Assembly (NCBI RefSeq): GCF_024521635.1
Contig: NW_026250409.1
Coordinates: 186,001 to 250,000 of the forward strand
Direction of reading: 5' to 3'
Source: Tricharina praecox
Taxonomy: Eukaryota
DNA: 64,000 nucleotides
The notes under the pieces were generated by a model that was not told the DNA's origin, made no database searches, and was given only the letters and a program-made list of their open reading frames with translations. This document shows, one piece after another, positions 1 through 64,000 of this stretch (position 1 is its first letter; each line of letters begins with the position of its first letter). The position numbers and the translations under genes are program-made.

Positions 1-30
1 TTAGGTAGGTGGAGTGGTCAAGTGGGTGGT

Positions 31-85
31 CAGGTGCAAACTCAAGTCAAGTCAGGTGCAAACTCAAGTCAAGTCAGGTACAAAC
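31..85. repeat. 22-bp tandem repeat (CAGGTGCAAACTCAAGTCAAGT) x2.5
   Basis: Two exact copies at 31-52 and 53-74 plus a partial third; further CAAGT runs continue to about 130. Confidence 0.85.
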
Positions 86-1728
86 GGACAAACCAAAAAA
101 ACAGGAGTCAAGTCAAGTCAAGTTAAGTCAAAGAAATATCATACATCGTCCTCGAAATCGTCCTCGAACTCGAAATTGATCGAACGTTAATTTCAAAACG
201 CACTAGAAAAAATAATGATAATCGAGAGAGACGCATGCCCCGCACCGCCTCGGAAGAATCCACGCCGAGACCAGGCTGGTCCAATCGGCGTGCTGGCTGT
301 CCGGCGTGTTCTGCGGGGAGTTTCGGGCTCGGTTCTCGAATCAATGTATGTACATACCGTACCATATCTTCCGGAGAAACCATCCCGCAGTACATGTCGT
401 ACATGCCGTAGGTATATATTCATAGCAGCCCTCGAACCACACTTCCTCGGCAATCCTGTATTCCTCGAATCAATCCGAGCTTAGTTACCGTGGACGTCAA
501 TGTCGAGGTGCGGTGTCTCTTTGCATGCTTGCTTTCACGGCGACAGTCCCCAGGCCGGGAAAGGAAAAACTCTGACCTTCCTCTGTGCCTTTCCTTTCCT
601 CCTCTCTTTCTTTGATCGGCTTTGATAGTAAAATATAATAAAAGATAAATCCGTGATCATGAGCCTACCTATCTTCATATGTACACAGCTGCGTCTTTTT
701 TCCGTCCGCCCTTCAGATGTCAGATGTCAGGCGCCGTATACCTAGTAGAGCATATAGTACGGAGCGGTATGTGCGGAGCACCTGAGCTTTTTCCGTCTCC
801 TTCGGAATGCTTTGGCAATTTCGGGTCCGAATACCCCACATGGAACAGGGAAGATTTCCTACTCCTCTCGAGTAGTCCTCGAGTCCTCGAGTCCTCGGGT
901 CCGAGTAGACGGTGGAGTACATAGAGTACATACTCCGGAATACCTAGGATGCCTAACTGCCGGTACTTGCAAGTTGTTTGGTTGAAGACTTGAAGCTCGT
1001 CCTTCATTCATTCACCATCCAATGTCCATTCCTTCGGCGTTCGGCGTGGCGTGCGTGGGAAAATCGATAGGTAGATATATCACAGACTGTTTCCCTAGGT
1101 ACTCTACTTTGGAGTAGGTAGGCTCCGGTGAATTCGTGAATTCCCACAACCTGCCACCTATCCGAGAGAAACCCTGTGGTCCCTCCATTTCAATGGCGTA
1201 CCTATGCAGATGCGGATGCGGGTGTGGATGCAGACCGGCCGTGATGTGATGTCGCTCCAGTCCAGTAACCAGTCACCTGCCCAGCGGTTATAGATATGAT
1301 AATAAGCATAGTAAGGTACTGGTGATCACTCCGGTATGTACTCTATTTAGTAGTACAATGGATCAAATAAGATCACACACGGCTACCATATACTACTATA
1401 TACCGTATGCAACTATTGGTATTCTCACACCGAGCTGCGCAGCATCCTAAATCCTCACGGTGTTCCCCGGGGCAGGCACACAGGCTGGAAATTCCATCAA
1501 GCTCAAGCTTAAGCTCGATCAATCATCAGGCACCTCAGATCCCATAGAAAGTTTCCCCCCCAGAAAGAATGGCATTCTTAGCCAGCGCCCTTACCTTACC
1601 TTACTGAGTGACTGCACAGTGTGATCCGCCCAATTGCATTTGCAACTAACTACTACAGCAAACCCAACACAAGCCGACCAGGCTCCCAGCTGGAAACCCA
1701 GCTGAAAAAACGGTAAACGGTAAACCCA

Positions 1729-1758
1729 ATCTCAATCTCAATCTCAATCTCAATCTCA
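1729..1758. repeat. (ATCTCA)5 microsatellite
   Basis: Directly visible. Confidence 0.9.
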
Positions 1759-2222
1759 AAACTCGATCCGCCAATCTCTCTCGGATCGCCGGAAACCCTG
1801 ACTGGGCTGGCTGGGATGGTTAAGTATTCCCCCATCTGAGTCTGAATCTGAATCACCGTCCTTGTCCTGTCCTGCCCACGATCTGGATCTGGATCTGGTC
1901 TGTGCGCCCCCCAAAAACGAAACGAAATATCTGCGTGGTGCGGCGTAAAACGACGGCGTGGAACGGTTGTTGTTGTGTGCATCGTGACATGGTAACATAT
2001 GGTAGTGTGTATGTAAGGAATACAGTACGTATAGTACCAGTAAATATGTGCATATGTATCCAGAGCAAGTAGAGTGATGGAGTGGAGTACAGTGGAGTGG
2101 AGTGGAGTACCTGTGTACATTATACATTGTACATTGTACACATACATTGTACCACCGGAACACGATTCACGATTCACGAGTGTGCAAAGTTCAAATTCAA
2201 TCCCGCCGGTTGACTGCATGCA

Positions 2223-2246
2223 GGGGGGGGGGGGGGGGGGGGGGGG
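2223..2246. repeat. poly-G tract (24 nt)
   Basis: Directly visible. Confidence 0.9.
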
Positions 2247-2976
2247 CAGGTACGGGTACGGGTACGGTATGTACATGTCCAACGTACCTAAGCATGTAGT
2301 TACATAGAGCACATAGAGGCAGACGAAGTCGTCCAACCGTTGCTGCGCAATTGCGTAACTGTGTATCGACCGGGGCGGTGGGCGGTATATCATACATGTT
2401 CTCACGTACATACACACATTAGGTACATACATTATGCAAGCAAGTACAAAGTACTTATCTGCGGCCTGCGGCCTGCGGGCAAAAAAAAGCAAAACAGCAA
2501 AACAGCAAGAGCAAAAGCAAAAACAGCTGTGGCAGCAAACGCCTTTTCTCGGTGATTTCCGTGATTCCACTGCGAGGGAACGCTGCGAGGGAAAAATTCC
2601 TTACAGTTTTGCAGGTGATCCAGGCCAATGTCCGGTACTACTATCTAAGGTAGGTAATTCAGATTTCTATGATATGTACTTGCTTACTTACTGATGGGCC
2701 TGCTCATGCACTTACCATGTATTACTAACCTCCCCGCCTCCGGCCCGGTAGGTAGACTCCATAAAGTATCAGTATCAGAGTATCAGTATCGGAATACCGG
2801 TATCGGACTACCGGTATCGGAGTATCGGAGTATCTGCATATCGAGATTCCACCTGACATAGCATGGCATGGCATAGCATGGCATGCAGGGTGCGGGGTGG
2901 CTTCGTTCATTCGTTGTCTGTTGTCCGTCCGGACGTCCGTTCAAACGAAACCAATTCCCGCAGAAACATAGCCAGC

Positions 2977-3043
2977 GGCTGGCTGGCTGGCTGGCTGGGC
3001 TGGCTGGGCTGGCTGGGCTGGCTGGGCTGGCTGGGTTGGGCTG
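2977..3043. repeat. (GGCT)n / (GGCTGGGCT)n microsatellite
   Basis: Directly visible. Confidence 0.85.
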
Positions 3044-3949
3044 GGGTGGGGTGTGCGAGACACGTGGTACGGGCGCGTAGAGTCCTGGTGGGCTGGTGGG
3101 CTGGTGGGCTGGTGGGCAGGTACGGAGGAAGGTATATATCTCCTTCCGCAGCGAGTGGACGACGGTTGTTGCGTGATTAGTCGCTGTGGAATAACGGTGA
3201 GATGTGGGAAGTGAGCTGGCATTCCCGGCGGAGGCGCCGCAATTGGTCCAACGCCCACAAAAAGCGAGTGACTACCGATGCGATGCGAAGTATGCACGAG
3301 TACGTACGTACGTGTTCTACCCACCCAACTGCTACTTCCACGCACTCGTGCGTGCGTGCTCGGAAGGCTGGGTTCCCGCTATGTAGGTACAATACATCAT
3401 ACATACTGACATACATACTCTAGAAGCCCGCAGTGCGACACTGCGACTCTAACCCCCGGGTACTGACCACGGTATGTACGGTATGTATGGTACGGTACGC
3501 TACCACTCCTGCATGGAACGAGTCTGCTGGATGGTGGTTGCTGGTTGCTGGTTGCTGGTGTGTGTGCGTATGTGTGTGTGCGTGGTGCACCACGTCGACA
3601 GCCGGTGCAGAGGGATTGGACCGTCTGGCGAGGTCGAAGCTTAAGTGCACTCGCACTCTGGCGTGGTGTTGTTCCGTGTGTGGGTGCGTTCGAAAGGAAC
3701 TGGTGGGGGTATGTAGAGTATCGACGTTTGCACGATGAGATGGAATGGATTGGAATCGTGTTCCCGTGGCAGGTGTCAGGTGTTCCGTGTGAGAACTCGT
3801 GATTACGGTTCTTCTACTCTACATGCTGCCGCTATGTACAGTACAATCCATACGGTACAAGCAATGCATCGCATCTATTGAGAAAGCAACGCTTCACATC
3901 TATTAAAGTAACGCAAAACACAAAGGTATCATGTATCTCTTATCCCCCC

Positions 3950-5767
3950 TCAAACGCCCACCAACCTCCCCACCTCCGCAAAGAGCCTCGCATTCTCACC
4001 CTTTGCCGCCTTTCTCCTCGTGTCTAACACTTCGCCCGCGCCGAGTGCGGCAGCGAGATCCTTCGTCCCCTCCATCGGTGCACAATACAGCAGCATCGCG
4101 AGACTCAATGCCAGCAACCTACCCTCACTCTCATCGGCCCCCTTCAACCCCTCGATGGCCGCCGCCGCCAGCTCGACCAGCTCCTCTTCGCTCAGAACTT
4201 CCTCGCTGCGGGTGGACCGAGCTTGTTGCACGTGCGAGGCGAGGAGGAATGCCAGGTTGCCAGCGGCGACTCGGAGGGTTGCGTGGGCGGGCTCGAGGAG
4301 GAACGAGGTGATCACTGAGATCAACAGGGTTGAGAGCGGCGGGGTGGTGAGGTGTCGCAGAAACAGGGGGGACGTGAAGAGATTGCACAGCGACTGCGTA
4401 GTGACGAGCTTGAGACTGTATGGGGCGTCGTCGTGTGTCGTGACGTAGTCGAGGAGGGTCTTGATTGTGGCGTGGCCCTTTTCCTCTGCGAACCAGCCCG
4501 ATACCCGCGGGTCCACGAGCGAGGCTCGGAGTAGATCCACGAGTGGGAACAGCGTGTCCTCGGGGAGCGTGGCGATTGAATTCTGGAGGAACACCGACCA
4601 CCGTGGCTCGTCGGGGATTGGCGCGTTGACGGCTCCTTCGGAGGCCCGATGCCGCAGGAAATCAATCAGTGAACTCACTGCCGGGTCCGCGGCGATGGGC
4701 CCGAGCTTGCTGGCTACTTTTTCGAGCGGTGGGAGCTTGCTGAAGACTACGCGGTTGCGGATGGAGGTGTTGGCGAGTGAGAGGGTGGTTGGGATGCTGA
4801 GTTGTGTGTGCGGGTGCGCTGGGTATGTCAGTCAGCTGTGCGGGATAGGTGGGGGAGAGGCATGTATCGGCCGTACCTGGATAAGTCACTGCCATGAGCA
4901 TCTCCACGTTCCTCTTCAAATCCGCCGGCGAAGCACCTTTCCAGAGATCCAGCTGTTCACCTTTGGACCAGGTGATAAACGTCGGTGTAGCAGAGATCCC
5001 ATACTTACTCCCGAGCTGTCCGGCAACACCTATATCGACCTTAACGAACACGCCCTTCTCCCCCGCCTCCGCTGCTAACTGCTCAAAATGCGGGTAGACG
5101 ACTGTACACGGCGGACATCTGGAGGATGTAAAGAACGCAACCACACAGGGCGCACTATTCAGAATCTCATCGAACTCAGTGATGCTCGTAACAGTCTTCA
5201 CTCTACTCGGCGCCTGCATCCTCTGCGGCTGCGGCTCCGGTGGTGGAGCAGCCTGCGTGATCGGCCTCAACTGGCTCTCCAACACGGGTCTCATCATCTG
5301 CCCAAACGGCGTATTCAGCACCTCCTGCGGCAGATTCTTGATCTTCTCCGGGATCTCGACTCCACACAGGAACATGGTCAAGTCCGCCGTGAAGTTGTTG
5401 CAGTTGTGCAGGAACAGATCGTAAGATTCCGGCGTGTACTCCTGTTTCATGCTGTCCAGATACTCGAGAACAACCTCTTGCGGGAGCGAGGTCGTGCCGA
5501 GCGGGATGATCTCCATCGGTGCCCCGTGGTGCGTGCGCTCCGGCAAGCTGGATTGGATTCCAGCGCCATAGTAATATTCCCGCCCGAAGACTACGATCGA
5601 CGTGTGGTAGACAGCGTCGATTTGGATCCCGAGGAATTGCATGGACATTTGCCGAGCGAGACCTGCGGATGTTAGTACGAGTACCTATACCTGTACGAAG
5701 GGTGGCGTGCGGCCCACTCACCTTGGGAAAGATCGTAGACATAGAGCTCGACTTTGTGCTCCGTCAT
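3950..5767 (-). CDS. PPPDE (DeSI-like) peptidase - thioredoxin-like - PUL domain protein, 3 exons
   Basis: Spliced N-terminus MTEHKVELYVYDLSQG-LARQMS...; PPPDE motifs YHTSIVVFGREYYYG and YDLFLHNCNNF; thioredoxin-like CPPC; C-terminal PUL-like helical region (LFPLVDLLRASLVDPRVSGWFAEE). Introns at about 5663-5721 and 4819-4876. Confidence 0.9.
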
Positions 5768-6143
5768 AGCTGCAGTGTGATCGAGGCAACTAGGTATTCT
5801 TCAACAGTTTTGCGATCGCACCGAGACTAGATGTAGGTAATGGATTCGGTGATGGATTTAATGTCGAAGCTGTCTGTGGAGCTCTCTCCGTGCGTGCGAG
5901 TGTGCCGGCGTAGAGTATTTAAGTATTTACTCTGCCGGCATGTATGAGTATGACGCAGGTACCGATATCATCGAACATTCCAGACACCTCCCTCCCGGTA
6001 ACGACAAGCTCCGTAATCTACGCGCGCAGACGCGCCGCCGGCGCCGGCGGTGTGGCGTCGTCGTCGGCCAACACGCTTCCATCCCATCCCAAAAATCCTC
6101 TCCCCGCCACTCACGACCGTCGATAGCAAAGCAACCACGAAAC

Positions 6144-6884
6144 ATGTCGCTCCCACCACCACCTACAGGAAAGAAACCGGCGTTCACCGCCCCGCCTTCA
6201 CAGAGCGATTGTCAGTCCCGCTCCCCTCCCCTCCCGTCCCACCTGCTAACGCAACCCACAACAGTGCTCTCCCGCCTAACAACCTTTCTCCCGCAACTGT
6301 CGGCAGCAAACGCAACACTCGACGAGGAGATCCGCGCGCACGGCGCGGACTCGCGGAATATCGAGCATGTCGCCGACGACGAGGAGCGCTATATCGAGAT
6401 GGTACCTTCCCTTTCTCTTTCCTCTCTTTTCTCTGAGAGCGTGGATGTGGGTGGGGGTGAACGGGGCTGATCAGGGTGCTGGTGTGCGCAGAATTTGGGA
6501 CTGGGAGTACTCGAGGAGGTTCGAGACGGTGATTCTGACTCCGACTCCGAGATGGGGGAGGGGGAGGAACAGGACAGACAGGAAAAACAGGATCCAATCG
6601 CGAAGGCGCTCAACCCCCAGCGCTCGAAGCCGGGAATCCAGCTTGTCGATGAGGAACCGCATGGGACGAAGCGAAGGGCTACGGAGGATCTAGAGTCGTC
6701 TTCTGATGAGGATAGTGAGGATGATGAGGACGAGGAAGAGGAGGAGGAGGATGCTGTTGAGGAGATCAAGACAATAGTAGCCGGGAGTACGCGGCACGGG
6801 AAAGGGCCGCGGGAAGGCAAGCAGCCGTTGATTGAAGAGGTCATGGAGAATAAACATACGCCTACGCCTGAGACGCGGGGGTGA
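6144..6884 (+). CDS. DUF4598 / NOPCHAP1 (C12orf45)-like acidic protein, 3 exons
   Basis: LSRLTTFLPQLSAANATL...NIEHV..DEERYIEM|NLGLGVLEE resembles the family signature. Introns 6211-6264 and about 6402-6492; acidic tail. Confidence 0.75.
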
Positions 6885-7114
6885 CGATGATATGCACGAT
6901 CCGATGGGGGTACGGAAAGATGTATCATTAAAATGCCATGAGGATGTTAAACAGTATTTACATAACCCTCACGAACTCCCTCCGATAGCTACCACTTCTA
7001 ATGGGTATGCCACCGAACAAACAAGCGAAAAAAAAATAGCAACCATTGCTTCGCAATGGAAACACACATAAACAAACCGTCTACCTATACGTGACAAAAA
7101 CCCAGGCGCAGCAC

Positions 7115-8959
7115 TTACGCAACCTGCTTAAGCTTACACTGCCAACCACCAGTGCCCTTATCCAGCATGGGCAAACTGGCGCCCAAGCACCATCCCAACT
7201 CATTGCCCTTGATCGTCTTTGCGGTTTTGACCTCGCGGTCCAGCGGCATCTCGTAGCCGGTGTGCAGAAGCGCAATCATGAAGCTCAGATCTAAGCAGCC
7301 CTCAGGTCTATCCCTGAGGTCCTCGAGGGCACCCTTGAAGGACGAGAACACATCCCACTTCGACTCGCCGGAGCACACACGCGCGGTGGTCTCCACCATT
7401 TCGCGCAGCGTGAAGCTCTCGGGCATTCCGAGTATACGGAGGCGGTCGTAGAAGTACGAGAAGATGTACACGTCCTCCTTGGCGAAAGTGCGCTCCAGCG
7501 AAGGCTGGTGAACTCCGTTGAACGAGCAGGGTGTCAATTTGCAGTCCACACCCTTGTTCAGGATCTGTTCGGCGAGAGCCCGGCACTGGGCGGCGGATGG
7601 CTCTGCAGGGCCAGTCATGTTGAGCTTGACCAGTGTTCCGTCCATGTCCACCTCGATCAAACGAGACATGCCAACGTTGATGCACGGGTTGACAAGGGGC
7701 TGTGAGTCCCAACCGGCACCGATCTCCTCCTGCTTCGTCTTCGCGAGGACCTTGTGGATCGCTTTACGCGCCTCCATGAGACCGAGACCCAGGTGCGAGT
7801 GCTGGTAGAGTTCGAAGTTGCGGCCGCCAAAGTTGAGCTGGTACTTGTGGTCGCCCTCGGCAAGCTTCTCGGGCATGCCGCCGCCAACGGAAGGGAAGGT
7901 GGGCTGGAATACGATCTGAGTCGAGCCTCCGCCGAGATCGAAGATGGCTGCTGTGGGAATCTTCTCGACTGTGCCGATCTTGCCGAGGAGGTAGTTGGTC
8001 GTGATCCATGCGTAGACACCTGCCCATCCATTGTCAACAAATACCGTTGGGATATCCTCTCTCTCCGGGGGGAGGGGAGATGAGGTGAAATGCGCAAACT
8101 GCACCCACCTTCGTCGCTTCCATCCATGATTTCAACGCCACCCTTCTCAATGATCGGGAACGGGTACTTCGTGTCCAACCGGTGTCTGACTGCATCCAAG
8201 ATGTTCTTACTAAGTTGATCTCCAAGCAGTCTAAGTCCGGCGGTGGCCTTGACAGCGATAGGCGTGCACGACTTCAGCTTCTCAGGCACGGACTTCATCG
8301 CAACCTCCAGCAGCTCATCGAGACTCTTTGCGGCGCCTTCGGCATCCTCCTTGAACGAGGAGAGTCCCGGCTTCGTCATCTTGAAATCCTCATGCTCGAG
8401 CTCGGGGGTGTCGCCGCAGTTGTTGAAACGGTACACGTGGATACGGGAACCGGTAGACCCAGCGTCCACCATCAACGCGTACTGCACGATCGGCTTGTAC
8501 TTCGAGCTCGACTTCAGACATTTCGTGGTTCCCAGCGAAGGATCGGAGGCTGTCTGGCCATTGCCATTGCCCATTGGCCGGTGGTCTTGCGTGGAACGTT
8601 AGCAACAATCCCCCTACATCCGCGCCCTCAAAAGTAAAAAAAAAGGAGAGATCGAGAGCAAAGAGAAGAAGCAGTTACACACCTTGAAGGTAATTCTCGG
8701 TTTTCGTGATACTATCCTTGGGGCCTAGGAAGAACAGGGCCACGCAAAACAGCACCACTACGACCACGGTCTTCACCCATCGATTCGACATGGTTTTCGC
8801 GTTTGCGTCCGTGGCGTCGCTATCGAATCGCTCTGGCTTCTCGTGCGGGTCGTCGGGGCGGTACTGTGACGAGATGCTCGATGATCGGTCCGGTCGTGTC
8901 GGTGCTTTTGTAAAGGAAAGATAGCTCCACAGCGCAGGCCTCTGGCGGATACTAGTCAT
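7115..8959 (-). CDS. GDA1: Golgi guanosine diphosphatase (GDA1/CD39 family), 3 exons
   Basis: Apyrase conserved regions DAGSTGSR, ATAGLR, DGSDEG-VYAWITTNYLLG, DLGGGSTQ and GWCLGA; single N-terminal TM segment (VVVVVLFCVALFFL). Confidence 0.93.
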
Positions 8960-9775
8960 GGAGTGGGAGGATGAGGCAAGCCGGACCGACCGGAGTGTGC
9001 TCGGGGTATAGTGTAATAGCCAAAGTGTTTCCGGTAGAGAAAGCTACGGCGACGGCGGTGATGTTGGGGATAACGGGAGGAATGCGCGAGAAGAAGAGGA
9101 AGAAAGGGGAACTTCAGTTGCCCAGGGACAGATATGCCCTCCAAATCTCACACTGGTACAGGTGTAACTCCTTTCCCAAAGTTCCCACCGTCCACCATAC
9201 ACGAAGACCAGTTCCTTTCTGCATATCGATCCCTGCCCGGTGGCTCTCCCCCTGTCCACATTAGGATTTTTTACGAGATGGTCCAGCCATTGGGTCTAGC
9301 CGTCTCAGACTTCCTTTTACATACGCCCACACGTGAAGAGAGAGAGAGAGATACATAATCTAAAGCTCCGGAAGCTTTCAATCGAATTCTATTTCTCCAC
9401 GTATACTTTACATCAATGTTCCGCCACATTCGCGAACCTTCGCGACTTACGGTCACCAGGCGGACCGAGCTCGGTGACCGAGCGGCGTATCGATAACCGA
9501 ATGTCCCACAGATCTTAACTTCGAGGGCGTACTCTAATCCTCAAGCGAATGTGCTGTGCCGCGAGAGCACAAAGGCACGATTTCTAGGCTTGTGGTGATA
9601 TTCATGAACGAGGTGGAATGGCGGCTTCTTGGATGTAGAGTACATATAAAATCGCAGATTCATGATATAAACAGAAAACATTACAAACATCATCATTCAT
9701 GGCATCGAACAGATCATAACGAAAAGGAAAACTCCGGCATCATGCAAATTACTGCGTCTCTCCACCTGGCACCGC

Positions 9776-12700
9776 CTATACCATAATCTCCTCCCTCTTC
9801 CTCTTGGCACAAACACCGCATCCGCGTCTAACCTTCTCGCTAACCAGCGCGGCCCGTGTAACTTTCGCGCCCACGCTACGGCCATAGCCTTGCACCACTT
9901 CCTGCTCCTCCTCGTCGTCCTCGTCGTCCTCGTCGTTGCCGGCGGTCAGCGGGCGGGTAATGCATCGCAGGTGGAAAGCATGCCCGCATGCGAAGGCGAC
10001 AAGTGTTTTTTGCGCTCCTATATCTGCCCATCAGCTACTATCCATGTGAAGCCTGGGAATTCAAGGAATACATACCACTCCCAAATCGCCGCTTACACAC
10101 CCCACAAACCTCACTGTCACCAGCCTGCTCATCCTCGAGGGCAGCGGTACCTCCAACCTGAAACTTAACGCCGCGTCGCTGTCCATGGCGTAGCATATCC
10201 ATACCCCTCGCGACCTCACTGGTAAGTGCCTTCGCGACGCCATCGCAGATGCTCCACTGGACTCCATACTCCTTCAGAATCTTCCCCAGCGCTTCCTTGA
10301 GACCCTCGATTTCCAGTCCCGCGGGAATACGGCGGACAAGTGTGATGGGATCAATCGCTGTGCCCACGTTCTCCAGGAGCCCACGAATGAACGCCGGCTT
10401 ATCCATGGAGTAGTCCAGGAGGTCGTTCCACAGGTCTGGATCGTCCTGCTGCTTGGCGAAGGCGATTGCCTGTGCTACGTCTGCGAGCTTGTCGATGATG
10501 AGGAACAGGGCGCGCTTGGTTTGGCCGGTCTTGCTGAGAAGGTGAACTAGTTCGGGGATATAGTTGCGGCGCTCACATACGGAGGAGGCCTTCTCCAGGG
10601 AGTAGTTGTGTGAGTCTTTGAGGAAGTCCATGAGGAGGGGTCTGTCATACTCGGCGAATAGCTCCACCATCAAGTCTTCGAACTCGGCCAGAAACCCTCC
10701 GGAAGCGGAGAGGATCTGGTTCTCAGTTTGCTGGCTTCTCCAGAGCCGGGACAGGTAAAAGTACAGGAAAAGTCTACCCGTGGGGACATTGTCGGACTCG
10801 AGCTGCTTGACGACGACATGCGGCGAGAGGATGCCGCGATCAGCTTCGTGGATGAGCAGAGTGATTGCTTCTCTAGTTGCCATCTCAAGCTCTGGAATGG
10901 TGGCGGTTTTGAGCTGTAGATCCGAAACGCGGAGAAGAATGAGCGAGGCGATATCATCCCGTATCGTGTCCACGAGTCTGAATTCGCGGATGAGACGGAA
11001 TGCTTCGTCGGCATCTTTCAAGGTCATATATCGTTTCAGGGCGTTCCTAGGCTCCTGCAACACCATATACAGCTTTGCTAGACACTCCTGTAGAAGCTTC
11101 CAGTCCGTATCTCCCGTGTGTATCTCGTCTTCACGGTTGTTTATCTTGAGTATTATCGTGTCGGCCAGTGTACGAGAATCATAAAGAGTCCGCGTTCCTT
11201 CCGGCTTCCAGGTCTCCAGGAGGAGCTCGCGGAACTTCTTCCGATCATGGTTGAGATAATGCGCCAGGACAATCTCATAGATGACACTGGGAAGCGGTGG
11301 CGATAGTTGTGTGGTGGGGATGTACGCCGTAATTTCCTTGATCCTCCCCGAAGCCTCGAAAACCCAGACCCAATAATCCCACCTCGAAGACGTTCCCAGA
11401 ACTTTACCGCAGACCTCTCCGGCCTTCTGCCATTCGCCGTTGTCAATCAGATCACGCAGCCAAAGCTCACCAATCCTGCGCTTCTCCTTCTCGGCGGTTG
11501 AGTATCTTCTGGCAGTTTGTTGTTGCTGCCGCGTATCCGCAGTGGAGTCAGAATCGTACTCCTCATCAAGGCGCACAACCTTCCGCTCCTCCTCATCGTA
11601 CATAGTCAACGAGGCGGTATCCGGATCCACCACATCAGGATGACGATCAATCAGATGCCAGGCCTCGGCGTACTTCTTACGATCCAGCATCCAGGTAAGA
11701 TGATCGCTCGGGCTTCGTTCGGTAGCGAAGACGACATCATACGGACTGGTGATATATATCTTTGTCCCCTTCTCATCCTCACCCCACTTGATCTCCTTAT
11801 CGGGCTTTCCTTTGTTTGCACGCAGCGTACCTAGTGTTCCTGTCTGACTGCCGGTGGTAACGCTATTTCTTCGCGAACCGCTACCGAAACTCCTGATGCT
11901 CTGCGTGCCCGAAAACAGATGCGCGGGGGCAATAGCAGCAGCCCAAAGTCCAGCACCGAGACCAGTCGTACCTTCAGTATCGGCGGGAGGCGGTTGCACT
12001 GCTGTCGGTGTTGCGGGAAGCACTCCCAAGTGGTAGTCACCCACCGCCAGACTTTCAAACCGACTCATCATCAGCTCGTCCGCACTGACTTCTTCCGACG
12101 TACTGAGGTCGATGAATCGCAATTCCGGTATCAGAGCATTAGTCCGACCACGACGGAATTTTGGCGATGCCACAGGACTGCGCGGAGATCCCGGAGTACT
12201 TGGTGCCGGAGAAGGTAATGGTGAAGTTTCCGCCCCATCTTCCGACGTATTGCTGGGCCCGGAAAGGTATGCAAGGAGCAGCAATAACGACGGGGTGTAC
12301 ATCTGAATACCGGAGATGATACAGTCGGTTTGGAGCATGTGTGTTATCTCAGCCCAGCCGTTGCATTTATCCTCTCCGGCACGGTCGGTCCCCGGATAGA
12401 CATCGATCACCCATACGGTTCCGCCCCAGCCTACAAGTAGCTTCTCTTTGTCGCCCCAGTCAACGTCTTCGACGTTCAGAGTAGTGCCCGTAGCTGCCTC
12501 CCGCGGTTCGCTAGTGAGCAGTGCCCGTCTGTCAATCCACTCCAGCCTCGGTTTATGCAGCGTAGCCAGCTCGTCCGGAATCCCCTCGGGCCTTTCGATT
12601 GCAGAGATACGTTTCCAGGCGACCTCATGCGCCGGTTGCCCACCACTAGTACCAAGCCCCGGTATCCACCCGGTGATCCCTGGGTTTCCCGCCAACTCCT

Positions 12701-13744
12701 CCTGCGCCGACTTCTGCAATGTCGGGGGGACAATATGAGACCTCATGATCTTGATGCCCTGCTCATTAGCCCACGCTACATACCGCGGCGACTCCTTTGA
12801 CCAAGCGATCGCCGAGATTGCACCCTCGCCGGAGTGCAGGATAGTGTCTTTAGCACTTCCCAGTCCCAGCGACGGAATCCATCCGCCGCCCGTCCCCGCG
12901 CCCGCAGGCGCAACAGACAAGATGAGGTTTCCTGCGAGCCCACCAGACAGGAACGTGCGATCCACGCGAAAGTTGGGCGACAACACCACAGCCAACACCG
13001 GCCGTTTGAAGTTCTTCAGCGTGATCTCCGATTTCGCGTACGGTACCGTCGAGAGGGATTGTCCCGGCCCCGGGGGTGTCGAGGGGAGCAGCGGTACGGC
13101 GCATACCAGGCCGTCGATTGACGAGCTGGCGATACTGATGTGGCGGTCGTGGTACGCTTCCTTATGCCGTCTCGTCGGAATTGCTACTGGCGGCGGCGGC
13201 GGAGGGGAGATGGAGATGGACGTGACTGAGGCCGAGTGCGCATGGTACGTTCGCAGCGGTGCCAGAGACGGCAGTCCGAGTATATGCTACAGAACAATGC
13301 GTCAGCTCAGATCCGAGGCCGAGCTCGTGGGGGTGGTAGAAACCGACGATGTTCCCGTTGTGCGTGCCAATCACCTATGGGATCCCGCTAGACGCATCAG
13401 CTTCCAATCCAATCCAATCGTCCTCCCGCCCTCTCTCTCCGCATGCAGATAGACAATGAAAAATAGAACCGGACCATGCGATCCCCAAACACCACACTGG
13501 TGGAAACAGCGTCTCCATTACGATAAACACCACCGAGTGATTTCGTGAGTCGCGTGTATTTTAAGCGTGGTTCCTCGTCGTCCTCTTCCTCCTCCTCCTC
13601 CTCCTCCTCCTCCTCCTCCTCCTCCTCCTCTTCTTGATCTTCTCGTTCTTCTTCCGCTTGTTGCTCGGCCTCTTCCAGTTCGCTGTCAGACTTGGTATCG
13701 CGCAGCGTATCTTGGTCGTCGTCGTCGAGATGAGAGGATTGCAT
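9776..13744 (-). CDS. VPS41: HOPS complex subunit Vps41
   Basis: Acidic N-terminus then EEPRLKYTRLT; WD-like region (IGTHNGNI, FKRPVLAVVLSP, FLSGGLAG); clathrin-repeat region (FAEYDRPLLMDFL, AIAFAKQQDDPDLWNDLLDYS); C-terminal RING-H2-like CGVC...CGHAFHLRC...CGVC in the last exons. Confidence 0.93.
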
Positions 13745-14438
13745 TGTTGTGCCGTACTGCTGCTGGTGGTTGGGGGGAACTCTACAGTCTGCTGTCACTG
13801 GTGGATTCGCGATAGGTAGCCTAGCGTGAATCGCCAAGCTCCAGATGCGTTGTTTCGTCATCGGAACTTGCCGCCCGGGGGAGGGGGCGGGAATGGGGAG
13901 GCTGGATTACGCACGCGAGGTGATTACACACGTCGTCACTCGTCCATTGCCGCTCAACCCACGAGCTTTTAAGCCATATCACCACCGCCCCCTCTTCGAG
14001 TGCTGCGATCTACATGTATCTCTGGGGAGGGCAAGGTGGAGGGCAGAGCAAGTTACGATGGGCTTCTGACGAGAGCCGGGTTGGAAAGTGGATATGGAAA
14101 CGGAGCGTGTATAGGTATTGCTATGATCCAGAATGAAGGTCGCAAGCAATCAATGATTAAACAAAAAATAATTACCACCACCGCCGCCGCCGCCATCATC
14201 ATTTCGTTCTAGTGAATGGCAAAGGTAATACACCAAGTGCTTCAAGGTAACTAACGCCCCTCGCCAGCCAGCAAGACAAGACAAGACAAGACAAAGCAAA
14301 CACAAGCACAAAAAACCCAAGCCTGTAAAACCCCAATCATAAACGTAGAACAAAAGCATATGAAAGTGAAAAGAGCCGCCCCAGTATTCTTCACCAGATC
14401 TCAATACAATGTCACATCCTAGGTATGTAGAATTTACA

Positions 14439-16216
14439 TCACATCATCATGCTGGACATCAGCGAGTTCTGCGCGTACGCCATGGGCTTGATGTTGGGAT
14501 GCGGGACGGCATCGAACACGTTGTGCTGCAGCTTGTAGTCTGGGCCGATGTTGATGTACGCACCCTTGTTGCCCGAGGTGTCGACGTAGTTGGGCGCCGA
14601 GAAGACTATTCCCACCTGTATTAGCTGCTGCCGTGGAAAGGAATGACTGGATAGGTAGTCTTACCAGTGATACACCGTCCATCGTGCTCGACCTCGTATC
14701 CCTCCATGCGAACCTCATGGGATCGGATAATAGCCTCCAGGCCATTACGCTCACAGAACCTCTTGGTGACATCCGGGCCAAACTGGAGTCCGACTCCACG
14801 CTTACTTGGCCCTCTGCCAGGCATGGTCTGGGGATCCGTCCAGAGCATTTCCATCATCAAACCCTCCTGCCCTGGCTGCCTCTGCTTATGTCTGTCCAAC
14901 GCCCGGACGTCATCCAGGGTAATCTCGTCATCCGAGAAGAGGCCTCCGTGCAGGACGAGGTACTTCGCGCCGATGAGGGTGGCGAGCGGGAGAGCGCTGA
15001 AGGACTCGGAGAAGAGTTTGAAGGTCCGCTCGTTGTACTTGGCCTTGCACTCGCCTTCGAAACCGTACACGCGGTTCATGTCGTCCGTTTCGTGGTTACC
15101 GCGGTTCAGGAAGAAGTTGGTTGGGTAGAGGAGCTTGTAGCTGTAGAGGAGCAGTGCGATCTCGGTCGACCATGAGCCGCGGTCTACGAAGTCGCCGTTG
15201 AAGAGGTATGCGTGTGTCTCGGAGGGGTAACCATTGCGGTTGAAGATCTCGAGGAGGTCGAAGTATTGTCCTTCGCCGCTGCGTCAGCTCATACCCACCA
15301 CACAACACATACAACCCAACACAAGTGACAGTACCATGAGTATCTCCGCAGACGGTCATCTTCTTTCCCTGCTCAATCGTAACCTCGGGCATAGTCGGCT
15401 CATTATAGAAGACCTCCTTCGCCTTGATGATGATCTGGTAGACGTATTTCCTGTGAAGCTTTTTACCATCTTTAAAGCGCTGGATCATGTCCTCGACGAA
15501 CTCCTTTGTCATCTCATTGCCCAGACGGACACCGTCGTAGTCCAGTTCCACCACTGGCCAGTTAGCCACACACACGTTCCCTCGAGCACACACGAAGAGC
15601 ACGAACCCATGGAGTTCAAATCCAGTCCTTCGGCTGCGGACGGCGGATCACCAACTTCAATTGCCTTCATGAAAGATATTTTGCGGACGATCTTCTCGCA
15701 CTCCTGCATCTTGAGTCTGGCATCCTTATCATGCGGCACTTTTCACCGTCAGCATCCGTCCCATCCCCCATCTCACACTCTCCAAGAGCCTCACCCTGTC
15801 TACACACCGCCCGGAAGTCCTTCAGCGCATCCGCGTACTTCATGACGGCCAAGTACGACACGGCACGGCGGTAGTAAGCCTTGATGTATTTAGGGTCGAG
15901 CTCGATAGCCTTGGATGCATCGGCAATCGCAAGGCCGAATTCCTCCAACTTGATGTGACTCTGCCAGATATAAGCACCCACCCACCACAGCCCGGGGAAG
16001 GGGAAGTAGGTACGTGAGCACGGTTGGAGTAGAATACAGCCACCGTGGGATCTAGCTCGATGGCTTTATCGTAGCAGTCAATTGCTTCCTGTCCGGGTTG
16101 TTAAGTCCGCGTCTCTCTCTTGCAGTGGGAGCAACGAAACATACCCGCCAGTCCTTCTTCGCGATAGCGGCATTTCCCTTGTTCTTCATCGCCACGGCAT
16201 CTTCAGCAGCCGACAT
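14439..16216 (-). CDS. PPT1: Serine/threonine protein phosphatase 5 (TPR + PPP domain)
   Basis: N-terminal TPRs ([23 protein letters not shown]); PPP motifs GDTHGQ, GDFVDRG, RGNHE, HGGLF and SAPNY; C-terminal KPMAYA. Confidence 0.95.
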
Positions 16217-16887
16217 GATTGCTTCTGTACTAATATCCTATTGCTGGAAGAAGTTCGTGAAGGGGGATTGACGGTGGTGGGTGCTTGTTTGGTGGAAGCA
16301 AAGAAGCAGAAAGTTAACTCTAGGTATGGTGGATGGTGGGGTTTGGCTTAAGATGCGGCGGCGGCAAGCATTCTGGTTAGCGGGGCACGGGACCAAATTT
16401 CTTGTGGATTACTCTGCACGCGATCTACAACACTTGCTTCCTTTCCACCCAGCTTTTTACGCCTACCATACGTATTCCATGGAACAAATGAGACTTCATC
16501 ATGTAAGGGCAATCGCTTACTGGCGTGATGTCATGTTTATTCCCTGAGCAGTTCACCGTTAACAGTTAACACTGATGGATAGTATGTAGACGGATGTCAT
16601 GGCTTTTTTGTTTTCTTTTTTCACTTGGACGATCACATACAAGGCGTATATTATACACCTAGATTGAGGTTATAAAGACAACGCCATTAATTCCATTCGT
16701 TTAACCGACCAAGGCACCCTATGCGATAAAAAGTAGGTACAAGTACAAGTACAAGAATCATGAAATATAAAGCCCAGTCAATCCTCATCAAATAGCAGCA
16801 TGAACGAAATGATCGTAAAGTCCACCCAACGCCAAAAACGCCCCAACAGAGAAGAAAGGAAGAAACTGTATGACATCTGATGGTCAT

Positions 16888-18157
16888 TTATCGCATGGTA
16901 ATAGCCGGAAAGAAGCGTCTTCCGACCCAGCCATAGGCGCCGATGAACTCTGCGGCAGATGTCAGCCAGTTGATCTCCAGACCCTCGGAAGCCGCAGGAC
17001 AAACCTATGTCGATGTTCTTCTGATCCGGCGTGGCGAAGAACTTTGCGAGGATGTACCTTCCAGAGCTGCCTACACGTTAATATGTGCCATCGGAGGGTA
17101 GTGAGGGTTCACGTACATCGCCGGTTCGAAGTTGATTACGCATTTAGACTTCCTGTCCTTATGGCTGAAAATAGCATTCGGGTCCAGCAGCTGCGCCGGG
17201 GGTGGACGAGACTGATTGATCTGCTCATCCAGATTCACCCAAAGAGGCGACGCCGAAGGCGGACTGGCGGTCGTGCCGGTGCCTCTCGGCGGCAGTTGAC
17301 CGGCTCCACGGTGGAACTGAGAGCCCCAAGCTATTGGGATCACCGGGCTGTACGGCTCCGTGTCTGCTTCATTGGACGGACCACTCGGGTCAGGGCCCAG
17401 AACGTAGGACTCGTCGTCACTGCTGTCGTCGCACTCGTCGTCGTCCGTCTCGTAGCGCACCGTGTAGCTTGTGCGGTGCAAGAGGTCGGCGTCCTCCATG
17501 GTCACAAAGATCATTCCGGCACGGACACTGTTCGGAATTGGTTACACATATTTTCTGGAGAAGAGGAGCAGGCAGCAAACACGTACGGAGAAGTGTAACC
17601 AGTAGAAGGTGCACGAATGACGAGTTTCTGCAGAGAAAAGCACTCGCCGTTGACATGGCGTAGGATCATGTTGCAGCGCGAGTTCTTTGTGCAATAAACT
17701 TGAAACACGCGCCATTGTCAGCCAAGTGCATGCTGTGCGTATATGGAAGGCTCAAAGTACCACTCGAATCGTCACGGAGCGCACATTCCGGGCTATAGTC
17801 TCCAGTGTATGTACGTCCATCATATCTACCACCATCACAGTACCTCAATTCCATAGGCAACTGTTCCATCTCAACCTGACCAGTCCGCTCAGTGCGACGG
17901 CGTTTGCTGGAAGGTTCATCTGATGAGGCCACCACGGGAGTAGAAACCGAAAGGTTGCTGGTAGCGATGTGGCGCGCGAGATTGAACAATGGGCGCCTAT
18001 TAATTGGACTGCTATTACCGCCGCCGACGCCGCCGCCGCCGCCGCCGTTACTGTTGCTGTTGCCGGCACTGCCATTTCGAGATAGATCCCACGAGCGGCG
18101 GTATTCACCGTGACGGTTCTGGCGAGTAGCATTACGACGCATAAGGGCCGCAGTCAT
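16888..18157 (-). CDS. Conserved fungal uncharacterised protein, probable galactose-binding-like/discoidin beta-sandwich, about 5 exons
   Basis: Spliced frame: LPMELRYCDGG...YSPECALRDDSS-VYCTKNSRCNMILRH...FSLQKLVIRAP...GMIFV, an acidic insert, then INFEP..SGRYILAKF...NIDIEFIGAYGWVGRRFFPAITMR*. The fold assignment is inference. Confidence 0.7.
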
Positions 18158-20093
18158 GACTCTAGACTGACCAGGCGAGGGCTGAACGTCCGCGCGGACA
18201 TCGGAGAGTCGAATGCTGGAGTAGTCGGGTGGCGGTGGTTGGAGATTACTCTGTTTTCAGATCAGCTCACGGACTGAGAAAAGTGCGGGTGTTCTCAAAG
18301 GTAAAAGTTGTACCATGACTGCGAGATTGATGAATCCCTCGAGTGCAGGCACTGAGTCGGGGAAAGCGAGTTTCGAACGGTCTTGCGCAGAGGAAGTTTG
18401 AATGAAGGGTCAAGTGTAGGTATGTTGGCAGGAATGGGAATGCTTGACTGCCAGGTAGGAGTATGTAGGTTCGGGAACTGGAAGCTTCTTTGAAAAGTAT
18501 GGGAGGAGCTTTGTTTCGATTGAAGCGACCGTGTTATACTGCCAAGTGGTCGGGTGGGTGTATGTATATGGCCCCAGGGAACTAATATGGAGACGGCAAG
18601 GGAAATATAGCAGAAGTTCCGCGGTGGTTGAGGGTCAGAGATACGGAGGCGTCTGCAGGTGGGATGAGCACGGGTGTACTAGTGGACTAGCGAAGATGCG
18701 GGTGCGGTCGCATAGCTATTCCATGTAAGCTGAAGTGCAGAGTAGATAACCGTGTGGAATATGTTTTTGAGTTGAGGTTTTGAAGGAGAGAGTGTTTGTT
18801 TGTTCGAGTTGTACAGAGAAGAATGAGGAGGAGGAGGAGGTAGAGGAGGAGACGGAGGTGGGCAGAGGGTGGAAGCTGCGCGCAATTGCTTTGTATTCCG
18901 ACAGTCGACCTCTCAACGGCTGCCAGGACTACTAGTAAACCCGAATGCCGAGATGCGGCAGTAGCCAAGCCACAGCGGCGATGCACATGCAAGCCACCGC
19001 TACACAGAAGACTGCCGCCACAACCTACAATTACACCATCCACCTCAAACCATCCATCTCAAACCATTCACCTCGAACCATCAATATGGTTCACGCTGTG
19101 TATCCCAGCCTCCGCCGCTGTTGGGCCCTGTTGCTGTCAGAGACGTCGTGTCCCCGAGGAGCGAGCAAGGATGGAAATAAAGGCAGAGAGTGAGTTGACA
19201 TAGTAGGGATGTACTCTGTAGCCTTCTCGTCAGGTGTCAAAGGCCCACGCTCACCTATACCGATGCCACATTCACATGTCCATTGCCTCGAAGGCTCTTC
19301 GATCCGATTTGAATGTCATTTCCGTTTCGGACATCTTGGAGTGTCTGGTCGAAGGCAATTCGTCAATATCAACGCCGCAAACAGACACCCTCTTCGCCGC
19401 ATTGTGGATTCTGCTGAACAACACTGAGAAAATCTGTGCGGCCGCCTCCCTTTCGCGGATGCCTGCGGCAGAGCTTACATGTATCCCCCTACCGCTCCCG
19501 CTGCCGCGCTTGATAGCATTACCGGTAGAGTAATGCTGTCCGGCTCAGGAATGTGTCGGCGTTAAACATTGCGGCATTACGGGTATGCGTGCGTATAGAG
19601 TTCTCTTTCGGGAATGAAAAAAACATCCTCGTTGCTAGGATGCCTGGTCGGTATACAATGGGATAAGAATCGGCAGCAAAAGGAGACAGTTGGTGCGAAT
19701 ATTGATGCTTCTTTGCCAGTCTTTGACGGACAGCGCTCGTGTTTTCCTGGGGGATGGAAACCGGGCCCCCACCTCCACTGTGGATTTTACTGTGCCGTGA
19801 TCTTCCGTGTTTTGAACCCGCTGTAATCCACTTCCTCCTCAAGATCTTTCTCCGAATCCTAAATTCTCCAGGCAATAAACAGCACCTTTCAAACGCATTG
19901 CAATTTGTGGAATGGAAGCACCCAGAACCGCGATGCGCTCCGATTGGCTCACTCGGGCAAGCCGCATCAAGCTCTCTGATTGGGCGTTAGTGATGGCCAT
20001 AGCTCCATCGTGTTGCAACTTTCTTTTGAGCTCTCGTGAAAGTAGTTCCACAACCCACCTCATTCCCCACCACCAATAGAGAGAGATACGACG

Positions 20094-21525
20094 ATGGAGC
20101 CGGCAACCTTCAAAATCGACGAGATGGTTCCCCTAGTGGACCTTAACGAGCCCGCTGGCGCGACGGTGGCTGCAATGGTTACGTCGTCGACTATCTCCGC
20201 TGGTATGTAAAACTAAGACAAAAAAACAACTCTACGCGTAATGCTTGTGCTCTGACGCGACGCGATGCGATGAACAGATGAGGTTGCGCTCTATGATCGA
20301 CAGATCAGACTGTGGGGCATGGAGGCACAGGAGAGGTATATCCCTTCTTCCGAAAGCAATTCGGAGCAGGAAACCTAACTGTATAGAATGCGCAATGCCA
20401 ACGTCCTCATCATCACCATGCGTGCCCTAGCAAACGAGGTTGCAAAGAACTTAGTTTTGGCTGGAATAGGCTCCTTGACAGTCCTCGATTCGGAAGATGT
20501 TGTGGAGGATGATTTGGGTGCGCAGTTCTTCGTGTCGGAGGAGCACGTTGGAATTAACGTATGTTTGTGGAGCCTACTTCCCCTAGATGAAGCCGTATAC
20601 TGATGATACGATGATTCTTTAGAGAGCGATAGCTGCTGTTCCAACCATCCAGAAATTGAATCCTCGCGTTCGCGTGTACGCCGATGCCGGCAAGCTCCAC
20701 GACAAACCGACGGAGTACTTCAACGATTTCGACATCGTGATTGCTACGGAATTGGGTTTCAACGATATGGTCAGTCGTCTGCGCACCAGAGGAAATGAGA
20801 CAACTGGTTGATGGAGATTAGCATCTGATCAATGAAGCCACCCGCAAGTGGGGCATCCGTTTCTACGCTGCCGCAACTTACGGTCTTTACGGCTTCGTCT
20901 TTGCAGATCTGATCAGACACCAGTTCGTCCTGAAGCGTGTCAAGGCCAACAAACTCACGCAGTGTGGCAAGGAGACCCGTACGCGCAGCGTCGTCTCGAC
21001 CACGGAAACGAAGGAAGGCGCTACCGACTATGAGTTCGTCACGAAGGAGGAAATCTACTGCACATTGTCCGAAGCGGTGGCGTCCCGCCTCGAAAAGTCG
21101 TGGCGCCCCAAAAAACGCCATCAAGTCGGCTCCGTCCTGCCGGGTATCTTGGGGCTGTGGAAGTTTCAGCAGGAGTTCGGAAGACTGCCGGAATCCACAA
21201 AGGAGGATTACAAACAGTTCACCAAGTTGATGATCGAGACGGGCCAGGCGCTGGAAATGCCCCAGGAACTCGTCAGAGCGGACTTCATCAGGTCAGATCT
21301 ATCCCCCAACCGCTGCGGCCGCCGGACATGCTAACCCGCCGTAGACAATTCGTTGGCAACGTGTCGGCCGAGCTCTCCCCCGTTGCGGCCGTGCTCGGTG
21401 GTATCCTCGCGCAGGACGCCATCAACGTCTTGGGTAAGATGGAGCAGCCGATCCAGAATCTCTTGCTTTTCGACGGCGACACCAGCGAGGCGCCCATCAT
21501 CGTGTTGGCCCCACAAGAGGATTAA
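20094..21525 (+). CDS. AOS1: SUMO-activating enzyme E1 subunit Aos1/Rad31/SAE1
   Basis: ISADEVALYDRQIRLWGMEAQERMRNA; ALANEVAKNLVLAGIGSLT; LNPRV; ELSPVAAVLGGILAQDAIN. Six exons spliced in frame. Confidence 0.93.
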
Positions 21526-21795
21526 CTTGACGTTTGGTAGGGGAGGTATCTGGGTTGGAATTTACACACTTTACATGGCGCATCGTTCTTAGACGGATAA
21601 CTACGGTTGTATACTATACTTTACTTGCTTTGAGGGAGATTTCATTTCATGGGGATCACTGTCTTTTCGTATTCCATACCATTTTCTGCCATTCTAATAG
21701 TTTACACTGTTTGGTGAATCATGTTTCGGTGTTGGCTCGAACAAGGGTTGACGCCACACACCCGCCACAACACGGGCTAGATTCGGAAGCCGCAA

Positions 21796-21817
21796 GTAAT
21801 TTCGATTCTGTGATTGG
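21796..21817 (-). promoter_or_regulatory. CCAAT-binding complex:HapX bipartite motif (CSAAT-N12-RWT) upstream of SDH4
   Basis: Minus strand reads CCAAT-CACAGAATCGAA-ATT-AC, about 220 bp upstream of the SDH4 ATG. A second CCAAT box (ATTGG) lies at 21890-21894. Confidence 0.55.
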
Positions 21818-22035
21818 GCGTCGGATACATCCTCGGTTGTTGGTACCGTCATTCCGACCGACGACGGCTAGTGGGCGGAACAATAAACTATTGGCACCGC
21901 AGTCTAGCACTTTGAACTCACAAGACCACCATTCACCACCGGCACTTCCACTTCTTGACGAAGTTTCTCCCGTTCACCTCCGTGCTTTAAACAACAGCCT
22001 TTCTGGAGTCCACTCTCGCAACGAAAACTACAGTC

Positions 22036-22718
22036 ATGTCGCTCTTCCGTACCGCCGCCCCGCGCTTCATCTCCAAGCCGCTCCTCGCTGGCCCCCGCGT
22101 CGCTACTTTCCACACCTCCAAGAAGCTGCAGATTCTGCCCGTCGGGCCTCGTACGCTCCTCCGTTCCCCACATTATTTCAGTTACAGCAGCTAACCTCCC
22201 AGCAGAAGTGATAGATGGCACCAGTACGTCCCGGTCCCCTCGGCCTCTCCACCTCCACCTCCTCCGCCACCACCACGGCACGTGCTGACGCGAACAAACA
22301 CAAATAGTCAACGACCCCACACCGATTCCGGAGACGAGCCCCTCGCACGGTAGCTACCACTGGTCATTCGAGCGCCTGGTTTCGCTCGGTCTCGTACCGC
22401 TCACCATCGCGCCGTTCGCCGCCGGCTCGATGCATCCCATTGCCGACGCCGTCTTGGGTGCGACGATAGTCATGCATTCACACATCGGCTTCCAGTATGC
22501 TCCTTCAAGTTGCGCGGGGGAGGGAGAGAGCGAGTGTAGCTGACGACAGTAGGTCGTGTGTAATCGACTACTTCCCCAAGCGCAAATACCCCAAGTCCCT
22601 CAAGACCGCCAAGTGGACGCTCAACGCTGCCACCGTGCTGGTGCTCTACGGCCTGTACGAGTTCGAGACTAATGATGTGGGTATCACCGAGGGTGTCAAG
22701 AAGATCTGGACGGCTTGA
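22036..22718 (+). CDS. SDH4: Succinate dehydrogenase cytochrome b small subunit (CybS), 4 exons
   Basis: Mitochondrial presequence-like N-terminus; HGSYHWSFER, HSHIGFQSCVIDY and ETNDVGITEGVKKIW. Confidence 0.93.
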
Positions 22719-23355
22719 GCGCGAGGTGAAGGGCAGAAGGGAGTGTATCTTTAGTTTTTCTTGCACGCGTCTGCTTGCTGGGTTCGGCTGGGTGATTGGG
22801 GTTCAGAAAAGTCAAGGCTTATTTCAAAGCTTTTCATTTCGTGAAACCAGGCTGTGGACTGTGAATTGAATTGAACGGGCATCAATCCAACTTCAGTGGC
22901 TCCGATAGCGAGTGACAAATAGTGATATCCACGAGCTCCGTATCATCTCCAAAAACCACCGACTTCCAGCCCACATACTGATGAAGCTGCAGTTATTCCG
23001 CGTGCGCTGTTTATTGTGATATTGGCGGAGTTGTGGCGAGTTGCGGCCACCGCGGCCATCTGCCATATCGAGATGACCGGACCCCATGTTGCATGGGCCA
23101 GCTCGCCATGTGGCCGACGTACGATACGACCGGCATCTCACTAACCCCATAACTACCTGTGCACCTCTCACCTCCGTGCTCGACACCACAGCTCCCACAT
23201 CCACCATCACCACCGCTACCACCACCACCACCACCACCACCACTAACCGCCGCCGCCCCTGTGCAACGAACCTCGTCATACCTATACCCGCAATCCGACG
23301 AAACACACGGAACACGTACAGACCGGCTCCACGGCCACGCACCTCCTCGCCCGCC

Positions 23356-24889
23356 ATGATCTCTGGCGTCCTCTTCTTCAATCAAAAGGGCGAGAATCTC
23401 ATCTTCCGGCAATTCCGCAACGACTGTCAGCCATTCCTCCCTCCTATTTCCTCCCCCGTCCATCCATCCCCCCTAGCTCACACACACCCCCCTCCCAGGC
23501 CGCCCGCGCCTCTCCGACGTCTTCCGCATCCAGGTGATCTCGAATGCGCAAGTGCGCTCGCCCATCCTCACACTCGGCTCAACCACCTTCTCGCACGTCA
23601 AGCACGAGAACATCTACCTCGTGGCCGTTACTAAGAGCAATGCCAATGCAGCGCTGGTGTTCGAGTTCCTGTACCGCCTCATCACGCTGGGGAAGAGCTA
23701 CTTTGGGAAGTTTGACGAGGAGGCGGTGAAAAATAATTTCGTGCTGATATATGAGCTTCTCGATGGTGAGTGCACCAGATTGGCGGATATGGAGGAGGAG
23801 GAGGAGCAAGAGGGGAGGGCTGACAGAGTGGATGACAGAGATCCTCGACTTCGGCTACCCCCAGAACACGGAAACCGACACGTTAAAAATGTACATCACG
23901 ACGGAGGGTGTGAAGTCCGAGCGGAACGTCGTTGAGGACTCGACCAAGATCACGATGCAAGCGACGGGAGCGCTCTCCTGGCGGCGCGCCGACGTCAAAT
24001 ACCGCAAGAACGAGGCGTTCGTGGACGTGATCGAGGACGTGAACCTGCTGATGTCGGCGGGCGGCACGGTGCTGCGCGCCGACGTCAGCGGCCAGATCGT
24101 AATGCGCGCGTACCTCTCCGGCACTCCGGAGTGCAAATTCGGGCTGAACGACCGGCTGCTGCTCGATGGCGGCGAGCCGCAGCAGGGCGGGAACAAGACG
24201 GGGAGCGTGGGCACGGCGAAGACAACCACCCGTGCGGCGGCCGGCTCCGTCACCCTCGAGGACTGCCAGTTCCACCAGTGCGTCAAGCTCGGGAAGTTCG
24301 ATACCGATCGGATCATCAGTTTTGTCCCGCCCGACGGAGAGTTCGAGCTCATGCGCTACCGCGCGACAGAGAACGTCAACCTCCCGTTCCGCGTCCACGC
24401 CATCGTCAACGAGATCGGAAAGACAAAGGTCGAGTACCAAGTTGCCATCCGCGCAAACTACGGGACGAAGCTCTTCGCTACCAACGTCGTCGTCCGCGTG
24501 CCTACCCCGCTCAACACCGCCGGCATCCAGACGCGCACTTCCCAGGGAAAGGCGAAGTACGAGCCGTCGGAGAACTACATAGTCTGGAAGTAATTCGTCC
24601 CCTTCTTCCTCCTCCTCATGCCCCCCCTTTTCACTCCAGCTAACATCACAGAATCCCCCGCTTCACCGGCCAATCCGAATACGTCCTCAGCGCGGACGCG
24701 ACACTGACCTCGATGACGAACCAGAAGGCATGGTCTCGACCACCACTAAACCTAAGCTTCAGCCTGTTGATGTTTACATCCTCGGGACTGCTCGTGCGGT
24801 ACCTAAAGGTGTTTGAGAAGAGCAACTATTCCTCCGTAAAGTGGGTGAGGTATATGACAAGAGCTGGGAGCTACGAAATCCGGTTCTAG
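23356..24889 (+). CDS. APM4: AP-2 adaptor complex mu subunit
   Basis: [76 protein letters not shown]. Confidence 0.95.
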
Positions 24890-25354
24890 TGGAGGGGCGG
24901 AGGGGCAGAGGGGTGGAGGGGTGGAGGGGTTTCTGTTCTGCTCTGGGTGCGTGCGTGCATGTGTATTTTGTGGACATACGATCTTTGTAACTACTACATC
25001 CTACTCGGCTACTTGGCTACGAGATGGAGGGAGGGAGGGAAGGGAAGGAAGGGAAGGGAGGGAAGCGTGCGGGCGTTGGATGTTTCTGGTTCTTGTCTTT
25101 GGTGGTCTTTTTGGAGTGAATATGATACACTAATTGGAAGTTTACGAATGATCATCTTCGACCGTCTAATAAGTATCATATATCGTACTCATACACCCCC
25201 CTCAATCCCACCGATCATCCCAATAAAAGCAAACAAAATCCAACGCCTGTAATGCCCACCCCGTCAAGATTATCATACCCTCCCACATCCGTTAAAAAGA
25301 AATACAATTAGTTAAAAAAAGATTCAAATTGAAGCTCATCACCCCCGCCCCCCG

Positions 25355-26772
25355 CTATACGTCCTCGAAATCGACCTCCTCGTCACTATCCTCCTCTTTC
25401 ACCACCTCCACCTTCTTCTCCGGCTCCTCAGTCTTGACCCTCTTTCCGAGGGGCTGCTCATCCTCCTCGCTCTCACCATTATTGGCGGGGGTGCCAGTGG
25501 CCGTGGCGGCATTGGTGGCGGGAGCGCTGACAATATCCAGGTCCTCAAACTCCTCGTCCTCGTCCTCGTCGCCGTCGTCGCTGTCGTCGTCTTCCAGCTC
25601 GTCGGCCTCCTCCTGCGCCTTCTGGGCGGCCAGGGCGGCGTAGTATTGTGCGATTGCTTGGTGATGTTAGTAGGTGTAGCTCACTGGGAGAAAAAGGGAG
25701 AAGTGGTGGGTTCCTACCATCGCCGCCACTACCTTCCTCTTGCACGTCCCGCTTCTCCTCCGCCTCCGCCTCCTTGCGCGCAAGGCCAATGCCGTCGCGC
25801 TCCCGCGCCGCCCGCTCCCCGGCCTCCTTGATCCCCGCGTTCGTGATCTGGCCGGGAATAACAGTGCTCTGCGTGTGCCACACCGGCAGCGCGTTCTTCT
25901 CCGCCTGCTGCTGTTTCCTGAGCTGCTCCGCGCGCAGTTCATCGGCGGTCTTCTCGCTGGAGCTAGTGATCGAGATCTCAATAGCCTGCTGCTGTGCGGG
26001 CCGTCCAGCGCCGCCCTTGCCACCATTAACGGGGACGAACTGGGCACTTGACAGCGAGTTCTTATCGCGGGGTACGGGGACGGAGTTGGCAATGGCGTTG
26101 TCAAAGTCGTTCAGTGGGATCTGCACAGTGTCGACTTCGCGGAGGAAGCGCTCGATCTTCTCGATCTGTCTATTCATACGCTGGATCTTCTCGTGGCCCA
26201 GCTTAGTTTCCGTCGACTCCTCGTCGTCGACGAGCGCGTTGCTGCATCGGTCGCACAGGAATAGCCCCGCCTCGTCGAATTCCAGCGTGACTGCGTCTAA
26301 AAGCGCGAACCGCTTGCTGCAGTGCGGACATACGTACCCTTTCGTCTCTGCCCCGTTGTTGACGCTGCGACGTACTAGTTCGGCGAGCTTGTACACCCGG
26401 TACTTGATCCCGTCGATCGTGCTGCGGAACTCGATGTAGTAGTACGTTCGGTTGACCGGTCGCTGCTGCCCATCTTTCTGTTCGGGGCGCGAGTGACTGC
26501 CCCAACACCCAACAACCAGAGTCAGCCGCATAGCTAGCACGGAGGAGAGGGAGGGACGGGGAGGGGGGAACGTACACGGCTAGCATACGGTCCTCCTTAA
26601 GCTTTCCGCACAGCTTGTGGACGTCTTTGGTCACGAGGCCGAGAAGCTTCGCCAGCTCGTCGTCGCGCAGCGCGTTGTGGACCATTAGCGCATCGAGAAC
26701 GAGGATGTGGCGCGTGTCGTAGAACGCCCGGGCGACGGTCTTGACGAGGGATTTCGCTATGTCGAGGGACAT
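25355..26772 (-). CDS. TFA1: Transcription initiation factor TFIIE alpha subunit
   Basis: LVKTVARAFY winged-helix start; IDGIKYR; zinc ribbon CPHC...CDRC; NALPVWHTQSTV; acidic C-terminus ending DFEDV*. Confidence 0.93.
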
Positions 26773-27544
26773 CGTTGGTGTCGGCGTGGGGGGTGCAGGG
26801 TGGAGGGTGGAGGAGGATTGTAAATGGGGGAGATGGGGGAGGAGCGCTCTGGTAGGTGTTTTGAGTTGGACGTGAACGTGGAGAGCTGGAAGTCGATGTT
26901 TGAGGTGGAGGGGACGTGTAGAGTTGAGACACGCGCTTAAAGAGATGGCATCGAACTACTCTACAGAGCACACGTGTTCTGGCGATTGCTCAAACGTAGT
27001 CGCGCGAGAGTGAATCACACCTAGAGTGAATCAAGCCTCGAAGTGAATCAGAGCACGCTGAATCGCCCACCACCACCAAACTCAATCGAGATGAGAATTC
27101 TGTGCTATTCCTTAAGCCTCGAGTTCCGGCCCGCTTCCAAGTCCTAGCGCACTTCCGGTGCGATGCCAAAGAACTCAGGCTTAAGAACTTCCAAGTTTCA
27201 CCACTTCCACCATTGATGCCGCAAAACCGCAAAGGCACCCCAGATTCATGGTTCTGAGAAAAGGCCGTATGTATGCACATGTAGAGACCACCCTCTAAGA
27301 CTCTCCTCCTCAGCTTCCTCCCCAGCAACCGTTAAAACTATAAAACCACAAGGAAAGCTCAGTTCCTACCTACCGTGTTCCATCGTCGTGTGCAAGCATA
27401 ACAATCATAGCAATCAACACCTACCTCCTACCGACCTACGTAGCACACAATTCTCATCTCTCGCCTCTCACCTCGACTGGCTTTGGTGGTGGTGGTGATA
27501 GTAATGGTAGTGGTAGTGGTGGCAGACGATTCATCACGCTCCGA

Positions 27545-27756
27545 TTCACTTCCAGGCCTGCTTCACTTCCAGGCCTGCTTCACTTCCAGGCCTGCTTCAC
27601 TTCCAGGCCTGCTTCACTTCCAGACTTGCTTCACTTCCAGGCCTGCTTCACTTCCAGACTTGCTTCACTTCCAGGCGTGATTCACTTCCAAGCTTGATTC
27701 ACTTCCAGGCCTGCTTCACTTCCAGGCCTGCTTCACTTCCAGACTTGCTTCACTTC
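27545..27756. repeat. 17-bp minisatellite (TTCACTTCCAGGCCTGC) x about 12.5
   Basis: Head-to-tail copies with no spacers; variants end in AGACTTGC, AGGCGTGA or AAGCTTGA. Confidence 0.95.
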
Positions 27757-28286
27757 TACGTTACCACTCCCGAGTCTCCCGAGTCCCCCGAGTCCCGCGA
27801 GTCCCGCGAATCCGAGACAGCAGTGATCAAATCCTGTACAAAAATTCTAAATCGATGATAGAAAAAAAAACACTGAAACCCAAACAGAACAAGGAAATAC
27901 CAAAGCAGCAGCAGCAGCAGCAGCAGTAGCAGGCAACAATATCAATATCAACATGGCAGGTAACTTAACAATCGCTAGATGATATTCTTCATAGATCCAA
28001 GAACGAAGAACGAAGACAGGCAAAATAATGAGCACAGAAAATGAACACAGAAAGAAAATGAAAAGAAAAAACGACCTAATAAAACGAAAACGAAAAACGA
28101 AAGCCTAGCACTAATAAAATGTACTCGTTTCAAACCCTTTATTTTTCTCTACTCGTCCGTCCGACCGGCCCCAGCTGTGATGCAGCATTCATGAACTCAT
28201 AACAAAACTAGATAGATACACCGGTTAGCCAGCCATCACCATCACCATGCATACAGGTATCTATACACAGGCACATACCAAAATCG

Positions 28287-31200
28287 TTAAGCCTCCTCCT
28301 CCTCGACAAGGGTATTATCCGTAAGACTCTCGTTCGAGGCGTCGTCATCCATCGAAGCAATCGCCGCTGTCGCCGCTCGTGCGGCTGCCTGCGCACTCAC
28401 GACGTCTGCCAGTCGTCGCAGCTTTGGTGTCTGGAGGTATGAAGGGCAGTATGTCTCGAGAGCACCGATATGCCGAGGCTCGGGAATCTCGTATGGACCA
28501 CTGTCCTCCAGGTCGATGGCTTGGAGCAACAGTACGTCGTTGGTCTTCTCGGTAACTCGCGATGCTACCGCCTTCATGATCTCGCCGTTGATAGGCTGCT
28601 CATAGTCGGCGACGAGATATTGGTTCAGCAGCTTCTGGATTTGGTTGGGTGACAGCCTGTTTTTCTCATCAGTTTCGGTTCCAACTCCTATACCGCCCAC
28701 ACGCAGGGAATACTCACATCCAGCAGATATCCTGGATAATTTCGATATCGCTGAGAGTTGCCTTCTTGAGCTGAAGAAGCTTCGTCGCCTGCATGAGATG
28801 CTCGAGTTGCAAGATACCCTCGGGCATATCGTTACTCTTGCACCACTCCTCGATCCGGGTGATGTTGTAGTTGATCTGGAGACCACGCTTCCAAGACAAG
28901 AAGTTCCTCCGCAGCAAGAGATCGTTGAACGCGGTGACACCAACCAACTTAAGCAGCTCGGTGATAGCCTGCGTAACGATGCTGTCTTCCACGTAGTACG
29001 TTCTCATCGCCTTGTAGACCTTGTTGAGCAGACTCAACAGATCGTCCATGCTGAACTGGGGCTGAGAGTTCGTTTGCAACAGCTTGTTAAGGAATCGGTT
29101 ACCATCGTTGGTGACGAAGCCGGGAAGAGACTGCGATTCGATGATGGCGGGGATGATCATCTTCTGCAGCTTCTTCTTGAGCACCTTCATCCACGTGTGG
29201 TAGATGTTGAACTCCAGAGACTCCAGATCGTGCTTAACAACCTCTAGCAATCGGTCATAGGCGAAATCGTCCTTCTTCTGGATCTCATACCAGTCCTCCG
29301 CGAGGAATACGAACGACAGCATCTCGTGCACATTCGACAGCCAGAAGGCACCGTGCGTGATGGCATCCTCGTCGTGGTTGATCATCACCTCGTGCTGGAT
29401 GCTTTGCATGACGTTCGCCAGGAAGCGCTCAGATTCCTTGATGAAACCGTTGTTCCACATCTCCGACGTAACGACGTTGATGAGGAATGCCGGGAAGAGC
29501 ACCTCCTTGTACTGAATCGGAGTCGTCGAGTTGAGCGCCGGTACCTTCAGATTCTTGATCAACCCAATGGCAACCTCATCGCTGAGGTTCTCATCGTCTT
29601 CCAAGATCCGGAGCAGTTCCTCCTGGCTATTCTCGGCCGTCGGCACGAACGCCTCGAATTCCCGGGCGCGCGTGGGCATACTGGTGGGCATCATGGACAC
29701 CGGTCTAGTCTGGTACGACGACCGGTACATTCCATCCTGCTCCAGTCTGCGGGGAAGCTCCGCGCTTTGCCGCTTAGGCTTCTTGCTGGTGACAAAGTTG
29801 AGCAGACCGGTGGTGATTCCTCCGGACTTCTCGGGAACAGCCTCCTCCACCGGTGGGCCGGCGTGCTGTAGCTGGTCCTCGAGAGCCTGGATCTGCTGCC
29901 TCAGAGACAGCTTCTCCTCCTCGTGCATCTTGTCCCTGATCTTGAACTGATCGAGTTCGGATGTGCGCTGAGTGAGAGACTCCCGCAGCGACTTGCCCTC
30001 CTCCTGTAACCGCTTCATATTCGCGGTCGACTCATCGAACTGTTGCTGCAGCGCCTTCATCTCGTCGTCCATCTGCGCCAGCCTTGCGGCCGCGATACCA
30101 GCCTGGTTTGCCTCGAGTTGAAGCTCCTTGTTGCGGTTCTCCAAGTTGGCGTGCTTCATTCTCCAGCTCTTGACCTGGTTGTCGAAGCTCTCCACCTTGT
30201 CGACGAGAGCCTTGTTGTCCTTCTTCAGCATACCAACAGACTGGGTAAGCTCAATGACCTTGTTCTCCAGCTTGTAGGAAATCTGCTTGAGGTCACGGGC
30301 CTCTTCACGGATCTGCTTGTATTCCCGTCGAGCCATCTTACCCCGCCAGATACTCTGCAAATACACGACACGTTTCCGGTACTGTTGCCATGCGCGCAGG
30401 AACCGCCTAAACGGAGGGTTAGCATCACACTATTCCAAGACACCCGGTACCTCATACCTCGATCTCCATGCAGTCTGAATGTAGCGCGCAGCATTGCCAA
30501 GCACGCGATCGGTGATACTCTTACGGCAGAGGTATCCCTTTGCCGAAGCCTGCACCTTAATGACGCTGTTCCGGATGGTGTGGTAGTATTCGCGCTGCTT
30601 CGATCCGCGCCAGACTCTTTGAATGGTCGTGGCAGCCTTGACGATCCGCAGCTCTTGGGCACTTCTCCGGGCAAGGTAACCACGGGCATATGCCTGAGAC
30701 TTGAGGATGGCCGCGCGAGCCTCCAGGTACTTGCGGCGGTAGAACTTCTTCTTCAGGTTCTTCTGGATCAAGATGGCACATTCGTTCAACCGGCTAGTTC
30801 GCAGGTTCTCCAAGACCGCCAACTACATCACGAATTAGCGACTGTCCTTAGTGAGTGGGTCCAGCCATGAAGACATACCATTCCGGCGCGGAAAAAGATC
30901 TTCGACATTCCCAACTGGTACTTGTCCTTTCCGTCCTTCTGGTTCTCCTGGGGATGACCCTCCGGAGGCACAGTCCGTTTCAGGATCTTGAGGCCAACAT
31001 CCCTGATGGTTCCGGTCTTCAACTCGTCGGAGTGAATCAACATGTAGTATCGGCTCGCAAACTCCTCGTAGGTCCATCGGGTAGGGTATCCAGCGCAAGA
31101 GATCTTGACCGTCTCCAACACACCACAAGCCTGCAATTGACTGAGAACCATTGGTCCCTCGAACTTCCACGCCTCCTTGGCCTCGTTGGGCTTGATACAA

Positions 31201-33534
31201 CGGATGTAGTGGACATTGGTGGATCCGATGGTGTTCATCAGCTCGATCAAAGAGTGCTTGAAGATACCTCCCAGCGTCGGCTTGCGGTTCGACTGCAGGG
31301 CCAGCTTACGGCCGGGAGGAGGAACGGCAGTCTTTGATGCCACACCAGTTTCCTGATCATCACCGTTAGTTGTTGGGTGACCACGAGTCGGGAGGGAGCA
31401 AGTAATACCTTGTCTCGAAGGGACGCCGATGCTTGGAGCACAGTGGTGAGGAAGGGGTTGGTCGAAGCCCTCAACAGCTCCAGGTGCTCATCTGGTACGG
31501 TATCCCTGTTCTTCTCCACGAAGCCTTCGGAGTCGTACGTGACGTCCACCGCATAATGGCACACGGTGAACGACGACTTTCCGAACCTCGGTTGCTGGTA
31601 GGGGAACTCCTTTCCTTTGGTGCCGAAGTGCTGGTGAAGCTTGGTGATCAGGGAGTCGTCGGAGCCGGCGGGCAGCCTGGACTCTTCGTCCAACAGAGAC
31701 AGGATACCAAGCTTTCCCTCGATCAAATCGATACACGGTCTATTATCGGAAAACTCGATGTATTGCCAGTTAATCTGCTCGCGCGCATACTCCTCCTGCT
31801 CCAACTTGAAAACGTGCTGGTTGAACTCCTGTTGCAGCTTCTCGTTGGCATAGTTGATACAGAATTGCTCGAACGAATTGCGCTTGAAATGCTCGAAACC
31901 GTAGATATCCAAAACACCAATAAAAGACTGAACGTTTAACCGGACCTCTTCGGTAGCCAAGCTGTCGTTGATGATCTCGACGAGCCAGTCAAACAGCGAC
32001 GAGTAAATGAACTTGGCGATCGAGTCACGCACAACGATGGCCTGCTTCTGGGAAAGCGGGGTGACCGTCTTCTCGTTACGCATGACAAGTTGCTTCTTGG
32101 TTGTCCACTTCGCAAACTCATCCGCCTGGACTCCCAAAAGCTCGGCGGCACGGACAAGGTTAGGCTCGTCGGAGCCGAGGACGGACCCGTTACGGACGGC
32201 ACCAATCTCGCAGTTTCCAAGGTGCAAAAGCGCAGCCAGGACCTTCCAGATGAGCGCCTGGGTCTTCATCGTGACACCGATAGTCTGCAGCGAGTCTCTG
32301 GTGAGCTTGAACTCGGCCGCATCGTCCATGTTGGGGACATGGGGATCTCCGCCCTGGTTGGTAAAGTTGAACTCAGCCACAGGACGCAACCCAAGCTGGG
32401 TCCTCTCCTCATCTGTGGCTCCGGCGATCAATTGATAGAAGATATGATAGTTGCGCTCCGTCGCAGGCTGGAACACCAATCGGGCACGCTCGAGCAGGTA
32501 GGTTCTGATCTTGGCTCCGATGATGTCGATCTCCTTGTCGAACATGATCTCTATGTACTTTCCGAACCGCGAGGAGTTGTCATTACGGGTGGTCTTTGCG
32601 TTACCAAAAGCTTCCATGATGGGATTGGTCGCCAGAATCTGCTCTTCCGTCTTGCTCATGGCGGCGCCCTGGCCACCCTTCCGTCGCCTGCCAGGCCGGC
32701 TCGGATCCTCCACCGTAGCGAAGTACCTCATGATGTACTTGGCACTAACGGTCTTTCCGGCTCCGGACTCTCCAGACACGACGATGGTCTGGTTCTTCTG
32801 GTCACGCACCATCGCCTGGTAGGCGGTGTCTGCGATGGCGAACAGATGGGGATCTTGGTCCTCCTTCCGCTTGCCGGCATAGGCCTGGACAAGACCCGGG
32901 TCGTAGAGGAAGTCCATGCGATCGAAGGGATTGGTCGCAATGAGGACGATACCAGAGTACGTGTAGATTTCGCGTTTGGCATATCGAAGTTTGATAGCTT
33001 GAAGCACTGTATTTTGCGGAGAACGGAGCACGTCAGAAAAAAAAGCTCCAGCTAAACTAATGCGACGGGGGAGGTGACGAGAAGATTGAAAGCGGGAATG
33101 GGGGGAGGGTGTGGGGAAGTATTCGGGAGTTATGGATCGCAATACCGGCAGGTTCGTTCAAGTGGGATAAACTTGTCAAATCGTCCGAAGCCTCGAGCAC
33201 AGGTGGATTCATCAACGGTGGCAGATTCTTATCCTCGGCATTGCCTTCCAGCACGGCCAACGTTGTGGACTTCTCTAATTTCTACGGCGACGAAGAGTGG
33301 TCAGCGCATTGTTCCCGGATAGCCCAATGCTGCAACTCTCCCCCCCCCCTCCCCCCACACTCCTAATAGCAATCATCATTCACGAACCTCGCCTGTCCTC
33401 GAACCGGAGGTGATCTCGAACACCAAAGTCGCCTTATCCCCGTCGACGCTCTTGGAGAGGACTTTGGATGAAACCCATCCGTCCGTCGGGTCCTGGACCC
33501 ACGCCCCCGTCTCCACATTGTAGGTGTGTGCCAT
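28287..33534 (-). CDS. MYO2: Class V myosin heavy chain
   Basis: DDLTSLSHLNEP; P-loop GESGAGKT; NDNSSRFGK; DIYGFE; IQ motifs; coiled coil; C-terminal DIL domain (FNDLLLRRNFLSWKRGLQINYNITRIEEWCK). Start MAHTYNVETGAWVQDPTDGW. Confidence 0.97.
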
Positions 33535-34320
33535 TACGGCAATCGCAAGAAGCTTAAGGTATTAATGTGTGTGTTGATGGAAGCAAGTAAAACAAGCAAG
33601 CTGCTATACGGCCGGCCGGAAACGAAAAAGGTGATTATAGAGCGCCTGTTGATAGTAACGTGTCCTTCCCGGGGGCCCGGTTTTTCTTCTGTGCCTCCAG
33701 TACTCGGCGGGGAATACAGATCGAATGAACGGCGAGTAGGTGAAGGTGGAGTTGATGGAGTCGATGCGAGCAGGCCTTTTTTTTTCTTTCGATTGGCAGT
33801 AAGGAGAGTGGGGATGTTGAACGGGGGGAGGATAGGTTAGTAGCTTGAGGGGTTGAGAAGGGGAAAAGATGCAGGCCGACCGAGTTGAAGGAAGCTGGGG
33901 AGAGAGGGAGGGAAAGGGAGAAGGTAGCGGGCGGACAGCGGAAGAAGATACTACAGCGGGTGCAGCGAAAGGAGGCTGGAACTAAGGTAGGAGGAGGTAG
34001 AGGTTGAGGAATTTAGGGTTAGTTCAAGGGACCACCAACGCTGCGCTCACTCTCTGGGCGTCTGGCGTTCTGTCTCGTGGAAGGGATCAAGGGTCGCTGT
34101 TGGGTGGCAGACTGTGGCGTGGTCGCCGTAGCCAGACCATAGTGCCCATCCGGTGCATTTATGCAGAGTTAACCAGCCACAGTCGCTCGAGCCCTCTCCT
34201 CGTCCGTCATCATATGTACCCAAAAGTCGACGATATATAGATGGCCGGATGCTAACTACTAGCAAGGTACGGCCCAGCTTGAGGCCAACAAAAAAAGGGG
34301 GTTCTAAACGGAAGGAACGG

Positions 34321-34404
34321 AGAAGAAGAAGAAGACGAAGAAGCAGCAGAAGAAGCAGAAGAAGCAGAAGAAGAAGCAGAAGCAGAAGAAGAAGCAGAAG
34401 AAGA
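34321..34404. repeat. (AGA/AGC)n purine-rich microsatellite
   Basis: Directly visible, upstream of MYO2. Confidence 0.85.
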
Positions 34405-34770
34405 AAGGAAGCGGCAACAGTTGCTTGCTTTTGCTTGCCCTCGAATCTCGGCGAGTGAAACATTCGTCAGGGCGTCTACATACCAACCTACATACGTTGG
34501 TACGGTACTGACACCTCAAGCGGAACCGAACCGAGCACAGCACAGCGCAGTACCGTAAACACGGCGCATGTATCCCCTCATGTTCTACAGTATTGTACAT
34601 TTCATGCGGGCGACCGCCAGGAAGGAAGCACCAGGAGCCCCACAAGATATCCCCGGTTCCGTTCATCCACCACCACCGCTTCTCCTCTTGGGTGGTGGAG
34701 GTGGATGGCGGTGGAGGCGGTGGATGGTGGAGGTGCATGCAGAAGCCAGAAGCCAGAAGTCGGGATGCTT

Positions 34771-34795
34771 CCAACCCAACCCAACCCAACCCAAC
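34771..34795. repeat. (CCAAC)5 microsatellite
   Basis: Directly visible. Confidence 0.9.
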
Positions 34796-36045
34796 GTAAC
34801 CTAACCAATCGGCTCTCCCTTCACTCCCTCCACTCCCCCTGTGGATCTGTGGCTAAGTCACTGCGCATCTCTCTCGCAAAGTGCAAAGTGCAACTCCTCA
34901 GCTCCTCAGCTCCTCAGCTCCTGAAGTTACCGAAAAGGAAAGGGAAAAAAAAGGATGGATGGATGGAAAATGGGTCGGAACCTCCCTCCCTCCCTTGGCG
35001 GACGAGCGAACGAACGCACTGGCCACGCCAGCGGCCAGCCACGCCACAGACAGGCCCACCAGTGACCAGTGCCAGCCCATCCCGACGATTAATAGTGCAC
35101 ACATCGCTCGTATTTCTTCCCAAGTTCCCAACCACAACCACAACAACATCCTCCATCATAAGGCATGCAGAGAAGGGAGAAGGGCATGAGAGCATGAGAG
35201 ACGACGACATCGGCGGTTACCTGGAACCTCAGAGGAAACCCACAGAGATCGCTATGTTCCCCATATCTGCCCAATAAACCCGCATGGGCGTCTCCTCAAG
35301 CTTTTCCAGAATCTAGAATCCAGCTGACCCATGGATCCAGCCGATCCTAACTCCCGCCTATCCAAGTGACGTTGTGAGCCTGTCTCTGGCCTTGCTTATT
35401 CTGTGGTTGTTCTATTAAACCACCCGGGTACACGCCGGCCAGCCAGCCAGACAAGTAGATCGTTTTCACACCACACGCCGTGCATTTAAAACCCAATCGA
35501 TTTCTTCTCTTCTCTTCGATCCTCTCATACAACAGCCGTGCTAGAACCCCCAGGTAACCCGTCGTAAAGAAAAAGCAAGAGCGGCGGAATGCAAAAGGAA
35601 AGAAGAGAGGAAAAAAAACAGAAATGTCACACATTGATGCAAAAGACGTGAAATGGACATGTGTAGTAGAGGGGGGATGAGCTTTGAGCACAATATGGGA
35701 GGGAAGAGCAGTTACAGTGGTCTGTCGCGGAGAGAAAAGGAGAGAAAAAAACACTACCTACCGCATCAGCAAGCAAAAGAAAAGCAGACAAGCAAGTGAT
35801 GCGCACTGTGAAGAAAGAGGAGGAGGAGTTTTTATTACACGGTGTGCGAGAATGAATAAAGGGAAAACGATGTCACAATTGCGTTCATTAATAGCATCTC
35901 CGAACGTTTATACCGACGATCCGCCGACATCCGTCGTCCCAATCACAGACCCACTCATGTGCCAGAAACCCGATTCATTTTTTTATCAAGCTGCCATGAC
36001 AAGTTGGAATGACAACACCAGCCGGAAAATGACAAGTATGATCGT

Positions 36046-37568
36046 TTAACTCTGCTTGCACTCAGCCGCCTCCTGCTTGGGTTTCGTGCCATCGTTCTGG
36101 TCATCGTTAGTATATTGGGTTTCTGGGTAGAATGCGGGATCACGTACGTCGTCATCGGACTCCTCCTCGTCGTCCTCTCTGTCGTCATCGCTGAGGTCCT
36201 CGTCATCGTCATCCTCGTCCTCGAAGTCGCCCTCCATGTCGGCACCCATTCCCTCGAACTGACGAGCCTCGCCAGTGAACCAGTCGATGGCACGGGGAAT
36301 GAGCTTCTCCTTGATGTCCTCACCAAGCTGGTAGTCGAGCTCCAGGCGGTCCTCGATGTCCTCTTGGTCCTCATCATCCTCGTCGAAGTCAGTCGGGGGC
36401 TTCGGGGGAGTGAAGAAGTTGAAGAACGATTCTGTGGGCACGGTGCGCTTAACAACGCGGGTCTGCTTGGTGTCTGCGGTTGCGATCGAAAATTAGCTGT
36501 AGCTCCCGGTATGAGAATCGCGGAGACACCTACTCTTGTTGCGCTGCTTCTTGCTCTCAATTCGGACAGTCAAGTCCTTGCCATCCTTCCAGTTAATCTT
36601 GTCGCCCTCGGCGTGGTCGTAGATGAAGTCACCGCCGTAACCGTTCTCGTCCTGGTAGTAATACGTCTTGGTGATCTCCTTGTTAGAGAAGAACTCGTTC
36701 TCGGAAAACACAAAGTGCAACCTGAAGCCAGGGGTGTCGAGGTAGCTCAGTCGGATGTCGGTGAGGTGCTTAAGAGCAGCCTCGTCGCGCTCGGTGATGG
36801 TCTCGGCCAAAAGGGCGTTGTTCTTCATGGCAGACAGCCAGAACTCGGGCACACCGTTCATGGCTTCGGTCGGCTCCTCCTTGTTATCGTCCTTCTCGTC
36901 ATCCTCATCCTCATCGTCCTGGTCCTCCTTACCAGCGACGACATCCTCTTCGGTAGGCTCCTCCTGGCCGTTCACGATCTTGGCACGCTTCTCGTAGAGG
37001 GGAGTGTACTTGGCGAAGTACTTCTTCTCGAGCTGGAGGACCTCCTCCTGGAATGCGGCCTCGAGCTTGGAGTGCTCCTTCTGCACACCTCGGAGACCAG
37101 CGATGCGGCGGCGCACGGGCGCAGGCAGGGACTCGATGTAACCGGACGAGCGACCAACTAGTTTACCGAGCTTTCCCTCAATCATGGAAACGAGCGCGGG
37201 GTTCGACGCAAAGATGGAAGCAGCGGTGGCGCGGTCGAGCTTCTCTATAATTGGAAGAGCAAGTTAGCAACCACCTCGAGGAGAAGACGCCCAGATATTT
37301 GCCGTAGCAGGTGGGGGTGTGGGGGATAGTTGACGGAATTCACAAACCTTCTTCGATGGTGGAGACATTAGGTTGCTGGGCGTGGGACGAGATAGGAGCG
37401 GCTGTGGAGGGTGTGTTTTGCGGGGTACTGGAGCAGCGATATCAGTACACATCCGACGACGCCGATAATGAGTGGTGTTTCGGTGGCGGCTCGAAGAGAT
37501 GAGGGAGATACTCACGGTGCTCCGGCCAAATGGTCGACCTTCTTATTCTTAATGGGCTGCTCAGACAT
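36046..37568 (-). CDS. NAP1: Nucleosome assembly protein 1
   Basis: [62 protein letters not shown]-terminal CKQS. Confidence 0.96.
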
Positions 37569-40500
37569 GGCGGGCAACTATCGCAAGTACTTTTTGATGT
37601 TTGGTGGGGGGAGGGAGGGAGGGGATAGTGGGGAGGGGGTGGATGTGTCGAGCAAGAGAGATGCTGGACAGATGGAGCGGGCGATGGAGGGGTGGTGGGG
37701 GAAGGGTTTGGCGGGTTTATGGGAGTGGGAGATGGCGATGTGTAGTGGTAGTGGAGGTAGAGCGCAAGAGAAGACGGGGAGCCGTGGAGGGGAGGAGTGA
37801 ATTGTTCGCGGGCGGTTTTGGATTTTTGGCGGGGTTTCCTGCCAAGCCGTACAAAAAATTCAATTGTTGAGTGTGATTTTCCGAGAGGAGCTAGAAGCTA
37901 CAAGAAGCTGGGAGCCACCACACACAGAAACACCACCACCACAACAACAGTCCGAGCTGGCACGCATCCGAGCGACAGAGAGCGACGGGGCGAGCGGCAA
38001 CACAGACAAAGATGCGGCGCAGCGTGTGTGAGTGCGAGTCGAGAGTCGAGACTCGAGACTCGGGATTATGGCGATGAGGCTCTACTGGCGAGCAAAGCCT
38101 TGCCTAATTCTTTTTTTTTTCTTTGTGTCGTCTCTCGTTCTCGAGTCAGAAAAGAAGGAAAACCGTGCCCGTTGGCCGCCATCCGTCCTCTTGCAGTTCC
38201 CTAAGCCGGGAAGCTTCAAGCAACGCCGTCTCCCCCACGTTCGCGCCCTAACACCTCAACTAATGCGAGCTGGGGTCATGGATATCAATATACGTGCTCG
38301 AACACATGTATGTAGAGTAGAGGAGAGGCACCCTTGAGTACAGCGGGCAGGAATGGCCCAATTCCTCTCACATAGGCACTGTTCCTCTGCTCGCATAGCT
38401 GTCCCTTCTCTCGTCGGCATCTCCAGAGCAGAGGAGACCTCACTGCAAGGCGGCGGCGAAATGACGAGATGGGTACATAGAGTAGAGAAATCGCAGAGCT
38501 CGCAGAGCTCGCAGGAAGGAATTCGGACCGTTCCTTGCTGCTGGATGGATTGCTACTGGCGTGTTTCCGACAAACCACACCTGCATAACGGATCAAGATA
38601 CTGTTGCTTCCAGATTCTGCAGATGCCGTTGCTTGCTGCAGAGATGTTTGGGGAAAGCGGCCAGCGAACCTTCCACTGTCGGGGGGTCGAGCGAGCTGCC
38701 AGTGTGATTGGTCGCCACCCCGCGATGCGAAACAAAAAAAAAACAGCTCCCCCCCTCCCCTCCCCGACTCGCAACCTGGAAATATGATACTGTACATAGC
38801 TCTCTGTCCTGCATCCATCTGAGATAGACAAAACGTGCAATTGTGATATGGGTGTCAATCAACACGCACCAAGGCCGGAAATAAGTGATTCCATCCGATA
38901 CGAAAGCTGTTGGGACAGACAGATACATGTACATGTGCAATACACCGAGTCGTCGACGAGCTTCATCACAGGCTCGGACTTCTTTGTCGCCGACGGGACG
39001 ATGATAAGCGTGCGCGCATTGCTGGCCTGGCCTGTCCTGTCTTGTGCTTGCTGCCGAATGATAGTTGACGCATCTATCAGTTGCTATTGGGGGGGGGCAG
39101 CATTAACCGCGCAGAAACCAGCGGTGCCGCCGGTCGTCCGCCGGCAAAGGCAACTCAACGACATGATACATCTAACCAAATGCAAGCGAAGCTTTGCACT
39201 GGGCTTCTACCGGTAGACCAGATGGAGCCACCGGTTTGTTGGGTTCGGCAGTTGGTCTTATGGGGTTTGAGACCAGAGTTGCTCTATGTATGTAGGGGAT
39301 TGCATGTATGTATGATATGTACGCATAGTGATTACTGACGAGGCCATGTATCATGTACCTGTGCGGGTGATAGCCGGTGATGCACTGTGATTGCTGGCCA
39401 CGGAATGGTCGTGTTTAGCTGCATAAGTAACATCGGGATTGTATCAACCGGCGATGAGCCGAGACACCGGAGAATACTCATTGAGGTATTATGCAACTCT
39501 ACATCTAAATTGATCCCGTTGGTGGAATCGGTCATTGCAGCTCCGGCGTGATTTGGATTGAAGCACCCGCTGGCGCGATATCGAGTTTACTGGACCCAAC
39601 GACGGTAAGTTTTTCTCCTGTATACCGAGTCATCCCCGAATTTGAGTTAGACTTTCGTAGTGCATATGTGCGGGGCGGTTCAAGCTTCGTGGCAGGATTG
39701 CAATCCACCACCGGCAAGACCGGGGTGGGTGGGTGGGGGGCTCAGACCCATCGACCATAATACATACTCGGAACCCGTATTCTAGGATGCGGGACACGCG
39801 GGACGGTGTGTTCCGATCCACTCGGGCAACTCAATCCCTCCGCCCTCCGGAGTCCGTTGTGGCGAAGATGTGCACCTTGTACCAGGAAGGAACAGAGTAC
39901 CTAGATTGACGCCTCCTCGGGCCTCGGCTTTGTGCACCTTTGGGCTTGAGTTTGAGATGGCTTTGCTTACGTATCTACAGTTTGGCCTTTTGCTTCCGTT
40001 GACTCGGATTGTGATGAAGGCGGGTTGTGTCCTCGGGTAGTGAGTGAGTCCCGGGTCTGGATTGACCCACAAGGTGCTTACTCGGAATCTCGGATAGCCG
40101 GAGCGGACCATGTCCAGAAAGCCGAACGTCTGCCGGCGCCGTTTATCGGAGATGGGAGATGTATGCATAACATAGTAGACCGACATAGTGATAATGTGTG
40201 CAAATGCCTGGTACGGTCTCCCACTGTTCATGAATAACCTCACCAGCACCTGCCACCTACTGCCACTTCTATTAACAGCTGTTTCGGACTCGTATACCGT
40301 AGTTAGTTGCTTCCTAAATTCTCCCCGTACGTCCACTTCGCAATCACGTGAAAAGCGAGTGAGAGCTATGACGGAGGTTATGGAGGCGTTCATCTCATTT
40401 GAATACCAGCCATGAAATGCAACCCAACGAGCGAGCTACATTAAAGATGGAACAACTGCCTCAGAAAGCAAAGGCAGGGTAGATGCTCGGGCCAGGTTCT

Positions 40501-41887
40501 CCCTCACAGGCACCCTCTCTTGCCCAGCGCTCGAGCCTGCCCAGCTAACCTTTGGGCCATGGATAAACATATCAACACTAAACACCAAACTCCTTGGTTA
40601 CCTCGTAGGCTTCACGAACAAGAGCCTAGTAGGCGCTGTATAAACATCTCACATGCGTACATCTAGGCCACCAGTTCACCATGAAGTGCTTCTTCAATCC
40701 AGTCCTTCTCCTCCGCCCCGAATGACTGCTCGAGGCGTCACCCACCCGTGTAGAGTATTTTCATCGTCAAGAGGTGCTTGCTAATCCACAACTGTAGGCT
40801 GCGCTACGGAGGCGAGTTCGAGTGATCTGTGAAGGTATTCGACGATGGTTAGCTCACAGTGTACGGGACATGCGTGCAACGGCTGGAGAACCTTCTTGCC
40901 GCTTTCCCGAGTGCGCCATTCGAGAGGTCTCGGTTCTCAAGGCTCAGAGATCATGGCCCTATTCAAAATGTCCCGTCAGCCTCGGACGTCCTTTGTTATC
41001 TCTATCTGCACAGAAAGTTTTTCCAGAGGGACAACGACATGCTTTTTTCTTCTCTTTCGAGGATATACGGAAAATGTGCAGCGAACGACCTAAAAGATCA
41101 AGAGGGTTGATCCACAAATAATGAGAGACAACAAGCCACTGGGGCTGAGATCGCTGTACTGTAATAGTTGTTGGTATGAAGTGGAGCTGTTGTCGTGGTG
41201 AGGATGCACCCTGCTGCCTACTTTCACAACCCTTTGCTTTTGCTTTTTCCCTTCCAACCTTGTTTACTGAGCACGTCCCCCTCTCTGCCGCGTCCTTACT
41301 CCGCTTCTATCGAACCTGCGCATTTTCCTTCCATCGGCTGGGACAACAGAGATCGGAGCCGTGACCAAGTGCCCAAGTGTCTCTCTTCTCTATTGATAGC
41401 TTCCTCGTCGTTGCCGCTGTTGAAATGTTCTCTCCACTGCCAATTGCGGGCTTTTGGACCACAAGCATTATGCACATCACATACATGATACGGTACTGAC
41501 TGGACAACCAAGCTCCGCTTCCACCTCAGCTCGAATGCGGCTCGAGGGATTGCTACCCCAGACTCGGATACTGATGCGGAGTTGCATAAGACCCATAGGA
41601 GAGGTCACAAAGTAGGCAGCAGTGATCGTTTTCTGTGTGAGTGGGGCTGCTGGGGGGATGGGGCTGCAATGAGCTGCTTTTGGCTGCTTTTGTGTAGATG
41701 TGACTACTGTCGATGTTCAGCCCGTGGAGGTACATGTTTTGCGGTGGAGGGGGGGAACTACATAAGTTCTCGCGGATGGGCAGTGCTCCTCTTCCGCTCC
41801 CCACCAGGTCCGTCTTCGCAAACGCCCTCGAGTCACTAAACTCTACGGCAACTCCATTCCATCAACACGAACTCCCTCAATCTCTCC

Positions 41888-43132
41888 ATGCCGCAACTCG
41901 GCGATCTTCCCGATGAGCTCCAACTCGCAATCATCAAGTGTCTCCGGTCCCGCCGCAAGCAATCCCCAAAACATCACGCATTGGTCTCGCTGGCCGGGAC
42001 CAATCGAAGGTTCTACCACCTGACGAGGCCCTATGCGGATCCGGAGATCACCCTCGAGGAATCTGATTTCCACGACTATTTGGTCCATCTTGCCGGGGCG
42101 ACCAATCTTAATACCTTGACGATCAAGGCAAGACTGCCTCGACGCGATGAAGATCTCCAGACACTCGATGACGCCTGCAGTGTATTCGCCTCGGTGCCGA
42201 ATGTCGAGGTGATGTATCTGAAACTGGTGGTAAAACGCCAGTTCGACTGGTATCGACCTCAAAACCCCGATCCGTTGTTTACCTACGACTTTCTGGCGCA
42301 GCACTTCCAGCGGCTGGAGACCCTCGAGCTGCGCCAGGACGAGAAAAACACGAACATGGTCGTCGAGTTTTCACACGCCATTCCGCTGCTGGCACTACCG
42401 CGGCTTTCGGCCGTAACTCTCAAGCTCGTCGGCGGGGGCAAGCCCAAAGATGTTGACGAGCTGGTTTCCCAACTCGGCGGTCGGCCGAGCAACGTCCGCA
42501 GCCTCACGACGGGTCCTTCGAACCTGAGCGGCGAACTCCTCCGCGATCTCTTTTCGCGCGCGCTCACCCAGCTCGAACATCTGGACCTGGATCACCTAGA
42601 AGGCGTGTTCGTGGGCTCGTACTATAATGAGCAGATGAGAATCGGCCCCGCGCTGATGAGCGTCAAGGCGATGAAGCGGATCAAAATCTCGTACGCGATG
42701 AACAACATCGTGCCGCATAGGTGGCTCCAATCTAACGAGATCTCGTCCCTCGCCGACCACACGCTGCTGGAGTCGCTCACCATCCAGCCCGTCCTGCTGT
42801 ACGGCGTGGAAATCGACGCCCACAGTCCGGACCTGTCCCAACTTCTGCCACCGGGCCTCAAGCATCTCGATTTCTGCCGGACTGCGGGAGTAAGCGGTAA
42901 CTTCATCCTGGGGATTTACCGCAAACTGGTCGAGTTTGTCCAGTTGCGAGGTGTCGCTGCGGCAGGTGGCGCGTTGCTGTCGCTGCACGTCACTTTTGAG
43001 CTGGACTGGTCATTGGATCTTATTCAGGTGGCCGCAAAACGGGAACTCGCCGACACTTGCGAGCAATTTCAGGTCGAATTTCGTGATCATTCAAAACCTT
43101 TACATTGCTACACTTATGAGGCACAGTCTTGA
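41888..43132 (+). CDS. Intronless F-box-like protein with leucine-rich-repeat-like C-terminus (414 aa)
   Basis: N-terminal LGDLPDELQLAIIKCL...LVSLAGTNRRFYHLTRPY fits an F-box pattern; repeated LxxLxL motifs (LETLEL, LEHLDL, LESLTI, LKHLDF); GC-rich third codon positions. Confidence 0.75.
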   Translation: MPQLGDLPDELQLAIIKCLRSRRKQSPKHHALVSLAGTNRRFYHLTRPYADPEITLEESDFHDYLVHLAGATNLNTLTIKARLPRRDEDLQTLDDACSVFASVPNVEVMYLKLVVKRQFDWYRPQNPDPLFTYDFLAQHFQRLETLELRQDEKNTNMVVEFSHAIPLLALPRLSAVTLKLVGGGKPKDVDELVSQLGGRPSNVRSLTTGPSNLSGELLRDLFSRALTQLEHLDLDHLEGVFVGSYYNEQMRIGPALMSVKAMKRIKISYAMNNIVPHRWLQSNEISSLADHTLLESLTIQPVLLYGVEIDAHSPDLSQLLPPGLKHLDFCRTAGVSGNFILGIYRKLVEFVQLRGVAAAGGALLSLHVTFELDWSLDLIQVAAKRELADTCEQFQVEFRDHSKPLHCYTYEAQS

Positions 43133-43475
43133 CGAGTGATTTGGGAATGGGACTTAAAACTGGGAGCAGATGAGGATGGGGAGAGGCTGCTGTTTTTGCG
43201 TTTGTTCGAAGGGCCAGGGGCGCGAGGGGGGGTGGGTTGCTGTGAACGATATCATGAGTTTTGTTGGCATCGTTTGTGCTTTATCGCAGTCTGCAGATAT
43301 ATATATGGGTGTGAGAGCTGGAAGCTTTTTGTTTTGGGTGCCTACATAGGTCTTCACTCGATAAGGTATATACAGCAGTACATTAGGTGCCTCTTCCTCG
43401 TCCGCTTAGAACATGCTATCACTAGAGTAGAGTAGATATATTTTGCCTCTCCCCTATGACTGGTTTCATACGAAG

Positions 43476-44501
43476 CTAAAATCTGAAGAACTCCCCCCAC
43501 CTCCAGGTCTCAGGATACCTCCACCCAGCGTCATAATCCTCCAACCTCAACTCCTCCATTGACTTGCCACGATGTCTTTCGGAAGCACATATATTATGGT
43601 ACAAATGCTCCTGGTCAATACCACCCTCCCAAACTGTCATAAGATGGCCAGTGAAAAGAACGTCTGTTACCGGTCCGGCGTTAATGTTGGTCTTTGGTTG
43701 AAAAGTGAGTGGTGGAATAGTAACGATCGGCCCGCGGGATAAGCTACCAGTGACGGCTGTATTGGGCCATGTGGGAGCAGCCGTAGAAGCTGGAGGTGGT
43801 GTTGGTGCTGGTGGTGTTGGTGACGGTGGAACATGACATGTCGAAGCTGTTAATAGTGGCGCGGAAGCCGGTGGTGTTTCTGTAGCTGTTCCAGCGCTAA
43901 TCGTGGTCGTGGCGAAGAGGCTGGAGGATATCGGTTTGAAAAAATAAGACACACCGTCAAGGCTGTTGGGTAGGGCCGTAGTGGTGCTCGAAGCCGAGGG
44001 TTGGTGATCCGAAACCAGCGAGCTCCCGCTCCCGCTCGCGGGATGAGCTAAGGGTGGGGATGGTGTGGGAGCTCGTACTGTCACCAGGGATTTACTCATT
44101 GCACTTGTGATCGCACTCATTGCTTCCGTGGTGGTGGGAGACGCGGGCGTTGTTTGAAGCTCGGGAGATGCACTACCCGCAGGCCGGCTGATGGGGTCTG
44201 TTGGTGAAATATTTGAAGCCGAGGGCTGTGGACTCGAAAGCAACTCCAGCCCATCCTCCAACAGCCCTCCCAGCTCCTCCACCTCCATTCTCAGTTCATC
44301 CCACTGCCTACTCTGAGCCGCAACCCTCTCTATGAGCGCCGCAACACGTCGTCCGAGCGCTCTCTTGTCTGCGCGTAAGCGGCGGTTCTCGGCCTCTAGC
44401 GCCTGAAATCTTGTCGGTAGGCCGGAGGTGTGAGGTTCTTCGTCGTCCGAGGAGGGCGGGGAGGTGTGCCAGGGGTTATCGTAGACACCGGGGGTTGCCA
44501 T
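43476..44501 (-). CDS. Intronless coiled-coil / Ser-Thr-Pro-rich protein with C-terminal Nup98-type GLEBS-like motif (341 aa)
   Basis: Open 341-aa frame; heptad-like [29 protein letters not shown]; C-terminal [28 protein letters not shown]. Confidence 0.7.
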   Translation of the reverse strand: [341 protein letters not shown]

Positions 44502-45710
44502 TTCGACCGTGCGTGGAAGTCGCTGTGGAGTGCAAAGAGTGGGGTTGTGGAAATCCGAGGTGACGCGGGGATGGGCATCCCATGCCCATCGCGCCTACTC
44601 ATGGTGGTACGACAACGAGTAGCGATTCAGTCGTGTTCGCCGTAACGGTTTTAAGCACACACACTCCGTTTACTGACCCACGTCGGGCCGGGCACCTGCG
44701 GTGCATGTCGTGAAGGAAGCTGTCCTGCTAGGTATCAGCCATGATCTACCACGGTCGAATGCTACATATGATGATTCAACAAACAAAATCCATTTCCTGA
44801 CCCCGCTGGACACCGAAGGTCCCGGACCGACAGGGGTTTCCACTCTCCCCCATTATCCGCCGGCGTGTACTAGTAGACGACAAAAGCACGCAGAAGCAAC
44901 ACAAAAACAAATCACTCATTATCCGAAACATGCCCGCCACGGAAAATGGTTTCCCTTGACTGCCCAAAGAATAGGGGAACATCTGGGACCCCCGAGACAG
45001 CAAGTGATAATTCAGAAACGAGTACAGATGGCCATTCGGGGGGATGGATCTGACTTCGTACTCGGAGGTGCCGCGGCAAATTTTAGGACAGTGACCGGCT
45101 ACATGAGGGGGAACAACCTGGCAGCGGGAAGTAGAAAAAAGATAGAGTTGAAAATTAGGGAGAGATTCAAGCCGGCATGGAATCACAATGTGTGCTTGCA
45201 GGTAGTTGAATGAGGCAAGTTCAGGAGGGCGTCTAGCAGTGTACCATGAGGGTGTATGGACTGAGATAAGTACTCACTTGTGTATGATACTCTCTACTCC
45301 AGTGTTTTCAGATATACCCATAGTGCTGCCAATGTATTCGTCGAGAGAGAGATCTTCCTGTTTTATTTCGCATGCAGCCTATCTAGACTATGGCGAAAGA
45401 ATGTATTCGTTGAAAATGCGTCTCGTCTAAGCGGATAGCTGATATCGAGTGATAAATCGATATGCTAAAGCCTATCAACTAGCATCCCGACTTACAAGGC
45501 CCAGTTTGGTTCGCAGCTGCGGTTTGAATCTACCACCCAAAAAGTGAGCTGCAGTTTCGAACCGTCAACTTGCCCGAACGAGTGCCTGTTTGGCACACCA
45601 CCCCAATTTGACAACTCGAGAAACTGCAGATTGTCGACTGAGCCACAGTAAGTAAAAATAAACTCTATGGACAACCACCAGTAGTACATGCCAGTATCGC
45701 CCACGTAGGC

Positions 45711-45755
45711 AACCCCACCGTAGTCAATCTCACCATAGTCAACCCCACCATAGTC
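45711..45755. repeat. 15-bp tandem repeat (AACCCCACCRTAGTC) x3
   Basis: Directly visible; the middle copy is diverged. Confidence 0.75.
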
Positions 45756-46626
45756 CCTCTTCATTACGCCTACGATGTCCGACACCGGCCACGTTCTACG
45801 GTTCCTCCGTTGTGACTGTGGATAGGGGGAGTCACTTGCTCGTACGGCGCAGAGGAGGAGCCGCCATTGTGAGACGGGAGGGGGAATTTCCCAAGTGACC
45901 GGAAGGGCCACCTCGTCGCTGTAAAAAGCTAGTTATGGTTTTCTGACGTAGCCCCGAAGTGAAAAGAAAAAGAAAAAAGTACAAGTGTGGCGTGCTGTCG
46001 AATATCTGGGTTGCCGAACGGTCATCAGGGGAGTTGAGAGTTTGGAACTGCAGCTTGGCCAACCTTCAACTCGTTAAACTGCAGATTTCTAAACTGCAGC
46101 TGCGAATCAAACTGGGCCTAAGTTATGTAGCCTTGTGCTCGTAAAAGTGGGATTGCGGTATTGTGAACCTCGACGATTAGCGATATTCACTGCTCGTGGA
46201 CGGAGAGTTCGTTTATCCGTCTCATTCTATCGGAGTCGGAAAGTGAGATACCTAGTAGAGTACCGTAGTGCAGCGCCGAGTCGAGCTCCGGGTAGGTTCG
46301 GTCTATCACTGTTCCCGAATCGAGAGAAACGCTCAAGACAGCCTCCGTGGTGACATTCCAGCAATTGCCAACACAAGTCCGCACAGCGTCCGGAAAATTA
46401 TGCCATAGCTTTTGACACCCCCATAGACGGTCCCGCCTCTCGGCAAAGCCAAAAAACCCCTCAACGGCCATGCCGATGCTCTTCCGGTCACTCGCACACT
46501 TGTTCCGGTGCTGTATCGGTAACCCTGTTGCCAAGCCCTCCTGCCATCGTAACGTCCTGAAAATCAACCGCACCTTCTTCCCCACAATCTCGAACTGTCA
46601 CCCAAACTGCACTCTATAGCCACAAC

Positions 46627-48113
46627 ATGCTCGCCCTGAAACGTATCTCCTCCTCCGCTGGCGGCGCCGGTCTGCGCAGCTACTCTTCGTCGGGATACGC
46701 ATCTACCGCGAAGAACCTGAAGATCAACTCCAACACCAAGGTCATATATCAAGGTTTGTCCGTCTATCGGTCCCGCTTGCCGGAACCTTCGCGATGCTGC
46801 GAGAGAAGGAGACGAACCTTTACTGAGACATCTATGACCTACAGGATTCACCGGAAAGCAGGGATCGTACGTATATCGCCGCATTCACAAGAACGAGAGC
46901 ACCCACCGAGACGAGACGCAGGGGGAAGAGGGAGGACCGAGGCTGATGGGAATGGCCACATAGCTTTCACGCACAGCAGGCGATCGAGTATGGCACCAAG
47001 GTTGTCGGCGGTATCAACCCCAGAAAGGCTGGAACCATGCACCTCGACCGGCCCGTGTTCGGAACCGTCGCTGAGGCGGTGAGGGAGACCGGAGGTATGT
47101 CCTGGTGCCCCACCACCACCCCGCATGCGAGTGCGAACTGATTTGAGCTTTGCAACAGCCGATGCCAGGTATGGAATACACACTACACTATTCTCGCCGA
47201 GTATACGATGCGTAGGACGCTGACGCGAATTGAATCACAGTGCTATCTTCGTTCCCCCGTCGCTCGCTGCGGCATCAATAGAAGAGGCCATCGCCGCCGA
47301 GATTCCTCTGGTCGTTGCCATCACCGAGGGTATCCCGCAGCACGACATGGTCCGCGTCGTTGACATCCTCAAGACTCAGAGCAAGACCCGGTAGCTACGC
47401 ACCCGCTTGGCTCACTCCTGTCTACAATTTAATTGACAACTCATCGAATAGTCTTGTCGGCCCCAACTGCCCCGGAATCATTGTATGCCTACCCCCCTCA
47501 CGCGCTCGCCTCCATGTTTCGCGCTCATATCTAACACGATTTTCGTCCAGTCTCCAGGCCAGTGCAAGATCGGTATCATGCCCGGCATCATCCACAAGCG
47601 CGGCCGCATCGGTATCGTCTCGCGGTCCGGAACCCTCACCTACGAGGCCGTGAACCAGACCACCCAGGTCGGATTGGGCCAGAGTCTCGTCATCGGGTAT
47701 ATTCCCGCAGCTTTCTCCCCTCCACACCCTCACCGACTAACACACCTACTAGAATCGGCGGTGACCCCTTCGCCGGCACCAACTTCATCGACGCGCTCAC
47801 CGTATTCCTCGAGGACGAGGAGACCGACGGCATCATCATGATCGGCGAGATCGGAGGATCCGCGGAAGAGGACGCGGCCGACTTCCTGAAGCAGTACAAC
47901 ACCAAGGGCAAGCCGATCGTCAGCTTCATTGCCGGAATCTCGGCGCCCCCTGGGCGTCGCATGGGCCACGCCGGAGCCATCATCTCGGGAGGCAAGGGTG
48001 GCGCCGAGAGCAAGATCGCCGCGCTGGAGGCTGCTGGCGCTGTCGTCGAGAGGAGTCCTGCTGCCCTCGGAAAGACGCTGTACAACGAGTTTGTTAGACG
48101 GGATTTGTTGTAG
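46627..48113 (+). CDS. LSC1: Succinyl-CoA ligase alpha subunit, mitochondrial, 8 exons
   Basis: [53 protein letters not shown]; phospho-His motif [10 protein letters not shown]. Confidence 0.96.
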
Positions 48114-48318
48114 ACGCTTAGGCGGCGATGGTGTAATGAGGTGGTGGTGGTGGCGTGAGAAACGGAGTACATAGAATGGCTGCGCGACTTGGACTTGTGG
48201 TGGGCCAAAACATATCCGGCGGCGGCGTATGGTCGGTGGGATGGGGATTGTGCATCGATGTTGAGTGTAATTCCCGTGTCATTATATCCTTGCTTTTGTG
48301 CTTTTCCCTATGGTTTCA

Positions 48319-48560
48319 CGCGCGGAAGCAATTGTCAAGCAGTAAATACCGCCTCAGAGGTAATCATTAGAACCCATGAAAGAAGAAGTAGCCAACGACG
48401 ATGCCACCTAACCAACCAGCGGTAAGTCATGAATGTTCCGCGCGCGGAAGCAATCGTTAAGCATAGATACCGCCTCAGAGATAATCATTACAACCCATGA
48501 AAGAAGCAATAGCCAACAAAAACCTAGCTAATCAGCCAGCGGCAAGTTAGAAATGTCGCC
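48319..48560. repeat. Diverged tandem duplication, period about 122 bp
   Basis: CGCGCGGAAGCAAT..ATACCGCCTCAGAG.TAATCATTA.AACCCATGAAAGAAG..TAGCCAAC..CCAGCGG.AAGT starts at both 48319 and 48441. Confidence 0.85.
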
Positions 48561-48658
48561 CGCACATATAGCTCAAGATAACGCAAAGAAATGCGGTATC
48601 AATTAATCGTACAAACCTATGCCATCGCCATTCTCTCCACGCCCATCACTAATCTACA

Positions 48659-51387
48659 CTAACCGCCCTTTCTCTCCACCACCGCCGGTTGAACGGTATT
48701 CTCCACATGTTCCACATCTATCATATCCTCGTCAACATCGTTGGGGGAAAGCTCTCCATCGATAATATTGTGCAGGTGAAACGCCTTCGCAACCGGCGAG
48801 ACGACGCCATTTCTTTCCATCATCTCCGGCGGAGTATGGCTGTTGTCCGAGGAAACAGGCGTATTGACGTCGAGAGTCGTGGTGCTGCTGCCGACGGAGC
48901 GAAGGGAGCGGACGGAACGTTTCGGAGACACGTCGCCGAACATTTCCTCGTCGTCTTCCACGCGGCGCTTCCTCTCTGGGCTCGGAATGAGTTCTTCGTC
49001 TGCTGGAGATTCGTGAGGGTTCAACTCGGTGGCAAAGGCGGCATTGTCGTTGTCCACGAAGGTCTATATAAAGTAAGTAAGAAACTATTACGGTAATTAA
49101 TGAGGGGAAGGAGGTAGGTGCCTGCAAGGGTTCGGGCAGTGGCAGGTTCCCGCTTTCGAACGCTTCTTCATTTGCGTATACGAGGAGGACACAATCACCC
49201 ATGGTTTTCGCGGTATTCAATACTTCTTCTTCCGTGACTTTGGTGGTCCTGTAGGTGCCGGGCGGTGTACTCTCGTCCCACACAGAGTTATATTTTCCGG
49301 TGCTGTTGTCCCAGTTGTTGGTTGCGTTACTACTGCTGCTTGCTACGGCAAATTCGCAACGCCACCACTCCTCGCGAGCTCTGGATGTCTCCAGCTGGGG
49401 ATCACTGTCTCGCAAGAGAATGTACGTCGTGCTAGGATCAGTACATACACCACGGAGAGAGTATTTTGTGTAAGGCGGCAAGTCATTTGGCCTCGGGTCG
49501 TCAGGAGCCGTGAACAATTGTTTGAGCCTCTTTAACTCTTCTTGAGCTTCCTCCTTTTGACGTTCGAAGCCTAAACCATTAGTGTGGAATTTCCCATTGA
49601 CAGATGAAGTACTTACTCGCCACAATCTGTTCCAACTTCCGCAACATTTCCTTGAGAAGTGGTGTCGCGTCCACCATCTCGGGCTGCGAGTCCATCGAGA
49701 TATCGTCGTCAGAGCTCCCCTTCAGTGGTTTCGCGAAATGGTTGATAGCGCTCTCAAGGAGTGTCTTGGGGCTGTATTCCTTGCCATTCCTGGATCGGAA
49801 GCACTTGAGGCTCTCCTCTCTTGCTTCGATTGTGTATATTTTAGACTTCTGAGTCGCAATCTGCTCCTTGAGTAATTTGGCGGTCTCTAACCAAGGCTTC
49901 GAGTATCGGTCGGGGTAAAGCACCGAGGGTATGTCGAGTCCTATGCCTTGGATGTTGCCGGACTCGGTGCGAATCTGGGCGAGAAATACGTCGGCAAACT
50001 CTACATACACGAGATCTTCGTCGGACCATATTGTGTTGTCCAGCGCGCAATAGAGGCTCCTGTCACCTGGTTGTGCAGTCATTTCCAAGATGGTAAATTC
50101 CTGTTCCCTGTCTTCCCCGGTGGGCTGTATTTGATGCGCATTGGACCTGAAGACTGTGGGATAGTCCTTGGCTTCGTACAAGTTCTCTAAACAACGATTC
50201 CAACCCCTAAAAAAGGTCGCTATGGCGGCTGATGAGGAATTAGCAGGTGGACTCTTCACTTCTAGTCTCGAGGAGAGCATACAAGTCGACTCTTGTTCCT
50301 GTACTCGTGGCATGGCTGATAGGACGTCGATAGAGGCGTAAGCACGATCCGTGCTATCCAGAAATGCCATCAGGCGCTGAATCTCAGCAATTTCGTCTTC
50401 AGCTTCACAATAGCTCGGCTCATATCCGTCGACGTTTATGAACCGTGAGGTTTCTATTTTCTCGCCGCTCCACCAATCTGGCTGGTGTCGATAGTTTTGT
50501 AAAACGTGGGGTCTCGAGAGGAAGGCTTCCCTAGCTTTAGGAATGTAATGCAGGATCGTAAGGGCGTTGGCCAGATTATAACTGGTGGTCGAAGGTTTCA
50601 GGAACGCGGGACAGCCTGGCTGGCGCTTCCTCTCATGTGGCGGCAACTCTCGTGGAACTTCCTTCGTTACAGTGGTCGTGAGCGCCCACTGGCTTGGTAC
50701 GTACTCCTTATTCTCTTGGGCGGGCATGAAGTTGGGGTTGACGGGTGAAGTATGTGTGCCGGTAACTCCCATCTCCTGTGACTGGTAAGGGTGTGACCCG
50801 TGAACATCTTGCAGCGAAGCTTCCAGCGCCTGCGCCAGTTCCGGATCATCGCCGGCAGGGTCTCCATTGCAGCCAAATAGCGGCGTTGGAGGTCTCGACT
50901 TGGCTCCATTCCCGAAGACGTCTGGTGACAGAACGTCATTCCCTTGAACCTGGAAATCTAGGCAAATCAACCAGTGAACATCAAGAGCACTCCCAGGTGC
51001 AGGGTAGCTTACGGGAAGAGGTGTAATTATTTTGGTAGCTCCGTACACCTGTACTGGACGATCCTCCTTCCCGCGATTGCTCGAACAGCGATCCATCCCA
51101 TTGTCTCGCATCTCTGTCCTGTGGAGCTCGCGTCGTATTTAGCGGCGGCGGCGCAGACCGAGTCGAGGTCGGAGCTGTTTACCTTTTGAAGACCGCCATT
51201 CCAGTAATATTCGGCCGCAGAATCCGCATCGTTGTTGTGCATCTGAAGGTGAAAGTTATGAGTAAGGTTGCCCTGGCGCTGCGGGTCAAGAACTTACCTT
51301 CAAGCACTCTTCGGCATCTTCCCGGCTGATGCCCAAAGCCATCACTTGCTCCAGCGGCACCAGAGGAGTCTCGGGGACGTCAGGCAT
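48659..51387 (-). CDS. UBA-like/ubiquitin-interacting-motif protein (Rup1-like)
   Basis: N-terminal UBA-like LGISREDAEECLK-MHNNDADSAAEYY; UIM DDPELAQALEASL; PAFLKP...LTILHYIPKAREAFL; EIQRLMAFLDSTDRAYASIDVL; YSLRGV. The Rup1 similarity is from memory of the family, not from a search. Confidence 0.75.
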
Positions 51388-53724
51388 TTTGGGCAATGCG
51401 GTGTGTCGTCAGGGAATTCGGCGCGGTGTGTGTGTGAGCTTGAGGGTTGGTATTCACGCGGTCAACGGCAGGTAGTGGTGGTGGTGGGGTGGAGTGGAGG
51501 TAGAACAATGATCATTGGAGCTAGACCGGGGTTGGTGAACACTGAGCTCAGGCCCATTTTCAAGGGTGTCTTGGCGCTAGTTACAACTTTGAACGACGGA
51601 CGAGTGATGTGATTGACTAAATCGCAACGAGAGATACCGGATTACTGTGAAGTACGAGGCGTGACGGTAAAGTACCTTGTAAAGGTGTAATCTTGGCTGT
51701 AACGTTACTTGCCACATTATGTGACGATACATGACATGACTATCATATTACCGCTGGTATCCCTAATCGTAACTATTCCCACGCGGTTCGAATGCTGGAA
51801 CTGAAGATAAGGTCACTGGGATGCCGAGAAAGAAGTTAAATCGACACAACTAACACATTTGAGCCTGCTCGTGGCGGTGAGATACTTTGTAATGACGGAG
51901 AGAAGCTGTCTTCGAGAACGACCAATCACCCTCCTTAGGACTCGAACTTAACTACGAGTCGTCCAAAGCCGTATGCATAGCTACCGACGGAAGTCTCGAC
52001 ACCAGCAGTGGTCGGATAAATCACTCGGTCACATGATATCACATGGATTCCGTCATTCTGTTCTCGTTCTGAGAGATGTAGTATCATGTCATATGGGCTT
52101 TTTAGCTGCACCCCAGCAGCAGGTGGTTGCACTCGTACTCGCGAGTCGCAACATGCGAGCGCTCGCTCGGCTTTGACAGCTGGGGTGCCCGGTGCCAAGC
52201 CGCCGGTAGATTACCGAGGACTCTAGCGTGGCAGCATCACCAAACCTTCTTGCCATCGCCTGCGACTACATCACCACGAACCATCGTCGAACGAGTTGCA
52301 CTGCTGCTCTCGCCGCACAACACAATTATGGGAACAATTAATATCGCTACCAAGGCCGTTGAAAGAATTGAGAATGTGTCGCATAGCTGCATGATCGGCG
52401 CCTAGACGAAGTAAATCCGCACGTCAAACACTATTCCTCTCGCCCGTACACTGTGCTCACGAAAAGCTTGCAGATATCTTCTATGGCGCCGCGGGTCTAT
52501 ATCAGGCGTGGAATAAATGCGCAGGTCGGGCACCTCGAAGCGGCCGGGCTACAGCCCGCTGCTCGTACGCGTCCGAGCGCCCGAGACCCCCTCGCAGGGC
52601 CAAAAAGAATTATGGCCATCAAATATTCCGCGTCTCAGCCTTCGCGGATGTCGTGAATTTGCTGCAGCGTATCGGGTTTGCTATCGGAACGTATCATTGC
52701 GGCGTCGGCGGAAACTTCCGCTTAGTCTCAACCCCGAATTCTGCAAAAAATCAGTCGGCAATCAGCGTGGGGAATCATGAGTTCGTCAGATCAGATCGGG
52801 GTCCCGTTTCCTGCCGCGATGCCGAGACGAACTCTGTCGTTTCCGAGAGGCAGCAGATTCCCAGTTCTCAGCGAACCTACACAAGCCTGACCACGGTTGG
52901 CCACCATATCTAAATGCCCGATATCAAGTTCATCATATTATTTGGACGCTATCTGACTGCTCGAGAACTGGGGAGTTGTTGCGGTGTTGCTCTTCAGCGG
53001 GCGTTGGTCCGCTGGTCGCGGTTGCAGGTTCACGAAGAGCGCGGGATGGTGGCGTTCCGACTGGAAAATCGGGTCTGGGGTCAAAATTTATGTGTGGAAT
53101 CACAGTTTTGCGGTCCTTCGCCTTGTTGGTTGTTGAAAGTAAGTTGATTGTTGCGAGGTTGCTCCGGATCGCCATCAATTTTCGACTCGGCCTTCACGGC
53201 TGCATTTTGGATCAGGCTCGGGGATGCCGATGACGGGGTTGAGGCTGTGGGCTTTGTTGGCGACGTGGTTGTGGGCTGGGGGTCGTAACAGCAGCAGCAC
53301 CAGCAAGCTGAGGATCTCCAGCATCGGCACCCGCAGGGACCCCTCGAAAAGTGACAGCACCATTCAAATCAGATATCGCTTTCTACTCCATATCTCTGCT
53401 GCTGCTGCTGGTCGTCTGTTAGGATAGGATAATGAAATGACTGTTTCTATGTGACTGTGTGCGTGACTTTTTGTATTGAGCCTCGTTGGTTGGATCTTCT
53501 TGGATGGCTATTCAGTCTCAGGGCTCTCGGTGCCCCAGTTCTCAGAGACTGGTCACCTTGCCTGTTCTTTCCTCACCACCACCAAGATTCGTTCTTCCGT
53601 TCTTAACCATCCCACCACCACCGCACATCCTCATCTCTCTCCCACGCCGACCGTATACCACGACCACAACCGCACATCTATCCGCAACCGTCGCACTCGC
53701 CGTACGTACTAAAGAGGCTTTAGT

Positions 53725-55965
53725 ATGTCTTACTCGGACTCCGACTCACCTCTGTCCTCGCCTCCCGAGAGCGCCGACGAGGCTCCCGCGCCCAAGACCC
53801 GTCACATCGACGTCAATCGTACCAAACGCCAGGTGAATGCGGATGCGGCAACCACCAGCACCAGCAAGAAGGCCGCCGCGCCCAAGAAGAAGAAGAAGCC
53901 GACCCCCGCGCCGCCAGCTCCGACCAAAATTAAGCTCAAGGCACCAGCACCTCCCCCTCGCAGTCCATCGCCTCCCCCCAAGAAACGCAAGAAGGAGCCG
54001 CCGCATGTGTACACCCTCGCCGACTCGCCGGAGTTGGCGTTTATCGTCATGTTTCGCTCGCGTTTTGCCGACGCGTTCAAGGGTGTGCCCAACCTGGGCT
54101 GCCAGGACATCGAGCGCGGCATTGTCGACTCGACCCCCTCGGAGCAGGTCGAACAACTTCTGTGCAGAATCATCTCGCTGGTGCTAAACAGAAAGAAACC
54201 CGTGGAGTAAGTTTTGCGTTCTCTCTCTCTTTGTGGGGAATTTTTTTCTTCTTTCTTTTTTTCTCTTTTTGGTTGGCGGGGGACACACCAAAATACTGGT
54301 GCCACGCCGCCTCGTCTGGCTTGTCGTCTGACACGCCACACATAACGACCCCGCGCAAACGCACATGGACACGTGAACTTTCGCACAGAGATATGGGCTG
54401 GTGCTAATATCGTATCTCGCCGCGTGTAGGAGGGGACATCACAACCGCGCGTTGGAAGAAGCTGTACACGCTCACCAAGCTCAATGGCCGAGACAGTGGC
54501 AGGGAAAGAACCCCATGCCCGGAGGCAAGGGATTCGGAGACCTCGACACGACCGGAAGAGTACGTGCTACCTCAAACATCTGTTACCTACCCGCGGAATG
54601 TGACTGACGTGTTGCGTATTGCTACAGATTACCGCGCTTAAAGCCCTGATTAATTGGGCCCTTACCTCCTCCGAGCAGATCCGTACGATCATCGCAGAGA
54701 ATTATAAAGGGTCCAGAAGGGACGACGATCTGAACGTCGCTATATCGGTGCAGCCGTGGGGACGGGACGGTGAGAAGAGAAAGTACTGGCTTATTGAGGG
54801 ACGAGGTATGGATGGCACTCCCGGAGGACTTCGCACAGTTACTAATGGCCTCTTAGACGATACTCCGTTCAGACTGTACCGCGAGAAGAATGCTGGATCT
54901 ATGGATAGGACCTGGATCAACATTGCCGGCACCATCGATGAGATGCGTCAAGTTGCGCACGAGCTCGAGGAGGACGACGGAACCAAGCATGCGATGGCCC
55001 TCAAGACCAAGATTGACAGTGCAATCCTGCGGTTCGAGGAAGGCGAGAAGGTATGTCTGTCCCTCCTCAGGATTACATCAACCTACTCACACGACGGTGT
55101 ACAGAAACGTCAGAAGAGGGAATATCGCGCTACCCGCAAGGCCATGTTCTCGCAGCCGAACGGCGCCTCCCTGTACGAAGGCCGCACGCGCGGCAAGCGT
55201 ATTAGGTACAACTTCTCGGACGCCGACGACGACAAAGATTCCGAGGAGACGCGTTCCGGGCGCTCGACGCGCAACACTCCGCTGCCCGAAGCTCCGCGCT
55301 TCACCGCGTCCGGCCGCCAGATCCGCAAGCCGCAGACGGGCCTCTACGGCGAAGTCAAGATCAACGGCAGCCGCGGAACCTCTGCCGGAAGCGAGACCGA
55401 GGCGCCGCCGCCCTTCTCGTACGCCGAGGACCAGTGGGATGGCGACAGCCAGGGTGACGACGACGACGAGAACGAGGACGAGGTCAACGCCGACGACGAG
55501 AACGAGGACGACGACGAGAATGCCAACCTCGACTCCGCGTCCGAGCCCGAGTCCGAGTGGGACGACACCGCCTTCGTCCCGCTGGGCGACGAGAAGAGGT
55601 CGCTCAAGATCATCCTCAAGGTCAACAACAAGGGCCGACTCTCGCGCGCCAGCAGCATGGCCAGAGAGGCCGCGAGCCACCACGACCGCGTCACTCGGGC
55701 CAGCAGCGCCGCCAGGGATTGCGCCGCCGAGCTGCAGCGCCCCTCCCCCGCCAACAGCACCGCCCCCGCCGTCGCCAGGGAGAGCCCCAAGCGCGCCAGC
55801 AGCTCCGTCGCGGAGATGACGAACGGAAAGCTCGAGGAGTCGGCCAACGGAAACAAGCGCCGCCGCCTCAGCCCCGATGTCGCAATGAAGGATGTCGAGA
55901 CCTTGGCTAATGGCCATAGTCCGCCCGTCAGCAGCGTCGTCGTCGCTGGCGGCCTGACCGTCTAG
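53725..55965 (+). CDS. WHIM-domain / Ioc3-like ISWI-associated chromatin protein, about 5 exons
   Basis: AFIVMFRSRF, QDIERG, LVLNRKKPVE-RGHHNRALEEA, LKALINWAL, VQPWGRDGEKRKYWLIEG-DDTPFRLYRE (WSD/WHIM-like), YEGRTRGKRIRY; acidic tail. Confidence 0.75.
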
Positions 55966-56011
55966 AACGGCAGTCACAAGAATGACCATCGACCAGGAGC
56001 GGGATGGGAGT

Positions 56012-56039
56012 GGGGGGGGGGGGGGGGGGGGGGGGGGGG
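56012..56039. repeat. poly-G tract (28 nt)
   Basis: Directly visible, about 47 nt after the upstream stop codon. Confidence 0.9.
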
Positions 56040-56870
56040 CATAGCATAGCGACGGATGGATGGGGGGTTTCTTTTGCTCTCTACTGTTTGGTACATTATG
56101 CTCGGCGTTTTCTCTTTTTCTCTTTTTCTCTTTTTGCTTCTCTGTTTTCTCCGTGTCCTCCGGTTTCGTTTTTTCCTCTCGTTAGATGTCTCTTTTGGGG
56201 AAATTTTGATTCCTTTTCTCAGCAGGTACTTCTTTCTCGCTGGATCACTGTATGTATGTGGGAGTTCTTTTCTTTACATTAATTTTTTCTTTCTGCCTTT
56301 CTGTCTGGCTTCACGACGCGATGTTTGTATTGTATATTAGTTTTTTTTCCCTCTCTTCTGTCTTTATTTCGCTGTGTGAGGCATGGTATGGAATGGCAGT
56401 GCTTTCTGCGATTCTGCGATCAAAAAGAAGGCGCGAGGTTTTTCGCTCATCGTTCATTATCGAGGTTGCGGATACAGAGGTTTGTTAATGGGTGTGGTAT
56501 TGGCGGTACATAAAGAGAATCGAAACGGGCTTGCTTGTCATGGCCAGCCAGCCTTTTGTCGCTGTGGACTGCGGGAGGCGTACATACGGGTGTGAGGTGA
56601 GGTGCGGGTGAGGTGAGGTGCGGGTGAGGTGAGGTGAGGTCAGAGGCTGGGGTTGGAGGCTGGAGGCTGGAGGCGGGAGAGAAGCTGATGCGATGCGATG
56701 CAGCGGCTAGACTGTTGTTCAGTTCAGTTTCTTCTACACTTCCACCTGCATCCGGAGCACACAACTGAGGTGCCGCCCGCCAGACAGCCAGACCGCCAGA
56801 CCGCCAGACCGCCAGACGAAGCAAGCATCAGCCGCAGCCCGCAAGATCTCACGACATATGGTAGGTATCC

Positions 56871-56930
56871 CCACACTCACACACACATACCCACACTCAC
56901 ACACACATACCCACACTCACACACACATAC
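56871..56930. repeat. 20-bp tandem repeat (CCACACTCACACACACATAC) x3
   Basis: Three exact copies within a microsatellite-rich intergenic region that also has (GTGAG)n at about 56592-56640, (AGACCGCC)n at about 56790-56815 and (TCTG/TCGG)n at about 58040-58090. Confidence 0.9.
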
Positions 56931-58630
56931 CCACACACCCACCCACCGACCGGCCCACCGACACACCGGAATAGTGTTGCGGCTTTCCACCCATCTGGAC
57001 TCTGGGCAACTACACTCCCACTACACCACACCTGCACTCACGGATGAGTAAGGAAGGCAGGTGAGATTCGATACCACTCTACTCCACTGCATACCCACTC
57101 CAACTCTAGAGTGTGTACCGGTATATATCATATCTAAGCTTCTATTGCTCTACATATCATACAGCATGCAATGCGAGAAGTTGACGGGATGGGGATGGCG
57201 TCGCTTATATCATGTATGGGTAATGTATGTAAGTAATGTGTGTACTGCAGCTGCGGGCCTGCGGCCTTTATATAAGCATCCGTCGATGTGGTGGGATGTG
57301 ATATGATATAGTATGGCTCGTGCTCGTGCTTCGTGCTTCGTGCTCGGTGAGGATTCTGGGAATTTGAGGTCGAAGTTGAAGTTGAAGTCGAATTGAAGCC
57401 GAGGATCTGGCTGCTCGAGGAGTCGAGGGCGTCTACTCTACCGGCGTACGGGGGGGGGGGGGTGGACCAATCACAACCCTCAGACCTCTCCTCCGCTGCC
57501 CTCTGCCCTGCTGTACGCGCCACCCCAGAATCAGGATTCCTGACTCGCAACTGAATCCGCGGCGTTTCGCATCGGGAACCTGAGCTTGCTTGATCGCCCA
57601 CGCCCACGCCCCCCCACCGTGGCACCTGGCCGCCGCCGCCGCCGCGCGAGAAAAAAGGCTTGTCTATTTGGGGATGGCCTATGTAGAGTACCGACCCCAT
57701 CGGACCCCATCCCACCCCATCCCCCCCCCATCCCCCCATCCACAATCCATGCAGACAGGCTAAAGCTAAAGATGGCTGGCTGGATGGATGGTGGTGCTGG
57801 ACCGTGGTGGACCGTGGTGCTGCTGGTGGTGGCGGGATGGAGTGGGTATGGATGGATGGATGGATGGATGGGAGCATGCAGAATCTGGGATTGATTGCGC
57901 TGCGCTGCGGCACCCGCCTGTGATAGGTGGGGGAGGAGGGAGGGAGAATAATTTGCTCGTTCAGGAACTGAACTGGAACAGGAGAGAGAGGAAGAAGGGG
58001 AGGTACTCACATAGGGCGTGATGTGATAAATAAAACTGCTGTCTGTCTGTCGGTCTGTCTGTCTGTCGGTCTGTCGGTCTGTCGGTCTGTCCTCTTTTCT
58101 CCGTCCCGCTCCCTACCTCATCTAGATACCTCCTACTATATCTACATATAGGTAGATATCTGCACGATCCTGATCCTGAGCTCCCTCCTGCTCTCTCCTC
58201 CCCCGCCTCCCCACTAGAGCAAAGTAGAGTAGTACACGTACGCACACCACCTATCGACCGTTCCACTACCACCCGTCGGTTTCACTTGCACCACCGACAA
58301 AACAAGCCTGGTCAGCTCGTCGTCTTCTTCTACTTCTCCTGCTGCTTCTCCCCGTCTTCTCGATTCGATATATCTGTCTTTCTCTCTCGTGCTTGCTTCT
58401 CACTCTCACATTCACACGACACATACACCCTCACGAACTCCCTCGCGACTCCCTCGCGACACATTCACATTCACTCACTCAATCCCCCACCCACCCACCC
58501 ACCCACCCACCCACCCCAAAACACACACACACACACACACGGCTTGATTCAACTTCGGTGTTAAGCTCCTCACAACCTCCATTCAATTCGATCGGCTGCT
58601 CACTGAGCAACCGCAACCGCAACCATAGCC

Positions 58631-60247
58631 ATGATGAACAAGGTACCCCCTCCACGCCTGCTACATACCCCCATCTCCGTCTGCGTCTCCGATCCGCACA
58701 CCTCGCACGCAAATCAATCAATCAATCAATCAATCAATCAAGCACGATGCTAACCCGTCACCTCCACCTGCAGAAGCTAGGACGGTTCAAGCAATGGGCC
58801 GGCGAGCGCATGGGCGGCGAGGCGAAGACGTCCACGTCCGACGAGTTCAAGTCGTTGGAGATGGAGATGAACCTGCGGCAGGATGGTAGGAGCTCCCCCC
58901 TCGCCCCTCCCCCCTCCCCCTAGCTTCCGACCCGTGGTGAGAATGGGAATGGGAATGTCAATGCTGATTGATTGGGTTTGCCTACAGGGATGGACCGTCT
59001 CCACAGCACCATGAGCGTCTACATCAAGTCCATGTCGAAGCGGAAGGAGAGCGACGATAAAGAGAAGATGTTGCCGGTCGACGTGCTCGCCCAGGCTATG
59101 ATTGCTCATGGAGAGGAGTTTGAGCAGGATAGTTTGTTTGGCACTTGCCTTACCAGTATGTGACATCTGCCAGACGTGGTGTGTGGGTCGCGCTGACGGC
59201 GAGGACAGTGATGGGCCAGGCGAATGAGAAGGTGGCCAGAGTACAGGATTCCTACGTTCAGGCCGCGGGCGAGAGCTGGATGGAGTCGCTGGAGAGATCG
59301 TTGGCGCAGATGAAGGAGTACCAGGTATGTTCTGGAAGGGGAATAGCCACGGGAGGGTGGGTGCCGGAAGATCCTGGCTAACGTCGTGACAGGCGGCCAG
59401 GAGGAAGCTCGAGTCCCGGCGACTGGCCTACGATGCAACGCTATCCAAGATGCAGAAGCAGAAGAAGGAGGACTTCCGCATGGAGGAAGAGCTGCGGGCC
59501 CAGCGCATCAAGTACGAGGAGTCCAGCGACGACGTCTACCGCCGAATGGGAGAGATCCAAGATTCGGAGGCAGAGTCGATGGCGGATCTCGGTGCGTTCT
59601 TGGACGCCGAGCTCGAGTACCATGACCGCTGCAGAGATATCCTGGCGAATCTGAGACGGCAGTGGCCGGCTGGTCAACCGAAATCCAAGAACCGCTCCCG
59701 CTCGCTGACTGCCCACTCCTTCGGTAACGGCTCAAGGGAAGAGTCCCCCCCTCCGCCCATGCCGGAGCCCGAGCAGCGCCCTGCAATCGGGTCCCGCGTC
59801 AAGACGAGCGATCGCGGCTCATCGAACGGCGCTTTCCGCCTGCCCACCCCGGAGCGGGAGGACAAGGACAGAAAGCCGTCGTTCCACCGCACTCTAACGG
59901 CACCCACCTCTTCCTTCGAAGGCCCCACCACCTCCAACCGTCTGGCCCGCACGCGGTCCTCGGAACAGGCCGTTCTCCCTCCGCCGCTCCCCCGGAATCG
60001 TCCCTCGGTCCATGACGACGAGAACACCAGCCGAGACCGCTACGACCGCTACGACCGCTCCGAGTCTCCGGTAGCCTCCATAGCCTCCATAGGCTCCGGC
60101 TCGCGCGTCATCTCCAGATCCTCCAGCAACAACACCCTCTCGAACTCCTACAGCAACTCTGCTTCTGCGCGGAAACAGCCGCCGCCTCCGCCTCCTGCTG
60201 CCAGGAAGAAGCCGCCGCCACCGCCGCCGAAGAAGATTATGTCGTAA
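58631..60247 (+). CDS. N-BAR domain protein (endophilin-like BAR) with proline-rich tail, no SH3 seen
   Basis: MMNK-KLGRFKQWAGERMGGEAKTSTSDEFKSLE; YQ-AARRKLESRRLAYDA; LGAFLDAELEYH; tail RKQPPPPPPAARKKPPPPPPKK. The first coding exon is 12 nt. Confidence 0.85.
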
Positions 60248-60822
60248 TGGTCGTAATGGCACGGCAATTGTAGGTGTAGGTGTATGAATCTGTAGGATGA
60301 ATGATGAATTGGTGGGAAAATTGCGAGAATGGGGAGTGCGTGTTGTGTGCATTGTTTGGATCATGGTTTTTCTGTCTTACCACCATTGCTGCGATTGCTG
60401 CTGCTGTGTGCTGTGTGCTGTGTTGCATACGTGCCTTGTCTGTGTATCGTTACTTTTTTCTTCTTCTTTTTCTTCACGTCTCTTCTTGACTTTACTTTCA
60501 TGGCTACTCGTTTGATGATACACACTGGGCATTATGGGGCCATTGTACTAACTACTGAATGCTTTCGTTACGAGTCCTTCCCGCTTCTTTACGATAGAGT
60601 AGAGTACGGAATTGGTGCTACTGGAGTCTGGAGATTGCTCACAGGATCATGGATGATGTGTAATACCTTTGATATACCAACGAACAGAACAGAAGCAGCA
60701 AGAAGAAGAAAACCCCCAATCCATCCCAATCCATCCCATCCTTTTCCCAAGTATTCCCAAGTACCTATTCCCAAGTATTCCCAGAGCGCGAGCAACAGCA
60801 AGCCAGAAGAAAGAAACCAAAA

Positions 60823-63044
60823 TCAAGCCAACACCACCCCGCCCTCATCATCGTCGACCTTCCTGGCCGCCCTCCTCTTGCCCGCCTTGAAATGTTTCTT
60901 GCTGCCGCGCAGCTGCGCGACCTCGTCGGGATTGAGGTTCTCCTCGATCGCGACCATCGTCTTCGCCTTGCGGCCGCTGAGCACCTTTCCGCCGGCCGCG
61001 GCCGGCGGCGCCCGCATCACTCCGTCCTGCTGCCGGTGGAACGGGTTCGTCAGGTGCCCGCCCGCGCCGATCCCGCGCCCGAAGTACGCTTTGTCCAGCG
61101 ACTCGGTTTTGCGGCCCTCTGGCGGCGCGTAGGGGAGTGGGATCATGTCCTCGTCCAGCAGGTCGGCGTCTTCGGTGGTGGATTCTTCGACGATCGGGGC
61201 GGTGGACGTGGACGCGGGCATGCCACGGCGGCGGTGCTGCGGGAGATGCGCGATGTCGTACAGCCCGCGGTTGAATTCGGCGGAGTCGATTGGAGGGTCC
61301 GCAGGCGGCGCGTGCCCGAACAGCAGCTTGCCGTTGATGTAGTCCTTGAGCACGTAGCGGGCCGCGCGCGAGTCGTCCGGGTTGCCTGCGGACGACTTCA
61401 TGAACCCGCGGGCGCGCGCGTACGCCACGAGGAGCTCCGTGCCCGTCGGGACGCCCGTGCCGCCTTCTTCGAGCGGCCGCGTGATGATCTTGATTCCGTA
61501 CACGGCCTCGAGAAACCATTGCGGGATCCGCTGGGCGACGAGTGAGGCCGGACCCGTGAATTCGCGCTGCTGGTCGATCGGAAGGATTCCGTTGCATACT
61601 AGCTCCGCTTTGGTCGAGGCGAAGTTGGGGAAGACGAGTCCTGGGCAATCGCACAGGATTATTCGCTCGGAGAGGTGCAGAGTCTGGAAGTGCTTGGTCT
61701 TTCCCGGGGTCGACGAGACGGAGACTTTTTTGGCGCCCATGAGGGCGTTGATCGTGGAGGATTTTCCGACGTTGGGGTAGCCGACCAGGCCGATGGTCGT
61801 TTTCCGGGGCTTCGAGTCGGGCGATTCAGCTGGTCCAGATGTTAGCTGTCTGTTGGAATAGGTAGAGAAACAATGGAGGCATACAGTCTTGTTCCGGCTC
61901 GGGCGAGTTCTCAAGGAAGATGGCCTCTAGCTCATCGAGGTTGATGATGCGTATCCGGGGGTCCTCCTCATCCTCCTCCTCGTCTTCCTGTGCCGATCCG
62001 TCTTCCCCAAGCTTCAGCTTCGCAATCTCCTCCTCCGGGGCACCGTCCTTCTTCTCCGCCGTTTCCTCACCTTCCTCCTCCACGTCTTCAAACTCGCTCT
62101 CATACTCCTCCTCCTCTTGTGCCTCGAGACTCTCTCTTGCCAGGACAGCCGAGAAGAACCGGAAGCTGACACCCTCACTCTCAAAGTAGTCCGCCCAAGC
62201 CGTCCTCTGCTCAACCGTCATCATATCCGCCTTATTCACCAGCAGCAAATTCCGCTTTTTGGGGTCCACCTCCTGCACGTACTTCTCAAGATCGACACAG
62301 CGGAACAGCAGGGGATTTCTGGCATCGACGATCTGCACGACGAGATCGGAGCGCTCGATGACACGCCACAGCTGGCGCCACACCTCGAGATTCCGCTCGA
62401 ACGGGGTCATGAGCATATCAAAGTTCTCCTGGAGCTCGGCGAGGCCGCGTCGCCACGACAGAAACGACTCGCGCTCCATCTGGTCCAGCTCCTGCGGTGT
62501 GGTCTGCGCACTCCATTTTGGTCGTCGAGGGACCGTCAGCTGCTGTGAGTGCTGCGCGTGCTTGCGGTGCGTCTTGCGCTCTTGGTCCGGCGTGAGCAGG
62601 TACGGGTTGTATTGGTCTTTGTGCACTACTTGTACGTTGCTCATCTTCTCCGCTGTAAAGTCGGTATCGGCCATTTCGGCGGTCGCCAGAAACTCTGTAG
62701 TATTGTTGTCAGCACTCGAGCGCTGTCTGGAGCAGTGAGGGAGGTCAAACCGTCAAGGTCATTCTGCTCGGTGATACTGCGGATCTTGACCCAATCCGCC
62801 TCTTTTCTTTCCGGTCCAAACGACTGTAGATAGCGAGAAACGAGTCAGAAACTGGGCAATCTCTCTTCTCGACAAAGCGCAGGGAATACCATACCATCTC
62901 CACAGGTCCCTTGTGTCCGCCGCGCCCGCGACCACCTCCTCCGCGGCCGCCACCACCGCCACGGGTTACCCTCGTTCCTCCACCTCGCGAGTTCATCAGG
63001 GCCCGGCCAAGGCCGACTCTGTTCTTGCTATCGGCAAGCACCAT
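60823..63044 (-). CDS. LSG1: Large-subunit GTPase 1 (cytoplasmic 60S maturation)
   Basis: MVLADSKNRVGLGRALMN; SITEQNDLD-EFLATAE; TPFERNLEVWRQLWRVIERSD; NKAD; GYPNVGKSS; TPGKTKHFQT; DCPGLVFP (circularly permuted GTPase). Confidence 0.96.
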
Positions 63045-63481
63045 GATTGACTATCTGTCTGTGCTGGGTATTCGGTTTTCCGGACAAAGATACGTTCTGT
63101 TGCTATTGTAAATAAAGCTGGGGTTGAGTTGGGGATCGGTGGTGGGACGTAATATATGTGGGGTCAAGTCGCAGTTTACTTCTTCTCCTCCATGCTAGAG
63201 TGGCGGGGTGGAGTGAGTCGAGTTGAGTTGTGTGTGACGACCACACCGCCGAAACTTTTCTTTTCTACCCTTTTTCTTTTTGCCCCGCTATTTGATTACC
63301 ATAACCATAACCAACCCCACCAACACCACAACCACAACCACCCTTCAACTGAACTGAGCATTCTCTTTTGTCAGCAACTTCTCTCTCTCAGGACAGGATA
63401 GAACGGCAATTCGCGAGATCGCCCCCCAGACAGACAGTACAGTACACAGGAACGGGACAAACAAACAACCAACCACACAAC

Positions 63482-64000
63482 ATGGCGCCTCCTACCGCCA
63501 CCACGAAAAAGTGGATGTAAGCTCTTCGCACTCCTTCCCCGTACCGTAGCCACAGGCTTACTGACACAATGCCACAGCGACAAGAAAAACGCGAGCACCT
63601 TCCAAGTGCGCTACCGCTCACAAGAAGACCCATTGATCCACGACGACACCGCGACGCCCTTCGTTCTGCACGAGGTCGATGCGCCGAACGCGAACAAGGG
63701 CTCTAGCGGCGCCAGCGGCTCCTCCTCCAGCAAAGTCAAGAGCGCATACGACCTCGCGGCGGAGCTCGGCATCGATGCTTCCACGGTGCGCGCGAACGAG
63801 GGCGAGGCGGCGATGCACGGCATCTACTACGACGACACGACGTACGACTACATGCAGCACATGCGGGACATTGGGGGGAGTGCGGGGGAGGCGATCTTTA
63901 TCGACGCGGCGCAGGCGGGGAGTAAGCAGCGCAAGGACAAGAAGAAGCATAACAAGCAGTCGCTCGACCAGGCGATCATGATGGAGGTCGAGCCGAAGAG
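63482..64000 (+). CDS. LTV1: Low temperature viability protein Ltv1 (40S biogenesis), 5' partial
   Basis: KKWI-DKKNASTFQVRYRSQEDPLIHD; NEGEAAMHGIYYDDTTYDYMQHMRDIG. Runs off the window end. Confidence 0.9.

Follow-up and report, generated by a model that had tools for sequence, protein, structure and literature searches.

The minus strand of the window, by which we mean the whole 64,000-nucleotide (64-kb) stretch of Tricharina praecox DNA that was analysed, carries an unbroken open reading frame (ORF) of 341 amino acids at positions 43476..44501. It encodes a predicted leucine zipper, a long linker and, near the very end of the protein, the core of a GLEBS motif of the kind found in the nucleoporin Nup98. 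The features of the locus are the following:

43476..44501, minus strand: the whole coding sequence of 341 codons, opened by the first ATG and closed by the stop codon TAG at 43476-43478.
44502..44524, minus strand: a possible 5' untranslated leader, proposed from the contig ends of three studies.
44469..44483, minus strand: Y-D-N-P-W, residues 7-11, of which NPW is shared with the proteins P0015 and P0026.
44235..44420, minus strand: the predicted leucine zipper, residues 28-89 (AlphaFold2 helix, heptads, homodimer model).
43620..44234, minus strand: a predicted disordered linker rich in Ser, Thr, Pro and Ala, residues 90-294, pLDDT mostly below 50 and free of Pfam families.
43512..43619, minus strand: the GLEBS core, residues 295-330, as delimited by a nucleoporin-only profile.
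43551..43556, minus strand: the codons of E316 and E317, equivalent to human Nup98 E201/E202 in the alignment with chain 7r5j_U0.
43479..43511, minus strand: the C-terminal tail, residues 331-341, similar to the tail PEMKWRYGK of the Tricharina praecox protein P0013.

A preliminary description of this DNA had reported an intronless 341-residue frame with a characteristic C-terminal segment, and both the frame and the segment are present, the part from S314 to Y323 being encoded at 43533-43562. Codon scoring of all six frames ranked the frame of the ORF best, yet its score was weak (-4.25 versus -3.7 to -4.0 for housekeeping exons); its GC3 was 0.53, compared with 0.62-0.86 in the neighbouring genes, and no competing long ORF was found on the opposite strand of 43476..44501. 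An F-box-like gene at 41888..43132 is its neighbour. Contigs from three further studies (X2, X3 and X4) span the ORF with 0, 1 and 1 differences, respectively, and without gaps or joints, which fits a gene lacking introns, the RNA nature of X2 and X3 being a guess only. Overall, the frame was unbroken in four other data sets. Upstream of the ORF, X2 ends at 44519 and X3 at 44524, where it is followed by 14 letters of a sequencing adapter. X4 ends at 44485, and a contig from a soil-metagenome DNA run (X5) extends past all these ends. The ends of X2 and X3, clustered 18-23 bases upstream of the ATG, hint weakly at a transcript start. The low-complexity stretch 43789-43829, within the linker, draws unrelated contigs.

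The N-terminal coiled coil that had been proposed from the letters of the sequence was recovered by structure prediction. AlphaFold2, run without an alignment, returned a single long helix over residues 28-89 with block pLDDT of 90-95, while confidence was low in the rest of the chain (mean pLDDT 50.9). The helix can be laid out as eight nearly perfect heptads with Leu or Gln at the d positions (L28, L35, L42, L49, L56, Q63, L70 and L77 in the heptad table) and F32, N39, K46, V53, V60, W67, V74 and L81 at the a positions, so that an asparagine, Asn39, occupies an a position. In the zipper, Leu is counted at 6 of 8 d positions. Three Pfam families placed on the helix (Wtap, JIP_LZII and ZapB; E 0.19-0.28) were discarded as generic coiled-coil noise. 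When residues 20-95 were modelled as a two-copy complex, the median score was 0.36, compared with 0.00 for the best of three controls, and the mark of the test was reached; of the structures already solved, 21 of 30 homodimers and 0 of 23 monomers attain this mark (17 of 29 and 0 of 30, respectively, for eukaryotes), and passes by coiled coils may mirror their likeness to the many zippers already solved. The runs agreed in at least 95% of contacts, with a partner pLDDT of at least 78. The contacts with the lowest error were pairs of the same residue (39:39, 42:42, 49:49, 53:53 and 56:56), and the modelled dimer is therefore parallel and in register. The model supports, rather than shows, the formation of a parallel dimeric leucine zipper by the ORF product, and the term "oligomeric", used of this protein in the preliminary description, appears reasonable. 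The S/T/P-rich linker mentioned there corresponds to residues 90-294; Pro, Ser and Thr make up 120 of the 341 residues of the whole protein.

Only four families were reported for the ORF by a Pfam scan at E<=10, namely the three coiled-coil families and PF21240 (Nup98_GLEBS). The latter was matched by residues 309-323 on positions 25-39 of 39 with E=0.0014 and 19.1 bits, which is below the cut-off of 27 bits. The match to a GLEBS model is thus sub-threshold with the Pfam family and significant with a profile made of nucleoporins only (18 GLEBS segments from 16 autopeptidase-bearing nucleoporins): the ORF scored 32.7 bits, residues 295-330 lying on profile positions 26-61 (core alignment 31.7 bits), which correspond to human Nup98 residues about 180 to 215, and 2000 shuffled versions of the last 101 residues reached 2.0 bits at most. 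A phmmer search of the PDB with the same 101 residues (E<=10) gave eight distinct sequences, seven of them Nup98 GLEBS chains (best 3mmy_B, E=0.022), with the core aligned on human Nup98 186-216 in the numbering of chain 7r5j_U0. Among 1.84 billion representative proteins, 22 including the query itself were retrieved at E<=0.001; 17 of the 21 others carry PF21240 (E<=0.01), and P0013 has the motif both by eye and by the nucleoporin profile. P0005, P0014 and P0020 were rejected as relatives, being bacterial-type repeat proteins that lack GLEBS and match other parts of the query. Finally, in a six-frame translation of the window the ORF was the sole match to the GLEBS profile (E=5e-9, the next best being 0.12). 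Since the four checks (PDB, representatives, nucleoporin profile and window) agree, the likeness to GLEBS, as judged from the alignments, is far beyond chance.

Among the residues kept in the core is the glutamate pair that meets Rae1, known as Gle2 in yeast, in Nup98. Human Nup98 E201/E202 are described as the partners of Rae1 R216 and R172 in two conserved salt bridges, and mutation of the yeast equivalents (Nup116 E154/E155 and Gle2 R168/R212) is reported to disrupt the complex (PMC3783196, citing the paper on the structure 3MMY). The columns of the corresponding pair, E316 and E317, do not vary in any of the 17 nucleoporin or the 101 non-nucleoporin copies, the copies having been partly selected on this very feature. 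Ten of the twelve best-conserved core positions are kept (I304, S314, E316, E317, L318, R319, L320, D322, Y323 and G326). In place of the usual Met (human M192) the ORF has Ser307, and His310 replaces a Tyr (human Y195) that all 17 nucleoporin copies have and that occurs in 92% of the 100 non-nucleoporin ones, in a conservation table that is partly circular because the copies were collected by motif similarity. The N-terminal arm of the 57-residue hairpin, profile positions 1-25, had no alignment to the ORF. This arm is reached by only about one third of the 101 non-pore copies, and the remaining two thirds or so still keep the same conserved columns. F283 has a spacing to the core like that of the Phe in the "PFQ" of fungal Nup145, a likeness seen by eye that is not significant. 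According to PMC2133102, NUP98(181-224) suffices to co-precipitate RAE1, and helix-breaking prolines in this fragment abolish the binding. The stretch matched in the ORF corresponds to NUP98(181-224), and by the alignment the ORF therefore retains a segment matching the minimal RAE1-binding fragment.

Apart from the motif, the protein has little in common with its counterparts at the pore. Neither the FG-repeat family PF13634 nor the autoproteolytic domain PF04096 was matched in the ORF at E<=10, and FG dipeptides number zero, in agreement with the earlier statement that both elements are missing; on these matches the product is no nucleoporin. The Nup98/Nup116/Nup145N motif (PF21240; seen bound to Rae1/Gle2 in PDB 3MMY and other entries) shares with the ORF the core and both salt-bridge glutamates. 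In the ORF, by contrast, the GLEBS lies outside any FG repeats and occupies the very C-terminal end of a protein with a leucine zipper; the hairpin lacks a detectable N-terminal arm, and the invariant Tyr and the usual Met are replaced as described above. A decayed NUP98 copy is an unlikely explanation for the ORF, because only the motif resembles Nup98. The Bub1/Mad3-type GLEBS (Mad3/BUB1 homology region 2, Mad3_BUB1) was absent from the Pfam matches of the ORF at E<=10. As this match is absent and the significant relatives carry PF21240, the assignment of the motif to the Nup98 type rather than to the Bub1/Mad3 type, already made in the preliminary description, is supported. The tail of the ORF, G-W-R-Y, echoes the G-R-R-Y that closes the motif in Pezizomycotina Nup145, and because the Nup145 motif ends in this way, the tail speaks for an origin in the motif of the fungal pore and not for convergence.

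Searches at full length returned nothing apart from the ORF. A word-indexed homologue search found only the ORF itself with the whole protein as a query, and likewise with residues 262-341 (3 candidates). Among metagenome contigs, the whole protein gave 416 pattern matches and 0 relatives, whereas alignment of the motif gave 154 relatives among 362 stretches, the best 80 of which were short, motif-level matches of 33-84% identity; of the two loci examined, one (L001) encodes P0003, and the other (L014) holds a further member with a GW tail. The ESM Atlas yielded nothing usable (best feature score 0.82, best TM 0.29). None of the 84 stop-to-stop frames scanned against Pfam, out of 182 of at least 110 codons in the window, encodes a WD40 protein, and a Gle2 or Bub3 gene is therefore not nearby as far as these frames go.

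At the level of the motif, on the other hand, relatives are plentiful. A profile of nine motif copies, run against longer proteins, gave 418 matches (E<=0.001) among 8000 scored candidates. Among the 120 matches listed, 16 have the autopeptidase domain and are true members of the Nup98 family, while most of the others have no pore domain; the non-pore carriers among them comprise over 30 named "hypothetical proteins" of fungi, and for many of these PF21240 is precomputed in databases. The preliminary description had suspected that GLEBS-bearing fungal hypothetical proteins might already be in databases, and they are, in large numbers. Carriers occur in the Pezizales (Pyronema omphalodes and Tricharina praecox), in the lichen-forming Teloschistales (Xanthoria, Flavoplaca and Calogaya) and in many Agaricomycetes. 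The motif is joined to a BTB domain in Pyricularia oryzae and Chlorociboria and to a dynamin-like protein in Penicillium hordei, and unnamed database proteins combine it with RING, ankyrin, kinase, PARP or TRAF-type domains; many of the short entries, taken from contigs 1-2 kb long, may be fragmentary. By the nucleoporin profile, 129 of the 132 collected proteins hold at least one motif. Most non-pore carriers have two or three, and many have the C-terminal half only, as does the ORF.

The closest relatives of the ORF are Pyronemataceae proteins of like layout. Two are from Pyronema omphalodes, P0015 (BZA77DRAFT_384731) and P0026 ("Protein of unknown function", strain CBS 100304), and two from Tricharina praecox, P0013 (BZA05DRAFT_422997) and P0081 (BZA05DRAFT_447638). 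All four share with the ORF a tail of the form G-[WY]-[RK]-[YF] at or near the C-terminus, that of P0013 likewise following the motif; such a tail occurs after the motif in 8 of the 132 proteins, and the named ones belong to Pyronemataceae and to one lichen fungus. P0015 and P0026 follow the order of the ORF, in that x-NPW (residues 8-12) is succeeded by a coiled coil, then by a linker rich in Pro and lastly by a terminal GLEBS with GWRY at its end; they differ from it by having two motifs and an acidic insert that is long. Among the 132 proteins, only these two and the ORF have NPW at residue 9 or 10. Identity between the ORF and its Pyronemataceae relatives is limited to about 40-90 residues (38-48% by BLASTP), and for P0015 and P0026 BLASTP aligns the motif only, homology beyond it being without statistical support. 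We conclude that the ORF is a real, lineage-restricted gene for an uncharacterised GLEBS carrier.

From these results, a hypothesis regarding the function of the protein may be put forward. In the reading that we favour with moderate confidence, the ORF encodes a fungal protein dimerised by its zipper, with a disordered linker of about 200 residues and a GLEBS core derived from Nup98/Nup145N, which would hold Gle2 off the pore. The GLEBS core would span the Gle2/Rae1 beta-propeller on its top face, with E316 and E317 paired with two conserved arginines of Gle2. Since the motif would compete with the Nup145N GLEBS of the pore for its site on Gle2, the dimer could hold up to two Gle2 molecules away from the pore. 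The outcome might be that of a buffer or decoy, of an adaptor delivering Gle2 elsewhere, or of a chaperone or stabiliser, as BuGZ is for Bub3; a role as a decoy or adaptor is plausible but unproven. Binding to Gle2, rivalry with the pore and any consequence for mRNA export or mitosis are inferences. In human cells, overexpressed NUP98 fragments 150-224 or 181-224 are reported to lower the amount of RAE1 at the nuclear envelope and to cause a nuclear build-up of poly(A) RNA, which extra RAE1 reverses (PMC2133102). Such fragments resemble the ORF product in carrying a GLEBS detached from the pore, but they are artificial, monomeric and expressed in human cells.

It is also conceivable, although we consider it fairly unlikely, that the ORF is a young gene, fast-evolving or effectively neutral, which captured or copied a GLEBS fragment of a pore gene and has no selected function related to Gle2. 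The related strain represented by X5 bears directly on this issue. Over about 879 of 1023 bases, X5 has 8 coding differences from the ORF, of which 2 are silent and 6 are replacements (H24P, S185P, Y186S, G252S, M288T and G294D), three of the replacements resting on a contig of depth 3.4. The ratio of 6:2 equals the neutral expectation (765:258 sites), as would suit a gene evolving without selection; the few X5 polymorphisms would be compatible with a neutrally evolving decayed copy, too. The 62 codons of the zipper and the 36 of the GLEBS core are free of the six replacements, five of which are in the linker, and the core shows no polymorphism of any kind. As about one third of the covered codons lie in these two parts, the chance of such an outcome is about 0.09, so the sparing of the zipper and the motif core is only a suggestive, weak sign of constraint. 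The weak codon score and low GC3, the failure to detect an orthologue outside the motif, the change of a near-invariant Tyr to His and the missing N-terminal arm all agree with a neutral gene. Against it stand the 341-codon frame, unbroken in four other data sets, the nearly perfect run of eight heptads and the recurrence of the same order of elements in Pyronema proteins that are less than 50% identical to the ORF even in the motif; moreover, the arm is equally absent from about two thirds of the non-pore copies, which keep the conserved columns. The locus is thus an orphan without clear purifying selection, and it may be among the less constrained members of its kind.

The identity of the partner is a separate matter. 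Rae1 and Bub3 are homologous propellers, both of which are served by GLEBS motifs, and in the account given by PMC2172680, citing Wang et al. 2001, Bub3 binds only the GLEBS of checkpoint proteins, while Rae1 binds Nup98. The GLEBS of Bub1, BubR1 and Mad3 is a short motif of the same kind as that of the ORF, for binding propellers and bearing a pair of glutamates (PMC2172680), but it belongs to a separate sequence family and binds Bub3, that of Bub1 also binding Rae1. There is a precedent for a GLEBS protein that is neither a nucleoporin nor a kinase, as is the ORF product: BuGZ (ZNF207) carries a GLEBS for a propeller of the Rae1 family, and is reported to bind and stabilise Bub3 (PMC4602037). 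It differs from the ORF product in its partner, in having zinc fingers instead of a zipper and in being widely conserved, and the two are likened by description, not by sequence. The homology of the two propellers and the example of BuGZ would allow the motif of the ORF to bind Bub3 instead of Gle2 and the protein to serve the spindle-checkpoint propeller as a partner or chaperone in the manner of BuGZ. We regard this as improbable in view of the match to the Nup98-type profile, the lack of any Bub1/Mad3 Pfam family at E<=10, and the G-W-R-Y tail, which is like the fungal Nup145 motif. Because the motif is of the Nup98 type and Bub3 is reported only on checkpoint-type GLEBS (PMC2172680), Gle2 rather than Bub3 is the best-supported reading of the partner on the sequence. 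A chance match in a non-coding or miscalled ORF would agree with the sub-threshold Pfam match and the orphan status of the protein at its whole length, but it is very improbable given 32.7 bits against at most 2.0 in the shuffles, a search of 1.84 billion proteins that yields almost only GLEBS carriers, a frame that is the best of six by codon score and an opposite strand without a long ORF.

In the usual description, a single motif of a single nucleoporin ties Gle2/Rae1 to the pore. Motif and partner alike are textbook knowledge, and carriers of the motif are already present in public databases as hypothetical proteins. No studies of pore-free GLEBS carriers were found in a full-text literature search whose coverage leaves out most subscription journals, and within that literature a natural pore-free GLEBS carrier with a zipper architecture is undescribed; mentions of "GLEBS-like" in PMC11071493 and PMC13189347 proved to be reference-list entries only. 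The sole precedent, reported in PMC2133102, is an artificial fragment whose overexpression in human cells blocks the export of poly(A) RNA. If our favoured reading is true, a natural dimeric pore-free GLEBS carrier would give direct access to the question of how cells adjust their supply of free Gle2/Rae1. The dozens of non-pore fungal carriers may matter more than this single locus, the pattern across the family being of greater interest. Leucine-zipper, BTB, RING, ankyrin, kinase and dynamin-like proteins are found among the carriers, as are small proteins that hold two or three motifs and come from many Agaricomycetes and lichen fungi. Taken as a whole, and put forward tentatively as a possibility that we ourselves hold to be doubtful, the Nup98-type GLEBS might be a portable module for recruiting Gle2/Rae1 that has been moved repeatedly onto non-pore proteins in fungi and other eukaryotes, forming an unrecognised layer in which an mRNA-export factor is sequestered, relocated or degraded; the ORF product would then be a bivalent off-pore trap for Gle2, the level of which may tune mRNA export or the behaviour of the pore in mitosis.

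The surroundings of the GLEBS ORF (window 43476-44501, minus strand) are ordinary fungal housekeeping genes, recognised over window positions 1-64000 as follows:

3953-5684, PPPDE-thioredoxin-PUL protein
7118-8598, GDA1/CD39
10041-13286, Vps41
14624-15647, PP5 phosphatase
23748-24590, AP-complex mu subunit
26206-26955, TFIIE alpha
28717-33157, class V myosin
36496-37263, NAP1
47535-48110, CoA-ligase
59390-60244, BAR-domain protein
60826-61926, GTPase
63402-63998, Ltv1

Several ORFs at 38-46 kb of the window were without a Pfam match. One neighbour is convergent with the GLEBS ORF, whose stop lies 343 bases from it, and a single contig of X2, possibly an RNA sequencing run of another study, spans both:

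41888-43132, plus strand, 414-aa ORF with the N-terminus MPQLGDLPDELQLAIIKCL

Its F-box-like match was below threshold (E=0.0098, 16.1 bits vs 24.3). The linker of the GLEBS ORF itself contains the following segment:

43789-43829, ACC/CCA-rich low-complexity stretch coding for Pro/Thr

In each of the four runs with contigs at the ORF, fragments from numerous contigs of unrelated origin pile up on this stretch, which produces a spike in depth and many loose ends.

Related motifs were found in other contexts. The loci from the motif-alignment scan of metagenome contigs include another carrier of the GW tail:

L014, 2336-2647, plus strand, terminal exon with the GW-tail GLEBS variant KIYQNIGFMLEHRDMSMEELRLADYDRGWVFGK

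The L014 contig and that encoding the database protein P0003 come from the same metagenome series. Among the other stored proteins, P0004, P0023, P0042 and P0045 each carry two to three tandem full-length GLEBS copies of the Pezizomycotina Nup145 type, with the N-terminal arm CQGTGSVPFQPY included, but had no precomputed FG-repeat or autopeptidase hits; P0023 has an additional N-terminal domain, PF27634. P0054, P0068 and similar Agaricomycete proteins are small (about 190-360 aa), and in all of them three degenerate motifs follow one conserved arrangement: an N-terminal GKSFEEVRI comes first, two fuller copies follow, and the end is ...LF. These pore-free GLEBS proteins appear to constitute a family of their own that is widespread in basidiomycetes.

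GLEBS is combined with RING in P0006, P0012, P0021 and P0050. In P0100 (Pyricularia oryzae) and P0092 (Chlorociboria aeruginascens), a BTB domain accompanies one strong GLEBS (44 and 62 bits, respectively, with the nucleoporin-only profile), and this combination suggests that both are putative Cul3 adaptors that would recruit Gle2.
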